Below are positions 1 through 64,000 of a DNA stretch of 64,000 nt, piece by piece; the first letter of the stretch is position 1; each line of letters begins with the position of its first letter. The translations under genes and the position numbers were made by a program. Source of the DNA: Promethearchaeota archaeon (GTDB taxonomy: Archaea; Asgardarchaeota; Lokiarchaeia; Sigyniarchaeales; SOKP01); NCBI GenBank assembly GCA_016839555.1, contig JAEOUA010000002.1:26369-90368 (forward strand), given 5' to 3'. The notes under the pieces were generated by a model. The model did no database searches and was not told the DNA's origin. It worked only from the letters and a program-made list of their open reading frames with translations.

Positions 1-296
1 AAACTATTAATCTATTGAAATAATAAATAACTAAAACTTTTTAGTTTTTTGATTTAAATTATAAAAGTTTTTTATTTTTTAATCAAAAAAGATCCTAAAT
101 TTTATCTTAAGATTTCTGGTAAATAAATTTTTCTTTGCTAATTTTGAAAAAATTTTCTGATTAAAGTTAAAATTTTAATAAAGAATCAACTTAATTTTAA
201 TTTAGTAAAATTTGTAATAATGTTTTGATCTTAAAACTGCAAATTTTATGTAATTGTGATTAAAACAAATCAAAGAATAATATTATATTTGATATT

Positions 297-1994
297 ATGA
301 AAGATTATTCGGATTGGACTCCCTTTTTAGATTATGAAAATGAATCCCCTTTTTTGGAAAGCTATGAACGTCCTTGGTTACAATTTCGCCCCCCATATAT
401 TCCGAAATCAATTAAATACGATTTAATTCCACTTCATGAATTTATCAAAACAACCGCAACTAAAATTCCAAATAATGTATGTGTCTATCACAAACCTATT
501 GATAAAAAATATACTTATAGAGAATTTATGTATATTTCTGATAAGGTCGCTAATGCTTTATCTCAAATAGGTATAGGAAAAGGTCATGCTGTAGGCATTT
601 TAATGCCAAACTGCCCTGAATTTTTATTTTGCTGTATGGGAATTTTGGAAGCGGGAGCAGCGGTCACACCAATCAATCCTCTCTTGAAAGAGGCAGATGT
701 GGAGCATATTATTCGAGAAGCTGGAATTATAAATACCATTTTTGTGCATAAAAGCAACTATAGAACAATGAAAAAGGTCGAGAAAAAAGTGGAGATAAAA
801 AATATTATCTTAATTGGATCGGATCAAGGAAAGGATCATGCGATTACTTTTGAGGAATTTATTGAAGATGTTTCGCCCTCTCCACCAGAAATCGATATTG
901 ACCCCATGGAAGATCTTGCCGCCTTACTATTTACTGGAGGAACAACAGGGCTTCCCAAAGGTGTCATGTTAACCCACAATAATATTGTGGCGGATGCTCT
1001 TCTTACTCTTGAAACAAACAGGGATAGTGAAGAACCTCTCGAAGATAATATCGGAAATACTGTCAACTTGAGCATTTTACCGCTCTGCCACACGTTTGGA
1101 TTTGAAATCATGGTTACTGCATTATTTGGAGGGGCTATGCTTGTTATGTTTGCATCTTTTAACCCTTCCGAAATTTTGGAAGCTTTGGAATATTATGAAG
1201 TGTCTATATTTGTAGGTGTTCCAGTAATGTATCAAATGTTAATCCATTCACCTGATTTTACTGAAAGAAATCTGTCGAAGATAGAACAAGCAAGTTCTGG
1301 TTCCGCAGCATTAGCACCAGAACTCGCTAGAAAATGGGAAAAAGTTGTGGGCACTAAAGTTGGTCAAGGATTCGGCTTAACTGAATCATCACCCATTACC
1401 CATATACCTGTTCCCTGGATGCCAGAAATTAAATCGGAAAGCATCGGTATTCCAATAATAGATACAGACGCAAAAATCGTAAAACCTGAAACTCTGGAAG
1501 ACCTTCCACAGGGTGAAATAGGTGAACTTTTAATAAAGGGCCCTCAAGTAATGAAGGGATATTGGAAAAAACCAAAACTAACAGAAAAAACCATTGTTGA
1601 TGGATGGCTGAAAACCGGGGATCTCGCAAGGATGGACGAACAAGGATATTTTTACATAGAAGGCCGCACTAAGGATATAATCAAGTATAAAGGCTATAAA
1701 GTAATGCCTAGAGAGGTTGAGGAAAAGCTCTACGAACATCCAGCTATATTAGAAGCGGGTGTAGTGTCAGCACCCGATCCCAATATCGGCGAAACCATCA
1801 AAGCGTATATTGTATTGAAATCTGAATATAGAGATGGCAAAATCAAGGAGCGAGATATTATTGAATGGTGTAAAGAACGATTAGCGGGGTATAAATATCC
1901 AAGAAAAGTTGAGTTTCTCAATATATTACCCCGCACGATGGTAGGCAAAATTTTTAGAAGAAAATTAAGGGAAATGGCTTTCAAAAAACAATAA
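297..1994 (+). CDS. Long-chain fatty acid--CoA ligase (ANL/AMP-binding family)
   Basis: FTGGTTGLPKG AMP-binding loop, GFGLTE, GWLKTGD and C-terminal VGKIFRR lysine motif. Confidence 0.93.
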   Translation: MKDYSDWTPFLDYENESPFLESYERPWLQFRPPYIPKSIKYDLIPLHEFIKTTATKIPNNVCVYHKPIDKKYTYREFMYISDKVANALSQIGIGKGHAVGILMPNCPEFLFCCMGILEAGAAVTPINPLLKEADVEHIIREAGIINTIFVHKSNYRTMKKVEKKVEIKNIILIGSDQGKDHAITFEEFIEDVSPSPPEIDIDPMEDLAALLFTGGTTGLPKGVMLTHNNIVADALLTLETNRDSEEPLEDNIGNTVNLSILPLCHTFGFEIMVTALFGGAMLVMFASFNPSEILEALEYYEVSIFVGVPVMYQMLIHSPDFTERNLSKIEQASSGSAALAPELARKWEKVVGTKVGQGFGLTESSPITHIPVPWMPEIKSESIGIPIIDTDAKIVKPETLEDLPQGEIGELLIKGPQVMKGYWKKPKLTEKTIVDGWLKTGDLARMDEQGYFYIEGRTKDIIKYKGYKVMPREVEEKLYEHPAILEAGVVSAPDPNIGETIKAYIVLKSEYRDGKIKERDIIEWCKERLAGYKYPRKVEFLNILPRTMVGKIFRRKLREMAFKKQ

Positions 1995-2042
1995 AAAGCA
2001 TTTATATTTCAATAAATCTGAAAAATAAAACAGCATACCACA

Positions 2043-3464
2043 TTAATTTAATTCTGGTATTATATCGGTTTTTATTTCTATAGTTCTGAGTGACACCACA
2101 CTTATAAGATAAAAAAGCCCCATTGATACTAAAGAAAGTATTATAATCATTGGATTCTCTTGATTAGGACCGATAAGTAAAATTCCCATTAAAATAGACC
2201 CTAAAGCTTTGCCTAAAGAGACTATAAAGTTTAAAGAACCATAATATGCACCTGATATTTTTGAGACCTCTTCTTCTGGATTAATCTTATCTATCAGAAA
2301 TGCGGCATTATAGACTAAAATGGCTCCCATGGGTACTGAAAATAAAGGAAAGGCATATAATGAACCGAGAACAGTTCCAATTGCTATAATAAAAAGGAGA
2401 ATCTTTAAGAAGTACGATTCAAAATTGAATAAGAATATTAAAATTAAAAATGAAGAAATAATCCCAGAAGCAATACATAAAGAAAATTTCTGTTTTAAAT
2501 CTTTGTTTTGAAAAAAATACTTCCATAAAAAATACCATGTGAATTTAGTAATAGTAGAAAGCAGAACATAAATAAAAAATTCTCTTTCTCTGAATTCTAG
2601 AACGAATGTAAGGAAAGGGATAATTGCTATACCTAATATATTTGAGGAGGTACTATTGAAGAAACTTACTGAAAGATATTTACGATATTTTTTATCTCTT
2701 AAAGGAGCTAAAATTTGCTTAAAGGCCCTTTTAATAGATAAATTATTCCTCCTTTGGAAGCTATATTGATTATAAAATGACTCATCAACAGAAAAATAAA
2801 CTGAAAAAACTGTTAAAGCACCTAAAATTATGGAGGAAATACCAATTATTGGCATCCAAAATAGAAATATTTTTCCAGAAGGTTGCCACCATTTTACATT
2901 TTCTGGATCAACTAAATTTTGTATGATAAGAGGCAAAAGTAATGCAATTACAGAGGCAATAATTAAAAAAATTCCTTGCATTGTAGCAATAGACTCTTGA
3001 GTCTTTTTAGATCGAAATTGTTCTGGAAACATCGCAAGATACGCGGTGTAGATTAATGTATCTGAAAGAGCATTGAGAATCATAATCGTCCAGAAATAAA
3101 TAGCAGTAGGTAAGAAAAAAGAATTATCTTGTGGACAATAAAAGGGCGGCATCCAAATTAATATATTTGATATAATCCAAATTGGTAATCCAATCAATAA
3201 AAATGGTCTTCTCCTTCCCCATTTCCCGGGTCTTTTCCTGTCATTTATTACCCCCCATAAAATTGAAAACAGAGCACTAATAATTAGATTTAAACTTATT
3301 CCAATGGAGACAAAAATTGAATTCAAATTGATAGTATACACGTAAAATTGAAAAATAAAAGTGGCAATCAAGATTCTTATCAATGATACGCCAAAGTTAC
3401 CAAGAGCATATCCAATTTTGTTTTTTTCCCGCTTTACTTGATTGCTCACTTCTTCTGTAGTCAT
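2043..3464 (-). CDS. MFS transporter, GPH/MelB-like
   Basis: About 12 hydrophobic segments; DR...WGRRRPF motif. Confidence 0.85.
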   Translation of the reverse strand: MTTEEVSNQVKREKNKIGYALGNFGVSLIRILIATFIFQFYVYTINLNSIFVSIGISLNLIISALFSILWGVINDRKRPGKWGRRRPFLLIGLPIWIISNILIWMPPFYCPQDNSFFLPTAIYFWTIMILNALSDTLIYTAYLAMFPEQFRSKKTQESIATMQGIFLIIASVIALLLPLIIQNLVDPENVKWWQPSGKIFLFWMPIIGISSIILGALTVFSVYFSVDESFYNQYSFQRRNNLSIKRAFKQILAPLRDKKYRKYLSVSFFNSTSSNILGIAIIPFLTFVLEFREREFFIYVLLSTITKFTWYFLWKYFFQNKDLKQKFSLCIASGIISSFLILIFLFNFESYFLKILLFIIAIGTVLGSLYAFPLFSVPMGAILVYNAAFLIDKINPEEEVSKISGAYYGSLNFIVSLGKALGSILMGILLIGPNQENPMIIILSLVSMGLFYLISVVSLRTIEIKTDIIPELN

Positions 3465-3594
3465 CTTATTATTAAAATTTTTTATTAAAAAATTTGGTAA
3501 AAGTTTTTTGCTTTATTGTTTTATAAATAGAAATACAATCTTATTATAAATAAAGGTAAAACAATCTGAATTCTAAATATTGGAGAAATTTTTA

Positions 3595-5070
3595 TTAGGA
3601 ATTGATTTTCTTATTTAATTTAGTCCCATATTCATATAACTTTAAGAATGCTTTAGCTGCGATTTTTACTGATGGAAATACAATAAAATCATCATTTATA
3701 AGTTTTTCATAGAAGATTTCTCGATTTCTACCTGGATATTCATGAAGTATAAGGATAAACACTTTATTGTTGGATTCTGTATAATTTTTTATTTTGATTA
3801 GATTTTTATAATAGCTCTTGAATCGCTCGTTTTCTATATCATTCCATGCATCTGTTTCCACAACTACTAAGTCTATATCTTTTTCATCAATGGCGGTTTT
3901 ACATACTAAGTAATACTCTTCTGTATTGGAAATCCAGGGTAAATCGATCGGATTTTTTAGGCTTCCAATTCTCGCAAGATAAATTTTTTCTAATTTCCTT
4001 AAAGATTCACCCTCAAAATAGGGCATCTCTAATCCTAAATTTGTTAGAATATCCGTTGCCAATATACCAAAACCACCTGACCATAAAATAACAAGTACTT
4101 TTTTACCTTTCGGATAATTTGTTTCTTGTTTGAGCTTTTTAAAACGGTTGATATATTTATAAAATAAATAGGTATAATTGATCAAGCTCTCTAATGAGGG
4201 TGGTACTTCAATAATCATTGTTTGTTTATAAATTGCATCCCAAATTTTATTTTGTGTAACTATTGAACCTGTATGGGAAATCACGGCGATTTTACCTCTC
4301 TCTGTTTTTCCTCCTCTCATAAATAAAACAGGTTTATTCATGGTTTTTAAAACATTGAACAAATTAATTCCAGCTTTAGGGTGTAAGGGTGAAAATCCCT
4401 CAAAATAAACACAAATCAAATCAGTTTCTTCATCATTATTGAAATAATCTAAAATTTCTTGGATTTGAATGTCTACACAATTTCCAATACTAATGCCTTT
4501 TGAAAAATGAAGATTATATTTATTATTGCTAAACTTAATGAATCTTGAATGGAGATCTCCAGATTGAAATATTAAACCGATATTTCCAGATTCAATCGGA
4601 AAAGAAGGATAATATGCCACTTTACCCTTTGGAGAATAAATACCCATACAGTTTGGACCGATAGCTCTTGTGTTTTGTTTTGAATCAAGTAATTGTTTTA
4701 ATTCGCTTTCAATTTTCATTCCAACCTCATCCGCTTCTCCTGTACCAGCCGTAAAAATATGGATGAATTTCACATGAATTTCTGAAAATATATCTTCAAG
4801 TGAGGGGATTAATAACTCTCTCCTTACTGATAATATTAAAAGATCGATGCTTTTTTCGGGTATCTCATCAAACGATTTAAAACATTTTATTCCTGATATT
4901 TCATCCTCACTAGAAGAAATTAAGAATAAATTATCTAAATCAAATCCTTGTCGTATAAATCCCTCGATGAAGTAATAGATTTTCGATTTCGCTTCATATA
5001 TTGCTACAGTTTTCGGTTTAAATAAGTAATTTAAAGATTGATTGTGCTCTTCTGAATTTGTATTATCCAT
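3595..5070 (-). CDS. Acyl-CoA synthetase (NDP-forming) alpha-subunit-like, CoA-binding protein
   Basis: LFKPKTVAI start, GPNCMG, QSG, SIGN, phospho-His motif SHTGS, NPIDL. Confidence 0.85.
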   Translation of the reverse strand: MDNTNSEEHNQSLNYLFKPKTVAIYEAKSKIYYFIEGFIRQGFDLDNLFLISSSEDEISGIKCFKSFDEIPEKSIDLLILSVRRELLIPSLEDIFSEIHVKFIHIFTAGTGEADEVGMKIESELKQLLDSKQNTRAIGPNCMGIYSPKGKVAYYPSFPIESGNIGLIFQSGDLHSRFIKFSNNKYNLHFSKGISIGNCVDIQIQEILDYFNNDEETDLICVYFEGFSPLHPKAGINLFNVLKTMNKPVLFMRGGKTERGKIAVISHTGSIVTQNKIWDAIYKQTMIIEVPPSLESLINYTYLFYKYINRFKKLKQETNYPKGKKVLVILWSGGFGILATDILTNLGLEMPYFEGESLRKLEKIYLARIGSLKNPIDLPWISNTEEYYLVCKTAIDEKDIDLVVVETDAWNDIENERFKSYYKNLIKIKNYTESNNKVFILILHEYPGRNREIFYEKLINDDFIVFPSVKIAAKAFLKLYEYGTKLNKKINS

Positions 5071-5101
5071 TTTATAAAATCAATTAATATGAGTTGAAAA
5101 T

Positions 5102-6121
5102 TTATTTCGGTTTTCTTGAGAAAATCCTTTTTAGGAACGAAACTTTTTCTTCTTCCACTACCTCCTCTTTTATAATCTTTTCTGGTGCTGCTCCTTTCCA
5201 GAAGGGTAAAACTGCCCTGATTCTCTTAATTTTTTTCAGTTTAAATATTAATAATGTGCATAAATTAATAATTAAAATGTTGGAGATCAAAAGAATCAAA
5301 CTTCCAAGGGTAAGACCAAAATCACGATAAACCAAGGCAAGGCCTACATTGCTCGCAGGGGGCATTAATGATAGTGCAATAGCAATACCTACAATCGAAG
5401 ATTTTATTTGTCCAGTAACAGTAAAACCTACTGCAATCCCTCCACATATAGCAATGATGATATCAAACAAATTAGGAAACGTTCTTATCTGCATTTCTGT
5501 GGTAGGCTTCGGTAATTGGATAACAAATCTGCTAAATAATCCTAACAATAATCCCGCGCTTATAGCCATTAATAATCCCACTATTTGGGAAATTAGACTT
5601 TTTCTTAAGACCCACTTATTTTTAGTAATGATACTGAAGGATAATCCGAGTATTGGCCCCATTAAAGGAGATAATATCATTGACGCTATTAGAATGATCG
5701 CTGAATTCGTCAGAAGCCCAACTCCCGCAATAATTGCAGATAAAATGATAAATAAAAAGTAATTGAAAGTAGGTTCTGAGTTCTCTAATATATCTTTTTC
5801 TATTTCTTCCACTGAAACTCTCTCTGCTAACTTCATTTTTCCCTTCATTTTTCCAGTTGGTTCGGTCATATCGAAGCGAGGTATTGTTGTTTCTAAACTC
5901 AAGATATCAATTATTCCATAACTTCTTCCTACACCAATTTCGTTTAACTTATCGATAATTTCTGGAACAAATGTCTTTCTGTGTCTTATAGTGATAAGCG
6001 TATTAAAATCACTTTTAAGCATTATCATATGCTTTATTTGAAGATCCTCTTGCAAAACCTTGAGGACTCTTTCAACATTTTCTTCTGGGATATTTGGAAT
6101 GGTAATTTGAATAAGCCTCAT
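5102..6121 (-). CDS. DUF389 / TIGR00341 family membrane protein
   Basis: SAIIAGVGLLTNS, ASMILSPLMGP, GIAIALSLMPP motifs. Confidence 0.85.
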   Translation of the reverse strand: MRLIQITIPNIPEENVERVLKVLQEDLQIKHMIMLKSDFNTLITIRHRKTFVPEIIDKLNEIGVGRSYGIIDILSLETTIPRFDMTEPTGKMKGKMKLAERVSVEEIEKDILENSEPTFNYFLFIILSAIIAGVGLLTNSAIILIASMILSPLMGPILGLSFSIITKNKWVLRKSLISQIVGLLMAISAGLLLGLFSRFVIQLPKPTTEMQIRTFPNLFDIIIAICGGIAVGFTVTGQIKSSIVGIAIALSLMPPASNVGLALVYRDFGLTLGSLILLISNILIINLCTLLIFKLKKIKRIRAVLPFWKGAAPEKIIKEEVVEEEKVSFLKRIFSRKPK

Positions 6122-6345
6122 ATAATATTCATCCCTTTATAATTATTCTTTAGAATTGAATTTTATTTTTATTATGAAAACATTAGATTAGAATTAGAAT
6201 TAAATTATATTTATGCTTTTTGTTTCTATTAAATAATTTCTAGTATTAATCTCTAAATTTTAATAATTTGAAAATAAAGCCAATGAAAACTATATTTTAT
6301 TTTAGAACTATTATAAATCTTAATTAATTTTTAACTAATAACATA

Positions 6346-7248
6346 TTAAGTTGTTAATCGATCTGTTAAATGATCTTCAAAAGCTTTAAGATTCTTCCAA
6401 GAAGTTGCACACCTAATTAATTTACCAGTTTTTCCTTCTATAGTTCTCCCATCATCTGTTACTACGATTTTTAATTCTTTTATATTTAAAAATTCTTCGG
6501 AATATGCTAAATATATCGCAACAGGATCGAATAGAGTAGATGTTGTTCTCGCTTCCATCATTTTTTTATAGACTCGTCTTTCTTTTGCCCATAATTTAGT
6601 TTGTTCACTAATTATTGAGGGTATAGGATCATTATTTCCTATAACTCGGTCAAAATCAGCACCAGAAAGTTTTACTAATCCACAAGTATCTAAGGGGGTT
6701 ATTGTTTTGTTCCAATCTGAATTAAAAACCTTTCTACAAGCATCAATATTTTGAGATATATTATATTCCACCGTGATACCTGGCAGATCCTCATAAAACC
6801 TTCGGATAGCTCCTTGCATTCCAATAAATCGAGAATTATTAATAATAGCAGAATTTTTTTTGAGTGCGGAAGCAATATTTCCAAGAGGGCCAATAGCTAT
6901 TAGATTTACTTTTTCAGGCGAGTGAATTATGGTATCTATAATTGCAGAAACTCCATCATTAAATATTAATCCATTATATTGAGAGAGATCATAATCCTTT
7001 ACCCATTTACGTAAAGGCCCTTTAGGTCCTTTTACCTTAATCCCAATGCCTATGGGGATATCTGTACGATCCACACTTTCAAGGAATTTCGCAACTAATT
7101 TTGCCTTAAAAGTAGTATTATGATGAGTGGTTGTAATTAATTTTACATCCAATTCTGGACATTTTAACAACATCCCAAGCGCCCATGTGTCGTCAATATC
7201 ACGACCGATATCCGTGTCAAGAATAACAGGCGTCTTTTTTAAATTCAT
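6346..7248 (-). CDS. Nucleoside hydrolase (IU-NH family)
   Basis: N-terminal DTDIGRDIDD motif, IGPLGN, EYNI, PLD, LFDP. Confidence 0.9.
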   Translation of the reverse strand: MNLKKTPVILDTDIGRDIDDTWALGMLLKCPELDVKLITTTHHNTTFKAKLVAKFLESVDRTDIPIGIGIKVKGPKGPLRKWVKDYDLSQYNGLIFNDGVSAIIDTIIHSPEKVNLIAIGPLGNIASALKKNSAIINNSRFIGMQGAIRRFYEDLPGITVEYNISQNIDACRKVFNSDWNKTITPLDTCGLVKLSGADFDRVIGNNDPIPSIISEQTKLWAKERRVYKKMMEARTTSTLFDPVAIYLAYSEEFLNIKELKIVVTDDGRTIEGKTGKLIRCATSWKNLKAFEDHLTDRLTT

Positions 7249-7336
7249 ATTTGAAGATTTGTACTTTATTATATTTTAATATTTAGATTCGAATTTATTT
7301 TTAAAAAGATAAAAAATTTGGACAAATTAAAACAAT

Positions 7337-7510
7337 CTAAAATACGAGCAGCTTTATTACTTGAAGTAAAGATCCATAAGTTTTCAAGATGAAGGTAATA
7401 AGCTTTAATCCATCATTATATTTAAAGGTTGAAAGAAATTTTGGTCCTTTTTTGCGAAGCTCGGGATATGTATCTTGACCAGAATCTTTGTATTTAATAT
7501 CTAAAAGTTT
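7337..7510 (-). pseudogene. Internal relic of a GH4 glycosidase gene
   Basis: Hand translation LLDIKYKDSGQDTYPELRKKG...LKTYGSL matches the GH4 G(E/Q)DLYP.LR block, cf. GEDLYPKLRE in the intact GH4 at 61-62 kb; no start codon. Confidence 0.55.
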
Positions 7511-7707
7511 TTATTTAATTTTATTTTTTAAATTTTCTTTGAAGCATGGGAGGACGATATGGATTTAACTGCTCAACAATTCTCAACTTAGGGTTTTTTA
7601 AGTATTGTTAAAAAACAAGACTTAATGTAAGATTTATATACTTATCGATATAATAATAAAATGTTAGTTTTAAATAAATAATGCAAGAAATAAAGAATTA
7701 ATAAAAT

Positions 7708-9123
7708 GTGGTAATTTTGGCAGAAAAAAAATCATCTAAAGATGATATTAGAAGATACTCAAAAAAAATCTTGGTTTCTTTTCAACTGGGCAATTTCGTT
7801 AATTTATTGATGAGTCAAATGTTTTCGATGCAATTGGCGTTTTTTTACCAGAGTATAGTGGGTATTGCAATCACTCTTTATCTCATAGCCCAAGTGATTT
7901 ATATGCTTTTTAACATGTTCAATGACCCTTTAATTGGCTATTTCTGTGATAAATCAACCCGATTCGTTAAAAAATGGGGTAAGCGATTTCCTTGGATCCT
8001 CATAGGAGCTATCCCTTATTGTTTCATGGTGATTGTCATTTATTCCGCTCCAAAAACAGCCCAAGTGGGACAAATTACCGTTTTTCTATGGTTTTTACTT
8101 TCTCAGTGTTTAATGGATACATTTTTTTCGCTTTATGATATAAATCGCTATGCTCTTTTTCCTGATAAGTTCCGCCATAATAAAGACAGGAGGATTGCTG
8201 GGACTATCACGACATATCTTGAAACCTTTGGGATAATGGCGGGAGTGATAGTGCCAGTATTAATCATTGATACATTTGGAACTGAGCTGGGATATTTCTA
8301 CATGTCAATAATTGTAGCATCTATTGCACTTATAGCCATGATAGCGATGATTCCGGGAATAAGAGAAGATGAAATAATGATTGAGAGGAGATTGAGCATA
8401 GAAAAAGATAAAAAACCTGAACCATTCTTTTCCAACATGAAATCAACCTTAAAAGATAAAAACTTCATGGGAGTCATGATATTCTTCATCTGTTATTCGG
8501 GTTGCATGGGTCTGGTAATGGCATCTCTACCTTTCGTCGTCAGGGATATCTTACAATTATCGAAGATAGGAGAGCTCTTTGTAATTTTCTACATATTCGC
8601 AGTTATCGTAACTACTCCGCTTTGGTATAAAATATCCTTCAAAATTGGAATAAAGAGAACAAACATGATTGGAGGAATAATCTTAGGAAGCGTCATGCTT
8701 TTGTTTCTCATCATACCACTCGGAGGGCAGGGAATTCCCATAGCCATTATCGGTTTTCTTGCTGCAGGGAGTGTGGATGGGGCTATCATTACAATGACAT
8801 GGCCTCTCTTTTCAAGCGTGGTGGACAGAGCAACGATTGACACCGGCTCTCGCCGAGAAGGAATTTATCGTGGAACGTGGGTTTTCTTTTCTCGTGTCGC
8901 TATTGTAATCCACTCTGCAATTTTTTGGTTTGTGCAAATTGTTTTCAACTATAATCCCCAAGGTAACAACACCATAGCTCAATTATTAGGCTTAAGAATT
9001 CAAGTGGGTGTCTTTCCCATAATTATAATGGGTATCGGAGTATTATTTTTCTCATTGTTCTACAAAATCTCACAAGAAGAAATGGAAGAGAATACACTTA
9101 AACTAAAGGAATTAAAATTGTAA
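7708..9123 (+). CDS. MFS transporter, GPH/MelB-like (true start probably the TTG a few codons in)
   Basis: NDPLIG..D, WGKRFPW, RREGIY motifs; about 12 TM segments. Confidence 0.88.
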   Translation: MVILAEKKSSKDDIRRYSKKILVSFQLGNFVNLLMSQMFSMQLAFFYQSIVGIAITLYLIAQVIYMLFNMFNDPLIGYFCDKSTRFVKKWGKRFPWILIGAIPYCFMVIVIYSAPKTAQVGQITVFLWFLLSQCLMDTFFSLYDINRYALFPDKFRHNKDRRIAGTITTYLETFGIMAGVIVPVLIIDTFGTELGYFYMSIIVASIALIAMIAMIPGIREDEIMIERRLSIEKDKKPEPFFSNMKSTLKDKNFMGVMIFFICYSGCMGLVMASLPFVVRDILQLSKIGELFVIFYIFAVIVTTPLWYKISFKIGIKRTNMIGGIILGSVMLLFLIIPLGGQGIPIAIIGFLAAGSVDGAIITMTWPLFSSVVDRATIDTGSRREGIYRGTWVFFSRVAIVIHSAIFWFVQIVFNYNPQGNNTIAQLLGLRIQVGVFPIIIMGIGVLFFSLFYKISQEEMEENTLKLKELKL

Positions 9124-9282
9124 GAAGAGAAGTTTATAATATCATCGAATGAAATAAGAGAAATCTTGAATAAATCTCATAGAAATCTTTTTATAAACTT
9201 TTTTTTTCAATTTTTATTAAAATTTTGAAACTAAATTTAATTATTATTCATTAAGGTCCTCAAAATCAATGGTAAGTAATAG

Positions 9283-9423
9283 ATGAAATCAACGCTTAAG
9301 GTTCGAATTAGTTTAAATGATGCCCATTACGGGCGTAATCTAGTGGATGGTGCAAAGTTTCTTGAATTATTTAGAGATGTCGCCACCGAACTTCTAATTA
9401 AAAATGACGGGTATTTCCTATAA
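9283..9423 (+). pseudogene. kal: Truncated 3-aminobutyryl-CoA ammonia-lyase (hotdog fold), N-terminal 46 aa only
   Basis: [43 protein letters not shown] matches the Kal signature DAHYGGNLVDGA...FGDVATEL; conserved Gly residues replaced by Arg; early TAA. Confidence 0.75.
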
Positions 9424-9598
9424 AAAAGCAGCGAAAATGATCATTTCTCTTTTATCATGCTTTTTGCCATAATTTAAATTATAAAATAATAATGATACTA
9501 TTGGTCTTTTATTATTTAAATAGAAAAAAATTTAAATAGAATTTTTAATTTTCAAAATCAAAAGTTATGAATATAGAATACACATCTTAAATACTACC

Positions 9599-10000
9599 AT
9601 GTCTGACGAGAAACTAGAAGAAATAAAAAGGAAGAAATTTGAAGCCTATATGAACATACGTGCTCTGCCTAAAGAAATCGTACATTTAGATACTCCTGAA
9701 AGCCTTCGAGATTTGATTAATAAATTTCCTAATAAAGTGATTATAATTGATTTTTGGGCACAGTGGTGTGCGCCATGTTTGAGTTTTGGCCCTATTTTTG
9801 AAGCATTTCAAAAAGAATATGGAAATACCTTTATATTTACTAAAGTTAATGTAGATAATAACCCACAATTAGCTCAACACTTTGGTATTACGGGAATACC
9901 AACTACAATCTTTCTTAAAGATGGTAAATTGCTTCGTAAACAAGTAGGGGCTATGAATTATGAAAGTATGAAATTATTACTTAATAAATTTAAATCGTAA
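9599..10000 (+). CDS. trxA: Thioredoxin
   Basis: WCAPC active site, cis-Pro IPT motif, archaeal-type N-terminal LEEIKRKK helix. Confidence 0.92.
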   Translation: MSDEKLEEIKRKKFEAYMNIRALPKEIVHLDTPESLRDLINKFPNKVIIIDFWAQWCAPCLSFGPIFEAFQKEYGNTFIFTKVNVDNNPQLAQHFGITGIPTTIFLKDGKLLRKQVGAMNYESMKLLLNKFKS

Positions 10001-10069
10001 CTTAACAAGGTTCCGTATTTCTTTATAATATTTAAAAATTAGAAAATACTGTTATAAAGGTTTATAAAA

Positions 10070-10537
10070 ATGAAGAGTATATCAGAACAAATAGAAGATT
10101 TTGAAAAGAAAGATTATCTAAAGTTAAAGAAAAGAAATATCTTCAAAAGTGAGAACCTGTTTATGGCAATTCTAGGATTAAATCTACTAGAAACACGAAT
10201 ATTTGCATTTTTATTGAAAAATAAAGATGTAAGCACCTCTAGAATGACTCAACTTTTCCAGATGGATAGAAGTTCTATTCAAAGAGCCTTAAAAACGCTT
10301 ATCGATATGGAACTTATAAAAAGAAAATCAATGTCCTTAAAACAATATTCAAATTTAAAAAATTTAGACTCAACAACTAAAAGAGGCTATTTATATGCTT
10401 ATAATGCCTTGGACATTAAAACGATTCAAAAACGTATGATTAATTTACTTGATAAATGGTATGAGTCTATGGCTAACTATATTCACGATTTAGACTCGCT
10501 ATTTGATTGCTATGAAGAAGATGGAAGGCTCTGCTAA
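10070..10537 (+). CDS. Winged-HTH transcriptional regulator (TrmB/GbsR-like)
   Basis: LGLNLLETRIF...DRSSIQRALKTLIDMELIKR HTH; GYLYAY wing. Confidence 0.75.
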   Translation: MKSISEQIEDFEKKDYLKLKKRNIFKSENLFMAILGLNLLETRIFAFLLKNKDVSTSRMTQLFQMDRSSIQRALKTLIDMELIKRKSMSLKQYSNLKNLDSTTKRGYLYAYNALDIKTIQKRMINLLDKWYESMANYIHDLDSLFDCYEEDGRLC

Positions 10538-10811
10538 ACTTATTTTCTATTTAATCTAAGTCTTGCTAAATATCTCTAATAATCTTTCTCATTTTTCTTT
10601 TAAATTACTTTAGATCAAGAGATATAGAAAATACTGCACTATTTTTAAAAATTTAATTAATCGATTGGTCATTAAAAATTTGATTTTGTTACCCTAGAAA
10701 ACATAAATAAAATTTTATAATAATATCCTTAATAAAATTCAGAAGTTAAACAAAAGGAATACTAAATCAGTGAAACTACAAAAAATAATAAAAAAAACAA
10801 AAAAAAGTCAG

Positions 10812-11075
10812 TTAGGCACTCTCTAAAATATATAGCATACTTCCATGAGGAATGAAAAATCTATCTTTTTCCTTGATGATTACTGTATGAAAATATTCCG
10901 CTAACCCCAAAAAACCTCGTATCACACTTTCATCCTCTTCGAATAAAAATTTCACATGGACAATTCCATTTTTTGCCGAAATCTTTACCTCATCATACAC
11001 ACGTTCATCAATCAGCGGTATTTTTAACTCATTTATGATTTCAAAAACACGTTTTATAAATAATTCAGAACTGAT
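10812..11075 (-). CDS. Small hypothetical protein (ORF track starts at 11000; frame is open upstream, possible ATC start at 11075)
   Basis: Uninterrupted frame ISSELFIKRVFEIINELKIPLIDERVYDEV...; AAAGGTG SD-like motif 8 nt upstream of the ATC. Confidence 0.55.
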   Translation of the reverse strand: MSSELFIKRVFEIINELKIPLIDERVYDEVKISAKNGIVHVKFLFEEDESVIRGFLGLAEYFHTVIIKEKDRFFIPHGSMLYILESA

Positions 11076-11464
11076 AAGCCTTGCACCTTTTTTATAATTT
11101 TATTTTATTATAGTGATCTTTATAATAAATTATTCTAATAGTTATAAAAATCTTATAATTTAGTAATAATAATGAACCACTATATTTATTCATATTTTAA
11201 TTTTAATCTCTTAATCTTTCTTTAAGAAAAAGCATTAAACAAATATAAAATTGAGAATATTTCTGTGTTACTATTCTCAAGGTTTCAAGATCTCTATTAT
11301 AATGGAAAATTGGTGAATAATATTCCTATTTTGGCTAAAAACTCTTATTTGGCAAATTCTATAGAGATTAAAGCTAATTTGATTATTAATAAACATTTCA
11401 TAAGGAATAAGAAACAATTAAATAATAAAAAAAAAGAATTTCAAAAAATTTGGACTTTAGATTT

Positions 11465-12865
11465 TTATGGTTTTATAATATCAGATTTACTTAAGGCCGT
11501 GATGGTTTTATCTTTAGGTTCTGGTACAAATAGGAGTGTAATAAATATTGCGATAAATGCGATTAAACTTATGCTCATTCCTGTTCCAAGAGCCGTCATA
11601 GAAACTAGCGGATTTAATAATCTCTCAGTTATGCTACCAAATGGATTTAGTGCGTCTGAAATTAATCCCACAAAAAAACCGCCAAATGAAGCCCCTCTTG
11701 CGATGGAAAAAATTATCGAATTTGCAGATGCTCTTAGTTCTGTATCGTATAATTCCGAAGACCATACTCCAAATATCCCGTGCAATCCAAATCCAAGTGC
11801 GATTATTATGCTTGTAATTAATAGTGCATTAGAGTTATAGGCAAAAAAGATAGTTATTGCAAAGATAACTCCACCGGTAATTCCAACGATATTATCTAAT
11901 CCAAATGCCCTCTTTCTTCCAATATAATCGCTTAAAAATCCAAAAAAGAACAATCCAATGGCCGCAATAACCATCACAACGAGCATATAAAGTAGAGAAG
12001 TTGTTTTAGCCGTAGTACCTCCTGTATATTGGAAGAAGTTTTGAAAAATTTGAGCGATAAATGTCTCTAAACGAGCTGTAGCCGAAGCAGAAATCTCATT
12101 ATAAGTAAAAAGATACTGAAAAAACTGAGGAGCGAGGTCAACCATAGCATGATACGCAGTTTCTGCGAAATAGAACAAAAGGGTTAATAATATGGTTAAT
12201 TTCACCCATTTTTTACTGAAAATCTCCTTCACTCGTAATTTATGCTTTTCCCCTTTCTTTTTTCGAATTTCCTCATATTCAGACCATACTTCAGATTCTG
12301 GCAAAGCAATCCAAAATAAGATTAAGAATGGAAATGGAAATAAAGCCGTTAGAAAGCACCATTGCCACCCTATGGGTCCTAATATCATTGTTATTACAAG
12401 AGCGCCAATATATCCCAAAATAAATGTTGAATGTACTAATCCCCCGGCAGCACCCCTCTTTTTGGGTGAAAAATATTCTGAGATAATAGAAAATGAGATC
12501 CCCCAGGAGACTCCAAGACCACTGCAAAGTCTTAACACGGCAAAAAGCCAAAACATATTTGCTGGTACTAGAGCAGTTAATGAGGAAAACACTGCATCCC
12601 ATGCGATTGACAAAATTAACGCCTTCTTCCGTCCAAAACGGTCGCCTAATTCTCCAAAAAGTACAGCACCCGGTACTGTAAACACAAATTGAAGCGAAAT
12701 TACTAATCCAATATGCGCGTCTGAAATTCCCACAAAATATGCCTGTAACTCAGTAGAGAGAGCGCTAATAAGAACCAGAGAATATCCATCGTGCATCCAC
12801 GCAATAAACGCAGCCAGTAAAATAACAACAGTTGTACCCAAAGCTCTTTTGCTTTCTTGTGCCAT
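11465..12865 (-). CDS. MFS transporter (aromatic acid/sugar porter-like)
   Basis: GELGDRFGRKK and SDYIGRKR motif A copies; SEYFSPKKRG; SELYDTELRA. Confidence 0.9.
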   Translation of the reverse strand: MAQESKRALGTTVVILLAAFIAWMHDGYSLVLISALSTELQAYFVGISDAHIGLVISLQFVFTVPGAVLFGELGDRFGRKKALILSIAWDAVFSSLTALVPANMFWLFAVLRLCSGLGVSWGISFSIISEYFSPKKRGAAGGLVHSTFILGYIGALVITMILGPIGWQWCFLTALFPFPFLILFWIALPESEVWSEYEEIRKKKGEKHKLRVKEIFSKKWVKLTILLTLLFYFAETAYHAMVDLAPQFFQYLFTYNEISASATARLETFIAQIFQNFFQYTGGTTAKTTSLLYMLVVMVIAAIGLFFFGFLSDYIGRKRAFGLDNIVGITGGVIFAITIFFAYNSNALLITSIIIALGFGLHGIFGVWSSELYDTELRASANSIIFSIARGASFGGFFVGLISDALNPFGSITERLLNPLVSMTALGTGMSISLIAFIAIFITLLFVPEPKDKTITALSKSDIIKP

Positions 12866-13202
12866 CTTAAAATCTCACCAATTTTTTTATTAGAAATTAA
12901 AAATTATAATTATTAATCTTATAAATTAATTTCTTATCAGAACATTATTGATTTTCTTACTATATAAGTGTATATTTTCTTTTTAAATGAGAAAAATTTC
13001 GAAAATAATAAATAATATATGTTCATTAAAAAAGCTTTATTTTTAGCTTCTTTCAATTATAAAAAAGGGAAAAAAAAATATCTTTTGATTTCTATATGGG
13101 TTTAAGAAATAGTAAAAAGTTTTAATTATTATTTTTTTTGAAACCAGCTGGTATCCATCCAGCATCCAGCTAAATAATATTGATTTTGTTTTTAAAAATT
13201 TT

Positions 13203-14744
13203 TTAAGTTCCAGCAATTCTTTTTGGAATCCTAGTCTGTGCTTTCAAGTTTTCATGAAATAGTTTGTTCAAAAGCTTAAACCTAATATTTTTGTAATCAG
13301 AATTAAACCAGAGATTATTTAATTCATTTGGATCATTTTTACGATCAAATAAATCTCCATAATTTTCTGTATTTTGTTCTTCATCCTCATATACAGTTAA
13401 TTTATAATCTTTCGTGATAAGATGGCGTAAGCGCACGTAGAGTGGTCCCTTAGGTCCTACTTCTTCATCATTTTCTATAAAACAACACTCTCTAATTTCT
13501 TTTTCAGGATTATCTAAGACTGGAGTAAAGTCAAATCCTTGCATATCTGGAGGATGATTTCGCTCTTTTATGCCAAGTAAATGAAGGATTGTTTTAGGCA
13601 AATCAATTGAACTAATTAATGCATCCGTTTCAGACGCTTTCTTAATATTGGGACCTCGGAATATAAGAGGCACTTGAAACACTCCATTGAACGGAGAGGG
13701 TCCTTTAAATAATAAACCATGCTCCCCCATGAGATCGCCATGATCGCTCGTATAAACTACAATGGTATTCTCATCATATCCTAATTTTTCTAAGGACGCT
13801 AAAATCTGTCCAATACTATGATCAATTAAAGCCAATGTACCATATGTCCATGCTATAAACTGCTTTGCTTCCTCTGCAGTAGTTTCTCTTAACATTGCTC
13901 CAGGAAAGACATTTATATAAGGGGCTAAAAAAGGGTGTTTCCGAAGATTTTCAATATCATTAAAATTTTCCGGCAAATTGACATCCTCAGGTTTATACAT
14001 ATCTCTGTATTTTCCAGGAGGACAAACTGGTTGATGGGGGTCTGGGAATGAACAATGCACATAGAAAGGTTTTTTACCGTATTCTCCTTTAGCATGACGT
14101 TCCAAAAATGCGATTGTACGTTCTTCCACATATGCTGTGGAATATAACTCAACTGGTAAATCATGTTCACAAAACACAGAGAAAAAATGATCAATATCCT
14201 CCCATCGTTTTCGCATTGATTTGGCTAAGTGGGGAGCTCTCTCTTCTAACCAATCTTGATAGTGTCCCGTTAAGCAAGGACCATGCCCAATAGCAGTTTC
14301 TACTTCTTGATACCCATAATAGGGAATAGGAAAGTTTTCTCTTACGGGGTACCATCCTTCTTTTGGAAAAACCCAATCTCCAAAACTCTCAGTAGATTTG
14401 TCTTGAATACGATATGGCGGAGTATTAAATTGATGGTGAAGTTTACCAAATGCAGCTGTGTGCCAACCTTTTTCTACTAATGTATCAAGAATTGTGGGTA
14501 TCTTTTCTGATAAAATCATTCCATTACTTCTGACTCCATGTACATTAGGATATAAGCCCGTAATCATTGTTGCTCGATTTGGCATACACATAGGATTAGT
14601 ACAAAATGCATTGGTAAATCGAACTCCTTGAGAAGCTAATTTATCCAGATTTGGAGTTTTAAGAACGGTATTTCCTGCACAGCTCATATGATCCGCACGA
14701 TGCTGATCAGTTATAATAAAGAGTACGTTTTTCTTTTTGCTCAT
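13203..14744 (-). CDS. Cys-type formylglycine sulfatase (arylsulfatase/choline-sulfatase-like)
   Basis: NVLFIITDQ, TPNLD, CMPNR (CxPxR), GKLH, DPH, SDHG. Confidence 0.92.
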   Translation of the reverse strand: MSKKKNVLFIITDQHRADHMSCAGNTVLKTPNLDKLASQGVRFTNAFCTNPMCMPNRATMITGLYPNVHGVRSNGMILSEKIPTILDTLVEKGWHTAAFGKLHHQFNTPPYRIQDKSTESFGDWVFPKEGWYPVRENFPIPYYGYQEVETAIGHGPCLTGHYQDWLEERAPHLAKSMRKRWEDIDHFFSVFCEHDLPVELYSTAYVEERTIAFLERHAKGEYGKKPFYVHCSFPDPHQPVCPPGKYRDMYKPEDVNLPENFNDIENLRKHPFLAPYINVFPGAMLRETTAEEAKQFIAWTYGTLALIDHSIGQILASLEKLGYDENTIVVYTSDHGDLMGEHGLLFKGPSPFNGVFQVPLIFRGPNIKKASETDALISSIDLPKTILHLLGIKERNHPPDMQGFDFTPVLDNPEKEIRECCFIENDEEVGPKGPLYVRLRHLITKDYKLTVYEDEEQNTENYGDLFDRKNDPNELNNLWFNSDYKNIRFKLLNKLFHENLKAQTRIPKRIAGT

Positions 14745-14974
14745 ATCAATTATATACCTACAAATTTCTTTATAAGATTTTATGAAGAATTGTTATTAAA
14801 TTAAGAGGTATAAGAATGATAATAATAAGAGGTTAACTACGTATAAATTAAACCCTAATAGATAATGAACAAGTATTAAAATATAAAAATATAAAAAAAT
14901 AAAAAAATAAAAAAGAACTAATGATAAAATCAAAAGGAATGAATTTGGACTTTTTAGTTCTTAATTCTTTATAT

Positions 14975-16444
14975 TTATTTAGCCAATGTTTTGGTCACTG
15001 GAGTACAACCTAATCTATCCTTAAATGTGCGCATGAAGTCCATATCAATCGGTTCATTCGCATCCTCCCAGCTCAACTTTAGTAATTCTTCTGCCTTATC
15101 TGGGGTTTCTGAAATGACATTCTGGGTTAATTTGGGATCTTTCTTGACATCATATAAACTGCCCCCTTCTGTGTCCCATATATATCCATTGTACCACCAA
15201 TCTCCATCGTATACCGCAACAGATCCTCCCCAAGCAACCGTCACGTGATCATAATATGTTAAATCATCATCCTGAACTAATTTAAACAAATCTTTACCAT
15301 CCATATCATTAGAAGGGACACCACAAGATTCACAGAGCGTTGCGGCAATATCATGATGATAACAGAACTTATCGCAAGTTTTACCACTATATTCACCACC
15401 AGGAAATCGGATCATTGCGACAAGATCAGCTACTTCCCTTCCTAATGGATTAGCTGCCTTTGCTATAAGACCATGTTCACCCAACATATGTCCATGATCG
15501 GAAACGACAACTATGATAGAATCGTCCCAGATCCCGATGCGTTTGATATAATCTATGAAATAGCCGAACCATGTGTCTACGAGCGTCACTTCCCCAGCAT
15601 ATCGAGTTCGTAGATTTTTAAGTTCTTGTTCAGAAATCATACTTGCTGGTCCATAAAGTGAATGGGTTATTCTTCGGCATCCCTTTTCCCAATCAGGATC
15701 TTTTTCATAAATTCGAATATAATGAAGTGGTGGATCCCATGGTTCATGTGGATCAAAAGATTCTACAGTAATAAAGCCTTTTCCTTTCATTAAAGCATTA
15801 TAATTCATTTCCAGCCATTCGCCAGCTGCGCGAAATACACGGGAAGGAAAAGTATCGGTTTCGGCCTGCCACCAATGTTTATTTTGAAGGAATTGGCGCA
15901 TCATTATCTGCGCAAAAAAGCTGCCTGCTGATCTTCCATCTTCTCTTGAAGTAAGGTATTTCTGTAGCGTTTCATCTGAGATCCGTGGTCCAGAAAGATA
16001 TGCATCTTCTTCCTGTCCACGTATCCATCTCCATTGAGAAAAGCCGCGCTGATAATTATATCCCGGCTTAAATTGATGATAAACATCCGAGAACAAAGCT
16101 GATACATATTTTTTCCGATTGAATCGTTCAGCAAGAGTATCATGGGAATCTGAAATATTACTCCACCCGGGAGCGCCAAGTGCATCACCAACATAGTCTC
16201 CCCGTCCAGTTCTGGTTTCACCAATCTTATCCTCCTTAAAAGGAAATACTCTTTTCCCAGTATAGATAGCCTTTCGTGCTGGGAGAGTCGGTAATGATTC
16301 AGGATACATTTTTGTGAATTTAACGGACTCTTGAGCAAATTTATCCAGATTTGGTGTTTTTATCCACTCATTGCCATATGCTCCGACATGATCTGACCTC
16401 AATGTATCAATTACAATTAGTATAGCATTAATTTTTTTTCTCAT
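14975..16444 (-). CDS. Sulfatase-like alkaline-phosphatase-superfamily hydrolase (Thr at the nucleophile position)
   Basis: DTLR, TPNLD, SLPTLPAR, FDPHEPWDPP, SDHG. Confidence 0.85.
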   Translation of the reverse strand: MRKKINAILIVIDTLRSDHVGAYGNEWIKTPNLDKFAQESVKFTKMYPESLPTLPARKAIYTGKRVFPFKEDKIGETRTGRGDYVGDALGAPGWSNISDSHDTLAERFNRKKYVSALFSDVYHQFKPGYNYQRGFSQWRWIRGQEEDAYLSGPRISDETLQKYLTSREDGRSAGSFFAQIMMRQFLQNKHWWQAETDTFPSRVFRAAGEWLEMNYNALMKGKGFITVESFDPHEPWDPPLHYIRIYEKDPDWEKGCRRITHSLYGPASMISEQELKNLRTRYAGEVTLVDTWFGYFIDYIKRIGIWDDSIIVVVSDHGHMLGEHGLIAKAANPLGREVADLVAMIRFPGGEYSGKTCDKFCYHHDIAATLCESCGVPSNDMDGKDLFKLVQDDDLTYYDHVTVAWGGSVAVYDGDWWYNGYIWDTEGGSLYDVKKDPKLTQNVISETPDKAEELLKLSWEDANEPIDMDFMRTFKDRLGCTPVTKTLAK

Positions 16445-16533
16445 TTAGATTTTATACCTATAGATTCATAATATTTAACATATATTCTTACAATATTCCT
16501 CTTCTTAATATAATTATTGTTATTAAAAAGAAC

Positions 16534-17400
16534 TTATTGTAATGGATATTGCGGTTCTCTCTTTTCAAAGAATGCTTGAACACCCTCCATAATATCGTCT
16601 GATGTTGAGCAGAGCATTTGGGTGCGATTTTCTAATTGAATCATTGTTTCTAAACTCGGAGAGTCCATAGATAAATTAATAGCTTCCTTCGTCATTCGAA
16701 GGCCTAAAGGGCTTTTACTGAGCATAACTTTTGCTAATTTTTCAGCACTTTCGAATAAATCATTTTCATTTCCTTTTACAACATCTGAGACCAACCCAAT
16801 TTTCTCAGCTTCTTCTGCATTAATAAATCTCCCTGTATATAAGATTTCAGCTGCTCTTGACATACCAATTAATCGAGGTAAATGATAACTACTAGCTAAA
16901 TCTGCTCCAGAGAATCCAACATTAATAAATGCGTTATTAAACCTAGCATTTTCTCCCGCAATACGTACATCTGCTGCAAGAGCAAAGGCAAAACCTGCTC
17001 CAGAAGCAGCTCCTTGTATTATTGCAATAATTGGTTGGCTTATTTTCCTCATTTTTACAATCAATTGGCTTGTTCTCCACTGTGCGTACATTTTTGCTTT
17101 AATAATATCTTTATCTGGAACATTTAGAAAATAAAAATTTTCTTTTAATGCTTCTGGTTTCTTCTTTGATTGAAGAATCATCGATTCTTTTAAATCCAAT
17201 CCAGCACAAAAGACTCTTCCTGAAGCTTTTAAAATCAATACCCTACAATTTAAATTTACAATTAACTCATCTAATAATTCATGCAATTCTTTTATCATCT
17301 GGAATGACATCGCGTTTAATTTATCTGGTCTATTAAGTGTTAAAACACCTATTCCATTTGGCTTTAATTCAAATTTTATTGTTTTGAATTCGGTATTCAA
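16534..17400 (-). CDS. Enoyl-CoA hydratase/isomerase (crotonase family)
   Basis: LNRPDKLNAM, FCAGLDL, GAGFAFALAADVR, AFFEKREP. Confidence 0.92.
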   Translation of the reverse strand: MNTEFKTIKFELKPNGIGVLTLNRPDKLNAMSFQMIKELHELLDELIVNLNCRVLILKASGRVFCAGLDLKESMILQSKKKPEALKENFYFLNVPDKDIIKAKMYAQWRTSQLIVKMRKISQPIIAIIQGAASGAGFAFALAADVRIAGENARFNNAFINVGFSGADLASSYHLPRLIGMSRAAEILYTGRFINAEEAEKIGLVSDVVKGNENDLFESAEKLAKVMLSKSPLGLRMTKEAINLSMDSPSLETMIQLENRTQMLCSTSDDIMEGVQAFFEKREPQYPLQ

Positions 17401-17515
17401 ATTCGACCACCTTTTATGGTTTAAAAATAATATTAATTTTTAAGAATGTATTTATTAATTTTTTCAAATTTAAAAAGGCAATAATAAAAGAAATTTTATA
17501 CTAAATTAATAAGAA

Positions 17516-18796
17516 TTAAATCCCTTTAGTTAATCCAAAAATTAGCTTATCCCTACTGATATATACTATAATAAAAGCAATCACTTCATTTAATACGAGC
17601 GCTACTAAAGAAAGTATCAATATAAAGAGATTAAAGTTTAGGCTTAAATGATAAAGACCTCTTAAAACATATGTTATAAAAAATGAGATAATTAACAAAT
17701 TTAATTTATTCATTACCTTTTTCTCTTCTTTATTATTTTCGGATTCCTTTATAATATTAGTCAAACATATTCCACTGAGATAAAGGAAAAAAGGAAAAAA
17801 TGGTAGAATCAATCGGGGATCACCAGGAATCGCCATAAAAATACTTAAATATAAAAAATTTATTCCCACCACGATAAAAATGAAAAAGATTTGTGTTTTT
17901 TTTATATTTTTAATCAATAAATAAACACCCATTAAAGTTAAACATATTCCAAGCAGAATAAATAAATGAAAGAATTCATATGGAATACCAAAAATAAGAC
18001 CAGAAAATATCGCATTAATTATTCCTTCAATAGTAAACAAAGTAATATTATATATGAAATCAAAAGCTAATGCGTGATAATGGAAATTATAGAACGGATC
18101 ACCAACTTTATATTCAAAATATAATGCCCAAATAAAAAATGTGCATAAAAAAGAAATTAATATTATCGCAAGTTTAATAATAGATGCTTTTTCAATCTTT
18201 ATAAACCTTAAATAAGGAATTAGGGAAAAAAATAATATACCCACAACAATAAAAAGCCCAAAAGTTAAATGAGTTAATGTTAAAGCTAAAACAGATAAAG
18301 ATAAGTAAATATTGTTTTTTAAGGATTTCTCTTCTTTGATTACGGTAAAATAAAAAATTAAAAGGCATAATAAAGAAATAAGTTCTTCTCTCAATCCTGT
18401 TCCATTATTATACACCAAATAGAAATTCAAAGCCACTAAAAAACTAGTTATTAAGCCCGCCAATTTGGCATGTTTTAGTTGATATTTCTCATTTTGAAAT
18501 AATTTTAATGAGGCTTTGGTAAAAATTAAATAAGAATATATTATTAGTAATATACCTGCGATTAATGAAGTTAAATTAATTGCTAGACCATTATTTCCCG
18601 TTATTAATAGAATTATTAATATAAATAAAGGAAATAATGGTGGCCTATAAGAAGCATAATTCAAAAATTCGCGAGTTGAAAGAACATAAATATCAGCATC
18701 AGGATTTAAAGGTACAATTATAGTCGAAATAAATCTTGCTATGCTACCAATTAATAAAACAATTAAAAAAAGATAATCATATTTCGATAAATTCAT
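17516..18796 (-). CDS. Polytopic membrane protein, probable GT-C glycosyltransferase (ArnT/PMT-like)
   Basis: First-loop PDADIY, YRPPLFP, LREE, late PRLILP; many TM helices. Confidence 0.65.
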   Translation of the reverse strand: MNLSKYDYLFLIVLLIGSIARFISTIIVPLNPDADIYVLSTREFLNYASYRPPLFPLFILIILLITGNNGLAINLTSLIAGILLIIYSYLIFTKASLKLFQNEKYQLKHAKLAGLITSFLVALNFYLVYNNGTGLREELISLLCLLIFYFTVIKEEKSLKNNIYLSLSVLALTLTHLTFGLFIVVGILFFSLIPYLRFIKIEKASIIKLAIILISFLCTFFIWALYFEYKVGDPFYNFHYHALAFDFIYNITLFTIEGIINAIFSGLIFGIPYEFFHLFILLGICLTLMGVYLLIKNIKKTQIFFIFIVVGINFLYLSIFMAIPGDPRLILPFFPFFLYLSGICLTNIIKESENNKEEKKVMNKLNLLIISFFITYVLRGLYHLSLNFNLFILILSLVALVLNEVIAFIIVYISRDKLIFGLTKGI

Positions 18797-18972
18797 TTTT
18801 AAAGAATTTTCAATTGTAATTTATAATATGGTAATATAATAATATTTAATAATTATTTTTAAGTAAATAATTCACTTCTAATAAATTGTAGTTATAAATG
18901 AGAAATTTTTTTATAATATTACTATTTGCATCGCATAATTTTAAGGAAATAAAAAGTTGAGAGTGAGTTAAA

Positions 18973-20349
18973 ATTAGGTTTAATATTCAAAATTTTTTAA
19001 AAAGAAATGTAAAACCAGCAACAGGATGCACTGAACCGAGTGCTATAGCATATGCCACTTCCATTGCGTATAATGCATTATTTAATAAATCTATCAATTA
19101 TAAAAACGATATTCTGATTTTTTCTAATAAATCTGAGAAATTTTCATTAGAAAACTTGCAGCAAATTCAAATAGAATCAGATAGAGATGTTTATAAAAAT
19201 GCTTTTGCTGTTACAATTCCTGGGACAGATGGACAAAAAGGTATGGAAATCGCAGCAGCAATAGGGTTCTACTGCAATCCGAATAAAAAATTAAATTTAT
19301 TTAAAGATATAAACATGAACATAGTTAAGAAAGCTAATGAAATTCTAGATTCTGGCAAAATAGTAATAAATTATTTGAAAAAACAGAAGAAAAAGCCACA
19401 GCTAGATATTCAAGTTACACTTAAATATAAAATCAAAGATAAATTTCATATTTCTTATGTAAGATTACAAGATGAGCACGATAATATTACATTAATTCAA
19501 GTTAATGATGAAAAATTATATGAGGGATCAAGAAGGCTCGAAGCATTCGAAAGGGAAGAATTTCCTGAAACTATAGAGGAGATGATTAAAATCGTTAAAT
19601 CGATGTCATTAACAGAAAAAGAACTAGTTTATGAAGGAATTCTTATGAATAAAGCTGTTGCAGAAGAGGGATTGAAAGAAGATTATGGGCAAAACATAGG
19701 AAAAGCTTTACATATTATGGCAAAAACATATGGAATTGAACATTCTCTTATTATGCAAGGGAGAATTAAAGCGGCGGCCGCAGCAGATGCACGAATGGGA
19801 GGATGTAACTTACCAGTGATGAGTACTTCTGGATCTGGAAATCAAGGAATTACCGCATTAGTTCCAATATCAGTAATTGGAGAATTAAAAGAAGCAAGTT
19901 ATGATAAAATTTGTGAAGCGGCTCTTCTTTCTCATTTAATCACAAAAATGACCCATCTATATTCAACTCACTTGTCTGCCCTATGCGGATGCGCAATCAA
20001 GGCAGGTATCGGAGCAACTGCTGGGATAACTTATCTTCTTAATGGTTCTTTGGAACAAATTCACAACGCAATCAATCTACTTGCTGCTAATATTACGGGT
20101 ATAATCTGCGATGGAGCAAAAGCAGGTTGTGCGCTAAAACTTTCTACTGCTGCAGGAGTTGCCCTCGAATCTGCATTAATGGCCCTAGAAGGAATCAAGA
20201 TCCCCTCTGATAATGGAATTATATTTCCAAGGGCAGAAGATACCATTAAAGCCATTGGAAAGATTAGCGATTCAATGGTAGAAACGGATTATGTTATTCT
20301 TGAAATAATTCAGCAAAAAGCAATGAAAAATAGAAAATATATATCATAA
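18973..20349 (+). CDS. L-cysteine desulfidase / YhaM (UPF0597) family Fe-S lyase; start lies upstream of the ORF-track call at 19156
   Basis: In-frame upstream PATGCTEPSAIAYA motif; GSGNQG, LSALCGC, ICDGAKAGCALK. Confidence 0.88.
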   Translation: MRFNIQNFLKRNVKPATGCTEPSAIAYATSIAYNALFNKSINYKNDILIFSNKSEKFSLENLQQIQIESDRDVYKNAFAVTIPGTDGQKGMEIAAAIGFYCNPNKKLNLFKDINMNIVKKANEILDSGKIVINYLKKQKKKPQLDIQVTLKYKIKDKFHISYVRLQDEHDNITLIQVNDEKLYEGSRRLEAFEREEFPETIEEMIKIVKSMSLTEKELVYEGILMNKAVAEEGLKEDYGQNIGKALHIMAKTYGIEHSLIMQGRIKAAAAADARMGGCNLPVMSTSGSGNQGITALVPISVIGELKEASYDKICEAALLSHLITKMTHLYSTHLSALCGCAIKAGIGATAGITYLLNGSLEQIHNAINLLAANITGIICDGAKAGCALKLSTAAGVALESALMALEGIKIPSDNGIIFPRAEDTIKAIGKISDSMVETDYVILEIIQQKAMKNRKYIS

Positions 20350-20351
20350 AT

Positions 20352-20903
20352 CTAACTAAATTGTTGAATTTCTTCAGCAAAAATGTACCAGAATAAGCCA
20401 ATTACGCAATATGCGTTAGAAATTTTTCCCATTTTTAAATACTTTTTAACTTGAGAAAGAGATGCAAATTCTATTTCAATAATCTCATTTGGATCAAACT
20501 TAGGAGTTCCTTTTTCTGAAAGATCTGCTAAAAACGTATAAACTTGATTAGTCATGAAAGCAGGATTAGCATAAACACACCCAATCTGCTGAATTTTTTT
20601 AGTTTTATATCCCGTCTCTTCTTTTAACTCTCGCACAGCAGCTTCTTTAAGTGTCTCACCTTGTTCCACAATTCCTCCAGGGATTTCTAATTCTATTTTA
20701 TTATTTCCAAAACGAAATTGCTTAATTAGTAAGATTTGGTTATCCTTATTGATTCCCACTATATTAACCCAATCGGACAACTCAAGGATATTTGCTTTAA
20801 ATTCTTTTTTTGTATCTGGTCTTTGATAAGTTTTTCTTACTATATTAAAAATATTCAAAGACAATAATTCTTCAGATTTTATATTTTTCCATTTATCTAT
20901 CAT
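20352..20903 (-). CDS. NUDIX hydrolase (ADP-ribose pyrophosphatase-like)
   Basis: Intact Nudix box GGIVEQGETLKEAAVRELKEETGY; QFR and NP motifs. Confidence 0.9.
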   Translation of the reverse strand: MIDKWKNIKSEELLSLNIFNIVRKTYQRPDTKKEFKANILELSDWVNIVGINKDNQILLIKQFRFGNNKIELEIPGGIVEQGETLKEAAVRELKEETGYKTKKIQQIGCVYANPAFMTNQVYTFLADLSEKGTPKFDPNEIIEIEFASLSQVKKYLKMGKISNAYCVIGLFWYIFAEEIQQFS

Positions 20904-20961
20904 AATTATTAAATAATTGGTTTTACTCTAATTATATATAAATTTTCAAAGGATTTCCTTT

Positions 20962-21351
20962 TTACTCTCTTTTTATACTTATAAGATTAAGGTTTTTCAT
21001 TAAGATAAGAACAAATACTGACCACAAAATATCATAAATCATTATTGGAAGGAGTATAATCAAAAATTCCGGATAAGTTGGCAATTGGATTATAGAACAT
21101 ATAATCATAATTATCCTAAGCAAAATATTAACTAAGGGAATTATCCGATATGCTAACATATTTTTAGAAGAAACAATCAGTAATATTCCAAATCCTATTA
21201 AAAAAGTTCCTGCCATCTGGTTAAAGACTGGAATCAAAACTATTCCAATTTCCATAAAAAATAGGTGAATCAATAAGAAAAAAGCTCCAATTAAAATCTC
21301 AACTATTCCGCCTAGAATTAATAAGCATTTTAAGAGCTTTTTAAGATTCAT
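20962..21351 (-). CDS. Hypothetical 4-TM membrane protein
   Basis: Four hydrophobic segments; collinear with neighbours. Confidence 0.65.
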   Translation of the reverse strand: MNLKKLLKCLLILGGIVEILIGAFFLLIHLFFMEIGIVLIPVFNQMAGTFLIGFGILLIVSSKNMLAYRIIPLVNILLRIIMIICSIIQLPTYPEFLIILLPIMIYDILWSVFVLILMKNLNLISIKRE

Positions 21352-21423
21352 AGTTAAAATAAAAAAATAATGAAAGAAATTAAAACTTTAATTTTCAATT
21401 TAGGAATTTTTTACTAGTATCTT

Positions 21424-21999
21424 TTAGGCATTTATTTTTTTAAGCACATACGCAAAATTTTGTCCAAGAGTTTTAAAGGTTTGAATTCCCTCTTCATCAT
21501 TCAGAACTTCTCCCGGTTGTTTCCCATATCCTAAATTCCAATAACTAGAGCCCACTACAATCATCTGAGAGATTAAAAAGAAATAATTGATTGAAGAAAA
21601 TACGTGAGCGCCCCCGCCTCTCCTCACTGCTATCACTCCGGCCCCAACCTTTCTTTTTAATAAATTTCCACTCGCTCCACACACTTCTCCTGCCCTTTCT
21701 ATTAAAGCCTTCATATTTGCCGTAACATTGGCATAATAGGTTGGAGATCCTAAGATTATCCCATCAGCATCGATCATTTTCTTAATATATTCATTCATTT
21801 TATCCCCTGTTAGAACACATTTACCATCTTTATTCTCCGCACAACTGCCACATGCCGTGCAACCTTCTAAATTTTCTCCCCCAATCCATATATATTCACA
21901 TTCTATTCCTTCTTTTGTTAACTCATTAATTATGATATTAAGACAATTGTATGTATTACCTTCTTTTCTAGGACTACTATTGAACAAAACAACTTTCAT
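21424..21999 (-). CDS. Iron-sulfur flavoprotein (Isf/flavodoxin family)
   Basis: SPRKEGNT, CxxCxxCx7C cluster motif, GSPTY, RRGG. Confidence 0.9.
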   Translation of the reverse strand: MKVVLFNSSPRKEGNTYNCLNIIINELTKEGIECEYIWIGGENLEGCTACGSCAENKDGKCVLTGDKMNEYIKKMIDADGIILGSPTYYANVTANMKALIERAGEVCGASGNLLKRKVGAGVIAVRRGGGAHVFSSINYFFLISQMIVVGSSYWNLGYGKQPGEVLNDEEGIQTFKTLGQNFAYVLKKINA

Positions 22000-22087
22000 T
22001 ATACTTATCCTTATTCTAATTTAATTTATTTTTCTTTTAGAAATTAAAATAAATTAATATAATTAATTATACAATCATAATAAAAAT

Positions 22088-23344
22088 TTGAAAAAAAGCA
22101 TGATCGACTTACATAATCATAAAATTGAGCTTTTAGCACCTGTTCAAGATTGGAAAACCTTAAAATTTCTTGAAAATATTCCGGATTCGATTTATTTTGG
22201 CACAACCCATTATAATATGAGACTAAAGGCACAAAATTTTCGAATAGAAGATCTTTCGAAAATTACGGAATATTGCCATTCCATGGATCCTCCTATAAAA
22301 GCATATTTATGTACCAATATTTTGATTTATAATGCAGAATTGAATGGTTTAGAAAATCTTATTAAGGAGGCAAAGGATGCAGAAATCGATGCAATTATTG
22401 CCCATGATATGGCAGTACTTCAATTAGCTAAAAAGTATAGTATTAAATTTCATATATCCACTCAAGCAAATGTTTCTAATATTATCTCAGCCAAATTTTA
22501 TGAGGATTTAGGGGCAGAAAGAATAATATTGGCACGAGAATTGAGCTTAAACCAGATCCGTGAAATAAAAAAGAGTTTAAAGAGCGCAAAAATTGAATGT
22601 TTTATTCACGGTTCGATGTGTACTTCTATTAGCGGAAGATGCTACTTCTCGGCAACAATTAAACATTCACAGAGATTTTCTGCTAATCGGGGAAATTGCG
22701 TGCAGCCTTGTAGAAGAAAATGGCGAGTGATTGATGATTAAAATAATGAGTTTATTTATGATGGTCAAATGTTCCTAAATGCAAAAGATTTATGTATGAT
22801 TGAATATATCCCCGATTTAATTGAAGCTAATATCGATGCTTTTAAAATAGAAGGAAGGATGAAAGACCCCCTCTACGTAAAAACTGTCGCCTCATGCTAT
22901 AAAGAAGCTATAAGTAGTTATTATGATGCAACCTTTTCTAAGAAAAAAGTAAAGGACTGGCTTAAAAGATTATTAAAAGTATATAATAGAGGGTTTCATA
23001 CTGGTTTTTATTTTCAAAACCCTACTCCGAGTGATATACAATTAAATAAAAGAGGTAATATCTCCCCTCATAAAAAGCATTATATTGGAAGGATTTTAAC
23101 CTATAATGAAAAAATTAAAACTGCTGAGCTCCTAATTGAAGCGAAAAGTTTGCCAATAATAGAAGGGAATGAATTTATTATAGAAGGGGATGATACCTAC
23201 CTCTTAGAAAAATTTAATAATTTATTATTACATGGCACGCAAATTCATTCTATCCAGAGGGATAAAGAAGATTTTCCAATTAAAATCAATGTGAAACTTG
23301 AAAATCCAGTTCTTTCAGGAGACAAAATATACAAGTTTCAATAA
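22088..23344 (+). pseudogene. Peptidase U32 family protein (TrhP/RlhA-like Fe-S hydroxylase) interrupted by an in-frame TAA at 22739-22741
   Basis: ELLAP, HISTQAN, LARELS, HGSMC.SISGRC, NRGNCVQPCR, then KDLCM and KIEGR in the same frame after the stop. Confidence 0.85.
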
Positions 23345-23497
23345 GCTAATCATTCTTGCTTTGTACTAATACTATTAAATTAGAAAAAATCAAAAGAGAT
23401 AAGTAAAACATCTGTAAATTGTTAATTATAAAAGAAAATAAATATAATAGAAATAATTGTTTCAATATAGGTATTATTATAAACTGGAGATAATAAA

Positions 23498-24175
23498 ATG
23501 GATTTTGAAGAAAATAGACGTGAATTGGTTGAAAATCTTAAAGAGCGAGGTATATTGACACAAAAAAAAGTTATTAATGCCATGTTAAAAGTTCCCAGAG
23601 AACAATTTATTCCTAAAAGTGTCAAATCTTCTGCCTATATAGACACTCCATTATCAATTGGTTCCGGACAAACTATAAGTGCGCCTCATATGAATGCGAT
23701 GATGTGTGAGATTTTAGATTTTAAGGAAGGTGATAAAGTATTAGAAATTGGCACTGGATCGGGCTATCACGCTGCTTTATGCGCGGAATTAGTGGCTCCC
23801 GAAGGCAGTAAAAATCCGGGCCACATCTATACTATTGAAAGACATGAAAATTTAGCTAAAAAGGCTCGAGAGAATTTAAGAAATTTAGATTATGATAAAC
23901 ATATTTCTGTGATCATTGGAGATGGCACTGTGGGATATCCAAAAGAAGCTCCTTATGACAAAATTTTAGTAACCGCCGCTTCTCCGCTACCTATTCCTTC
24001 ACCTTTTAAAGAACAATTAAAAGACGGAGGTATATTATGTATTCCTGCAGGCTCAAGACAATTCACTCAAAATCTATATAAAATCACTAAAAAGGGAGAT
24101 AAATTTAAGAAAAAAAGGATTACAGGAGTGAGATTCGTAAGTCTCATAGGAAAACATGGGTTTAATGAATCTTAA
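23498..24175 (+). CDS. pcm: Protein-L-isoaspartate O-methyltransferase
   Basis: VPREQF, GQTISAPHM, LEIGTGSGY, APYDKILVTAA, RFV.LIG. Confidence 0.95.
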   Translation: MDFEENRRELVENLKERGILTQKKVINAMLKVPREQFIPKSVKSSAYIDTPLSIGSGQTISAPHMNAMMCEILDFKEGDKVLEIGTGSGYHAALCAELVAPEGSKNPGHIYTIERHENLAKKARENLRNLDYDKHISVIIGDGTVGYPKEAPYDKILVTAASPLPIPSPFKEQLKDGGILCIPAGSRQFTQNLYKITKKGDKFKKKRITGVRFVSLIGKHGFNES

Positions 24176-24341
24176 TTATTATAATTTAAAAAAAAAGATA
24201 ATTTAAATAAAAATAGCATTATAACTAATTAATTTAAAATCTCGTTTTGACAAAAGATGAATATTGTTTTTTGTTTTTCTCTTCTGGATTTTAATGATTG
24301 ATAACGTTAACCATCCAACTGAAAATTCTTAAAAAAAATAT

Positions 24342-26303
24342 TTGAAAGAGAAAATGGAAAAATTTAAGCTGAATGTGGACTTTATCAACAAGTTTAGGAA
24401 TAAACAACCAGATTGGGGGCCTTTAGGTTATTTCACTTATAAAAGAACTTATGCTCGATATTTAGAAGAAAAAGACAGAAAAGAAGAATTTTGGGAAACC
24501 GTCCAAAGAGTAGTAGAAGGGTGTTTTTCAATACAAAAAACCCATTGTCGGAATTTGAAACTTCCATGGGATGACCAAAAGGCGCGAGATTCTGCTGAGC
24601 GTATGTATGAAAAAATTTGGAATTTTAAGATGACTCCTCCTGGAAGAGGCTTATGGATTATGGGAACGAAATTTATTGCTGAACATGGCTCAATGGCATT
24701 AAATAATTGCGGATTTGTGTCCACCAAGGATATAGATATTAAATATACGAAATCCTTCGAGTTTCTTATGTATGCTTTGATGGTAGGGGTGGGTGTAGGA
24801 TTTGATACTAAAGGAGCTGGAAAAATTACCATTAAAAAGCCAACAGAGGGTCATTTTGAATTCATCATCCCCGATAGTAGAGAAGGATGGGTAGAAGCCT
24901 TAAAACTTTTACTAGAAGCTTATTTTCTCGGGAAACAGGTTCCAATATACGATTATTCAGAAATTAGGCCCAAGGGAGAACCTCTGGAAAGTTTTGGAGG
25001 TACTGCTTCTGGACCTGAACCATTAAAAAGAATACTTTCTCAAATCGAAAAAATACTTACTACTAGAATTGGAAAACCCTTAAGTCCTCTAAATATCTTA
25101 GATATTATGAATTTAATTGGAACATGTGTTATTGCTGGTGGTATAAGAAGAAGTGCGGAAATAGGTTTAGGAGAACAAAATGATAAAGAGTTTATTACCG
25201 CAAAACAAGATAAAGAAAAATTAAATTCACATCGTTGGGTGAGTAATAACAGCATTATTGCAGAAATTGGCATGAATTATGATTTTATAGTAGAACAATT
25301 AATCAAAAATGGGGAACCTGGATTATTTTGGCTCGAAAACGCTAGAAAATACTCTCGAATGATAGATCCACCGAATTATAAAGACAAGAGTGTTTTAGGA
25401 ATGAATCCATGTGGAGAAATCTCTTTAGAATCCTTTGAGCTGTGTAACTTAGTAGAAACTTATCCCTCAAGGCATGAAAATTGGGATGAATTTAAGGAAA
25501 CTCTGAAATATGCGTATATGTATGCCAAGACAGTAACTCTCTTAAATACAAATAATGAAATGACAAATGCTGTAATGTTAAAAAATAGAAGATTAGGAAT
25601 TTCTCAAACAGGCATAATTGAAGCATTCAACAGACATGGAAAAGCTACAATAATGGAATGGTGTCAAAAAGGATATGATTATCTAAAACAATTAGATGAG
25701 AAATATTCTCACTGGTTATGCATTCCGAAATCTATTAAATTAACCACGGTAAAGCCGAGTGGAACCGTTAGTTTATTACCAGGAGTGTCTCAAGGGATCC
25801 ATTTTCCCCATTCAAAATATTATTTAAGAAGAATACGTATTCAAGAAAACTCGGAATTAGTCGATATAGTCAAAGTTGCAGGATATAAAGTATTGAAAGA
25901 TGAATATTCTGAAAATGTATTGCTAATTGAATTTCCGATTAAAAAGGAACATTATAAAAGAGGGAAAAAGGATGTATCAATGTGGGAGCAAGCAGAAAAT
26001 GCAGCATTTTATCAGAAATACTGGTCAGATAATCAAGTATCAGTAACAATAACCTTTAAAGAAGAGGAAAAAAAAGATATTAAGTACTTACTTAAGGCAT
26101 ATCAAGATAAATTGAAAAGTGTTTCTTTTCTTCCTTTACAAGAGCATGGATACAAACAAGCACCCTATCAAGAAATAACAAAAGACGAATATAAAGAATT
26201 ATCCGAAGGATTAAAACCTCTATATTTAGATAAAGTTAAAGAAAAAGCAAGAGGAGAGATCTTCTGTGATTCAGAAGAATGTGAAATTCATATTAATAAA
26301 TAA
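24342..26303 (+). CDS. nrdJ: Adenosylcobalamin-dependent (class II, monomeric RTPR-type) ribonucleotide reductase
   Basis: YKRTY, PPGRGLW, LNNC, RRSAE, NPCGEI radical Cys, VKPSGT, QAPY, C-terminal CDSEEC redox pair. Confidence 0.93.
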   Translation: MKEKMEKFKLNVDFINKFRNKQPDWGPLGYFTYKRTYARYLEEKDRKEEFWETVQRVVEGCFSIQKTHCRNLKLPWDDQKARDSAERMYEKIWNFKMTPPGRGLWIMGTKFIAEHGSMALNNCGFVSTKDIDIKYTKSFEFLMYALMVGVGVGFDTKGAGKITIKKPTEGHFEFIIPDSREGWVEALKLLLEAYFLGKQVPIYDYSEIRPKGEPLESFGGTASGPEPLKRILSQIEKILTTRIGKPLSPLNILDIMNLIGTCVIAGGIRRSAEIGLGEQNDKEFITAKQDKEKLNSHRWVSNNSIIAEIGMNYDFIVEQLIKNGEPGLFWLENARKYSRMIDPPNYKDKSVLGMNPCGEISLESFELCNLVETYPSRHENWDEFKETLKYAYMYAKTVTLLNTNNEMTNAVMLKNRRLGISQTGIIEAFNRHGKATIMEWCQKGYDYLKQLDEKYSHWLCIPKSIKLTTVKPSGTVSLLPGVSQGIHFPHSKYYLRRIRIQENSELVDIVKVAGYKVLKDEYSENVLLIEFPIKKEHYKRGKKDVSMWEQAENAAFYQKYWSDNQVSVTITFKEEEKKDIKYLLKAYQDKLKSVSFLPLQEHGYKQAPYQEITKDEYKELSEGLKPLYLDKVKEKARGEIFCDSEECEIHINK

Positions 26304-26370
26304 TTTTTAACTATTTTTTCTTGCCTATATAAAAAAAAAGTTTTCAATGTAGGAATTCAATTATATATAA

Positions 26371-26781
26371 TTATTTATTTTTTAATTTCATAAAATCGTT
26401 CGCTTTTCTGATTACACTCTTCATTTGATTGAAATGTGCTTTTTCAATAGCCTGATTGAATGGTAACCATTTAAAATCTTCATGCTTAGAGCTTAATTCG
26501 ACTTCTTTTTCTTCGGACTGTACCAACATATAAGTTACGAATTTATGAATACTCTCACTTTGCAAGTTATAGTGATAATCAATGTGTTCTTCAAAATCTT
26601 TTATTATTTTTGCCTTCTCTATTCCTATATCTTCCTTTAATAGTCTTTTTATAATTTTTTCTTTAGATTCTTCTTGTTCAATATCAACTTTCACTAATCC
26701 CCAATACCCTAATTTAAATTTTAATAATAAAAATTTGTCTTCATAAATTACTACAGCACCAATAGAATTCTCATTTCTCAT
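26371..26781 (-). CDS. NUDIX-fold protein, Ap4A-hydrolase-like, with degenerate Nudix box
   Basis: SIGAVV, FLLL, LSSKHEDFKWLPF; box reads KVDIEQEESKEKIIKRLLKEDIGI. Confidence 0.72.
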   Translation of the reverse strand: MRNENSIGAVVIYEDKFLLLKFKLGYWGLVKVDIEQEESKEKIIKRLLKEDIGIEKAKIIKDFEEHIDYHYNLQSESIHKFVTYMLVQSEEKEVELSSKHEDFKWLPFNQAIEKAHFNQMKSVIRKANDFMKLKNK

Positions 26782-27180
26782 ATTTTCTTCCAGATATTAA
26801 TTTTATTAAAGATATATGCTATATTTTTTTAAGAATAAAAAGAATTAAAACTTAACACGACTAAAACTTCTACTTAAACTTAAAAAAATCAAATTCCTTT
26901 TTATATAATAGATAAGAATTACTTTATTTAAACCTATAATGTGTTACAAACCTAGGAAATGGAATTATATATAATATTTTTTTGATTCTTATATTTGTCA
27001 AAATATACTAAAGATTCGAGAACAAATACTAGAGTAAATAAAATTAAAATAATATTACTATTTTTTTTTCAATCATTATTAGTTATTAATGATTTAAATA
27101 TCTTTTTTGAAGTTTAATTAAAAATGAATTTCGAAATGATTATTCAGTCACTTCTAAAATATTTTCATCTTTCATTTTTA

Positions 27181-27309
27181 AAAATCCAACATCTCCAACA
27201 TAATAAATACTATTGAATCAAAAAATTAAATAATAGTGTTCTATGAAAAGATTTTAAAAAAATCTTAAAGAATAAAATGGCAATTATAACAGGAAGGGCT
27301 CAAAGAATT
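27181..27309 (+). repeat. Degenerate direct copy of the promoter and first ~16 codons of the SDR gene at 28824 (second copy ~28743-28871)
   Basis: CCAACATCTCCA.CA.AATAAATA.TATTGAAT shared; ILKNKMAIITGRAQRI vs MLKDKVAVITGGAQGI, with ATG changed to ATC. Confidence 0.8.
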
Positions 27310-27673
27310 CAATTAGATCTTCAAGATCTTCATCAATTTTCCCTCTAAAAAATGTATATATAATAGAGTTAATGTTTTTTTATGAATGCAATCGATTAAG
27401 GGCATTCTTAACTTTTTCTAGAGTAGGGATGGGACTATTTGGGGAATTTACATCTTCAAATGCAATGCGTAAACATTCTTTATGAGCAATTTTAGCAATT
27501 TCTGCCAATATTTCTATTATTCTTTGCAAAACTCTACATTAAGAAATATTTCTTGATTCAAATGAGGACACAATATTCAATATATTGCATTCCAGATTAT
27601 AAAAATAATTCATTATTTTTTTCAGAGTTAGGATAATTTCTGTTTTGAATTTTGCATCCGAATTTCTCGACAT
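27310..27673 (-). pseudogene. Decayed gene, possibly a sugar-phosphate isomerase/epimerase TIM barrel
   Basis: Frame from ATG 27673 has several stops; contains EILAEIAKIAHKECLRIAFEDVNSPNSPIPTLEKV. Confidence 0.35.
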
Positions 27674-27806
27674 TTAGATATTTTTAGATTTTAAATTTAG
27701 GAAAAAATATATATACCAATATTATGATAAATCAAATGATTAATAATCTTTAAATATAAATTCTAAAAGTATAAAAAGAAAGAGAATTAATGCAAGTGAA
27801 TAAAAA

Positions 27807-28538
27807 ATGGTAAAGACAGCAATCGTTATAAATGCTACTATCAGTATATTCTTAATTGTGACATTTATATTTATTGGACTGATAATGTTCTATAAATATA
27901 TTAAATTCAAGAATAAAGCCCTCCTTTATATGGGATTGACTTGGATAGGATTAAGTCAATCGTGGTTAGGTTCAGCAATTACTGTTTTTTTGGTCGTTCT
28001 CAATCCAGCCAGTAATGGATTAAGCCCTGAAGCGTATATTATTCTTAGCACATGCCTTATCCCATTGACTACCCCATTATATGTTTTTGCAATGACTGAT
28101 ATGGTAATGAAAAAATATAAGACTATTCTACGAGTTATTACAATTGTATATAGCGCTTTTTACGAAATCTTGATGTTTACGTTAATTTTCACAGCTAATA
28201 TTCATTTAATGATCATTAAAACTAGTCCTGCTGAGATTCAAATTACGCTTTTGACTATAATACTTCTCCTGTATTTTATGATAATTTTTCTTGTTTTAGG
28301 TTTTGTTTTCTGCTATCAATCTTTAAAAGTCGATGATCAAGAAATTAGGTTAAAAGGAAAGATTTTGCTCTTTTCATATATATTATTTCTTGTTGGAAAC
28401 TTACTTGAGCAAATACAAATTATTGCTTTACAAAGAATTCTACTGATTATAAGTGCTATTGGATTTTACATCGGATATAATCTTCCAAGTTGGATAAAAA
28501 GGCTATTTTTAAAAAATAAAATGGAACAATCAATTTAA
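27807..28538 (+). CDS. Hypothetical ~7-TM membrane protein
   Basis: Seven hydrophobic segments; C-terminal GYNLPSWIKR. Confidence 0.75.
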   Translation: MVKTAIVINATISIFLIVTFIFIGLIMFYKYIKFKNKALLYMGLTWIGLSQSWLGSAITVFLVVLNPASNGLSPEAYIILSTCLIPLTTPLYVFAMTDMVMKKYKTILRVITIVYSAFYEILMFTLIFTANIHLMIIKTSPAEIQITLLTIILLLYFMIIFLVLGFVFCYQSLKVDDQEIRLKGKILLFSYILFLVGNLLEQIQIIALQRILLIISAIGFYIGYNLPSWIKRLFLKNKMEQSI

Positions 28539-28823
28539 TGGAGTCCATAAATTTTTTTATATTTTTTATATTTTTAATTTTTTTCAAAATATTTTTAAAT
28601 TTATTCATAAATAATCAAGGAACTTAGAAAGAGAGCAGTTTTAGCATTTTGGGTTTATTTTCTTATATATTAGAGGAACTTTTTAGATATTAAAGTTTTA
28701 AACCTACTTCCTTAATTTTAATAATTTTTATTTTAATTTTTAAAAACCCAACATCTCCAGCACAATAAATATTATTGAATTAAACTATAAAATAAATATA
28801 TTCTCTAAAAACGGTTTAAAAAA

Positions 28824-29597
28824 ATGTTAAAGGATAAAGTGGCAGTTATAACTGGAGGTGCCCAAGGAATTGGGAAAGCAATTGCTATTAGATTTGCTCA
28901 AGAAGGAGCAAAAATAGCTATTATTGATTTAAAAGATTCAGCTAAGACTGAAAATGAAATCAGAAATATTGGGGGCGAAATGATTTCTTTCATTGCTGAT
29001 GTTGCTGATGAAATATCTGTAAAAAACGCTTTTAATGCTATTATAGAAAAATGGGAAAAAATAGATATCCTCGTTAATAATGCAGGAATCTACCCACTAG
29101 AAAATTTTATCGATATATCAATAGAAAAATTTAAAAGAGTGTTCGATACAAATGTTATAGGAACCTTCATCTGCTCGCAATACGTTGCAAATATATTTAT
29201 CTCAAAATCAATAAAGGGAACTATTCTAAATATCGCGTCAGCAGGAGGAATTAGACCAGATAAATATCATAGTCATTATGGTGCGTCGAAAGCTGCAATA
29301 ATTTCCTTAACAAAAGCAATGGCAAAGGAACTAATTAATAATAAGATTCGAGTAAATGCCATAGCTCCTGGAGCTATCAATACTGAAGGATCAAAAAATC
29401 CAGGGCTTTTTGAAAATTCGGGAAAATTACCGGATAAATTTATGGAGGAACAAATGAAAAAATTTTCTCCTCTAACAAAATCAGGAATGGGAGAACCAAT
29501 AGATGTTGCTGAAATGGCACTGTATCTCGTTTCAGATAAAGCTAAGTATATTACTGGGGCAATTATTCAAGTGGACGGTGGCCGTCTTTTATTTTAA
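28824..29597 (+). CDS. Short-chain dehydrogenase/reductase (FabG-like)
   Basis: TGGAQGIG, NNAG, YGASK, VNAIAPG, VDGG. Confidence 0.93.
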   Translation: MLKDKVAVITGGAQGIGKAIAIRFAQEGAKIAIIDLKDSAKTENEIRNIGGEMISFIADVADEISVKNAFNAIIEKWEKIDILVNNAGIYPLENFIDISIEKFKRVFDTNVIGTFICSQYVANIFISKSIKGTILNIASAGGIRPDKYHSHYGASKAAIISLTKAMAKELINNKIRVNAIAPGAINTEGSKNPGLFENSGKLPDKFMEEQMKKFSPLTKSGMGEPIDVAEMALYLVSDKAKYITGAIIQVDGGRLLF

Positions 29598-29839
29598 TTA
29601 AAATAATAATTTTTTTTTTAATTTCTAAATTTCATTATTTTTAAGGGAATCCCTAGAAATTTCAATGAAAGTATTAAAATGTCTATAGTGTTTATATTTA
29701 TATTTTTTTAGATATAATTCAACCAAATTATTTTATTATAAATGCTATTGTTAATTAAAACAACTTGAAATAACAAGTAAAATCAATATTAAAATTATAA
29801 TATTTACCTAATTATTAAATTTAAAGTATTTTTATAAAA

Positions 29840-31744
29840 ATGGGAAAAAATATCATCATATTTCAACCAGAAGGGAAACGTGTTGAAATAGAAAAAGAAG
29901 ACTCAATTTTGAGTGCTGCATTAAAAGTTGGTGTTGATTTAGTCTCAATTTGTAATGGAAAGGGAACATGTGGTAAATGTAAGGTCATTATAGATAATAT
30001 GGATTCTGTAACTTCTTTAACAGAAAAAGAATCTGAAATGTTATCCAATGATGAGAGAAAAAATAATATACGTTTAGCATGTTTGACAAAAGTTAAAGGA
30101 GATTTAACAGTAAAGGTTCCTGAATTTAGTAGAACAGGTAAACAACGTCTTCAGATCGAGGGGATAGAGACCCCTATAAATTTAAATCCCTTGATTAGAA
30201 AGTATTATTTAGAATTAGAGGAACCTACCTTAGATGATCCTAGATCAGATGTTGATAGAATTATGGATTATTTATATGAGAATTTTAATCTATCGAATTT
30301 AAATATGGATTATTATTTATTAAAAAACCTCGCTAAAATCTTGAGAGAAGCAGAGTGGAAATTTACTGTGGCAATCTGGCAAAATACTATAATAAATATT
30401 GATATTAATGATACGACAGACCGTGTATTTGGATATGCTGTAGATATAGGAACAACAAAACTAGCTGGTTATTTAATTGACTTATTGACTGGTAAAGTTG
30501 TTGCAGCTGGTTCTTTAATGAATCCTCAAATTCCTTATGGAGAAGATGTTGTTTCCAGATTAAACTATCCTGATCAAAAGAAACTACAAGATGCAGTTAT
30601 AGAAGGAATAAACCAGATACTTAATGATTTAAAGGAAAAAACAGCTGTAAAGTCTGAGGAAATCTATGAAATGACAGCTGTCGGAAACACTATTATGCAT
30701 CATTTATTTTTAGGAATTTTTCCTTTATATGTTGGAAGATCTCCATACCCTCCTGTTGTTCGTGAAACGCAAATTGTTAATGCAAGAAATTTAGGCGTAA
30801 AAATTCATCCAAACGGAAGAATTGTATTTTTGCCTACAATTGCAGGATTTGTAGGAGCAGATACCGTTGGAGTTGTCCTCTCTACAGAACTTTATAAAAG
30901 CGAAGATATTTGCCTAGCTATTGATATAGGGACTAACACAGAAGTTGTGCTAGGAAATAAAGATAAGATGTTAGCTGCTTCATGCGCTTCAGGTCCAGCG
31001 TTTGAAGGGGCACATATTAAATTTGGAATGAGAGCAGCTAGTGGATCCATAGAGAATATCAAGATTGATCCAGAGACACTTGATGTTGAATATAAAACTA
31101 TAGATAATGAGCCTCCAATTGGAATATGTGGTTCGGGTATGATTGATTTAGTAGCAGAAATGTTAAAAACAGGAATTATTGATGTGGGAGGAATAATTAA
31201 TCGAAGTCTTAATAGTCCAAGAGTGCGTAGGAATGAAGAATCAATAATAGAATTTGTCGTTGTCTTCTCAGATAAGACAGGAATTAAAAAAGATATTACA
31301 TTTTCTCAGCAAGATGTAAGTCAAATTATTTTAGCTAAAGCTGCAATGCACACAGGCATAAAGCTCTTATTAAAGAATTATAACATAAAAAAAGAAGATA
31401 TTCATAAAGTCTATTTAGCAGGTGCTTTTGGTTCTCATATCAATAAAGAAAGTGCAAGAATGATAGGAATTTTTCCAGAAATAGATTTAGAAAAAGTAAT
31501 TATTGTTGGAAATGCTGCTGGAACAGGAGCAAGAATGTGCCTTGTTTCAGAAGAAGCTAAAAAATTAGTTGAGAAGCTTTCCAAAAAAATAAGATATTTA
31601 GAACTTGGTAATGACCCTGATTTTCAGAAAACATTCATGAATTCAAATATCATTCCATATGCTGATCTGGATGAATTTCCTGAAATATCCAAGACATTAA
31701 AAAAATATGGAAATTATCCTGAACAATCTCCCCCCAAATTTTAA
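29840..31744 (+). CDS. ATP-dependent reductive activator of corrinoid proteins (RACo, ASKHA/DUF4445) with N-terminal 2Fe-2S domain
   Basis: CNGKGTCGKC...RLAC ferredoxin; DIGTT, GEDVVSR, DIGTNTE, GPAFEG, GICGSG, LAGAFG, GNAA. Confidence 0.93.
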   Translation: MGKNIIIFQPEGKRVEIEKEDSILSAALKVGVDLVSICNGKGTCGKCKVIIDNMDSVTSLTEKESEMLSNDERKNNIRLACLTKVKGDLTVKVPEFSRTGKQRLQIEGIETPINLNPLIRKYYLELEEPTLDDPRSDVDRIMDYLYENFNLSNLNMDYYLLKNLAKILREAEWKFTVAIWQNTIINIDINDTTDRVFGYAVDIGTTKLAGYLIDLLTGKVVAAGSLMNPQIPYGEDVVSRLNYPDQKKLQDAVIEGINQILNDLKEKTAVKSEEIYEMTAVGNTIMHHLFLGIFPLYVGRSPYPPVVRETQIVNARNLGVKIHPNGRIVFLPTIAGFVGADTVGVVLSTELYKSEDICLAIDIGTNTEVVLGNKDKMLAASCASGPAFEGAHIKFGMRAASGSIENIKIDPETLDVEYKTIDNEPPIGICGSGMIDLVAEMLKTGIIDVGGIINRSLNSPRVRRNEESIIEFVVVFSDKTGIKKDITFSQQDVSQIILAKAAMHTGIKLLLKNYNIKKEDIHKVYLAGAFGSHINKESARMIGIFPEIDLEKVIIVGNAAGTGARMCLVSEEAKKLVEKLSKKIRYLELGNDPDFQKTFMNSNIIPYADLDEFPEISKTLKKYGNYPEQSPPKF

Positions 31745-31780
31745 TATTATAATGCAATAAATTGATTAATTCTTAGAAAA

Positions 31781-33514
31781 ATGAATAAAAGAGAAGGAAA
31801 GAGAATCCTCAAGAATTTTAATCCCAAAATATTCAATGATGCAGTCATTTCATTGGGAACAGAAGATATACAAGTAGTGAATTTTGATATTACTCGAGCA
31901 ATCGCAAAAGTTATTAAATCAATGTTTGGTCCTAAGGGATTAAATAAGATGATCATTCCCGTGTCAAATGAGACTGTTTTTACCCAAAAGGGAGATAAAG
32001 TTGTAAAAAGTTTTAAAAGCAGGGTTCCCATAACTATGATGCTAATAGATTTAGTAAAAACACAACAGAAGAATTGTGGGGATGGAACAAAAACAGCGTT
32101 ATTACTTACGGCATTTCTACTAGAAAAAACTAGAGAAATGTTGGGACTTGGACTACATCCTCAGATAATTAATAAAGGTTTTTCGATTGCTATGAATAAA
32201 GCTCTTGAAATCTTAGAAGATAATGTTATTCAATTTGATTTCCATAATGAAAGACAATTAATTGATATAATGAAAAGCGTTATGAATCATAAATTTGTTT
32301 ATCAGAATAGAGATCAACATATAAAGTTAATTAAAGAAACACTTAAGAACAATTATGATCTTTTTTTTAAGTCTCAAGATTATGATCATTCTGATATTCT
32401 TTGTAGAAAAGTAAAAGGAAAATCTATTAATGATTCTGAAGTTATAAATGGGATTATAATATATAAAGATAAGGCAAATTCATATTTACCCGATAAAATT
32501 GAAGACGCGGGAATACTATTAATTCAAAAATCTATAGATTATTTTACTAAGGAAAATAAAGAAGCTATTTCAAAAGAAGTCAGGATTAAGAGTAGAGAGA
32601 AGCTACAAGAGTTTTCCCAATTTAGAAAGAATTTCTATAATAATTTAGTAAAAAAATTAAAACAAAAAGGGGTTAATGTTATCTTATGCCAGAAAAAAAT
32701 CAATCCTTATTTTGTGGATTATTGTGCTAGTAAAGGAATAGTTGCTTTAGAATTAGTGGGAAAGAAAAAATTAAATAAATTATGCAAATTATTGGATGTT
32801 AATCTCTACTCAAGTTTGAATGATTTATCTAATATAAAATTAGGTAAAGCTGATTCTGTCGAATTTAAAAAGATATCGGGAGATGAAATGTTTATTATAA
32901 ATGTTGAAGAGTCAAAAATTCTTACATTCTTAATAAGAGGTGGAAATCAACCCTTAATGGATGAATTAGAAGAGATATTATATGGTTCTTTAAGGGTTGC
33001 AATTCAAACAGTAAAAGATAAAAAAATATTGCCAGGAGGCGGAGCATTAGAATGCGAAATAGCGCAAAAACTTAAAAAATATGCTCAGAATTATTCTAAT
33101 AAATATCAAATAGTAATTAAAGAGTATGCCAAAGCTTTTGAAAGCCTTCCAGGTCATATAATTAAGAATTCTGCAGCTGAGCCTCTTGATTTAATACCTC
33201 GATTACGAGCAGAACACAATAAAGGTCAATGTTATATGGGATTTAATTCTTTGACCAATGAAATAGTAGATGTTGTAAGAGAGGGGATTTATGATGGATA
33301 CTATACAAAAAAACATATTATAAAAATAGCTAGTGAACTTGCGCGACAAATAGTACGTATTGATGGCTTAGTAATGGTATACGACCGAAAATTATATGAA
33401 CAAGTTAAAAAAGAAGGAAGAGAGATAAAAAGCCAAAAGCATCAAGAGAAAGTCAGAAAATATCTTAATAAAAAAGATCAGGACTTATTTTCTGAGATTT
33501 ATAATGCTAAATAA
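31781..33514 (+). CDS. Divergent group II chaperonin (thermosome) subunit
   Basis: FGPKGLNKM, GDGTKT, HPQII..G, LIRGG, PGGGALE, VRID. Confidence 0.88.
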   Translation: MNKREGKRILKNFNPKIFNDAVISLGTEDIQVVNFDITRAIAKVIKSMFGPKGLNKMIIPVSNETVFTQKGDKVVKSFKSRVPITMMLIDLVKTQQKNCGDGTKTALLLTAFLLEKTREMLGLGLHPQIINKGFSIAMNKALEILEDNVIQFDFHNERQLIDIMKSVMNHKFVYQNRDQHIKLIKETLKNNYDLFFKSQDYDHSDILCRKVKGKSINDSEVINGIIIYKDKANSYLPDKIEDAGILLIQKSIDYFTKENKEAISKEVRIKSREKLQEFSQFRKNFYNNLVKKLKQKGVNVILCQKKINPYFVDYCASKGIVALELVGKKKLNKLCKLLDVNLYSSLNDLSNIKLGKADSVEFKKISGDEMFIINVEESKILTFLIRGGNQPLMDELEEILYGSLRVAIQTVKDKKILPGGGALECEIAQKLKKYAQNYSNKYQIVIKEYAKAFESLPGHIIKNSAAEPLDLIPRLRAEHNKGQCYMGFNSLTNEIVDVVREGIYDGYYTKKHIIKIASELARQIVRIDGLVMVYDRKLYEQVKKEGREIKSQKHQEKVRKYLNKKDQDLFSEIYNAK

Positions 33515-33700
33515 TTCTTTGTTAATTTTCAGTTTTTAATCAAACACTAAGAAATTATTGAACAAAATTCTTCAAAAAATAATTTTTTCTCAATAGCTGC
33601 AGTTGGATTATTGCTTGAAATAGCAAGTAAAAAATATATATTCCAAAGATTTTTAATTCTACATAAATATTAACTAAAGCATAATAAATGGTGATAAAAT

Positions 33701-34120
33701 ATGAATGTAAGTCCAAATGAGAACTTAGAAGGATTTGCTGCTCTTATGCATAATCAATTCGTACGACCTCTTAAGGACAGTAAAAAATTCAAAGAAAAAT
33801 ACAAAAAAACCAATGTAAAATTATTTTTTAATATAATTGATGCTACTCACTCTGCAATATTAATCCTTGAAAATGGAACAATTAATATTAAAGGGATTCT
33901 TCGAGAAAATGAAGATGAAATTGAGAAAGCGAAAAAGGAATGTGATGCTAAAATCGAAACTGACATGAAAACTTTTATAAAAATAGATGATATGTCGACT
34001 CTTCGGACCCTTAAGAAGATTATATCAGGAAAATTGAAGATAAAGGGAGGAAAGCAATTAAAATTACTTCAAGAGTTACGTGTGCTTGCAGAAGAGGAAG
34101 ATGCTCAAGATTTTTTTTAA
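33701..34120 (+). CDS. SCP2-like (sterol carrier protein-2 fold) protein
   Basis: DAKIETD...F, IISGKLKIKG signature. Confidence 0.65.
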   Translation: MNVSPNENLEGFAALMHNQFVRPLKDSKKFKEKYKKTNVKLFFNIIDATHSAILILENGTINIKGILRENEDEIEKAKKECDAKIETDMKTFIKIDDMSTLRTLKKIISGKLKIKGGKQLKLLQELRVLAEEEDAQDFF

Positions 34121-34242
34121 TAGGAAATTTAAATAATTAAAAAAATCCTTTTTATTTTTACTAAAAGTTGAATGAGTTTTTATTACTAAAAATATAATTA
34201 AAATGTTATTATAAAATCAAGAAAGACTTTTCAAGCGGGAAA

Positions 34243-35472
34243 ATGAATAAACAACATAACATAGATGAGCTAATTTTAAAGATTGAATATGATCCTGATC
34301 AAAAATCCAGAATCAAGAGTTTACAAACACTTAAAGAATTAGAATTACTAACTTTTGCTCATATTAATTTTTTAGAGAATTTAGCAATTGGAGACACCAA
34401 CCTTAATATAAGGCAAATAGCTTTAAGCATTCTCATAAATAAATTCTATGAGAAAGTGAACTTATTAATCGAATGGATATTCCAATTTGAAAAAACACCA
34501 AGAATTGCGGCAACGGTTACGGGATTGTTATTTAAGAAAAAAAAAGAAGATTTAATGGAACATATAATTAGATTTTTAGATAATAATGTAAAAAACAATG
34601 GTAATTTAAGTCTTAAAATATATAACAAAGAATTATCGAAGTTGTTTAATAATAAATCTTTAAAGTCTTTTTCTAGTGAAGAGTTAATGAATATATATCT
34701 TAATTATATATTTATTTTAAATCTAGAAGAAAGGTTTAAATTCTCGGAAAACCTTAACACCAAGTCGCTAACATACATACTTAAGGAAGGCCTTATTGTC
34801 GAATTAAGAATATGGGGCCTTACTCTTAGGAAAGTGAGTGAAATTGATGGTATTGAATTATTGAAAATGTTAAGAGTATTAGATCTTTCAGGTAATAATT
34901 TTCAAGAAATTAACGGATTAGAATCTTTAAAATCATTAGAAATTCTTAAATTTGGTGATCTAAATTATGGTACTGGAAATCAAATTACCGAAATCAAAGG
35001 ATTATCCTCATTGAAAAATCTAAGGGTACTAAATCTCTCTAATAATTATATCAATGAAATCAAAGGACTTGAAAATTTGCTTGATCTTAAGAGACTATAT
35101 CTTGTCAATAATTCATTAAAAGAGATTAAAGAGCTAGATATGCTTCATAGCCTAGTTTATTTAAATCTTGAGAAAAATCATATTACCCAAATTCAGGGTA
35201 TTGATCAATTAATTTCATTAGAAGTTTTAGTTTTAGGAAAAAATTCAATCGTAAGATTAAATATACCAGACCTTCCGAATTTGAAAGAAATAAGAATTTA
35301 TGGTAATCCTCTTTCTGAAATTGGACCAACAAAATTAAAAAATGAAATTGAATTAAAATTATACTCCTCCGAAATTGAAAAAATGAAGTGGTTAAATTCT
35401 ATTACTGGAATTAAAATAAAGAGTGTTGAAACAGTAAAACCTACCGAATATGAATCTAGATATTTACAATAA
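34243..35472 (+). CDS. Leucine-rich repeat protein (SDS22-like) with N-terminal HEAT-like region
   Basis: Repeated LxxLxLxxNxIxEIxGL units. Confidence 0.88.
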   Translation: MNKQHNIDELILKIEYDPDQKSRIKSLQTLKELELLTFAHINFLENLAIGDTNLNIRQIALSILINKFYEKVNLLIEWIFQFEKTPRIAATVTGLLFKKKKEDLMEHIIRFLDNNVKNNGNLSLKIYNKELSKLFNNKSLKSFSSEELMNIYLNYIFILNLEERFKFSENLNTKSLTYILKEGLIVELRIWGLTLRKVSEIDGIELLKMLRVLDLSGNNFQEINGLESLKSLEILKFGDLNYGTGNQITEIKGLSSLKNLRVLNLSNNYINEIKGLENLLDLKRLYLVNNSLKEIKELDMLHSLVYLNLEKNHITQIQGIDQLISLEVLVLGKNSIVRLNIPDLPNLKEIRIYGNPLSEIGPTKLKNEIELKLYSSEIEKMKWLNSITGIKIKSVETVKPTEYESRYLQ

Positions 35473-35533
35473 CTTTTTTTAATAATGCTAAAAGTATATT
35501 GAATTTAAGCAAAGCAAGTTTTTGAGAATTATC

Positions 35534-36178
35534 TTAAAGAAATATTAGATTGAATAATGTTCTTTCAATTTTGCGAATATGCTCGTATATAGCACTTTGA
35601 GAAATTTTAAAATGTTCGGCTAAATCTGAGCCGTTAATTTTACGAGGAATTTCAAAATAACCATTTTTAACTGCATAATATGCAATTTCCTTTTGACGGT
35701 CAGTTATTAGAAAAAATAGATTATCAAGATTTGGATGTATATTTGTTATACTCAAAATTTTAAATCCTGAACCAAAAATTTTTTCATTTTTAGAGATGAT
35801 TTTGTCAAGATTTTCATTATCACAAATAAATGAGATAGTCATTGAATTATTTTCCATTATTATTGGAGGATCAATAATAAAATCAGGGGCATTTGTAATA
35901 TCTTTCATCTCATCCAGCCATTTAGAACCTGCAAAACAAACAAACTCATTCGTTTTTTTATCTTGTGTTAAAACTTCAATATATTCAATTCCATATTGCC
36001 CCTCAAACGCTTTTGGATTAATATTAGGATCTTTGAATTTAAATTTTTCAGTTGCATAAATGATCTCTTCATCTATACGGTATATTTGACTTATTTCAAA
36101 ATATTCAATCCTTTCAAAAAAATCTTGAAAGCTTGGATGAATAGGTGTTTTTAAAGTTAATCTTTTTTTCTTTTTCAT
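35534..36178 (-). CDS. HTH_10 (Bat-type) transcriptional regulator
   Basis: ITDRQKEI..YAVKNGYFEIPRKI...LAEHFKISQSAIYEHIRKIE. Confidence 0.88.
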   Translation of the reverse strand: MKKKKRLTLKTPIHPSFQDFFERIEYFEISQIYRIDEEIIYATEKFKFKDPNINPKAFEGQYGIEYIEVLTQDKKTNEFVCFAGSKWLDEMKDITNAPDFIIDPPIIMENNSMTISFICDNENLDKIISKNEKIFGSGFKILSITNIHPNLDNLFFLITDRQKEIAYYAVKNGYFEIPRKINGSDLAEHFKISQSAIYEHIRKIERTLFNLIFL

Positions 36179-36223
36179 TTAAATCGCTTCCAAATTTTAA
36201 TAATTAAAAATATAATTAGAGAC

Positions 36224-36241
36224 TGCTTTACTTCTCAAGCA
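36224..36241. promoter_or_regulatory. Inverted repeat TGCTT-N8-AAGCA, candidate operator in the divergent regulator/mttB promoter
   Basis: Perfect 5-bp arms in a 163-nt intergenic region between divergent genes. Confidence 0.35.
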
Positions 36242-36341
36242 TAATTTATTTTTATTTCCTATTATATTTAAATTATACTTAGAATTAGGTTTTTTAGCTA
36301 AAATTAAAAGAATTAAATAATCTTAAAAAAATAAGTGTGTA

Positions 36342-37862
36342 TTGAATATGAGAGAAGGTGAGAAAGTAAGATATCCAAAAATGAATAGAATGTGGCGTAT
36401 TGCCTCTAAAGAAGATTTAGAGAGAATTGACAATGCAGCATATCATATCTTGAGCGAAATTGGGGTTCATATCGATGATAAAGACTGTATAGAGTATTTA
36501 AAGGACGCCCCAGTAGAAATAGATGAAAAGGAACTTATTGTGAAGTTTCCAGAGTATTGGGTAAGAGAAATGATTGCAAAAGCTCCAAAATCTTATCTTT
36601 TAGCTGCAAGAGATCCTAATAATGATTTACTTGTGTCTAGTTACCATAATGATTTTTATAACCTTTTCACTAGTGGCTCGACAAAAATGTATATTTGGAA
36701 TGAACAAACAAGTCAATGGGATTCTAAAACTCCTGGTGAAGAAGATGTAATAAGAGGTTTTAGAATGATTGATGCAGTTGATGCATATGATGGATTTTTC
36801 GGAACTCCCGTTGAAGATGTGAAACGTAGTCATCAAGGACTTCCTGCGGAGTTACATACAACCTATAATAAGATGAAATTCTCCACTAAACATGGAGGAC
36901 CATGTGCAATAACAGAAGGAGGATTAAAGGAATGGGATTATGTAGGTAAATTGGCTGCCGAAGTGCAAGGAGGTTTTGATGAATTAAAAAAACGTCCTAT
37001 AATTGCAGGATTACCTACAACTATTGGACCTCTAACCTGTACGCGACAAAACTTTTGGGCAGCGGTCGGAAGTGCGAAATATCATTTACCAACATATCCA
37101 TATTGGGGTGGAACAGCACCTTTTACCGCACCAGCAACAGCTCCAGCACAAAATGCCTTAGCTGTGGCGTGTACTCATTTTTGTATTGCATTATCGCAAT
37201 ATTTAGATCCTGGAACGGCAGCTATTCCTTGGCCTCAACCTACATCTGTCGACCCTCAATCAGGACAATTAGCTGTGGGTCCTCTCCCTAGTATATTACT
37301 CGGAATGGGGGGTCAAGTTTATCAAGATTTATACGGTCTTCCTATTGGGGGATGTGCATATTGTTTGTCATCATCCTTAGATGAAGCGGGAGCTACATGG
37401 GCATTATCTTTATTAATGGAAGCATTATGGGGTGTTAACATACAACAAGTAGGTTCTACACCTGGAGCGTTTATGTGGGAGACTATTGTAATGGGTGAGA
37501 CTTTAGTTAATTACACGAAACAAGTACTCTATGAACTTACTGAAGATGTGCTTAATATAGATGAGGAACATTTAGCATTAGATGTCATAAAAGAAGTCGG
37601 GCCAAAAGGACAATTTACAACACATCCTCAAACGTTGAAATGGATCGATCCTAAGATGGGATTATTCTGGCATTCTAATGATTGGATCCATGAGCATTCC
37701 GATCAGTGGCTCCAGAAAGGAGCTAAAACGTGGGTTGAAATATGCCGAGAACGTTTGAAAGAATTGGATAAACATCAACCAGATCCAGAAATCGCAAAAG
37801 ATGTGGATGAGCGTTGTAATGCAATCTTAAAAGAAGCAGATGAGGAGCTCGCATTATTTTAA
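36342..37862 (+). CDS. MttB-superfamily corrinoid methyltransferase, non-pyrrolysine
   Basis: LERIDNAAYHILSEIGV, VKFP..V...IAKAP, ARDP, TAPAT, EEHLALDVIKEVGPKGQFTTHPQT; no in-frame TAG. Confidence 0.88.
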   Translation: MNMREGEKVRYPKMNRMWRIASKEDLERIDNAAYHILSEIGVHIDDKDCIEYLKDAPVEIDEKELIVKFPEYWVREMIAKAPKSYLLAARDPNNDLLVSSYHNDFYNLFTSGSTKMYIWNEQTSQWDSKTPGEEDVIRGFRMIDAVDAYDGFFGTPVEDVKRSHQGLPAELHTTYNKMKFSTKHGGPCAITEGGLKEWDYVGKLAAEVQGGFDELKKRPIIAGLPTTIGPLTCTRQNFWAAVGSAKYHLPTYPYWGGTAPFTAPATAPAQNALAVACTHFCIALSQYLDPGTAAIPWPQPTSVDPQSGQLAVGPLPSILLGMGGQVYQDLYGLPIGGCAYCLSSSLDEAGATWALSLLMEALWGVNIQQVGSTPGAFMWETIVMGETLVNYTKQVLYELTEDVLNIDEEHLALDVIKEVGPKGQFTTHPQTLKWIDPKMGLFWHSNDWIHEHSDQWLQKGAKTWVEICRERLKELDKHQPDPEIAKDVDERCNAILKEADEELALF

Positions 37863-37879
37863 AGAAAGGTGAAATAAAA

Positions 37880-38548
37880 ATGACAAGTAAAGAAGAGATA
37901 GTTAATGGAATGAAAGAAGCTATTCTTACTTATAAAAAGGAGGAATGCTTGGAACTCGCCAAGCAAGGACTTGCGGAGAAAATAAAACCCTTAGAATTAA
38001 TCCAAGAAGGACTTACAACAGGAATACAGGAACTTGGAGCAAGATTTGGAAGAGGTGAGGTCGCCCTTCCTTATTTAATGGTGGGAGCAGAGGTTATGCA
38101 GAAATCTTTAGAACATATTTTAGAGAATATCCCAAAAGGAGAATATAAACCTAAAGCAAAAATGGTTATTGGAACGGTAAAAGGAGACATTCACGATCTT
38201 GGCATAAGTATCGTGACAGCGGTATTTCAAGCCAATGGAATTCAAGTTTTCAATCTTGGAAGGGATGTTTTGAAAGAGAAATTTATTGAAAAAGCAGAAG
38301 AGGAAGAAGTTGATATAATTGGAACATCCGCCCTTCTTACCGGCACCATGTTTGAACAGAAAGTGGTAATCGAATATCTCAAAAAACAAGGTCTCCGTGA
38401 TAAATATATCTATTTAATTGGTGGGGGTGCGTGTCCCGGTCAAGATTGGTGTGATGAGATTGGAGCGGATGGATGGGCTACTGACGTGCTGCTTGGACTA
38501 GCTGCTACTAAGAAAGCATTGGCTGAAAAGAAAGGAATTGAACTCTAA
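37880..38548 (+). CDS. Methyltransferase cognate corrinoid protein (MttC/MtgC-like)
   Basis: Cap domain plus GTVKGDIHDLG (DxHxxG), LGRDV, SALLT, IGGG, IGADG. Confidence 0.93.
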   Translation: MTSKEEIVNGMKEAILTYKKEECLELAKQGLAEKIKPLELIQEGLTTGIQELGARFGRGEVALPYLMVGAEVMQKSLEHILENIPKGEYKPKAKMVIGTVKGDIHDLGISIVTAVFQANGIQVFNLGRDVLKEKFIEKAEEEEVDIIGTSALLTGTMFEQKVVIEYLKKQGLRDKYIYLIGGGACPGQDWCDEIGADGWATDVLLGLAATKKALAEKKGIEL

Positions 38549-38601
38549 TTCTATTTATATATTAAAATAGAATATTAAAAATAAATAAGAGATGAAAAAA
38601 T

Positions 38602-38934
38602 ATGGTTGACGTACAAGAGGGATTTGAATCGATGAAAAAAACCTTCAAACCGGAAGTTGCTAAAGAATTTAAGAAAAAAGTAGTCATCCAGTATAATATT
38701 GAAGGATCAGGAGGAGGAACATGGCAAGTAATCTTTGATAATGGTGAAATGGAAATTGTTGAAGGGGAAAAGGAAAAAGCAGTTATAAAATTTAATTATG
38801 ACTCTGTAGAGAGCTTTGTGGGGATTCAAAAAGGAGAAATTGACGGTATTCAAGCATATACTACAGCAAAGCTCCGTATTGAAGGACCCGTAGCTTTAGC
38901 GCAAAAAATTGGAGAAATTTTTGGAGCTGTTTAA
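38602..38934 (+). CDS. SCP2 sterol/lipid carrier domain protein
   Basis: IQYNIEGSGGGTW, GEIDGIQAYTTAKLRIEG. Confidence 0.85.
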   Translation: MVDVQEGFESMKKTFKPEVAKEFKKKVVIQYNIEGSGGGTWQVIFDNGEMEIVEGEKEKAVIKFNYDSVESFVGIQKGEIDGIQAYTTAKLRIEGPVALAQKIGEIFGAV

Positions 38935-39072
38935 AAAATAAATAATTTAATTTTTTTTTTATATATTAAAGAGATAAAGAATTAGTATTAAATGTAAATT
39001 TTATTAGTTAAAAGAGTAAATTTATTTCTGAAATAATCAAATAATTGGCTCTAAAAGTTGAAATAGGTTTTA

Positions 39073-39978
39073 TTAATTAATTTTAAATACAGGGTGATTT
39101 GGTGGTGGAATTTCTTTACCATCAAATAATAATTGGGAATGGGCGGCTTTAATAAAAGCAACATTAGGATATATTATATCTGCAAGTTGGATTGGACCAT
39201 AAAAAATAAAATCTGCTCCCGCTGATAAAGTTATGGTAGATGCTGCTATTTTTATGTATTTTTTTATGTTGCCGAATTTTGGAATGAGATTTATCCAAAC
39301 ATCAGCAAGATTTTGCCCAGCAGTTCCTGCAGGATAACCGTATTTATTTTTAATTTCTTCGATAGTGCTCATTGCAATTCCAAAAGAGGTATAATCGATT
39401 GTACATGTATCAATCATGAAGTTATAACCCTTCAAATCATATGATAAAGCCTTATTTATAAGATTATCAACTAAATTCATCCGAGCTTTCGTTGTCCAAT
39501 AATAAGTTTCAATAGGTAATAAAAAAAAATTTTCTATATCTGTATAGGTTAAAAATTCAAATTCTTCGTCAAATGACGAGGATGTAATAGTATTGTAAAC
39601 TACTTGTCGATCCAAACCAGTCTCAATAAGATATTCGATTAGTGGCTTCTTAATTTCCCAATAAGGAGCATCAACTAAAATAGGAGTATCGCTAACATCA
39701 AATACGAAATCTAAAATAGGTGTTATAGATTTCTCATAAGAAAGAATGACATCAAGTAAAGGAGTTAAGCCTGTTTTATCTGCCATTTCTTCTTGTTTTT
39801 TAATTAAAGATTCAGCGTAAATTGTATCAATTTTTCCTTGCCTTTCATCTTTAAAGATTTTATTTTGGTCTTTATAAAAAATAGTACCTGCTAATGCTGT
39901 TGGTACCTTTCTTGGATCCCCGCCTATACAATATTTTCCTATTTTATAAGACTTTTGTTCTGTATTATATTGAAACAT
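39073..39978 (-). CDS. MtrH/MtgA-like methylcorrinoid:pterin methyltransferase
   Basis: IGGDP...PTALAGTIFY, PILVD, VYNTI, MID, GYPAG, GADFIFYGPI. Confidence 0.85.
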   Translation of the reverse strand: MFQYNTEQKSYKIGKYCIGGDPRKVPTALAGTIFYKDQNKIFKDERQGKIDTIYAESLIKKQEEMADKTGLTPLLDVILSYEKSITPILDFVFDVSDTPILVDAPYWEIKKPLIEYLIETGLDRQVVYNTITSSSFDEEFEFLTYTDIENFFLLPIETYYWTTKARMNLVDNLINKALSYDLKGYNFMIDTCTIDYTSFGIAMSTIEEIKNKYGYPAGTAGQNLADVWINLIPKFGNIKKYIKIAASTITLSAGADFIFYGPIQLADIIYPNVAFIKAAHSQLLFDGKEIPPPNHPVFKIN

Positions 39979-40003
39979 TTACTTACCAGAATTAATTATT
40001 AAA

Positions 40004-40909
40004 TTATCCTATTTTAAACACAGGATGATTTGGAGGAGCCATTCTACCTTCATCGAACAATAATTGGGAATGGGCGGCTTTAATGAATGCTACATTAGGA
40101 TAAATGAGATTAGCATGTTGTATTGGACCATAAAGTATAAAATCAGCACCAGCTCCTAAGGTAATAGTTGATGCTACCACGGAAGCATACTTTTTGATAT
40201 TTCCAAACTTAGTTTTTAAATTACTCCAAGTATCTACAGCATTATGAGCTCCAGAGCCAACGGGAAATCCATATTTATTTTTAATTTCATACATAGCACT
40301 CATTGCTAATCCCAATGACGTCATATCTATAACGGCAGTATCGATAATAAAGTTATATTCTGCCAAATCAAAACTTTTTGCTTTCTCAATTAAATTATCA
40401 ATCACTTCGATTCGAGCTTGAATAGTCCATTTTTTTGATTCCATGCCCAGGAGTATAAAATTTTTGATTTTACTCTTAACGAGCAGTTCAAATTCATCAT
40501 TACCTGATTCAGGAGTTATCGAATTATAGATAATTCTTTCTTGAACTCCTGCTTCTTTAATATATTCTAAAGCATTCATCTTAACATCATCTGTTGGAGC
40601 ATCTAATAAAATTGGCATATCAGTTACATCAACAACAAAATCAAGTATCGATTTAACAGATGTTTCATATGATATAATGACATCCAACCCTGGAACTAAA
40701 CCAGTTTTATCAGCTAATTCTTCTTGATCTTTAATTAATGTTTCGGCAAAATCCTTGATTATTTCCCCTTTAGTTTCATCCTTAAAGATATTTTTTTGTT
40801 TTAAATAAAAAATCGTGCCAATAACTGCTGATGGAGCCTCTCTGGGATCTCCTCCAATACTATATTTTCCAACTTTATATGATTTTTGTTTTACATTAAA
40901 ATTGAACAT
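40004..40909 (-). CDS. MtrH/MtgA-like methylcorrinoid:pterin methyltransferase
   Basis: IGGDP...GTIFY, IYNSI, IDTAV, GFPVGSGAHNA, GADFILYGPI, HPV. Confidence 0.88.
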   Translation of the reverse strand: MFNFNVKQKSYKVGKYSIGGDPREAPSAVIGTIFYLKQKNIFKDETKGEIIKDFAETLIKDQEELADKTGLVPGLDVIISYETSVKSILDFVVDVTDMPILLDAPTDDVKMNALEYIKEAGVQERIIYNSITPESGNDEFELLVKSKIKNFILLGMESKKWTIQARIEVIDNLIEKAKSFDLAEYNFIIDTAVIDMTSLGLAMSAMYEIKNKYGFPVGSGAHNAVDTWSNLKTKFGNIKKYASVVASTITLGAGADFILYGPIQHANLIYPNVAFIKAAHSQLLFDEGRMAPPNHPVFKIG

Positions 40910-41279
40910 TATAAATCCTTATATATATTTAATTCAATATTATTGCTTTAAAAAAATGAATTACATTAATTATAAATTAAACTTGTTATTTCAAGTATCA
41001 ACAAAAAATCGAAGATTAAGATTTTCAAAAAACAATAGTATACTTCAATTTTTATTTATTACATTTTTTACTGTTAAATAATTAGAAATTTTCTATAATT
41101 TAAGATATATCCATTCCAAAAATACAACCATAGAAATTAAAGAGTTTTTAAAAAAAATATGTATATATATCTCTCTTTTTTTATGTTAAAAAGGTATTAA
41201 ATAAGAATAATTATATATATTTCATAGATATTTAAAGATTACAAACTTTATTTTGTAAAATCTACCGATTAAGATTTAT

Positions 41280-41486
41280 TTAAGAATCTATATCCACAAG
41301 TCTTTTCTTTATTAGTTCTTTTCTGGATTTTAAGTCATGTTTATTATATCTTTTTTTTAATAAATCTTTTCTAATATTTTGTACATACTCACTTTTCCTA
41401 ATACATTTTTTTATTTCCCCTTCACAATCATTCCAACAAAATTTATCATCACATTTGTACAATTTTCTTTTAGACATAATAACCAC
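41280..41486 (-). CDS. Small basic hypothetical protein (true start probably ATG of MSKRK)
   Basis: AGGTG SD-like motif before the ATG; similar to the neighbouring micro-ORF. Confidence 0.55.
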   Translation of the reverse strand: MVIMSKRKLYKCDDKFCWNDCEGEIKKCIRKSEYVQNIRKDLLKKRYNKHDLKSRKELIKKRLVDIDS

Positions 41487-41653
41487 CTATGTATTCCCTT
41501 ACCCATTATATAAATTACCATCAAATTATTAATAATTATTCATAATTTCTTAGAAGATTTTCGCAAAAAGAGATTATAACCTATAATAATTTATAGAATT
41601 TGATTTTCAAAATATAACCATGTAAATGATAAAGAAAAATAGAAAAAAAAAAA

Positions 41654-41803
41654 TTATTCGTTATTTTTGTTCTTAAATTTGTTTTCGATTAACTTATTCC
41701 GGATTTCTTGTAAATATTTGTTCTTTTTCAATAAATCATGAAAAGACATTGAAGAGGAGTCTATCCATGATGGATATTTTTTGTAGTTGTGGTACTCTCT
41801 CAT
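41654..41803 (-). CDS. 49-aa basic micro-protein, not in the ORF track
   Basis: MREYHNYKKYPSWIDSSSMSFHDLLKKNKYLQEIRNKLIENKFKNKNNE; U-tract follows the stop; resembles 41280-41486. Confidence 0.55.
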   Translation of the reverse strand: MREYHNYKKYPSWIDSSSMSFHDLLKKNKYLQEIRNKLIENKFKNKNNE

Positions 41804-41987
41804 GATAAATCGACAAATCAAAATATTTTAATCGTATAAAGGTAAATTAAACTTAATCCTTTTTAAATGTTGCATATTTTCGACAATAATAATCTATATA
41901 TTACGGACAAATTTTTATATAATTTTTAAAAATAAAAAAAATATATATTGAAATGTTTATCCAAATTTTGTTATCTTATTTGAATTT

Positions 41988-43001
41988 TTAATCATTCTTA
42001 ATTGGAAATTTCTTCCACATTTTCTCATAAATTATAATAAAGATTGTAAACAAAATGTAAATCAATAGAGTATAAATATATGCATTTGGAATGTATAAAG
42101 AAGCCCATGTACCAAAATAAGTATTTATAGAGAAATGAAGGATGATTGCCCCTAATAAATTAGCTTGAGATTTATTATAATACCACGTAAAAATTATTCC
42201 AAAAGGAATATTATATATGAATCTTAACAGAAATCCTTGCAAACCACCTGCATAAAAACCATTAAAATGCAAAGGAGTGTGCCAAACTGACCAAATAACT
42301 CCTATAATTAATCCCGTTATCAAGGGACTATATTTTTCCTGCAAACGAGGTGTTGCAAATCCTCTCCAACCAATCTCTTCATTTAGAGGGCCTCCAAAAA
42401 AGAATAGATATGAAAATATTAAAGGGTATATAGCTATAGTTAGGAAAAATTCACCAAAAGAATATAAATTTGCCCCCAAGATGAGGGAAATTAATACAGC
42501 TACAATTTCAAATAGTATAGGGAGAAAAAATGCGATTAGAAGAAAATAGTTCTTTCCTTTAACTCCTTTAATTGATTTTAGCAAGTCTAATATGCCTGAA
42601 TTAGAGGAAAACATACTAGAAATTAAGAATGATGCGATAAAGGATGCAATAATAATAGGGATGATAAAAATAAGAGAAGTTATTGGATAAAAAATAAATG
42701 TGATGAAAATTGATAAGAAACTTGTTATAATAAAGATAATGCAAAATGTAATCCATTTTTTCTTTTTTTGATTATTTTCATGATGAGATGCTTTTCTTGA
42801 AGCGAGTAATAATGCTGAAATAGAAGGTCCAAACGCTCCAATTAAGCATATCCAAATAAACAATAGAACATCTCCAAAAGAAATTAATGGTGCTAAAAAC
42901 CATATAACCCACGAGATAATGAAAGTGAGGGTGAAGAATAATATTAATTCTCGAGATCTATCATTAATTTGTTTAGTTGACATCTTAATCAATAATATCA
43001 A
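41988..43001 (-). CDS. CPBP/Abi (CAAX-type) intramembrane metalloprotease
   Basis: EEIGWRGF, WSVWH, HFSIN motifs. Confidence 0.92.
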   Translation of the reverse strand: MILLIKMSTKQINDRSRELILFFTLTFIISWVIWFLAPLISFGDVLLFIWICLIGAFGPSISALLLASRKASHHENNQKKKKWITFCIIFIITSFLSIFITFIFYPITSLIFIIPIIIASFIASFLISSMFSSNSGILDLLKSIKGVKGKNYFLLIAFFLPILFEIVAVLISLILGANLYSFGEFFLTIAIYPLIFSYLFFFGGPLNEEIGWRGFATPRLQEKYSPLITGLIIGVIWSVWHTPLHFNGFYAGGLQGFLLRFIYNIPFGIIFTWYYNKSQANLLGAIILHFSINTYFGTWASLYIPNAYIYTLLIYILFTIFIIIYEKMWKKFPIKND

Positions 43002-43258
43002 AAAAGTAAATTTCTTTTTAAGTTTTTTTAAACCAATTTTTCATTAATATGTGCATAAAAAACTAAATGAAGTACTTTTATTTTGAGTAGCTATCTTAAA
43101 ATTAGAAAAAATTGAAAAAATTCAGTTTCCAATTTTATAACTGATAAAATACGGAATGAAAATTTGTTTTTGATTTTTTAAATCTAATCAATTTTTAATT
43201 TAAAGAGAAATAGAATTAAAGATTCATAAGCTAAAAATCGGTTTAGTATATATCAGGC

Positions 43259-45400
43259 TTAGCTAATTACTATTTCAAACTCTACATGAAACTCTTTTTT
43301 TAGCTTTAAAATGGAAATCACATTTATTCCTTGATATAAGTCCTTATATCCTTCATCTGTATAAGTATAAGAGATAATTGGGAAGCTTTTTATTTTCGGT
43401 TTAAGATTGGGTTCGCCTTCGGAAAGAAAATTGATTTTGAAACTTAGATCATAGGTTTTATCATAGGCTTCAAAAGTTGTCCCAATGTATTCGGATGCAT
43501 TCAACAATTCTTTAAATTCGTCCGGATTCCCATTAAAGAAGAAAGGAATATCAATGCCCATTACTACTTTTTCCAATACCGAATTTAATTTCAAATGATT
43601 TATTTCATTTGAATTAATTTTTCCAAATATTAGAATCTTAATCCTTTTGTTTTCTAATATTATTTGCTTATTTAATTCACATTCAAGTGGTTTCTCAAGC
43701 ATATCAAGCTGGATCTTCCCGTTCTTTTGTAATTGAATAAGAGCTTCTTTTTGCTTTTTCATATTTTTAACCACTTGAAACTCGGTATTTACAAAATCTG
43801 ACAATTCTTTGTATTTATCTGCCTTTAATTCTTCAATAGTTATATCTTCGCTAAAGACTCGAGTCCTGAGCATGCTTCTTCTATATTTATCCACATTGAT
43901 TTCATTATCTTCTATTTTATCCTTGGAATGATACGCTTCTTCCCAGCGTGTTAAAGTGTTGAGAAGATTGTAGGATTTAGGTTTATAATCTAGTTCAAAA
44001 ATTGTCCCTCCTTCTGAAGGATTAATATAAAGATTAATCTGATTTGATTCAATCAGGAGCTCCATTTTGCTATCAACTGTAAAATCGAGTGGAATTATAT
44101 TTATATAAGAATTCAATTGCGGATTAAGAAGGCTGTTTATTTTGTCTATTATTTTTTCTGCATTTATTAAATGCTCATATATGGCAAATCTGAGAAATTG
44201 GAGATAAACCCCTCCAAACAAACCATGCCAATAGGGATCATTACATTGTGCTTTATAAATTTCCTCCCACGCATTAGCAATTTTTTTTTCAATTTTTTTA
44301 ATAAGTGTGACTTCTGTTATGGCCTCTATTTTTTTTTCAATTTCAAGTAATTTTTTTCTTACGTATAGCATTTTTTTATGCATATTATTTGATTCTGGAT
44401 ATTTGACTAAAAAATAGCGCCAGAATCCTCCTTTAAGAAACATATATAATTCTTGCTTACTCTCATCTTCTCTTAATTTATCCCTATAATCTTCAAAAGA
44501 TCTTCTAATTGATGTGGGGAGAACCCATTCTTCCATTTTATCATAGCTTGAAGTTGGCAGATAAACTAAGCCTTTTGCGGAATGAGTCTCCATATATTCA
44601 CTTAAAGTTATTGGTTTTATCCAATCATTTTCTATAATTCTCTCGAATAATGAGGGAATAAAAGGTCTTCCATTATCACCCTCTTCATGCCCCAATCCTT
44701 CGATATAACAGATTTCATGAGTAGAACCCCATACACCCATTTTTTCTGCATCAGAGATCAGTAGAGCGATCCTATCGCCCTTTTCATCGGCAAATTCTTC
44801 CAAATATTTAATTGTATGGGTAGTTGGCTTCCAAGGAACAAGATAGCGCAATTTTTCATTAATCGGAAATATTCTAATAGTCTTTCCGTCATCTTCCGTC
44901 ATATAGGTATAGAGCGTCTGATCTTCGGATATACCTGTAGATCTGAAATGATTATCATCAACAATGACATATTTCAAACCCGTCTTATTAAGGAAGGAAG
45001 GATAATTAGGTTCCCATACTCTCTCGGAAAGCCAAGCCCCTTTAACTTCTAAGTTAAATTCATCTTTTATAAGTTTAGTTAATTTGTTAATTTGAGCCAA
45101 CTTATCTCGATATGGAATAACAGCATATATAGGTTCGTAATATCCTCCTCCAATAATTTCTATTTGCCTCCTAGAAGCCATTTCCTTTATTTTTGCTGTA
45201 AAATCAGGTTTAGTTTTTATAAACCATTCTAAAATATTTCCGGAAAAATGTAAGGTAGCTTTAATTTTTGAATAATTATATAATGCTTCTATTAATGGTT
45301 TATATGCTTTTTTATAACAGTCTTCACATACATATTCAAAATTGTCCACAGGTTGATGGAAATGAAATACTATTGGGAGGTAAATCGATTTCTTAGTCAT
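43259..45400 (-). CDS. GH57 alpha-amylase / 4-alpha-glucanotransferase
   Basis: HFHQP, GGGYYEP, WLSERVWEP, DAEKMG, YPESNNMHKKM, QCNDPYWHGLFGG. Confidence 0.93.
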   Translation of the reverse strand: MTKKSIYLPIVFHFHQPVDNFEYVCEDCYKKAYKPLIEALYNYSKIKATLHFSGNILEWFIKTKPDFTAKIKEMASRRQIEIIGGGYYEPIYAVIPYRDKLAQINKLTKLIKDEFNLEVKGAWLSERVWEPNYPSFLNKTGLKYVIVDDNHFRSTGISEDQTLYTYMTEDDGKTIRIFPINEKLRYLVPWKPTTHTIKYLEEFADEKGDRIALLISDAEKMGVWGSTHEICYIEGLGHEEGDNGRPFIPSLFERIIENDWIKPITLSEYMETHSAKGLVYLPTSSYDKMEEWVLPTSIRRSFEDYRDKLREDESKQELYMFLKGGFWRYFLVKYPESNNMHKKMLYVRKKLLEIEKKIEAITEVTLIKKIEKKIANAWEEIYKAQCNDPYWHGLFGGVYLQFLRFAIYEHLINAEKIIDKINSLLNPQLNSYINIIPLDFTVDSKMELLIESNQINLYINPSEGGTIFELDYKPKSYNLLNTLTRWEEAYHSKDKIEDNEINVDKYRRSMLRTRVFSEDITIEELKADKYKELSDFVNTEFQVVKNMKKQKEALIQLQKNGKIQLDMLEKPLECELNKQIILENKRIKILIFGKINSNEINHLKLNSVLEKVVMGIDIPFFFNGNPDEFKELLNASEYIGTTFEAYDKTYDLSFKINFLSEGEPNLKPKIKSFPIISYTYTDEGYKDLYQGINVISILKLKKEFHVEFEIVIS

Positions 45401-45605
45401 TTCTTAACATCTAAACAATAATTACGAGCTAAATAAAAAAATCTCTATTTTGTAAAATCAATTATTTCATCTAAAGATTTGGAAAAGCCTTTCTTGCTAC
45501 TTATACTAAGAAATAAACTAAATAATATCAAAAAAAATAAAAATTTGTAAATGAATATACATTAGTAATTATTATACAAAAAATAATTGATAATAAATTG
45601 AAAGA

Positions 45606-47342
45606 TTGAGTAAGATGTCTGTATTTACCCATATTGATAAAAATATAATAGAAAATGTAATGGGTTCGATGGAATTCAAAGCTTTTCTTCTCTCTCGACG
45701 TTGGTTCGGAGATAAATTTCTCTTGTCAAATTTAGAATTTAAAATTACATTGGATTATTTTAATATCATTGCTGAAAGAATCTACTTAACAATTATTAAG
45801 ATTTCTAAGCCTGATTATGAAAAGAGATATTTTCTCCCCTTAATCTATTATAAAAATTTGAATAATATTTTAGATCTAAGCGAGAAAAATAATAAAAATA
45901 TAGTTAATCTTACAAAAAATACGTTTAGTAAAAAAATCGCACTAACTATTGAGAGAGAACCAGAGATTTTGACATTAAATCTCATTGAAGCGGAATATTG
46001 CTTATATTTCTGGAAAAACTTATTATTTGAAAAGGAAATTTCGGAAAAATTTCCAAAACTTTCCTTAAAACTTGCCCTCTACACTGAACAGTTTCAAGAT
46101 GAAATCAATATGAGAAAAGCGCAGGCATTAATTGAAGCGAGTATTTATAAAGAACGATATGAAGCGGAACTTGAACAATTAGGTAAGGGTAATACCACAA
46201 ACCTCCTGTTTAAACTCACCTTAGTTAACAAAAAACAAAAGAATATTGAGACTTTTAATTATGTATTAAAATCCTATAAAGAATATCGCGAGAGCTTAGA
46301 ACCTACAACTTTACAAGTTTTGAATAAGAATCAATTTTTTAACGCACCCAAAATATATGGAACTATAAAAATTAATAATAAGGAATCTGTAGGCATCCTT
46401 GAATATATATCAAATAAAGGAAATGTGGGTGATATTTATTGGAACGAACTTAATAGTATGATTAAAAATACTTTTTCAGATTTGGGTACTGATTTTTCAA
46501 AGTTGGAAGATAAAGAAGAACTTTCCAAAATAATCAAACAATACTTTAAGGAATCTTTACAAATTTCTGAAGAAATTGGTAATTATATTACCAACTTACA
46601 TAACGCATTAATTCTGCCTGACCAAGAAAATTATTCTTTAGAAACCGTAGAAAGCGATTTTTATTTGAAAAATTATACACATAAACTTAACTTAATGATT
46701 TCGGATTTACAACATCTAATGCAACAAGAATCTAAAAACATTTTTTATAATTTAACAAAGATCCAAGCAGTATTTCTTGATGCCAAGGATGTATTAGAAA
46801 AATTCCGATCTGAATTTGAAAAAGAGAACATTGAAATTCAACCAGTACATCAAGACCTTCACATGGAACAAATTTTATATAATAAAAGTGATACCCAATT
46901 TAATTTCTATTTTATGGATTTTGAAGGAGATCCTGAACTTTCCCTTGAAGAGAGGAAGCAGAGATTTCCAACGGATAAAGATATTGCTTCTTATCTCAGA
47001 TCATTAAGTTATATTAAATTTAATACATTATTATTATTTATTGAGAAAAATATTATTGAAAAAGATGAATATGTTGTACCTGAAGAGATTCTGTATAGCT
47101 TATTTTTTCGAAAAGGCTTTAGAGAAAAAAGGAAAGGACTCGATGCAATATTAACTTTCTTGAATAAATGGGAAAGAAAAATAATGAATAAAATTCTTAA
47201 AAATTTAAATGCGAATATAACGCTCATAAACTTCTTTACCATCGAAAGAATTTTACATGAGGTCTTATATGAGATTCTTTTCCGTCCAAGAAAGTTTTTA
47301 GTGCCTTTACTCGGTCTAAAAGAAGTTATTGATAATAATTAA
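45606..47342 (+). CDS. Maltokinase-like kinase (Mak/TreS-C, APH fold)
   Basis: RRWFGDK N-terminus, HQDLHMEQIL, DFEGDP, DIASYLRSLSY, HEVLYE..FRP...VPL.GL. Confidence 0.8.
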   Translation: MSKMSVFTHIDKNIIENVMGSMEFKAFLLSRRWFGDKFLLSNLEFKITLDYFNIIAERIYLTIIKISKPDYEKRYFLPLIYYKNLNNILDLSEKNNKNIVNLTKNTFSKKIALTIEREPEILTLNLIEAEYCLYFWKNLLFEKEISEKFPKLSLKLALYTEQFQDEINMRKAQALIEASIYKERYEAELEQLGKGNTTNLLFKLTLVNKKQKNIETFNYVLKSYKEYRESLEPTTLQVLNKNQFFNAPKIYGTIKINNKESVGILEYISNKGNVGDIYWNELNSMIKNTFSDLGTDFSKLEDKEELSKIIKQYFKESLQISEEIGNYITNLHNALILPDQENYSLETVESDFYLKNYTHKLNLMISDLQHLMQQESKNIFYNLTKIQAVFLDAKDVLEKFRSEFEKENIEIQPVHQDLHMEQILYNKSDTQFNFYFMDFEGDPELSLEERKQRFPTDKDIASYLRSLSYIKFNTLLLFIEKNIIEKDEYVVPEEILYSLFFRKGFREKRKGLDAILTFLNKWERKIMNKILKNLNANITLINFFTIERILHEVLYEILFRPRKFLVPLLGLKEVIDNN

Positions 47343-47429
47343 TTTTAAATAATTTTGAATTTACTTAGCAAATTGGTAATTTTTTTATAACTTATTTCTT
47401 GTATTTTTTGGTAAAATTATTAGTTAGCA

Positions 47430-48074
47430 TTAACCCTTGCTTTCATTTTTCAAACGAGCGAATTCAAAGGCATAATGAGTCTCATCTCTACGAACTGGCT
47501 GAATCGTCTCCATATATCTTTCAGCTACTTTCTTACTGTCTTCTATTTCTTCCGTTGTAAATTCTCTATCGTAATCTCCCTTATCGCCCATAGTAATTAA
47601 AATCCACATAAATGCTTCTACAAATCTTTTTGGGCCGAATTTTTTATTAATCAGAATAAATCCTTCTTCATCGAGAAATTTAGGAAAAAGTCCATATTCT
47701 TCGCATAAATCTAATTTGTAAGGAATATCATTCATTTTCCCTTTTAACCTTGCTAAATCATTGATGAAGCGTGCTAATTCTGTAGCCAATTCTATCTGTC
47801 TCTTTTCATCAAGTTCACTTATTATCTTATTAAAGAACCTTCTTTTTAACAATATTAATTCATTTTGATTTAATGATTTAATAGAATTATGATCCATTAG
47901 AAAAAATTCGGATTTTTCAAGATATTCCCTAATTACTGCTGCTTTTGTGAGGTGCCTATTTTCAGCTATAGTATTTAGAACTTCATCAAGATTTTTTTTA
48001 ATTCTTACAGTTAATACTGTAGATTCATGTTTAGAATCTGCTCTATCGTTATTAGATGAATTATTTTTATCCAA
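47430..48074 (-). CDS. Putative ribbon-helix-helix transcriptional regulator
   Basis: VLTVRIKKNLDEVLNTIAENRHLTKAAVIREYL. Confidence 0.65.
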   Translation of the reverse strand: MDKNNSSNNDRADSKHESTVLTVRIKKNLDEVLNTIAENRHLTKAAVIREYLEKSEFFLMDHNSIKSLNQNELILLKRRFFNKIISELDEKRQIELATELARFINDLARLKGKMNDIPYKLDLCEEYGLFPKFLDEEGFILINKKFGPKRFVEAFMWILITMGDKGDYDREFTTEEIEDSKKVAERYMETIQPVRRDETHYAFEFARLKNESKG

Positions 48075-49393
48075 TTTGCATTAATCTCCTCTTTTTTTTC
48101 TTGTAAGTTTTGTAATCATTTATTACTATATAATAAATAGTATTAATCTATTTAAATATATGCTTTCTTAATATAAGATAGACTTAAAGGATGTAATTTT
48201 AGTATATATTTGAATATTCAGTTTAAATTCTAAAATCTTTTAAGGATTATAGCAACTTGTTTAATCATAAACTTATAAAATTTAATGATTTATAAAAATT
48301 TATAATTATTTCGCTTTATAAAACAGTAAATATTAATTCCTGGTTAAAATTAAATATAAAAATTAAAATTTATTCAAAAATTACTACATTACTTCATATA
48401 ATAGATTGTTTAAATATTATAAATTCATTAATTTTTTCAAAATGAGCTTAATTTTTGAAAATATCCTTAAAGATATATGGGAGTTTAGTTTTTTCTGCTT
48501 TCTAAAAATAAATTTTAAAGATTAAAGATTCATAATATTCAAATTTTAATTTTTTTTTTATTTTATCCTATAAAAATAAATAAAGAAGAAAAAATCTGTT
48601 TTTTCTTCTAAAATTTGGAGATATTTTTTAAATAAACGATTAATATTTAATTAATGTAATTTCTGTTTGGTTTTGTAACCTTTGTGTTCAAATTAAATTT
48701 TTTTACTTCTATTTAAAAATTTTAAATTTTTTATTATATCAAATACAAGGAAAAGGATATAATAGATTAAATTTGAAACTTAATGCAATCTTTTACATAA
48801 TATATTTCTTTTTTACATTAAAAAATTAGATTTAATTGTATTTTTATTTTGAATAATTTTTCACGATATAAAAAAAATAAAAACTATTATAGTACTATAT
48901 TTATTATTTAGCCAAATTAACGTAATTAATTATTAAACAAATTTAAATATAGCTAAATTTTAATAATTTGAGATTTGAGAATAATTTTAATACCGATTAT
49001 TTTTTTTAAAAAAAAGAAGTAAAATTCATAACAAAAAAATTACGACAAATTCGATTTTGATAAATCTTAGGAACTAAAATAATTATTTTTAATAATAAAT
49101 CCATTGATTTGATTTCAAAACTCTCTAATACTAAAATAAACTTATAAACTTGTTTCTATTTTATATAAATGAATATCTATATAATACAATGGTTGCAAAA
49201 GCAAACTTTTTTCTAGTAGTCCTCTGTAATAAATGTAATAAAAGAATTACAAGGATTATATTCTCCTACAAGATCTCATGCAAAAAAAATTAACTAATAT
49301 ATAAAAGTATAAAATTATTTACTAATCTTGAAAAAATTATCATTAAATTTTATAAAACATTTAAAATTTTTAATAAAAATTATATTATAAACA

Positions 49394-49729
49394 ATGGAAA
49401 TTAACGAATTAACTGAAAGTAAAGTTTTAAAGGTAGGTTTGTTAAATAATTTTTCTGATTTGGTAGAAATAGATACAGATAAAGAAATTGAGTTAATTGT
49501 GAAAGCTTTATCTTCTAAAACTAGGCGGAGCATACTCCAAGAAATCCAGTCAGGACCTATGGATGTATCTAATCTTGCAGCGAACTTAGAAATGACGGAA
49601 GCCAATATATCTGCTCAAATTAAAAAACTTGAAAAAGCTGGGTTAGTTGACTGCGATTATAGTTCCGGGAGACATGGCGTCCGGAAGCTCTCTAAAATCA
49701 AATATAATCAACTTTTATTACAATTCTAA
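49394..49729 (+). CDS. ArsR-family winged-HTH regulator
   Basis: KALSSKTRRSIL, MDVSNLA, ISAQIKKLEKAGLV, GRHGVRK. Confidence 0.85.
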   Translation: MEINELTESKVLKVGLLNNFSDLVEIDTDKEIELIVKALSSKTRRSILQEIQSGPMDVSNLAANLEMTEANISAQIKKLEKAGLVDCDYSSGRHGVRKLSKIKYNQLLLQF

Positions 49730-49931
49730 ATTATTATTTAAAAAATAGATTATTACCGTATCTATTTCTTAATTATTTAACTTTAAATTCTCCTTTATAA
49801 TAACCTAATATAATTTTTCTGATCCCTATCTTCTTTTATCAACATTTCTAGAGCTATTATAAATCTAATTTATAAAAAATTTGAGAATAGAAGAAAATTG
49901 GGTTAGAAAAGGAATAAATTAACTAGAATAA

Positions 49932-51074
49932 TCAGGTAAAATAAGGAATCAAGGTGTTCTTGACCTTATTTAAATGCCCTAAATGAGCCTCAGTTAGCAT
50001 TTTTAGGGTGTCTTGGAGACCTAACTTCTCTATCCGTTCTGTCAGCTTGTAAAAAGTGCTTTCCTTAATTTTTTTAATCAATTTTTTATTATTAATATCC
50101 AATAAAAGATATTCGATTGGATTGAATTCTTTTTGTCCAAGCATTTCATTCACTATTGAAATAAGAAGGGTATCAAATGTTATGCGAAGCACGTCTTCAT
50201 TGTCTTTTTCAACCTCATCGGAATTAAACACACTTTTTAGGAGGTCAACAGATTTTTTTAAAAGTTGAAGAGCTTTCTGGCCTAGTTCTTTAATTTTAGG
50301 ATTAAATTCCCTCTTTTTTGAAGCTCTCAAACATAAAGCTGCCACTAGAACATATTCTGCCTGAAGGTGAAGCAATCTACTTTTTGCATTTTTAATAATT
50401 TCTATTCTATCAGATTTGTCCGTTAATTGATCTATATTATTGGAAGCTTCTTGAAAATAATTCGAAATTGTTATATATTTATTTGCAGCAGCATTATAAT
50501 CCTCTAAATTTAGTAATTTTAATGCTCTTTTTTCCTCAGTCTTATAAAGCTCATCCACCTTATTTACCAACATTATAGCCTTTAACATAAGCCGTTCACC
50601 TTCATTTTTATTGGTTTTGGTTCGCTCTAATGCTTCCCCTGCTTTTAATAGAAGTTTTGCGGAGGGTCCAATATAATAATCATCTTCTGAATCGAGTTTT
50701 AAAAAATAGTTCGCTGCTTTTTTCCAAGCCTCTCCAGCAGTCTCATAATCCTTCATTCTATAACTTAGATCTCCAAGCTTTGTTAATAATTTTGCAGAGA
50801 TCTCTTTTAAATCTAATTCTTCTGTTTTTCTGACTATGGATTTAAGTCTGTAAATTGCTTGAATGTTATTTTTAAATTTTGAGATGATCGACGCTATTTT
50901 TATATATAGTTGATCTAATTTTAGATAACTACCAAGATCCAAATATTTTTGGGCTGCTTTTTCATATAAATCAATTGCTTGCTTACCTTTTCCCTGAACT
51001 AATAATTCATCCGCTCTATCGATTAAATTTAATGCTTCAATTTCTAATTCTTCTTTATCATGATTATTATACAT
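49932..51074 (-). CDS. All-helical TPR / alpha-SNAP-like protein
   Basis: Repeats AIDLYEKAA, AGEAWKKAA, LLKAGEA, AAANKY. Confidence 0.6.
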   Translation of the reverse strand: MYNNHDKEELEIEALNLIDRADELLVQGKGKQAIDLYEKAAQKYLDLGSYLKLDQLYIKIASIISKFKNNIQAIYRLKSIVRKTEELDLKEISAKLLTKLGDLSYRMKDYETAGEAWKKAANYFLKLDSEDDYYIGPSAKLLLKAGEALERTKTNKNEGERLMLKAIMLVNKVDELYKTEEKRALKLLNLEDYNAAANKYITISNYFQEASNNIDQLTDKSDRIEIIKNAKSRLLHLQAEYVLVAALCLRASKKREFNPKIKELGQKALQLLKKSVDLLKSVFNSDEVEKDNEDVLRITFDTLLISIVNEMLGQKEFNPIEYLLLDINNKKLIKKIKESTFYKLTERIEKLGLQDTLKMLTEAHLGHLNKVKNTLIPYFT

Positions 51075-51469
51075 TGTTTGTTCAAAATTAAGTGAAATTT
51101 TTCTGTTTTTAGAAATAATCTTGTTAATTTTTCATATTATCTATAAAAATATAAAGATAATTTCTATATTTAAAAAATTAATTTTAGCTTAAATATTTAG
51201 TTTTGCTTTAGTTTAAAATAAATTAATCGAAATGTTTAAAATTTTTTTGAAATGATGTTTTAAACTATAAGTAATTTAAAAATTTTATATAAATTCATTT
51301 AGAAATATTATTCATAATATTTTTGAGCCTAAATCCAATAATTACTATTTTTCTTGATTATTTAGCATTTTTAGAAGGAACTTGTTTAAGAAATCCTAAT
51401 TCATTAAAAAGATTTAAATATGATTCAATTACTAATATTAACATCCAAATCAAAAATAAGTGAAAAAAA

Positions 51470-52297
51470 ATGCAATCAAAAGAATATGTTAAATATATAG
51501 TTGGGAGTATATCTATTATTCTAGGGGCATTAATTTTTATTGGAACATTTCTACCAATTGTTTCGGGAGTAATAGATTTCGGAATTTTTGGTTTTTCTCT
51601 TAGTGGAGGGTATGGTTATAATTTTACAAATATAACTGTAAAATATAATCCGCTTTTCAACAATCTTTCTGCTGAATTTTTTAATTTACTAAATCCATCC
51701 TGGATTTTTACATGGTCTTTATTTTATCCAGTATTTTACAATACGCTATTTAATTCTTCAATATTTGCTATGCTCACGATTCTGATATTAATAATTGCCC
51801 TATCTGTGATTATTCTTGGCATTTTAAATTTATTCTTTGGAAGTAGATCTTCAGCTCCTTCTATTATTTGTCTAGTTGCTGGTGGTATAGTAATTATTTT
51901 ATCTATACTTTTATTTATAATGTTTAGAAATGAGGTTTTACTGGGAATTAAAACACTGCATGAAATGATAGAATTAAATGAGGGTTATATATGGCCAGGA
52001 ATGACTATTTCAGCAACACCTTTAGGAGGCTTTTATTTGACTTTTATCCCAGCACTTGGAATTGTAGGTTTATCTATTTTTTCAGTGGGATTTATCCAAA
52101 CCCAAAAGAGTAAAGAGAAATTTATTGAAGAACCGTTAAAAAAAAAGGAAATTTATGGAATGAAGACTTCTGAGATAAAATCTTCAAGAGACGTCGCTGT
52201 TGAAAAGGATATTAGAATCAATTATTGTCCTAATTGTGGTGAAAAAATTGAAAGTCTCAGTCAGAAATATTGTCAAAATTGTGGACACAAATTATAA
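51470..52297 (+). CDS. Membrane protein with C-terminal zinc ribbon
   Basis: About 4 TM segments; CPNCG...CQNCG. Confidence 0.75.
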   Translation: MQSKEYVKYIVGSISIILGALIFIGTFLPIVSGVIDFGIFGFSLSGGYGYNFTNITVKYNPLFNNLSAEFFNLLNPSWIFTWSLFYPVFYNTLFNSSIFAMLTILILIIALSVIILGILNLFFGSRSSAPSIICLVAGGIVIILSILLFIMFRNEVLLGIKTLHEMIELNEGYIWPGMTISATPLGGFYLTFIPALGIVGLSIFSVGFIQTQKSKEKFIEEPLKKKEIYGMKTSEIKSSRDVAVEKDIRINYCPNCGEKIESLSQKYCQNCGHKL

Positions 52298-52384
52298 CAT
52301 TATTTGAAAATTATTAATATAGATAAACACAATCTGTCAAACCATTAAAGCCTAAAGCTTTTAAGCAAAACTAAAGAAAATATT

Positions 52385-53260
52385 TTAGTCAAAAAGCTTT
52401 ATGTTTTTCTCTTTTACGATTTTTTTGAATTGGAAACTCTGATAAGCTGATGCAAAACTTTCCGTGGCATCTTCAATTGCTCCATAAAAAATAAAATTTG
52501 AATACCATGTTGCGACAAACATAATACTTGCTCTTCTAAATTTAGTGTGAAATTTTTTATTCAATCGAGGAGAGGAATATTTAAATAAAAAGAGATTTGG
52601 AGCAGTCCCAACAGGTAAATTTAATGATTGACATATTAATTTTTGTGTTTCTAGAATATGGGCTAGGCTTTCTAAATCAATTACACCTCCATCAACCATT
52701 ATTTTTTCTATTCCTAAATTTTTAAGTCCTTGAATTAAACTTACATTTCCTGGTTGGTTTTTTGCCGTAAGATATGCATACCGCTGCGTGGAGGTCATAT
52801 TTTCCGAGCTAAGCATTAATACTACAAGGCTTTCGATATGATATTTCTTAAGAAGTTCAAGCTCTTTTTTATTTTTCAAATTGGTAATGGCATTATATAT
52901 ATATTCTGCTGGTTTTATACCCCTCTCATATAAATATTGGATTCCTGCTATTCGGGTTTCAAGGGTACCACCCAAAACAAAAGGGGTTTCATAATTATCC
53001 AAGTAGAACTCTAAATATTTTATCATGGCATTCGCATTACTTGCTGAGATTTCAATCATAGCCGGAATTTTATATTGGGAAGCTAACTTTTTTTGATTCT
53101 CTATTCTTTTTTTTGCCTTTTGTTCATCAAATCTTTCTGGATTTTCTTTCTCGACTAAAGTTTGTCCATCATAAAACATTGTCCCAATTAAAACTGGAGG
53201 TAAATTAAAATGACCTCGACCAATTTTCACATTTTTAATATTATAAGCTGAGTTGGTCAT
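52385..53260 (-). CDS. Divergent MtrH-like protein
   Basis: PPVLIGTMFY, FDEQKA, IYNAI, VD.GV, LPVG, NFIFYGAI. Confidence 0.75.
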   Translation of the reverse strand: MTNSAYNIKNVKIGRGHFNLPPVLIGTMFYDGQTLVEKENPERFDEQKAKKRIENQKKLASQYKIPAMIEISASNANAMIKYLEFYLDNYETPFVLGGTLETRIAGIQYLYERGIKPAEYIYNAITNLKNKKELELLKKYHIESLVVLMLSSENMTSTQRYAYLTAKNQPGNVSLIQGLKNLGIEKIMVDGGVIDLESLAHILETQKLICQSLNLPVGTAPNLFLFKYSSPRLNKKFHTKFRRASIMFVATWYSNFIFYGAIEDATESFASAYQSFQFKKIVKEKNIKLFD

Positions 53261-53321
53261 TATATTAGGGTTTTCATAATAAATTAGTATGATAATGTTA
53301 TTTTTGTCTCTGTAAAAAAAT

Positions 53322-54512
53322 TTATCCTAATTTTAATTTTGTACCACAATTACGACAAATACTATTGTTTAATTTAGAAAAACAATCTTCATGATATAGA
53401 GCTCCACATACGGGACATCTTATGACCTCTTGATCTTTCTCAAATATCATATTGCAAACTACACATGCATTATATTGTGCTTCAACTCCCAATTTCATAG
53501 CTTTTATCTTTTCCACAAAAACTTCTTCCTTAGAGTCAGAATTAAGAGTTACATTGGTACGAGATCCAGAAAGCAGCTTTAATTTCTGTGCTTGAGTTAC
53601 TTCTTTAGGGATCTTTAATAGATAAAAGCAGTGAGGGCATCTAACAGTTCCCGAACGTTTTAAACGTTGATCATTCTGGGATTCAGCCCATCCTGCCAAG
53701 CAATGAATATGGAATGGTGCGTGGCAATTTGGGCAATATCTCCCAGTTATATAAAAGGAGCCTTTTGTAATAGGGTCCACATCCGAAAAACATATACTAC
53801 ATTTCTTGTAATTTTCTAGACCTTTTATTTGTTTTAACTTTTGTTCCATACTTTCGGTAAGATCTCTCACACGCAACAGATTAGCAGCGATGGTTCTCAA
53901 AAAATCAGGATTTTCAGCAGGAGATTTAAAATAAGGATCTTTCGATCCTATATTGGAGTGAGCAAAATCAACAGCTGATTGCTTTAATGTTTCTTTATCA
54001 TTATTATAATAATAGGTTCCTTTCGTAAGATCAGATAACCGCTTTAAAATATTCAAATGACTAGCCTCTCCTAAGCGAAATGTATCAATCTTAATGTTTA
54101 GACTCTGAGCCAGTCCAGCCATTTTTATTGGATCTATTGCTGTTTTAGTATAGTTTCCATCAGAAATTACCAGAATTTTCGGGATTGTTTCTACTAATTT
54201 TCTTAATTCTTCTATAATTATTTTAATAGATAAGCCTAACGCCTCACCGAGAGCTGAACCACCTTTAATAGTTAAGGAATCTAATGCTTTGAATATATGT
54301 TCCTCTGAACTCGTAAAATCGAGAACTTTTTTTACATTGTTTGAAAAGGTAATAATTGCAAATTTAGATGAATCTGTTGCTGCCCGTGTAGTTACAAATG
54401 TTTTTATAGCATCAATACTACAAATAAATCTAGATGGATTATAATCTCTTCGAAACATTGAGCGTGATGTATCTAAGCAGACTATAATTTGCTCTGGAAC
54501 ACGTTTTTCCAT
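53322..54512 (-). CDS. vWA domain plus two C4HC3 RING-type zinc fingers (Ssl1/p44-like architecture; putative E3 ligase)
   Basis: DTSRS MIDAS, ISDG; CSIC..CPNC..HIHCLAGW..CPHC; CVVC..CPVC..HEDC..CRNC. Confidence 0.8.
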   Translation of the reverse strand: MEKRVPEQIIVCLDTSRSMFRRDYNPSRFICSIDAIKTFVTTRAATDSSKFAIITFSNNVKKVLDFTSSEEHIFKALDSLTIKGGSALGEALGLSIKIIIEELRKLVETIPKILVISDGNYTKTAIDPIKMAGLAQSLNIKIDTFRLGEASHLNILKRLSDLTKGTYYYNNDKETLKQSAVDFAHSNIGSKDPYFKSPAENPDFLRTIAANLLRVRDLTESMEQKLKQIKGLENYKKCSICFSDVDPITKGSFYITGRYCPNCHAPFHIHCLAGWAESQNDQRLKRSGTVRCPHCFYLLKIPKEVTQAQKLKLLSGSRTNVTLNSDSKEEVFVEKIKAMKLGVEAQYNACVVCNMIFEKDQEVIRCPVCGALYHEDCFSKLNNSICRNCGTKLKLG

Positions 54513-54845
54513 AAAATTAATATATCCTTATAGTTCTATAAAATTAATTTTTATCTTGTTAATTAAATATTTGTATTATTTTCTAATTCTTTCTAAAAAA
54601 ATAATAAAATTATACCTATTATGTATAACTCTTACATTTTATTTATAATAATAAAATAAAAAAGATTTTAATATATATAACGATTTGTTATACTCACATA
54701 ATAGTACAAAAAATGTCTTCTAATAAAATAATATTAAAAAGTAAGATGTTTTTATTTATTATATTAGAATAAGGTGTTTAATTAATTACTATTTAATCTC
54801 TTAAAATAGTAAGTTATAATAAAAATTTTAGGGAAGGAATAAATT

Positions 54846-56048
54846 ATGTCTGAAAAAGAGGAATTTGAGAGAATTAAGGAATTTTTTAAAAGTAATGTTT
54901 CTATCAATGTATTATCAGATATATTAGATTTTGGACCAGAAACTTTATTTGGAATTGATTCCATTTCAGCAAAATCATTAAAGGAAGAAGGCATTAGAAC
55001 TATTCAAGATTTAGCGAATATTAATGAAACCAATCCTCCACAAATCGAGGGAATCTTGCCTCGAATGATTATTAAATGGGCAAAAATAGCAAATGTAGTA
55101 GAAAAAGTCATCCGCAAAGAAATTAAACAGCGTAAAAAAATAGTATTAATTGGCCTTGATAATGGAGGAAAAAGCTCTATACTTGCAGTTCTTCAAAATG
55201 AATATTCTAAATTGCAATCTCTTTTACCTACTAAGGGAATAAAAAGAGAAAAATTGGACTTTTTTGGATTTCCCATAATCTCTTGGGATCTAGGAGGGCA
55301 AATTCAGTATAGAGAAACTTATTTAGAACAACCAGAGCTCTATTTCTCAGGGGTTGATTTAATATTATATGTGATAGATGTTCAAGATCCAGATAGATTT
55401 GAAGAATCTGTTGATTATTTTAATAAAATCTTAGAAAATGTCGTAACCTTGGATGAAAAACCCACTATTCATATCATTATTCATAAAAGCGATCAAGATT
55501 TTAGAAAATATCTTAAGTGGCAGCAAAATGTGAAAAAAATTAAGGATCTTTTTAATCCCATCATTAATAAATACAATGAATTTGATACAAAATATATTGA
55601 TACGACGATTTACCAACAAGAAACCATTATGCAAATGCTGAGTGAAGCATTAAAAGAAATATCTGATACATCCAAAATTATAGATAATATTATGGAAGAG
55701 CTGGTGCTCAAAATAAAAGCCAGAGCAGCCAGCCTAATCTCATTAGATGGGTTAATATTTGGAGGCTTTAATATTAAAGAGAAAGACGATGATTTATTAA
55801 ACAATTCCGCTCTCCAATTTCATACCCTCTCAAATTTTCATTCTTCTATGGGATTAATCCATGAAAAGAAAATCCATTTTGAAATGCCATTGAATGATAT
55901 CACAATTCAAGGTGAAAACTTATTTGAATATTCAGAACATAATATCCCAGTTTATTTATGGATATTAACTGAAAATCCCACTTTAATTGGGGAACAAATT
56001 GAAATCTTCAAAAAGCAATTAGTCCCATTAATTCATATGTTTCTCTAA
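54846..56048 (+). CDS. Arf/Rag-like small GTPase with N-terminal HhH-like and C-terminal roadblock-like domains
   Basis: GLDNGGKS (G1), PT (G2), WDLGGQ (G3), HKSD (G4), TTI (G5); AASLISLDGLIFG tail. Confidence 0.85.
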   Translation: MSEKEEFERIKEFFKSNVSINVLSDILDFGPETLFGIDSISAKSLKEEGIRTIQDLANINETNPPQIEGILPRMIIKWAKIANVVEKVIRKEIKQRKKIVLIGLDNGGKSSILAVLQNEYSKLQSLLPTKGIKREKLDFFGFPIISWDLGGQIQYRETYLEQPELYFSGVDLILYVIDVQDPDRFEESVDYFNKILENVVTLDEKPTIHIIIHKSDQDFRKYLKWQQNVKKIKDLFNPIINKYNEFDTKYIDTTIYQQETIMQMLSEALKEISDTSKIIDNIMEELVLKIKARAASLISLDGLIFGGFNIKEKDDDLLNNSALQFHTLSNFHSSMGLIHEKKIHFEMPLNDITIQGENLFEYSEHNIPVYLWILTENPTLIGEQIEIFKKQLVPLIHMFL

Positions 56049-56121
56049 TTACTTTTTTTTTCTAAGATTTTTTAATCAATAAATAAGTAAGAACTAAATC
56101 AACTCATTTTATCATATCTTA

Positions 56122-56322
56122 TTAGATATCTTCATAAGCTTTACGTAAAAATTCAGAACATTTATCAATCATTTCAATGGCTTTTTGTAAATATTCAACA
56201 ACCTTATTAAGACCTTCTTCCTTTGCAATGGACTTCCATTTCTCAAAAGATTCTCGGTGCGAGTCATTATGTTCTGCCCAATGTTCAGTGAGCTTTTTGA
56301 GTTTTATAACATTTTTATTCAT
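56122..56322 (-). CDS. Small His-containing helical protein, possible metal binder
   Basis: HWAEHNDSH motif in a 66-aa helical hairpin. Confidence 0.7.
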   Translation of the reverse strand: MNKNVIKLKKLTEHWAEHNDSHRESFEKWKSIAKEEGLNKVVEYLQKAIEMIDKCSEFLRKAYEDI

Positions 56323-56430
56323 TCTATTTTACACTTCTTTTTCTTTATATAGTTAATCTATAATTCCTTAAGAAGAAAATCTAACACTATTTTTATTCTA
56401 AAATCCCTATAATATTTTAAGATGAATTCA

Positions 56431-57486
56431 TTATGATACTTTTAAACCCTTTTTAATGCCCTCCCAAAGGCCATAGAGATACATTATACCTAGAGCTCTA
56501 TCATATAATCCATAACCAGGACGACCAGTCTCACCCCAAATCATCCTCCCATGATCTGGACGTATAACGCCTTTAAAATTTGTTTCTATTAATGCTTTCG
56601 TTATTTCGTACATATCATTATCCCCGAATTTTGATGGATGCGCAGTCTCATGGAAACTAAATTCTGCAGTATGTTTAATATTACGTAAATGGGCAAAATG
56701 AATCCGTCCTTTTTTTCCGTATTTTCGAATTAATCTAGGTAAATCGATGTGTCTATTCGCACCTAAAGAGCCTACGCAAAAACTAATACCATTTGAAATG
56801 CTATCAACGCTATTTACTAACCGATCTAATGCTTCTTCATCTTTAATAATACGAGGTAACCCAAAAATAGACCATGGAGGGTCATCAATATGGATTGCCA
56901 TTTTTACCTTTGACTCTTCTGCAACTGGTACAACCTGTTGGAGAAAATATTCAAAATTGTTCCATAAAGTATTTTCATCAACTTTAGAATACTCATTTAA
57001 AAGATTATTTAATTCATCATGTGAATAGGCCGTAGCCCAACCAGGAAGATCCAGCGATTCCTTTCTTAAATCAATGTTTTGTAAGGCATTATGATCATAA
57101 CCGAGACTTGTGGATCCATCCGGATTTTCCATGGCTAAGTTTGTCCTTGTCCAATCAAACACAGGCATAAAATTATAGCATAAAATAGGTATTCCGACCC
57201 TTCCCATATTTCGAATACTTTGACTATAATTATCAATATATTTTTCTCTGGATGGTTTTCCTAATTTAATATCCTCGTGAACAGGAATACTCTCGATCAC
57301 AGAAAGTTCTAATTCATGTTTCTCAATTACTTCTTTAAGAGATTTCAATTTATTGTTCGGCCATATATCTCCGACTTCAATATCATAGAGCGCCGATACA
57401 ATTCCATCTACAACAGGGATCTGCCTGATGTTTTGAAGAGAAACTGGATCATCATTCCCGAACCATCTAAAACAAAATTTTACCAT
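56431..57486 (-). CDS. uxuA: Mannonate dehydratase
   Basis: FRWFG, ESIPVHEDIK, CYNFMPVFDWTRT, H.DDPP, RPDHGR, PGYGLYDRALG. Confidence 0.95.
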   Translation of the reverse strand: MVKFCFRWFGNDDPVSLQNIRQIPVVDGIVSALYDIEVGDIWPNNKLKSLKEVIEKHELELSVIESIPVHEDIKLGKPSREKYIDNYSQSIRNMGRVGIPILCYNFMPVFDWTRTNLAMENPDGSTSLGYDHNALQNIDLRKESLDLPGWATAYSHDELNNLLNEYSKVDENTLWNNFEYFLQQVVPVAEESKVKMAIHIDDPPWSIFGLPRIIKDEEALDRLVNSVDSISNGISFCVGSLGANRHIDLPRLIRKYGKKGRIHFAHLRNIKHTAEFSFHETAHPSKFGDNDMYEITKALIETNFKGVIRPDHGRMIWGETGRPGYGLYDRALGIMYLYGLWEGIKKGLKVS

Positions 57487-57602
57487 TTTTATCTTGTTTT
57501 TTTTCCTTTTTATTTCTAAATATTAATTTATTAAAACATATTATTTAAAGATTTAAGAATATATTCAATCTGTTAATGTGAGTATATATCCCTAAACGAG
57601 GG

Positions 57603-58457
57603 TTAAATACTATAAGCATTAAATCCCCCATCCACCGGAATTACCACCCCATTAACAAATCCTGAAGCATTCTCATCGATTAACCATAGAAGAGTTCCTA
57701 TCAATTCCTCTGGCTCACCGAATCGCCCCATGGGGGTTTGTTTAATAATTTTTTCTGCTCTGGGAGTAAAACTCCCATCCTCTTGTATTAAGAGATTGCG
57801 ATTTTGTTTCGTAAGAAAAAATCCTGGAGCTATTGCATTAACTCTTATACCAACTTTCGAAAAATGCACTGCCAACCACTGTGTAAAATTACTTACAGCA
57901 GCTTTAGCTGCGCTGTAAGCTGGTATTTTAGTAAGCGGCCTAAAAGAATTCATGGATGATATATTTATAATAATCGCACCCTCTTGATCTATCATCTCTT
58001 TTGCAAAAACTTGGGTTGTGAAGAGAGCGCTAAGAAAATTTAAATTAAACACAAACTCAATTCCTTCTTTTTTTAAGTCGAAGAATGTTTTGATATCATT
58101 TTTTTTATTTATTAAATCTTTTTTTAGAAAAAATTTGTGGGACGTAGTTGCTTTAGGATGATTCCCTCCCGCACCATTAATAAGTATATTACACTTACCA
58201 AATTCTTTTAAAATTTTCTCTCTTGCTTTTTCCAGGGAATTTATATCTAATACGTCCGCTTCAACAGCAAGAGCTGTACCACCATTATCATTTATTTTGT
58301 GTGCTAAATTTTCCGCTGCCTCTATATTAATATCTAATATTGCCACTCTACAACCACAAGCTGCAAGAGCTTCTGAAAAGCAAGAGCATAAGACTCCTGC
58401 TCCGCCTGTTAGCACCGCTACTGAATTACTTAAATCTATATTGAAAGGTATTTTCAA
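57603..58457 (-). CDS. uxuB: D-mannonate oxidoreductase (SDR type)
   Basis: TGGAGVL, NGAGGNHPKATT, PLTKIPAYSAAKAA, FTQWLAVH; adjacent to uxuA. Confidence 0.88.
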   Translation of the reverse strand: MKIPFNIDLSNSVAVLTGGAGVLCSCFSEALAACGCRVAILDINIEAAENLAHKINDNGGTALAVEADVLDINSLEKAREKILKEFGKCNILINGAGGNHPKATTSHKFFLKKDLINKKNDIKTFFDLKKEGIEFVFNLNFLSALFTTQVFAKEMIDQEGAIIINISSMNSFRPLTKIPAYSAAKAAVSNFTQWLAVHFSKVGIRVNAIAPGFFLTKQNRNLLIQEDGSFTPRAEKIIKQTPMGRFGEPEELIGTLLWLIDENASGFVNGVVIPVDGGFNAYSI

Positions 58458-58718
58458 TTTAAATTACCCACTTTCGCCTTAAAAATTATTTTTTTCTATT
58501 CTAAAAATGATTTAGATATTTTTTAATTTAATCTTAATATATTATAAAACCTATTACACTTAAAATTCATATTATTTAAATTTCGATGTATTCATATTCA
58601 AAATGGAGCGATTAATAAATTTTAGGTTGATAGCTTTTATTTTTGGTAAAAAACTTTAATAAAAATATAATATCATATAAACTATAATCAATTTCAATAT
58701 TCTAGAAGGTAAAATATA

Positions 58719-59606
58719 ATGGAAGCACAAAAAAAATGGTGGCTAAACCTCCTTATATATATTTTGTTTGTTTTTATTGTTGCGGTATCTGCGAAAGTTG
58801 ATTGGGCGGCTGAACATCCATCATCAGGATTTCTCTTCCGGTATTTTTGGCTGATTGTTTTACTATCATTAGGATTCGTATTGCCAATAGTATTTATGTA
58901 TCTTGCGGGAAATAAAATACGAGAACGAAATGAGGCAGATAAAAAATGGTTTATTATTTCTCTTATTTTATTTTTAATTGCCAATGGAATCCCAATTATT
59001 TTTTATGTGGTACTCGATACACCTCCTGGTTTCTTTTTATTTCTTCAATTGGCTCTTTTTGGATTGGTGCCAGCTTTTATTCTCCAACCTAGACAATTAA
59101 AAATAAGATATATAATATTAATGATTCTGTCTGCTGCTATTTTAATTCCCTTAATTGTCCTAGTCGATATTGCTATTGGATCAATATGGGCTAATCCCTA
59201 TAATAATTCTTTTATTGGAGATCTCCTGCCTAATCTAAAAACCGACAAGACGCTTTATTATTTATCCTTTTGGGGATTATTTTCGGTGTTCCTTTATTTC
59301 ATACTTTCTATTGGATGGAAATTCGGAGGTGGCACCAAAAGGCAAAGTTGGAATGTTTTCTTTTCAGGAATGCTTGTACAATATAGTACTTTAGAAGATT
59401 TCCTATACTACATCCTAAATGGTCAAAATTTACCAGGTGAATGGCCTTGGTTAGAAAATTTCGTGATAAATTTGGTCGCATTATTCGGGCACGTGCCAGC
59501 TGATTTTGATCTTTTCATTTTCTGTCTTATCATCAATATTATTGCTCTTTTTATACTCTTTGATGGGCATGGCTACCTTTATAACAAACTATTGCAGAAA
59601 TCATAA
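58719..59606 (+). CDS. Hypothetical polytopic membrane protein
   Basis: About 8 TM segments; LEDFLYY...LP.EWPWL motif. Confidence 0.7.
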   Translation: MEAQKKWWLNLLIYILFVFIVAVSAKVDWAAEHPSSGFLFRYFWLIVLLSLGFVLPIVFMYLAGNKIRERNEADKKWFIISLILFLIANGIPIIFYVVLDTPPGFFLFLQLALFGLVPAFILQPRQLKIRYIILMILSAAILIPLIVLVDIAIGSIWANPYNNSFIGDLLPNLKTDKTLYYLSFWGLFSVFLYFILSIGWKFGGGTKRQSWNVFFSGMLVQYSTLEDFLYYILNGQNLPGEWPWLENFVINLVALFGHVPADFDLFIFCLIINIIALFILFDGHGYLYNKLLQKS

Positions 59607-59651
59607 ACCACTTTTAATTTCCATTTTTATTTTTAGAAAAGGGGAATTAGG

Positions 59652-59762
59652 ATGCCTAAAAAAGTTTATAGACTAATTCAGACACTCAAGCAGATGACAA
59701 TTTGTGACCCTGCTTGTGGTAATAGCGGATTTTTAATAGAAGCACTTTTTAGGAACAATTGA
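59652..59762 (+). pseudogene. Relic of an N6-adenine DNA methyltransferase (motif I only)
   Basis: MPKKVYRLIQTLKQMTICDPACGNSGFLIEAL contains the SAM-binding DPACGSGxFL motif; stops after 36 aa. Confidence 0.7.
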
Positions 59763-59821
59763 AGCCATAGATGATATATTTGAAGCTTTAGACATGGAAG
59801 CTTTTGCTAAAAAGTAAAAAT

Positions 59822-60892
59822 TCATAGATGTTTTAGCATAAATGGATATATTTTTTCTCCACTAAATCTATGACCTTCTTTTTGTACATGAATTAATATA
59901 TTTTCGGGATGGTTGGTTTCCTGATAAGCTTCTTTGATTATCGGTATAGAGATTTTACTTCCTTTGTAGGGAAATATCTTATCTTTTTTCCCTATCGTAA
60001 TCGCTAAAGGGCGAGGAGCTAGAGATGCATAAACATCATATAGTTCAAGATATTTTCTTAAATCTGCAATATAATTACAACCACAATGATACATAGCTAG
60101 AATTGATTGATCCCAAGTGCTTAGATATCCAGAAGTAGCACATACTTTAATTCTATCATCAAAAAATGCGGCAAATAAAGATAATGTCCCACCGCCTGAA
60201 TGACCGATTATTCCAATTCTTTTTTCGTCTACATCATCATGATTTTCTAAATAATTTATTAATGATTTTACTTCAGTTATGCGTAACCCTAACATATCTA
60301 ATCCAATGAAACGAAGCCAATTAGTTCTTTGCCCCTCATCTTGAAGAAAAAGAATAAATTTATTCTTAAAAGATTCTCGAACCCCGCTTCCAATCCAATC
60401 AAAAGAAAGAGTTATTAATCCTAATTTTGCTAACTCAATTCCAAAATATTCTTTATTCTTGGATTTTTTAATTCCAACAGAATTGTAAATACTTTGATCA
60501 TGTCCATGTATGCAAATACAAGCGGCTGTTTTATGATCAAGATTTTCAGGAATACACATTAAAGCCGGAACTCTTAATCCGGGAATGGCCATTAAAGAAA
60601 ATTGTATAAATTTAATTCCATTTGATGTTGTTTCACCATATATTTTTAGCTGTTGTTTTTTAAGAGGCAGTGGTTCTAAAGTTGGTATCTTATTAATGAT
60701 TAATTCTCTAACTTGTTGTTTCCATGATTCAAAGCTCATTTCTAGTGGCTTTAATGCATAAGTCATTTTAGGGGGGTGTTCCTTTAACCATTTTGTAACA
60801 AAAGGCTGTAAAGAATAATTCAAGATGTTGTCTTTTCGATTAATTTTTCCTAGCTTTTTCTTCACTTTGGAAGATATTTTGAATGGGGACAT
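59822..60892 (-). CDS. Alpha/beta hydrolase (dienelactone hydrolase / carbohydrate esterase-like)
   Basis: HGH, GHSGGG nucleophile elbow, HCGCNY, APRPL, D.IFP, GH. Confidence 0.85.
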   Translation of the reverse strand: MSPFKISSKVKKKLGKINRKDNILNYSLQPFVTKWLKEHPPKMTYALKPLEMSFESWKQQVRELIINKIPTLEPLPLKKQQLKIYGETTSNGIKFIQFSLMAIPGLRVPALMCIPENLDHKTAACICIHGHDQSIYNSVGIKKSKNKEYFGIELAKLGLITLSFDWIGSGVRESFKNKFILFLQDEGQRTNWLRFIGLDMLGLRITEVKSLINYLENHDDVDEKRIGIIGHSGGGTLSLFAAFFDDRIKVCATSGYLSTWDQSILAMYHCGCNYIADLRKYLELYDVYASLAPRPLAITIGKKDKIFPYKGSKISIPIIKEAYQETNHPENILIHVQKEGHRFSGEKIYPFMLKHL

Positions 60893-61086
60893 AATAATTC
60901 ACTAATTTAATTCTTTATATTAATAATCTTTTCTTCTTTTAGATATAAATTATATTTTGAAATGGCATAAAGCCAAGCACTAAATTTTAATTTCAAGAAA
61001 TTTTTCTCTCAATAATTTTTATTTATAATTATAATAAACTTCATAAATCTGTAGAATATCCCAAAATTATAAAACCTCTCTAATAA

Positions 61087-62598
61087 TTAATGGTTATAAG
61101 GCCATGATTTAACTTTAAGACTGGTATCTGGGTGATATTTTTCTTTTCTTGCATCTTTTCTTTTATATAATTCACTTTTTTCAATATAATATTTCATCTT
61201 TTTTAATTCACTATAATTTAGGATTGATTCAGAGAAATTAGGCAACCAATCCTTCTGGTAATATAACATATTCATCATCAAAGCTTCTATTTTTTCTTCA
61301 TCTTCTATAAAACCACACATAGGATCAGCTAGTAATGCCTTAATTAAATCACCTGGATTTCCTGATAATGCGGCATCTACAACCAATTGCTGATTTTTTG
61401 CATGAGGAATAACCCACTGTTCAATTAGGTTAGGAAGATTCCCTATATTTACTTTATGAATCACTTCATTTTTGAAATAACAAGGAATTTCAATTACACA
61501 ATTATTTGGTAAAGAAGGGATAGAATTTGGTCCATTATTCAGTACATTACATACATGATGTCTGGGAATGTCCCTTTCTTTATCTTTAGCCATTAATAAC
61601 GCTTTTTCTATGCCTTCAGTTGGGCGTAAAAATAATTTAATAATCCAACTAAATCTTTTTCTTTTTAAGGCTTTGATCAATAAGTACATGAACATTCTTT
61701 CTGAATTAACTCTATACACACTTCTTAAATCAGTAATTTTAAATGGTTTATCCCAATGATTAAAATAATTATAAAATTCTGGTAAAAATTCAGCTACATG
61801 CCTATCCTCTACATATGTCAGATACCCCGTCTTTTTTAGAAGATAAAAATTAAATGGTCGACCAAACTTTCCTGATTTATACATATAATCTGCTGCTTCT
61901 CGTAATTTTGGATATAGATCTTCTCCACCATACTCAAACTTAGTTATCCAAGAAAAATGATTTAGACCACCATATAGAATTTGGAATTTCTTTTTGGTTG
62001 AAGTATTTATTTTACAATACTTCAAAACTTTTCCGAATTTTTTGGACTCTAAATAAAATAATTCATGACATAGTCCTACTGATTGTACATTAGGTGCTGC
62101 TTGATAAATACTGAGCATTGTAGTGCTTTGTGGGTTTGTATAATTTAAAACTAATGCATTAGGACATAATTCTTCAATATCTTTTATAATTTCAACCATC
62201 ACAGATATCGTCCTAATCCCACGAAATATTCCTCCAGGACCACACGTATCGCCTGTATTTTGAGGGATCCCAAACTTCAAGGGAATGTGAATGTCAATCA
62301 ATTCGGTTTGTTGTTTCCCGACAGAGATAGAAATTAACACATAATCTGCGTTAGGAAGTGCTATTCTTCTATCAACTGTGGAATGGATCTCCACCTCTTT
62401 TTTATGGAGTTGAACCATACGCCAAACTACTTCTTTTATCAATGATAGTGAATAAAAATCAATATCTACTAACCACAATTCAATAGGATTAAAATCCTTA
62501 GCGAAATCGAGAATATTCATTGTACAAGGAATAGAAAAACGAAATGACCCTGCTCCAATATAAACAATCTTATACTTACCATTAATCACTTCTATCAT
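61087..62598 (-). CDS. GH4 NAD+-dependent glycosidase
   Basis: IGAGS, GDTCGPGG.FRG.RT, NYTNP, GLCHE, GLNHF, DRHVAEF. Confidence 0.92.
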   Translation of the reverse strand: MIEVINGKYKIVYIGAGSFRFSIPCTMNILDFAKDFNPIELWLVDIDFYSLSLIKEVVWRMVQLHKKEVEIHSTVDRRIALPNADYVLISISVGKQQTELIDIHIPLKFGIPQNTGDTCGPGGIFRGIRTISVMVEIIKDIEELCPNALVLNYTNPQSTTMLSIYQAAPNVQSVGLCHELFYLESKKFGKVLKYCKINTSTKKKFQILYGGLNHFSWITKFEYGGEDLYPKLREAADYMYKSGKFGRPFNFYLLKKTGYLTYVEDRHVAEFLPEFYNYFNHWDKPFKITDLRSVYRVNSERMFMYLLIKALKRKRFSWIIKLFLRPTEGIEKALLMAKDKERDIPRHHVCNVLNNGPNSIPSLPNNCVIEIPCYFKNEVIHKVNIGNLPNLIEQWVIPHAKNQQLVVDAALSGNPGDLIKALLADPMCGFIEDEEKIEALMMNMLYYQKDWLPNFSESILNYSELKKMKYYIEKSELYKRKDARKEKYHPDTSLKVKSWPYNH

Positions 62599-63898
62599 CT
62601 CTAGATTTTAATGTTTCTGGCACTCGTAAGAAAAAGGGAATACTAAAAATTAATATTAACCCAGTTAAAAAAAAAACAGCCAATATTCCAAACGTATCTG
62701 CTAAATAGCCGGCAATAAGGACACTTGGTGCTCTTGCAATTGCATTTCCAATGTTTATTATTCCCAAAAATCTTCCTCGCGATTCTTCAGGAAGTAAATC
62801 TAACGTCCATGCATCTGTTGCTAACCATAATCCTATGTTAAAAGGCATCATTATCCCAAAACCTATTAATAAAAATTGGTAATTGAAACCAAAAAATGTA
62901 ATAATAAAGCAACCAATGGGGGAAATTATCAAACAAATTAAAGCAACTTTTCTCCTCCCTATTGTATCCACGAATTTTCCCAGAAGAAATATCCCTAACC
63001 CAATGGCACTTCCAATAATAGGCAAAAATATTAAAATTTCTATGAGACTTAACGAGATTTCCTGGAGTAAAATTAATAAAAACGGAGTAAAAGCATACTG
63101 ACTCATTATTAGAAATAACATCGCAACAAATAAGCGTAAGAAATCTTTATGTTGCATCATTTCTCTACGATTTAGCAATTTCTTAAGATCATGAAGCCAG
63201 TTACTCGGAGGTGTATTCACCTTAGGTTCTTTCATTAATAAAGTTACAAGAATCGCTACAATGATTAATAATAAAGCTCCTCCTCCAATAAAGAAAGAAT
63301 GAATTCCTCTCGAATAAGTTTCCGTCCCTTCAGGTAAAAGAATTATAGCAGGTATCCAAACTGTCATGGACCCTAAATTGGTAAATATAAACAAAATCGA
63401 ATTAACTCGCCCTCTTTTTTCTTTTGGGATTAAATCCCCAATTAAAGATTTGTTTGAAACATGAAACATATTTGAAGTACCTGCTAATAACAACCCTCCA
63501 ATAACTAATAAAAGTAAAAAATTTGTGGTTGAGATATAGAATATCATTAACCCCGCTGTTGATATCATACCAATCAAAATTATAGGGATCCGCCGTCCAA
63601 GCTTTGTTCGTAAATTATCAGAAATTGCTCCCCACGCCAAATAGAATATAGTTCCGAAAATTCCGGCTAATGCCACCATGATGGAAATACTAAAAAGACT
63701 TAAATCTGCTATAACATGTGCGAAAGAAGGAAACCATTTCCCTTCAATCTCTGAATAGAGAGTTGTCCCAAAAGCTAAAAGACACAAAGCTAGTAACCAA
63801 GCTTTACGAATTTTTAACTTATTTTTCTTTTTTGAATTTTTATCTAAAGAATCAAAATTATTATTTACTTTTTTTTTATTTTTTTTTTCTGTTGTCAC
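62582..63898 (-). CDS. MFS sugar transporter
   Basis: SDNLRTKLGRR, VDTIGRRK, LLPEESRGRF; about 12 TM; overlaps the GH4 start. Confidence 0.88.
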   Translation of the reverse strand: MTTEKKNKKKVNNNFDSLDKNSKKKNKLKIRKAWLLALCLLAFGTTLYSEIEGKWFPSFAHVIADLSLFSISIMVALAGIFGTIFYLAWGAISDNLRTKLGRRIPIILIGMISTAGLMIFYISTTNFLLLLVIGGLLLAGTSNMFHVSNKSLIGDLIPKEKRGRVNSILFIFTNLGSMTVWIPAIILLPEGTETYSRGIHSFFIGGGALLLIIVAILVTLLMKEPKVNTPPSNWLHDLKKLLNRREMMQHKDFLRLFVAMLFLIMSQYAFTPFLLILLQEISLSLIEILIFLPIIGSAIGLGIFLLGKFVDTIGRRKVALICLIISPIGCFIITFFGFNYQFLLIGFGIMMPFNIGLWLATDAWTLDLLPEESRGRFLGIINIGNAIARAPSVLIAGYLADTFGILAVFFLTGLILIFSIPFFLRVPETLKSRDDRSD

Positions 63899-63982
63899 TA
63901 ATCATATATTGTCAGTAAATCAGTAATTAATTTTTGTCACTTTTTGTCATAAAATCTCAATTTTTCAGTTGATATTTTGTCA
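63892..63982. repeat. Five TTGTCA direct repeats upstream of the MFS-GH4 operon
   Basis: Copies at 63892, 63909, 63934, 63944, 63977; TTTTTGTCA tandem with 10-nt period. Confidence 0.55.
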
Positions 63983-64000
63983 ATATTATTTTGATTAATA

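Follow-up and report, generated by a model that had tools for sequence, protein, structure and literature searches.

The locus described here lies in a 64,000-nucleotide stretch of DNA (the window; positions 26,369-90,368 of contig JAEOUA010000002.1, assembly GCA_016839555.1) from a Promethearchaeota archaeon, a Loki-type Asgard archaeon of sediment, and all coordinates are those of the window. A sequence-only reading had placed a four-part corrinoid-dependent demethylation system at 29840-40909, and the assignment of gene families by Pfam and NCBIfam profiles confirms these genes that it named: a RACo activase, an HTH_10 regulator, mttB, a corrinoid protein, SCP2, a leucine-rich-repeat (LRR) protein, a chaperonin, and two convergent MtrH genes (Table 1). 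A complete set of MT1, corrinoid protein, MT2, and activase with a divergent regulator is thus supported, and the cluster very probably performs corrinoid methyl transfer. A short-chain dehydrogenase (SDR) gene just outside those coordinates had been missed, and is a conserved gene of the cluster.

Table 1. Features of the methyl-transfer locus in window coordinates
Feature	Position	Strand	Assignment
Classical NAD-type short-chain dehydrogenase (SDR)	28824..29597	+	Pfam adh_short/adh_short_C2
RACo/AcsV-type ATP-dependent reductive activase of corrinoid proteins	29840..31744	+	Pfam RACo_C_ter 324 bits; NCBIfam AcsV 546 bits
Divergent thermosome (group II chaperonin) paralog	31781..33514	+	Pfam Cpn60_TCP1 400 bits, under NCBIfam thermosome cut-offs
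139-aa SCP2-fold protein, multi-copy Lokiarchaeial family	33701..34120	+	AF2 pLDDT 75, Foldseek
LRR protein	34243..35472	+	Pfam LRR_4/LRR_8
HTH_10 (bacterio-opsin-activator-type) regulator, divergent from mttB	35534..36178	-	Pfam HTH_10 62.5 bits, residues 158-209
MT1, non-Pyl MttB-superfamily methyltransferase of the Loki/Hel clade	36348..37862	+	PF06253 119.8 bits, TIGR02369
Cognate corrinoid protein, MtgC/MtbC-like	37880..38548	+	Pfam B12-binding and B12-binding_2; NCBIfam MtgC 183.6 bits
SCP2 (sterol-carrier-protein-2 fold), 110 aa, third gene of operon-like unit	38602..38934	+	Pfam SCP2 41.8 bits, cut-off 21.3
T10 run, likely archaeal oligo-T terminator of mttB-corrinoid-SCP2	38951..38960	+	Read from sequence; function inferred
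MT2 candidate 1, stand-alone MtrH/MtgA-family methyl-corrinoid:pterin methyltransferase	39073..39978	-	Pfam MtrH 180.9 bits
MT2 candidate 2, second MtrH/MtgA-family paralog	40004..40909	-	Pfam MtrH 220.3 bits

The mttB frame is uninterrupted and was listed from a TTG at 36342; the start is probably the ATG at 36348, because orthologues align from residue 3. The corrinoid gene begins 17 nt past mttB, with GGTGA 7 nt ahead of its ATG, and is followed after 53 nt by SCP2, both gaps being as originally claimed. The GGTGA element, together with the T10 run that starts 17 nt beyond the SCP2 stop codon, suggests that the three genes may form an operon. The 53-nt spacer, however, contains a TATA-like TTTATATA and an AT-rich hairpin, and it is therefore possible that SCP2 also has its own promoter. 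The corrinoid protein carries a DIHDLG (DxHxxG) motif. The two MtrH paralogs are about 60% identical to each other and score under the NCBIfam MtgA cut-off (135 bits for candidate 1 and 170 bits for candidate 2); a tandem pair with both paralog types is kept in loci L026, L027, L034, L035, L036, and L042/44. RACo, composed of Fer2 (2Fe-2S ferredoxin), RACo_linker, Raco_middle, and ASKHA domains, is conserved in L026, L029, L032-L034, L036, L039, and sister-clade loci, and at least 12 loci have an HTH_10 orthologue, placed either upstream of mttB in divergent orientation or within the cluster.

The best PDB match of MttB, over its full length and within the same TIM-barrel family, is the Methanosarcina Pyl-containing trimethylamine methyltransferase MttB (7XCL, 6e-30), and the MtgB structures 2QNE and 9YCE match at 1e-25. 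Unlike the Methanosarcina enzyme, the MttB of this locus has no pyrrolysine and no in-frame UAG; the residues aligned to the Pyl position (335-341) vary within its clade and are rich in Cys and Tyr (C-A-Y-C), and its TIGR02369 score is 167 bits versus a cut-off of 525. Members of this clade are at least 49% identical to one another and the next matches are at most 28% identical; on sequence, MttB belongs to a separate Loki/Hel-archaeal clade. When the glycine betaine site of MtgB (PMC13080624) is mapped onto MttB in alignments of about 25% identity, its positions are represented by Ser111, a nonbasic residue at 336, Val370, and Phe377. Arg312 of MtgB aligns to the nonbasic residue 336 and His348 to Val, Ile, or Phe at 370, so that both carboxylate ligands are lost; because MtgB Tyr97, Arg312, and His348 are not conserved, the carboxylate site is missing. 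The cation-π phenylalanine is kept, with MtgB Phe356 aligning to Phe377, which is invariant in the clade. Having neither pyrrolysine nor the two carboxylate-binding residues, and belonging to a distinct clade, MttB is not a plain glycine betaine enzyme, in line with the sequence-only reading.

It should be considered that the methyl donor may not be an amine, and that MttB might remove the methyl group of an O- or S-methylated hydrophobic molecule, for instance a methoxylated aromatic, a methylated lipid, or a methylated terpenoid, with SCP2 solubilizing this molecule and the SDR processing the product. Such a donor would be compatible with an identity of at most 28% to any characterized family member, with the variable, Cys- and Tyr-rich Pyl-aligned stretch, and with SCP2, SDR, and FAD-oxidoreductase partners that suit hydrophobic alcohols or ketones. 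Nevertheless, known O-demethylases and thiol methyltransferases have other folds (UroD superfamily; PMC13222342), and the invariance of the cation-π phenylalanine also argues against this explanation, which we regard as improbable.

Among characterized systems, the glycine betaine:THF system of Desulfitobacterium hafniense (MtgB/MtgC/MtgA with a RamA-type activase) has in common with this locus a non-Pyl MttB-superfamily MT1, a DxHxxG corrinoid protein, an MtrH/MtgA-fold MT2, and an ATP-dependent reductive activase, but the present locus differs in having two MT2 paralogs, a conserved SCP2, an SDR, and a degenerate thermosome, in an archaeal host with an H4MPT-type pathway. In the MttB-family system of Eubacterium limosum (MthB/MthC/MthA/MthK, phosphocholine/choline; PMC12155760), the cluster-encoded accessory enzyme MthK defines the true substrate, phosphocholine. 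Likened by description, this system is the best precedent for treating SCP2 and the SDR as clues to the substrate, although its accessory protein is a kinase, whereas those of the present cluster, which encodes no kinase, are a carrier and a dehydrogenase. Uncharacterized non-Pyl MttB/MtbC/MtrH clusters in Atabeyarchaeia, Freyarchaeia, and other Asgard and TACK archaea have been proposed to support the same non-methanogenic methylotrophy feeding the Wood-Ljungdahl pathway (PMC11291895). These clusters probably represent the sister clade sampled here in other Asgard classes, with MttB about 35% (33-36%) identical to the present clade and accompanied by corrinoid protein, RACo, MtrH, and the thermosome paralog. 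In the sister loci (L047, L048, and L050), neither SCP2 nor an SDR is encoded within 8 kb, and the MttB enzyme family as such therefore needs no SCP2.

Within the present clade, the linkage is strongly conserved: all 15 modules whose downstream DNA is long enough show the order MttB-corrinoid protein-SCP2, at MttB identities of 55-88%, and in each of them SCP2 occupies the same place on the same strand, with the corrinoid gene on one side and SDR/RACo on the other. The usual continuation past SCP2 is SDR-RACo-thermosome, with HTH_10 and two MtrH genes alongside. The SDR directly follows SCP2 in L026, L032, L033, L034, L039, L043, L045, and L008, and is located elsewhere within the cluster in L036 and L031/41. 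The MttB clade occurs in 8 of 400 Asgard genomes and in none of the 6 other genomes of the same genus. The SCP2 orthogroup (threshold, at least 140 bits) is found solely in holders of this clade, 7 of the 8, whereas the eighth (G173), whose contig breaks off in mttB, has a 75-bit copy upstream; the SDR orthogroup (E ≤ 1e-60) is found in 5 of the 400 genomes, all of them clade holders. None of the 392 genomes without the clade has either orthogroup. A canonical MttB pair in the same genome as the window is accompanied by a corrinoid gene, with no SCP2, SDR, RACo, or thermosome. The patchy occurrence, tandem duplications of the module (L026 and L035), and the possible separate promoter ahead of SCP2 could indicate that SCP2 and the SDR are an unrelated small lipid-metabolism module that a mobile or accessory island carries along together with the methyltransferase genes. 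This is very improbable in view of the fixed position of SCP2, the restriction of both orthogroups to genomes with the clade, and the usual gene order, which puts methyl-transfer genes on either side of SCP2-SDR. It is likely that SCP2 and the SDR are functionally part of the methyl-transfer system.

The AF2 model of the SCP2 protein (pLDDT 86.7) confirms its fold, with Foldseek matches at TM scores of about 0.7 to the SCP2 domain of alkylsulfatase, AF1534, SCP2, and MFE-2 SCP2L. The SCP2-fold domains of MFE-2 (HSD17B4), alkylsulfatases (SdsA1), and UbiJ are enzyme-fused, and their structures hold C10-C16 ligands or belong to a ubiquinone-synthesis protein; MFE-2 likewise pairs SCP2 with an SDR dehydrogenase, but the present SCP2 is free-standing and encoded between the corrinoid protein and the SDR. 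Its closest relatives outside the cluster occur as fusions with acyl-CoA synthetase, thiolase-like/DUF35, and FMN-reductase domains, partners that are enzymes of acyl and hydrophobic substrates. The protein diverges rapidly (32-50% identity across distant modules), its most conserved residues being aromatic and acidic (Phe15, Tyr31, Trp41, Phe72, Glu79, and Tyr86). On one contig, it covaries more closely with the corrinoid protein (r = 0.80) than with MttB (r = 0.54), and paralogous MttBs that are 61-68% identical have near-identical corrinoid and SCP2 proteins; this pattern is more in keeping with a generic helper than with a protein that sets specificity. The SDR has TGxxxGxG, NNAG, and YxxxK motifs and an Asp after β2.

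These properties bear on a further possibility, in which MttB acts on a small methylammonium compound that is soluble and hydroxylated, for example one of choline or carnitine type, and that lacks a betaine-type carboxylate at the MtgB position. The SDR would oxidize the hydroxyl of this compound, and SCP2, rather than carrying lipids, would bind the head group of the substrate or serve the corrinoid protein as an adaptor or scaffold. Every characterized MttB-family enzyme uses small, water-soluble amines (PMC13080624, PMC12155760), and the stronger covariation of SCP2 with the corrinoid protein than with MttB, its conserved aromatic and acidic residues, which could make a cation-π site, and the working of the sister clade without SCP2 favor the same explanation. 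However, both the SCP2 fold and the closest relatives of this SCP2 are associated with acyl and hydrophobic ligands, an adaptor role for SCP2 in corrinoid systems was not found in the literature searched, and genes at other loci point to hydrophobic or ester substrates. The latter are variable neighbors of hydrophobic- or ester-substrate types, namely a CrtI/amine-oxidase-SCP2 fusion (L029), type-B carboxylesterases (L032 and L039), an MFS_2 transporter, and 3β-HSD-like extended SDRs (L032 and L036); only a few loci carry the carboxylesterases and other lipid-type genes, and PF00135 is absent from the genome that contains the window. We consider a small soluble substrate rather unlikely.

The gene described previously as an odd chaperonin, 36 nt after RACo, is a conserved thermosome paralog and the most divergent of the three copies in the genome. 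The changes TNDG to TQKG, GDGTTT to GDGTKT, and HDAL to YGSL, with the same pattern in 6 of 6 clade copies, indicate that it is without catalytic aspartates and has lost ATP-hydrolysis residues. It is linked to the cluster in L026, L029, L031, L032, and L039 and also in the sister-clade clusters L047 and L048. Its standing as a conserved member of the cluster core, alongside SCP2 and the SDR, had been missed. Inclusion of the LRR and 139-aa genes was an over-reading. The LRR gene is a local neighbor only, adjoining the cluster in a subset of close relatives (L030, L035, L036, and L077). The second SCP2-like gene does encode an SCP2 fold, since every structure that its model matches has this fold (UbiJ-SCP2, alkylsulfatase C-terminal domain, and SCP2), but by sequence it is below threshold (Pfam SCP2 E 0.025; hhalign probability 1-20%). 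Its family occurs in 44 of 61 relatives in several copies per genome, located elsewhere in the genomes, and adjoins the cluster only in L035; it is a local neighbor, not a core member.

In the mechanism that we propose, the MttB-like TIM-barrel MT1 would demethylate an N-methylated substrate, probably a quaternary ammonium compound, and hand the methyl group to the Co(I) of the adjacent corrinoid protein, from which one or both MtrH/MtgA-like MT2 proteins would move it to a pterin, probably H4MPT, feeding the Wood-Ljungdahl pathway. The RACo activase would re-reduce Co(II) with ATP, and the HTH_10 protein would govern the divergent promoters. SCP2 may bind the substrate or product by a hydrophobic portion, oxidation of a hydroxyl on either may be the task of the NAD-type SDR, and the thermosome paralog could be a private holdase or scaffold. 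Methylotrophic input to an Asgard Wood-Ljungdahl pathway, suggested earlier for this locus, is supported by CdhC and Mch encoded in the same genome, which has an H4MPT-type pathway, although the general idea of non-Pyl MttB and MtrH methylotrophy in Asgard archaea was already published (PMC11291895). The partnership of SCP2, an SDR, and a dead chaperonin with an MttB system was not found in the literature searched. That the substrate is amphiphilic or lipophilic, or lipid-linked, is a tentative suggestion, against which stand the SCP2-less sister clade, the possible SCP2 promoter, the SCP2-corrinoid protein covariation, and the few lipid-type neighbors; a substrate specifically of the phosphatidylcholine, betaine-lipid, or acylcarnitine type is unlikely. 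On balance, the locus is probably a patchily distributed accessory cluster of Loki/Hel-type Asgard archaea for corrinoid-dependent methyl transfer around a new MttB subfamily, and the conserved SCP2, SDR, and disabled chaperonin beside a divergent MttB suggest a methylated food molecule, possibly a greasy one.

The sequence-only reading of this region proposed a complete corrinoid-dependent demethylation system, and each of its four components is borne out by family assignment. The MttB-like methyltransferase (MT1) matches PF06253 (MTTB) over its full length at 119.8 bits, the cut-off being 25 bits; the corrinoid protein matches PF02310 and PF02607, with the DxHxxG motif present as DIHDLG; the cluster contains two PF02007 (MtrH/MtgA-type) genes as MT2; and the reductive activase has RACo domains together with Fer2, scoring 546 bits as AcsV. 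The backbone is probably a standard corrinoid relay: by analogy with well-studied homologues, the MttB-like enzyme would methylate the corrinoid protein at Co(I), the MtrH/MtgA-like proteins would hand the methyl group to a pterin, and oxidized cofactor would be repaired by RACo. Because CdhC and Mch are present in the same genome, its H4MPT-type Wood-Ljungdahl pathway could accept the methyl group; a methyl relay into this pathway has already been proposed for other Asgard archaea (PMC11291895). A third, stand-alone MtrH-like gene (52385-53260, minus strand) is far more divergent, at 117 bits to PF02007, and the genome has eight MtrH-family genes in all.

Genes of the corrinoid cluster and its neighbors, with their positions in the window
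Feature	Position	Strand or orientation	Motif	Assigned by
Classical SDR	28824-29597			Pfam/NCBIfam
RACo/AcsV-type corrinoid activase	29840-31744			Pfam/NCBIfam
Thermosome-family gene	31781-33514			Pfam/NCBIfam
139-aa ORF (p139)	33701-34120			
LRR protein	34243-35472			Pfam/NCBIfam
HTH_10 regulator	35534-36178	minus		Pfam/NCBIfam
Non-pyrrolysine MTTB-family gene	36342/36348-37862			Pfam/NCBIfam
Corrinoid protein	37880-38548		DIHDLG	Pfam/NCBIfam
SCP2 protein	38602-38934			Pfam/NCBIfam
Two MtrH genes	39073-39978 and 40004-40909	convergent		Pfam/NCBIfam

The cluster is flanked by unrelated genes (NUDIX, ribonucleotide reductase, CAAX protease, and GH57) in AT-rich DNA (GC about 25-35%), and the closest relatives of the window are MAGs that bear the title Promethearchaeia, Promethearchaeota, or Lokiarchaeia. 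Between mttB and the corrinoid gene and between the latter and SCP2, the spacing is 17 and 53 nt, respectively, as reported earlier. GGTGA lies in the first spacer, 7 nt 5' of the corrinoid gene ATG; the second has a TATA-like TTTATATA plus an AT-rich 8-bp hairpin, and a T10 run lies 3' of the SCP2 stop codon. The hairpin corresponds to a perfect AT-rich inverted repeat (TTCTATTT/AAATAGAA) at 38549-38572 that overlaps the TTTATATA box and could be an internal promoter, a processing site, or a chance occurrence in AT-rich DNA. Repeats in the divergent promoter region were set aside as AT-rich noise.

On sequence identity, the window MttB is a member of a separate clade: a database search recovered 28 proteins with identities of 49% or more, every one of Loki- or Hel-archaeal origin, and outside these the identity to any other MttB-family protein in the same search was 28% or less. 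Two other Asgard families have a sister group, at about 35% identity (380-414 bits). Two more MttB genes, both canonical, are found on another contig of the window's genome with a corrinoid gene beside them and without SCP2, SDR, RACo, or chaperonin. In one of these (G000:C7:66960-68402, corresponding to 10982-12412 of fetched locus L063), the family match runs across two in-frame TGA codons, which could mean that it is a pseudogene or is recoded, or that the assembly is in error. The clade MttB is present in 8 of 400 Asgard genomes and, in the genus of the window, absent from all six other genomes, and is therefore an accessory trait. One contig with an Asgard-type cluster, DATKTP010000214.1 (L031/L041/L049), bears the GenBank title "Candidatus Deferrimicrobium sp.", yet its genome is assigned to the window's class in the genome set; the mismatch probably arose in labelling or binning.

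The gene order was compared in 24 fetched loci with the proteins of the window as reference. Conservation of mttB-corrinoid-SCP2 synteny across Asgard genomes had been set beforehand as the test of the proposed unit, and the three genes follow one another on one strand in 15 of the 15 modules having enough downstream DNA, a count that includes the window and the duplicate modules of loci L026 and L035 (MttB identity 55-88%); one module, that of L029, has a truncated corrinoid gene. After SCP2, the order is usually SDR-RACo-thermosome, and in most loci an HTH_10 gene and two tandem MtrH paralogs lie alongside the unit. In the window, the SDR-RACo-thermosome trio has moved upstream, and the SDR was for this reason left out of the sequence-only reading. 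Among the 400 Asgard genomes, SCP2 matches scoring 140 bits or more are found only in genomes with the clade MttB (seven of eight); the eighth, G173, has a 75-bit SCP2 copy located upstream, on a contig that ends in mttB. Distant SCP2 homologues with lower scores, sampled from the same genomes (L073-L095), lack a corrinoid gene within 1.5 kb. Five of the 400 genomes have the SDR orthogroup (E≤1e-60), and all five are holders of the clade MttB. Judged from their invariant position and exclusive co-occurrence, SCP2 and SDR are probably part of the system. The loci of the sister clade have the corrinoid protein, RACo, MtrH, and a thermosome paralog, with no SCP2 detected by profile search and no SDR by tblastn; judged from this gene content, SCP2 is not needed in the sister clade, which is a caution on its role.

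Traits of pyrrolysine-containing MttB were not found in the window enzyme, whose continuous 506-aa frame has no UAG and which scores 166.9 bits against TIGR02369, as compared with a cut-off of 525. The characterized enzymes MttB and MtgB were compared with it by PDB-based alignments. For MtgB, the clade profile was aligned to 9YCE/2QNE; an index plus 2 offset in the printed 9YCE alignment recovers all four MtgB residues. Since the identity in this alignment is about 25%, the mapping of the active site is indicative only. In the glycine betaine site of MtgB, Tyr97 and Phe356 make cation-π interactions and Arg312 and His348 bind the carboxylate (PMC13080624). Phe356 corresponds to Phe377, which is invariant in the clade, and Tyr97 to Ser111; the equivalent of Arg312, position 336, is never basic in 20 sequences, and that of His348, position 370, is Val, Ile, or Phe. 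The MtgB site is therefore not matched at Tyr97, Arg312, and His348, which argues against the alternative of a plain glycine betaine enzyme, and one hallmark of methylammonium binding appears to be retained, as an indication only. Residues 335-341, aligned to the pyrrolysine position, are the most variable part within the clade and include C-A-Y-C in the window. The chloromethane enzyme CdmB was weighed as a precedent for non-amine substrates of MttB proteins and set aside.

The window SCP2 scores 41.8 bits against PF02036 (gathering score 21.3). Its AF2 model has a pLDDT of 86.7, and the top Foldseek matches are all of the SCP2 fold, with TM values of about 0.7 to alkylsulfatase SCP2 domains, AF1534, SCP2, and the SCP2-like domain of MFE-2. 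A word-based search for fused forms was without result; in a profile search of 1.8 billion representatives, the nearest relatives outside the cluster, which are more distant, are tandem SCP2 repeats or fusions with acyl-CoA-synthetase, thiolase-like/DUF35, and FMN-reductase domains. The SDR (adh_short, 185 bits) has the TGxxxGxG, NNAG, and YxxxK set as TGGAQGIG, NNAG, and YGASK, and an Asp after β-2 suggests that its cofactor is NAD. The second SCP2-like gene of the earlier description, p139, has the SCP2 fold by its model, an assignment made from a fold search and not from sequence comparison, but the embedded role once attributed to it did not stand: its family is multi-copy and spread through Lokiarchaeial genomes, and it is accordingly treated as a neighbor. 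The LRR gene, which adjoins the cluster in four related loci, was also ranked as a neighbor.

The odd chaperonin noted in the sequence-only reading is confirmed as a thermosome-family protein (PF00118, 400 bits), yet it falls under every NCBIfam thermosome cut-off and is the most divergent of the three thermosome genes in the genome. It has TQKG, GDGTKT, and YGSL in place of the ATP-hydrolysis residues. These motifs are degenerate in all six clade copies, in which TNDG has become T[QHR]KG, GDGTT(T/S) has become GDGTK[TS], and the second catalytic Asp is lost, whereas the two housekeeping copies in the same genome retain TNDG, GDGTT(T/S), and HDA(L)/HDV(V). Thermosome paralogs with GDGTKT are also found in MttB clusters of the sister clade, which belong to other Asgard classes (L047, 6370-8118; L048, 6429-8165); that of L048 retains TNDG and the second Asp, and that of L047 has neither. 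The link with the chaperonin is therefore older than that with SCP2. A conserved chaperonin that, by its motifs, would be catalytically dead suggests that these methyltransferases undergo an assembly or scaffolding step not yet described.

Two or three tandem MttB-corrinoid-SCP2 modules, each with an HTH_10 gene, are present in L026 (an ABR06 contig, 1-10598) and L035 (3160-10571). Within a contig, the paralogous MttBs are 61-68% identical, their corrinoid proteins 96-99%, and their SCP2 proteins 73-95%, which suggests that the corrinoid-SCP2 part is under gene conversion or that MttB is diverging fast. SCP2 is fast-evolving and within a contig co-varies with the corrinoid protein rather than with MttB, a pattern that suits a generic helper.

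Other neighbors are variable. In L029 (Lokiarchaeon CR_4; 5935-7800 and 9690-10169), a CrtI/amine-oxidase-like flavoprotein that ends in an SCP2 domain lies directly upstream of mttB, a corrinoid remnant is joined in frame to SCP2, and an MCP-signalling gene adjoins the cluster. Enzymes and a transporter are found beside the cluster in L032 (517-3510 and 6680-7627), L039 (4327-5958), and L036 (7696-8532): in these few relatives, they are two type-B carboxylesterases (cholinesterase family, sharing only 33% identity), an MFS_2 transporter, and 3β-HSD-like extended SDRs. A PF00135 gene is absent from the window's genome.

The MthB/MthK case shows that the real substrate of such a cluster can be set by its accessory genes (PMC12155760). 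On this analogy, the presence of SCP2 and SDR would imply that the substrate or product is partly hydrophobic and bears a hydroxyl or keto group. The flavoprotein-SCP2 fusion, carboxylesterases, MFS_2 transporter, and 3β-HSD-like SDRs point in the same direction, but in few loci. A fuller proposal, that SCP2 and the NAD-dependent SDR mark an amphiphilic, lipid-linked methylammonium substrate and that the ATPase-dead thermosome is a private cage or scaffold, we consider improbable as it stands. Candidate substrates in a lipid-linked reading are acyl-carnitine or acyl-choline esters, lyso- or phosphatidylcholine, and betaine lipids; the specific lipids named earlier remain a guess. In full-text literature searches, no relevant paper linked MttB or corrinoid systems to SCP2, or to a thermosome in Asgard archaea; the one paper containing both "SCP2" and "corrinoid" was on human proteomics and unrelated.

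Sediments contain large reservoirs of methyl groups in the form of quaternary amines and of lipids of the choline or betaine type; Asgard archaea are plentiful there, and their substrates are mostly guessed. An MttB subfamily packaged with a putative hydrophobic-ligand carrier and a dehydrogenase provides a concrete, cloneable hypothesis that B12 methyltransferases act on a further class of substrate, and the regulator, MT1, corrinoid protein, and SCP2 form a compact set suited to heterologous tests. If the lipid-linked reading were true, this would be the first corrinoid-dependent system, here in anoxic sediments, for which the head groups of membrane lipids are the source of methyl groups.
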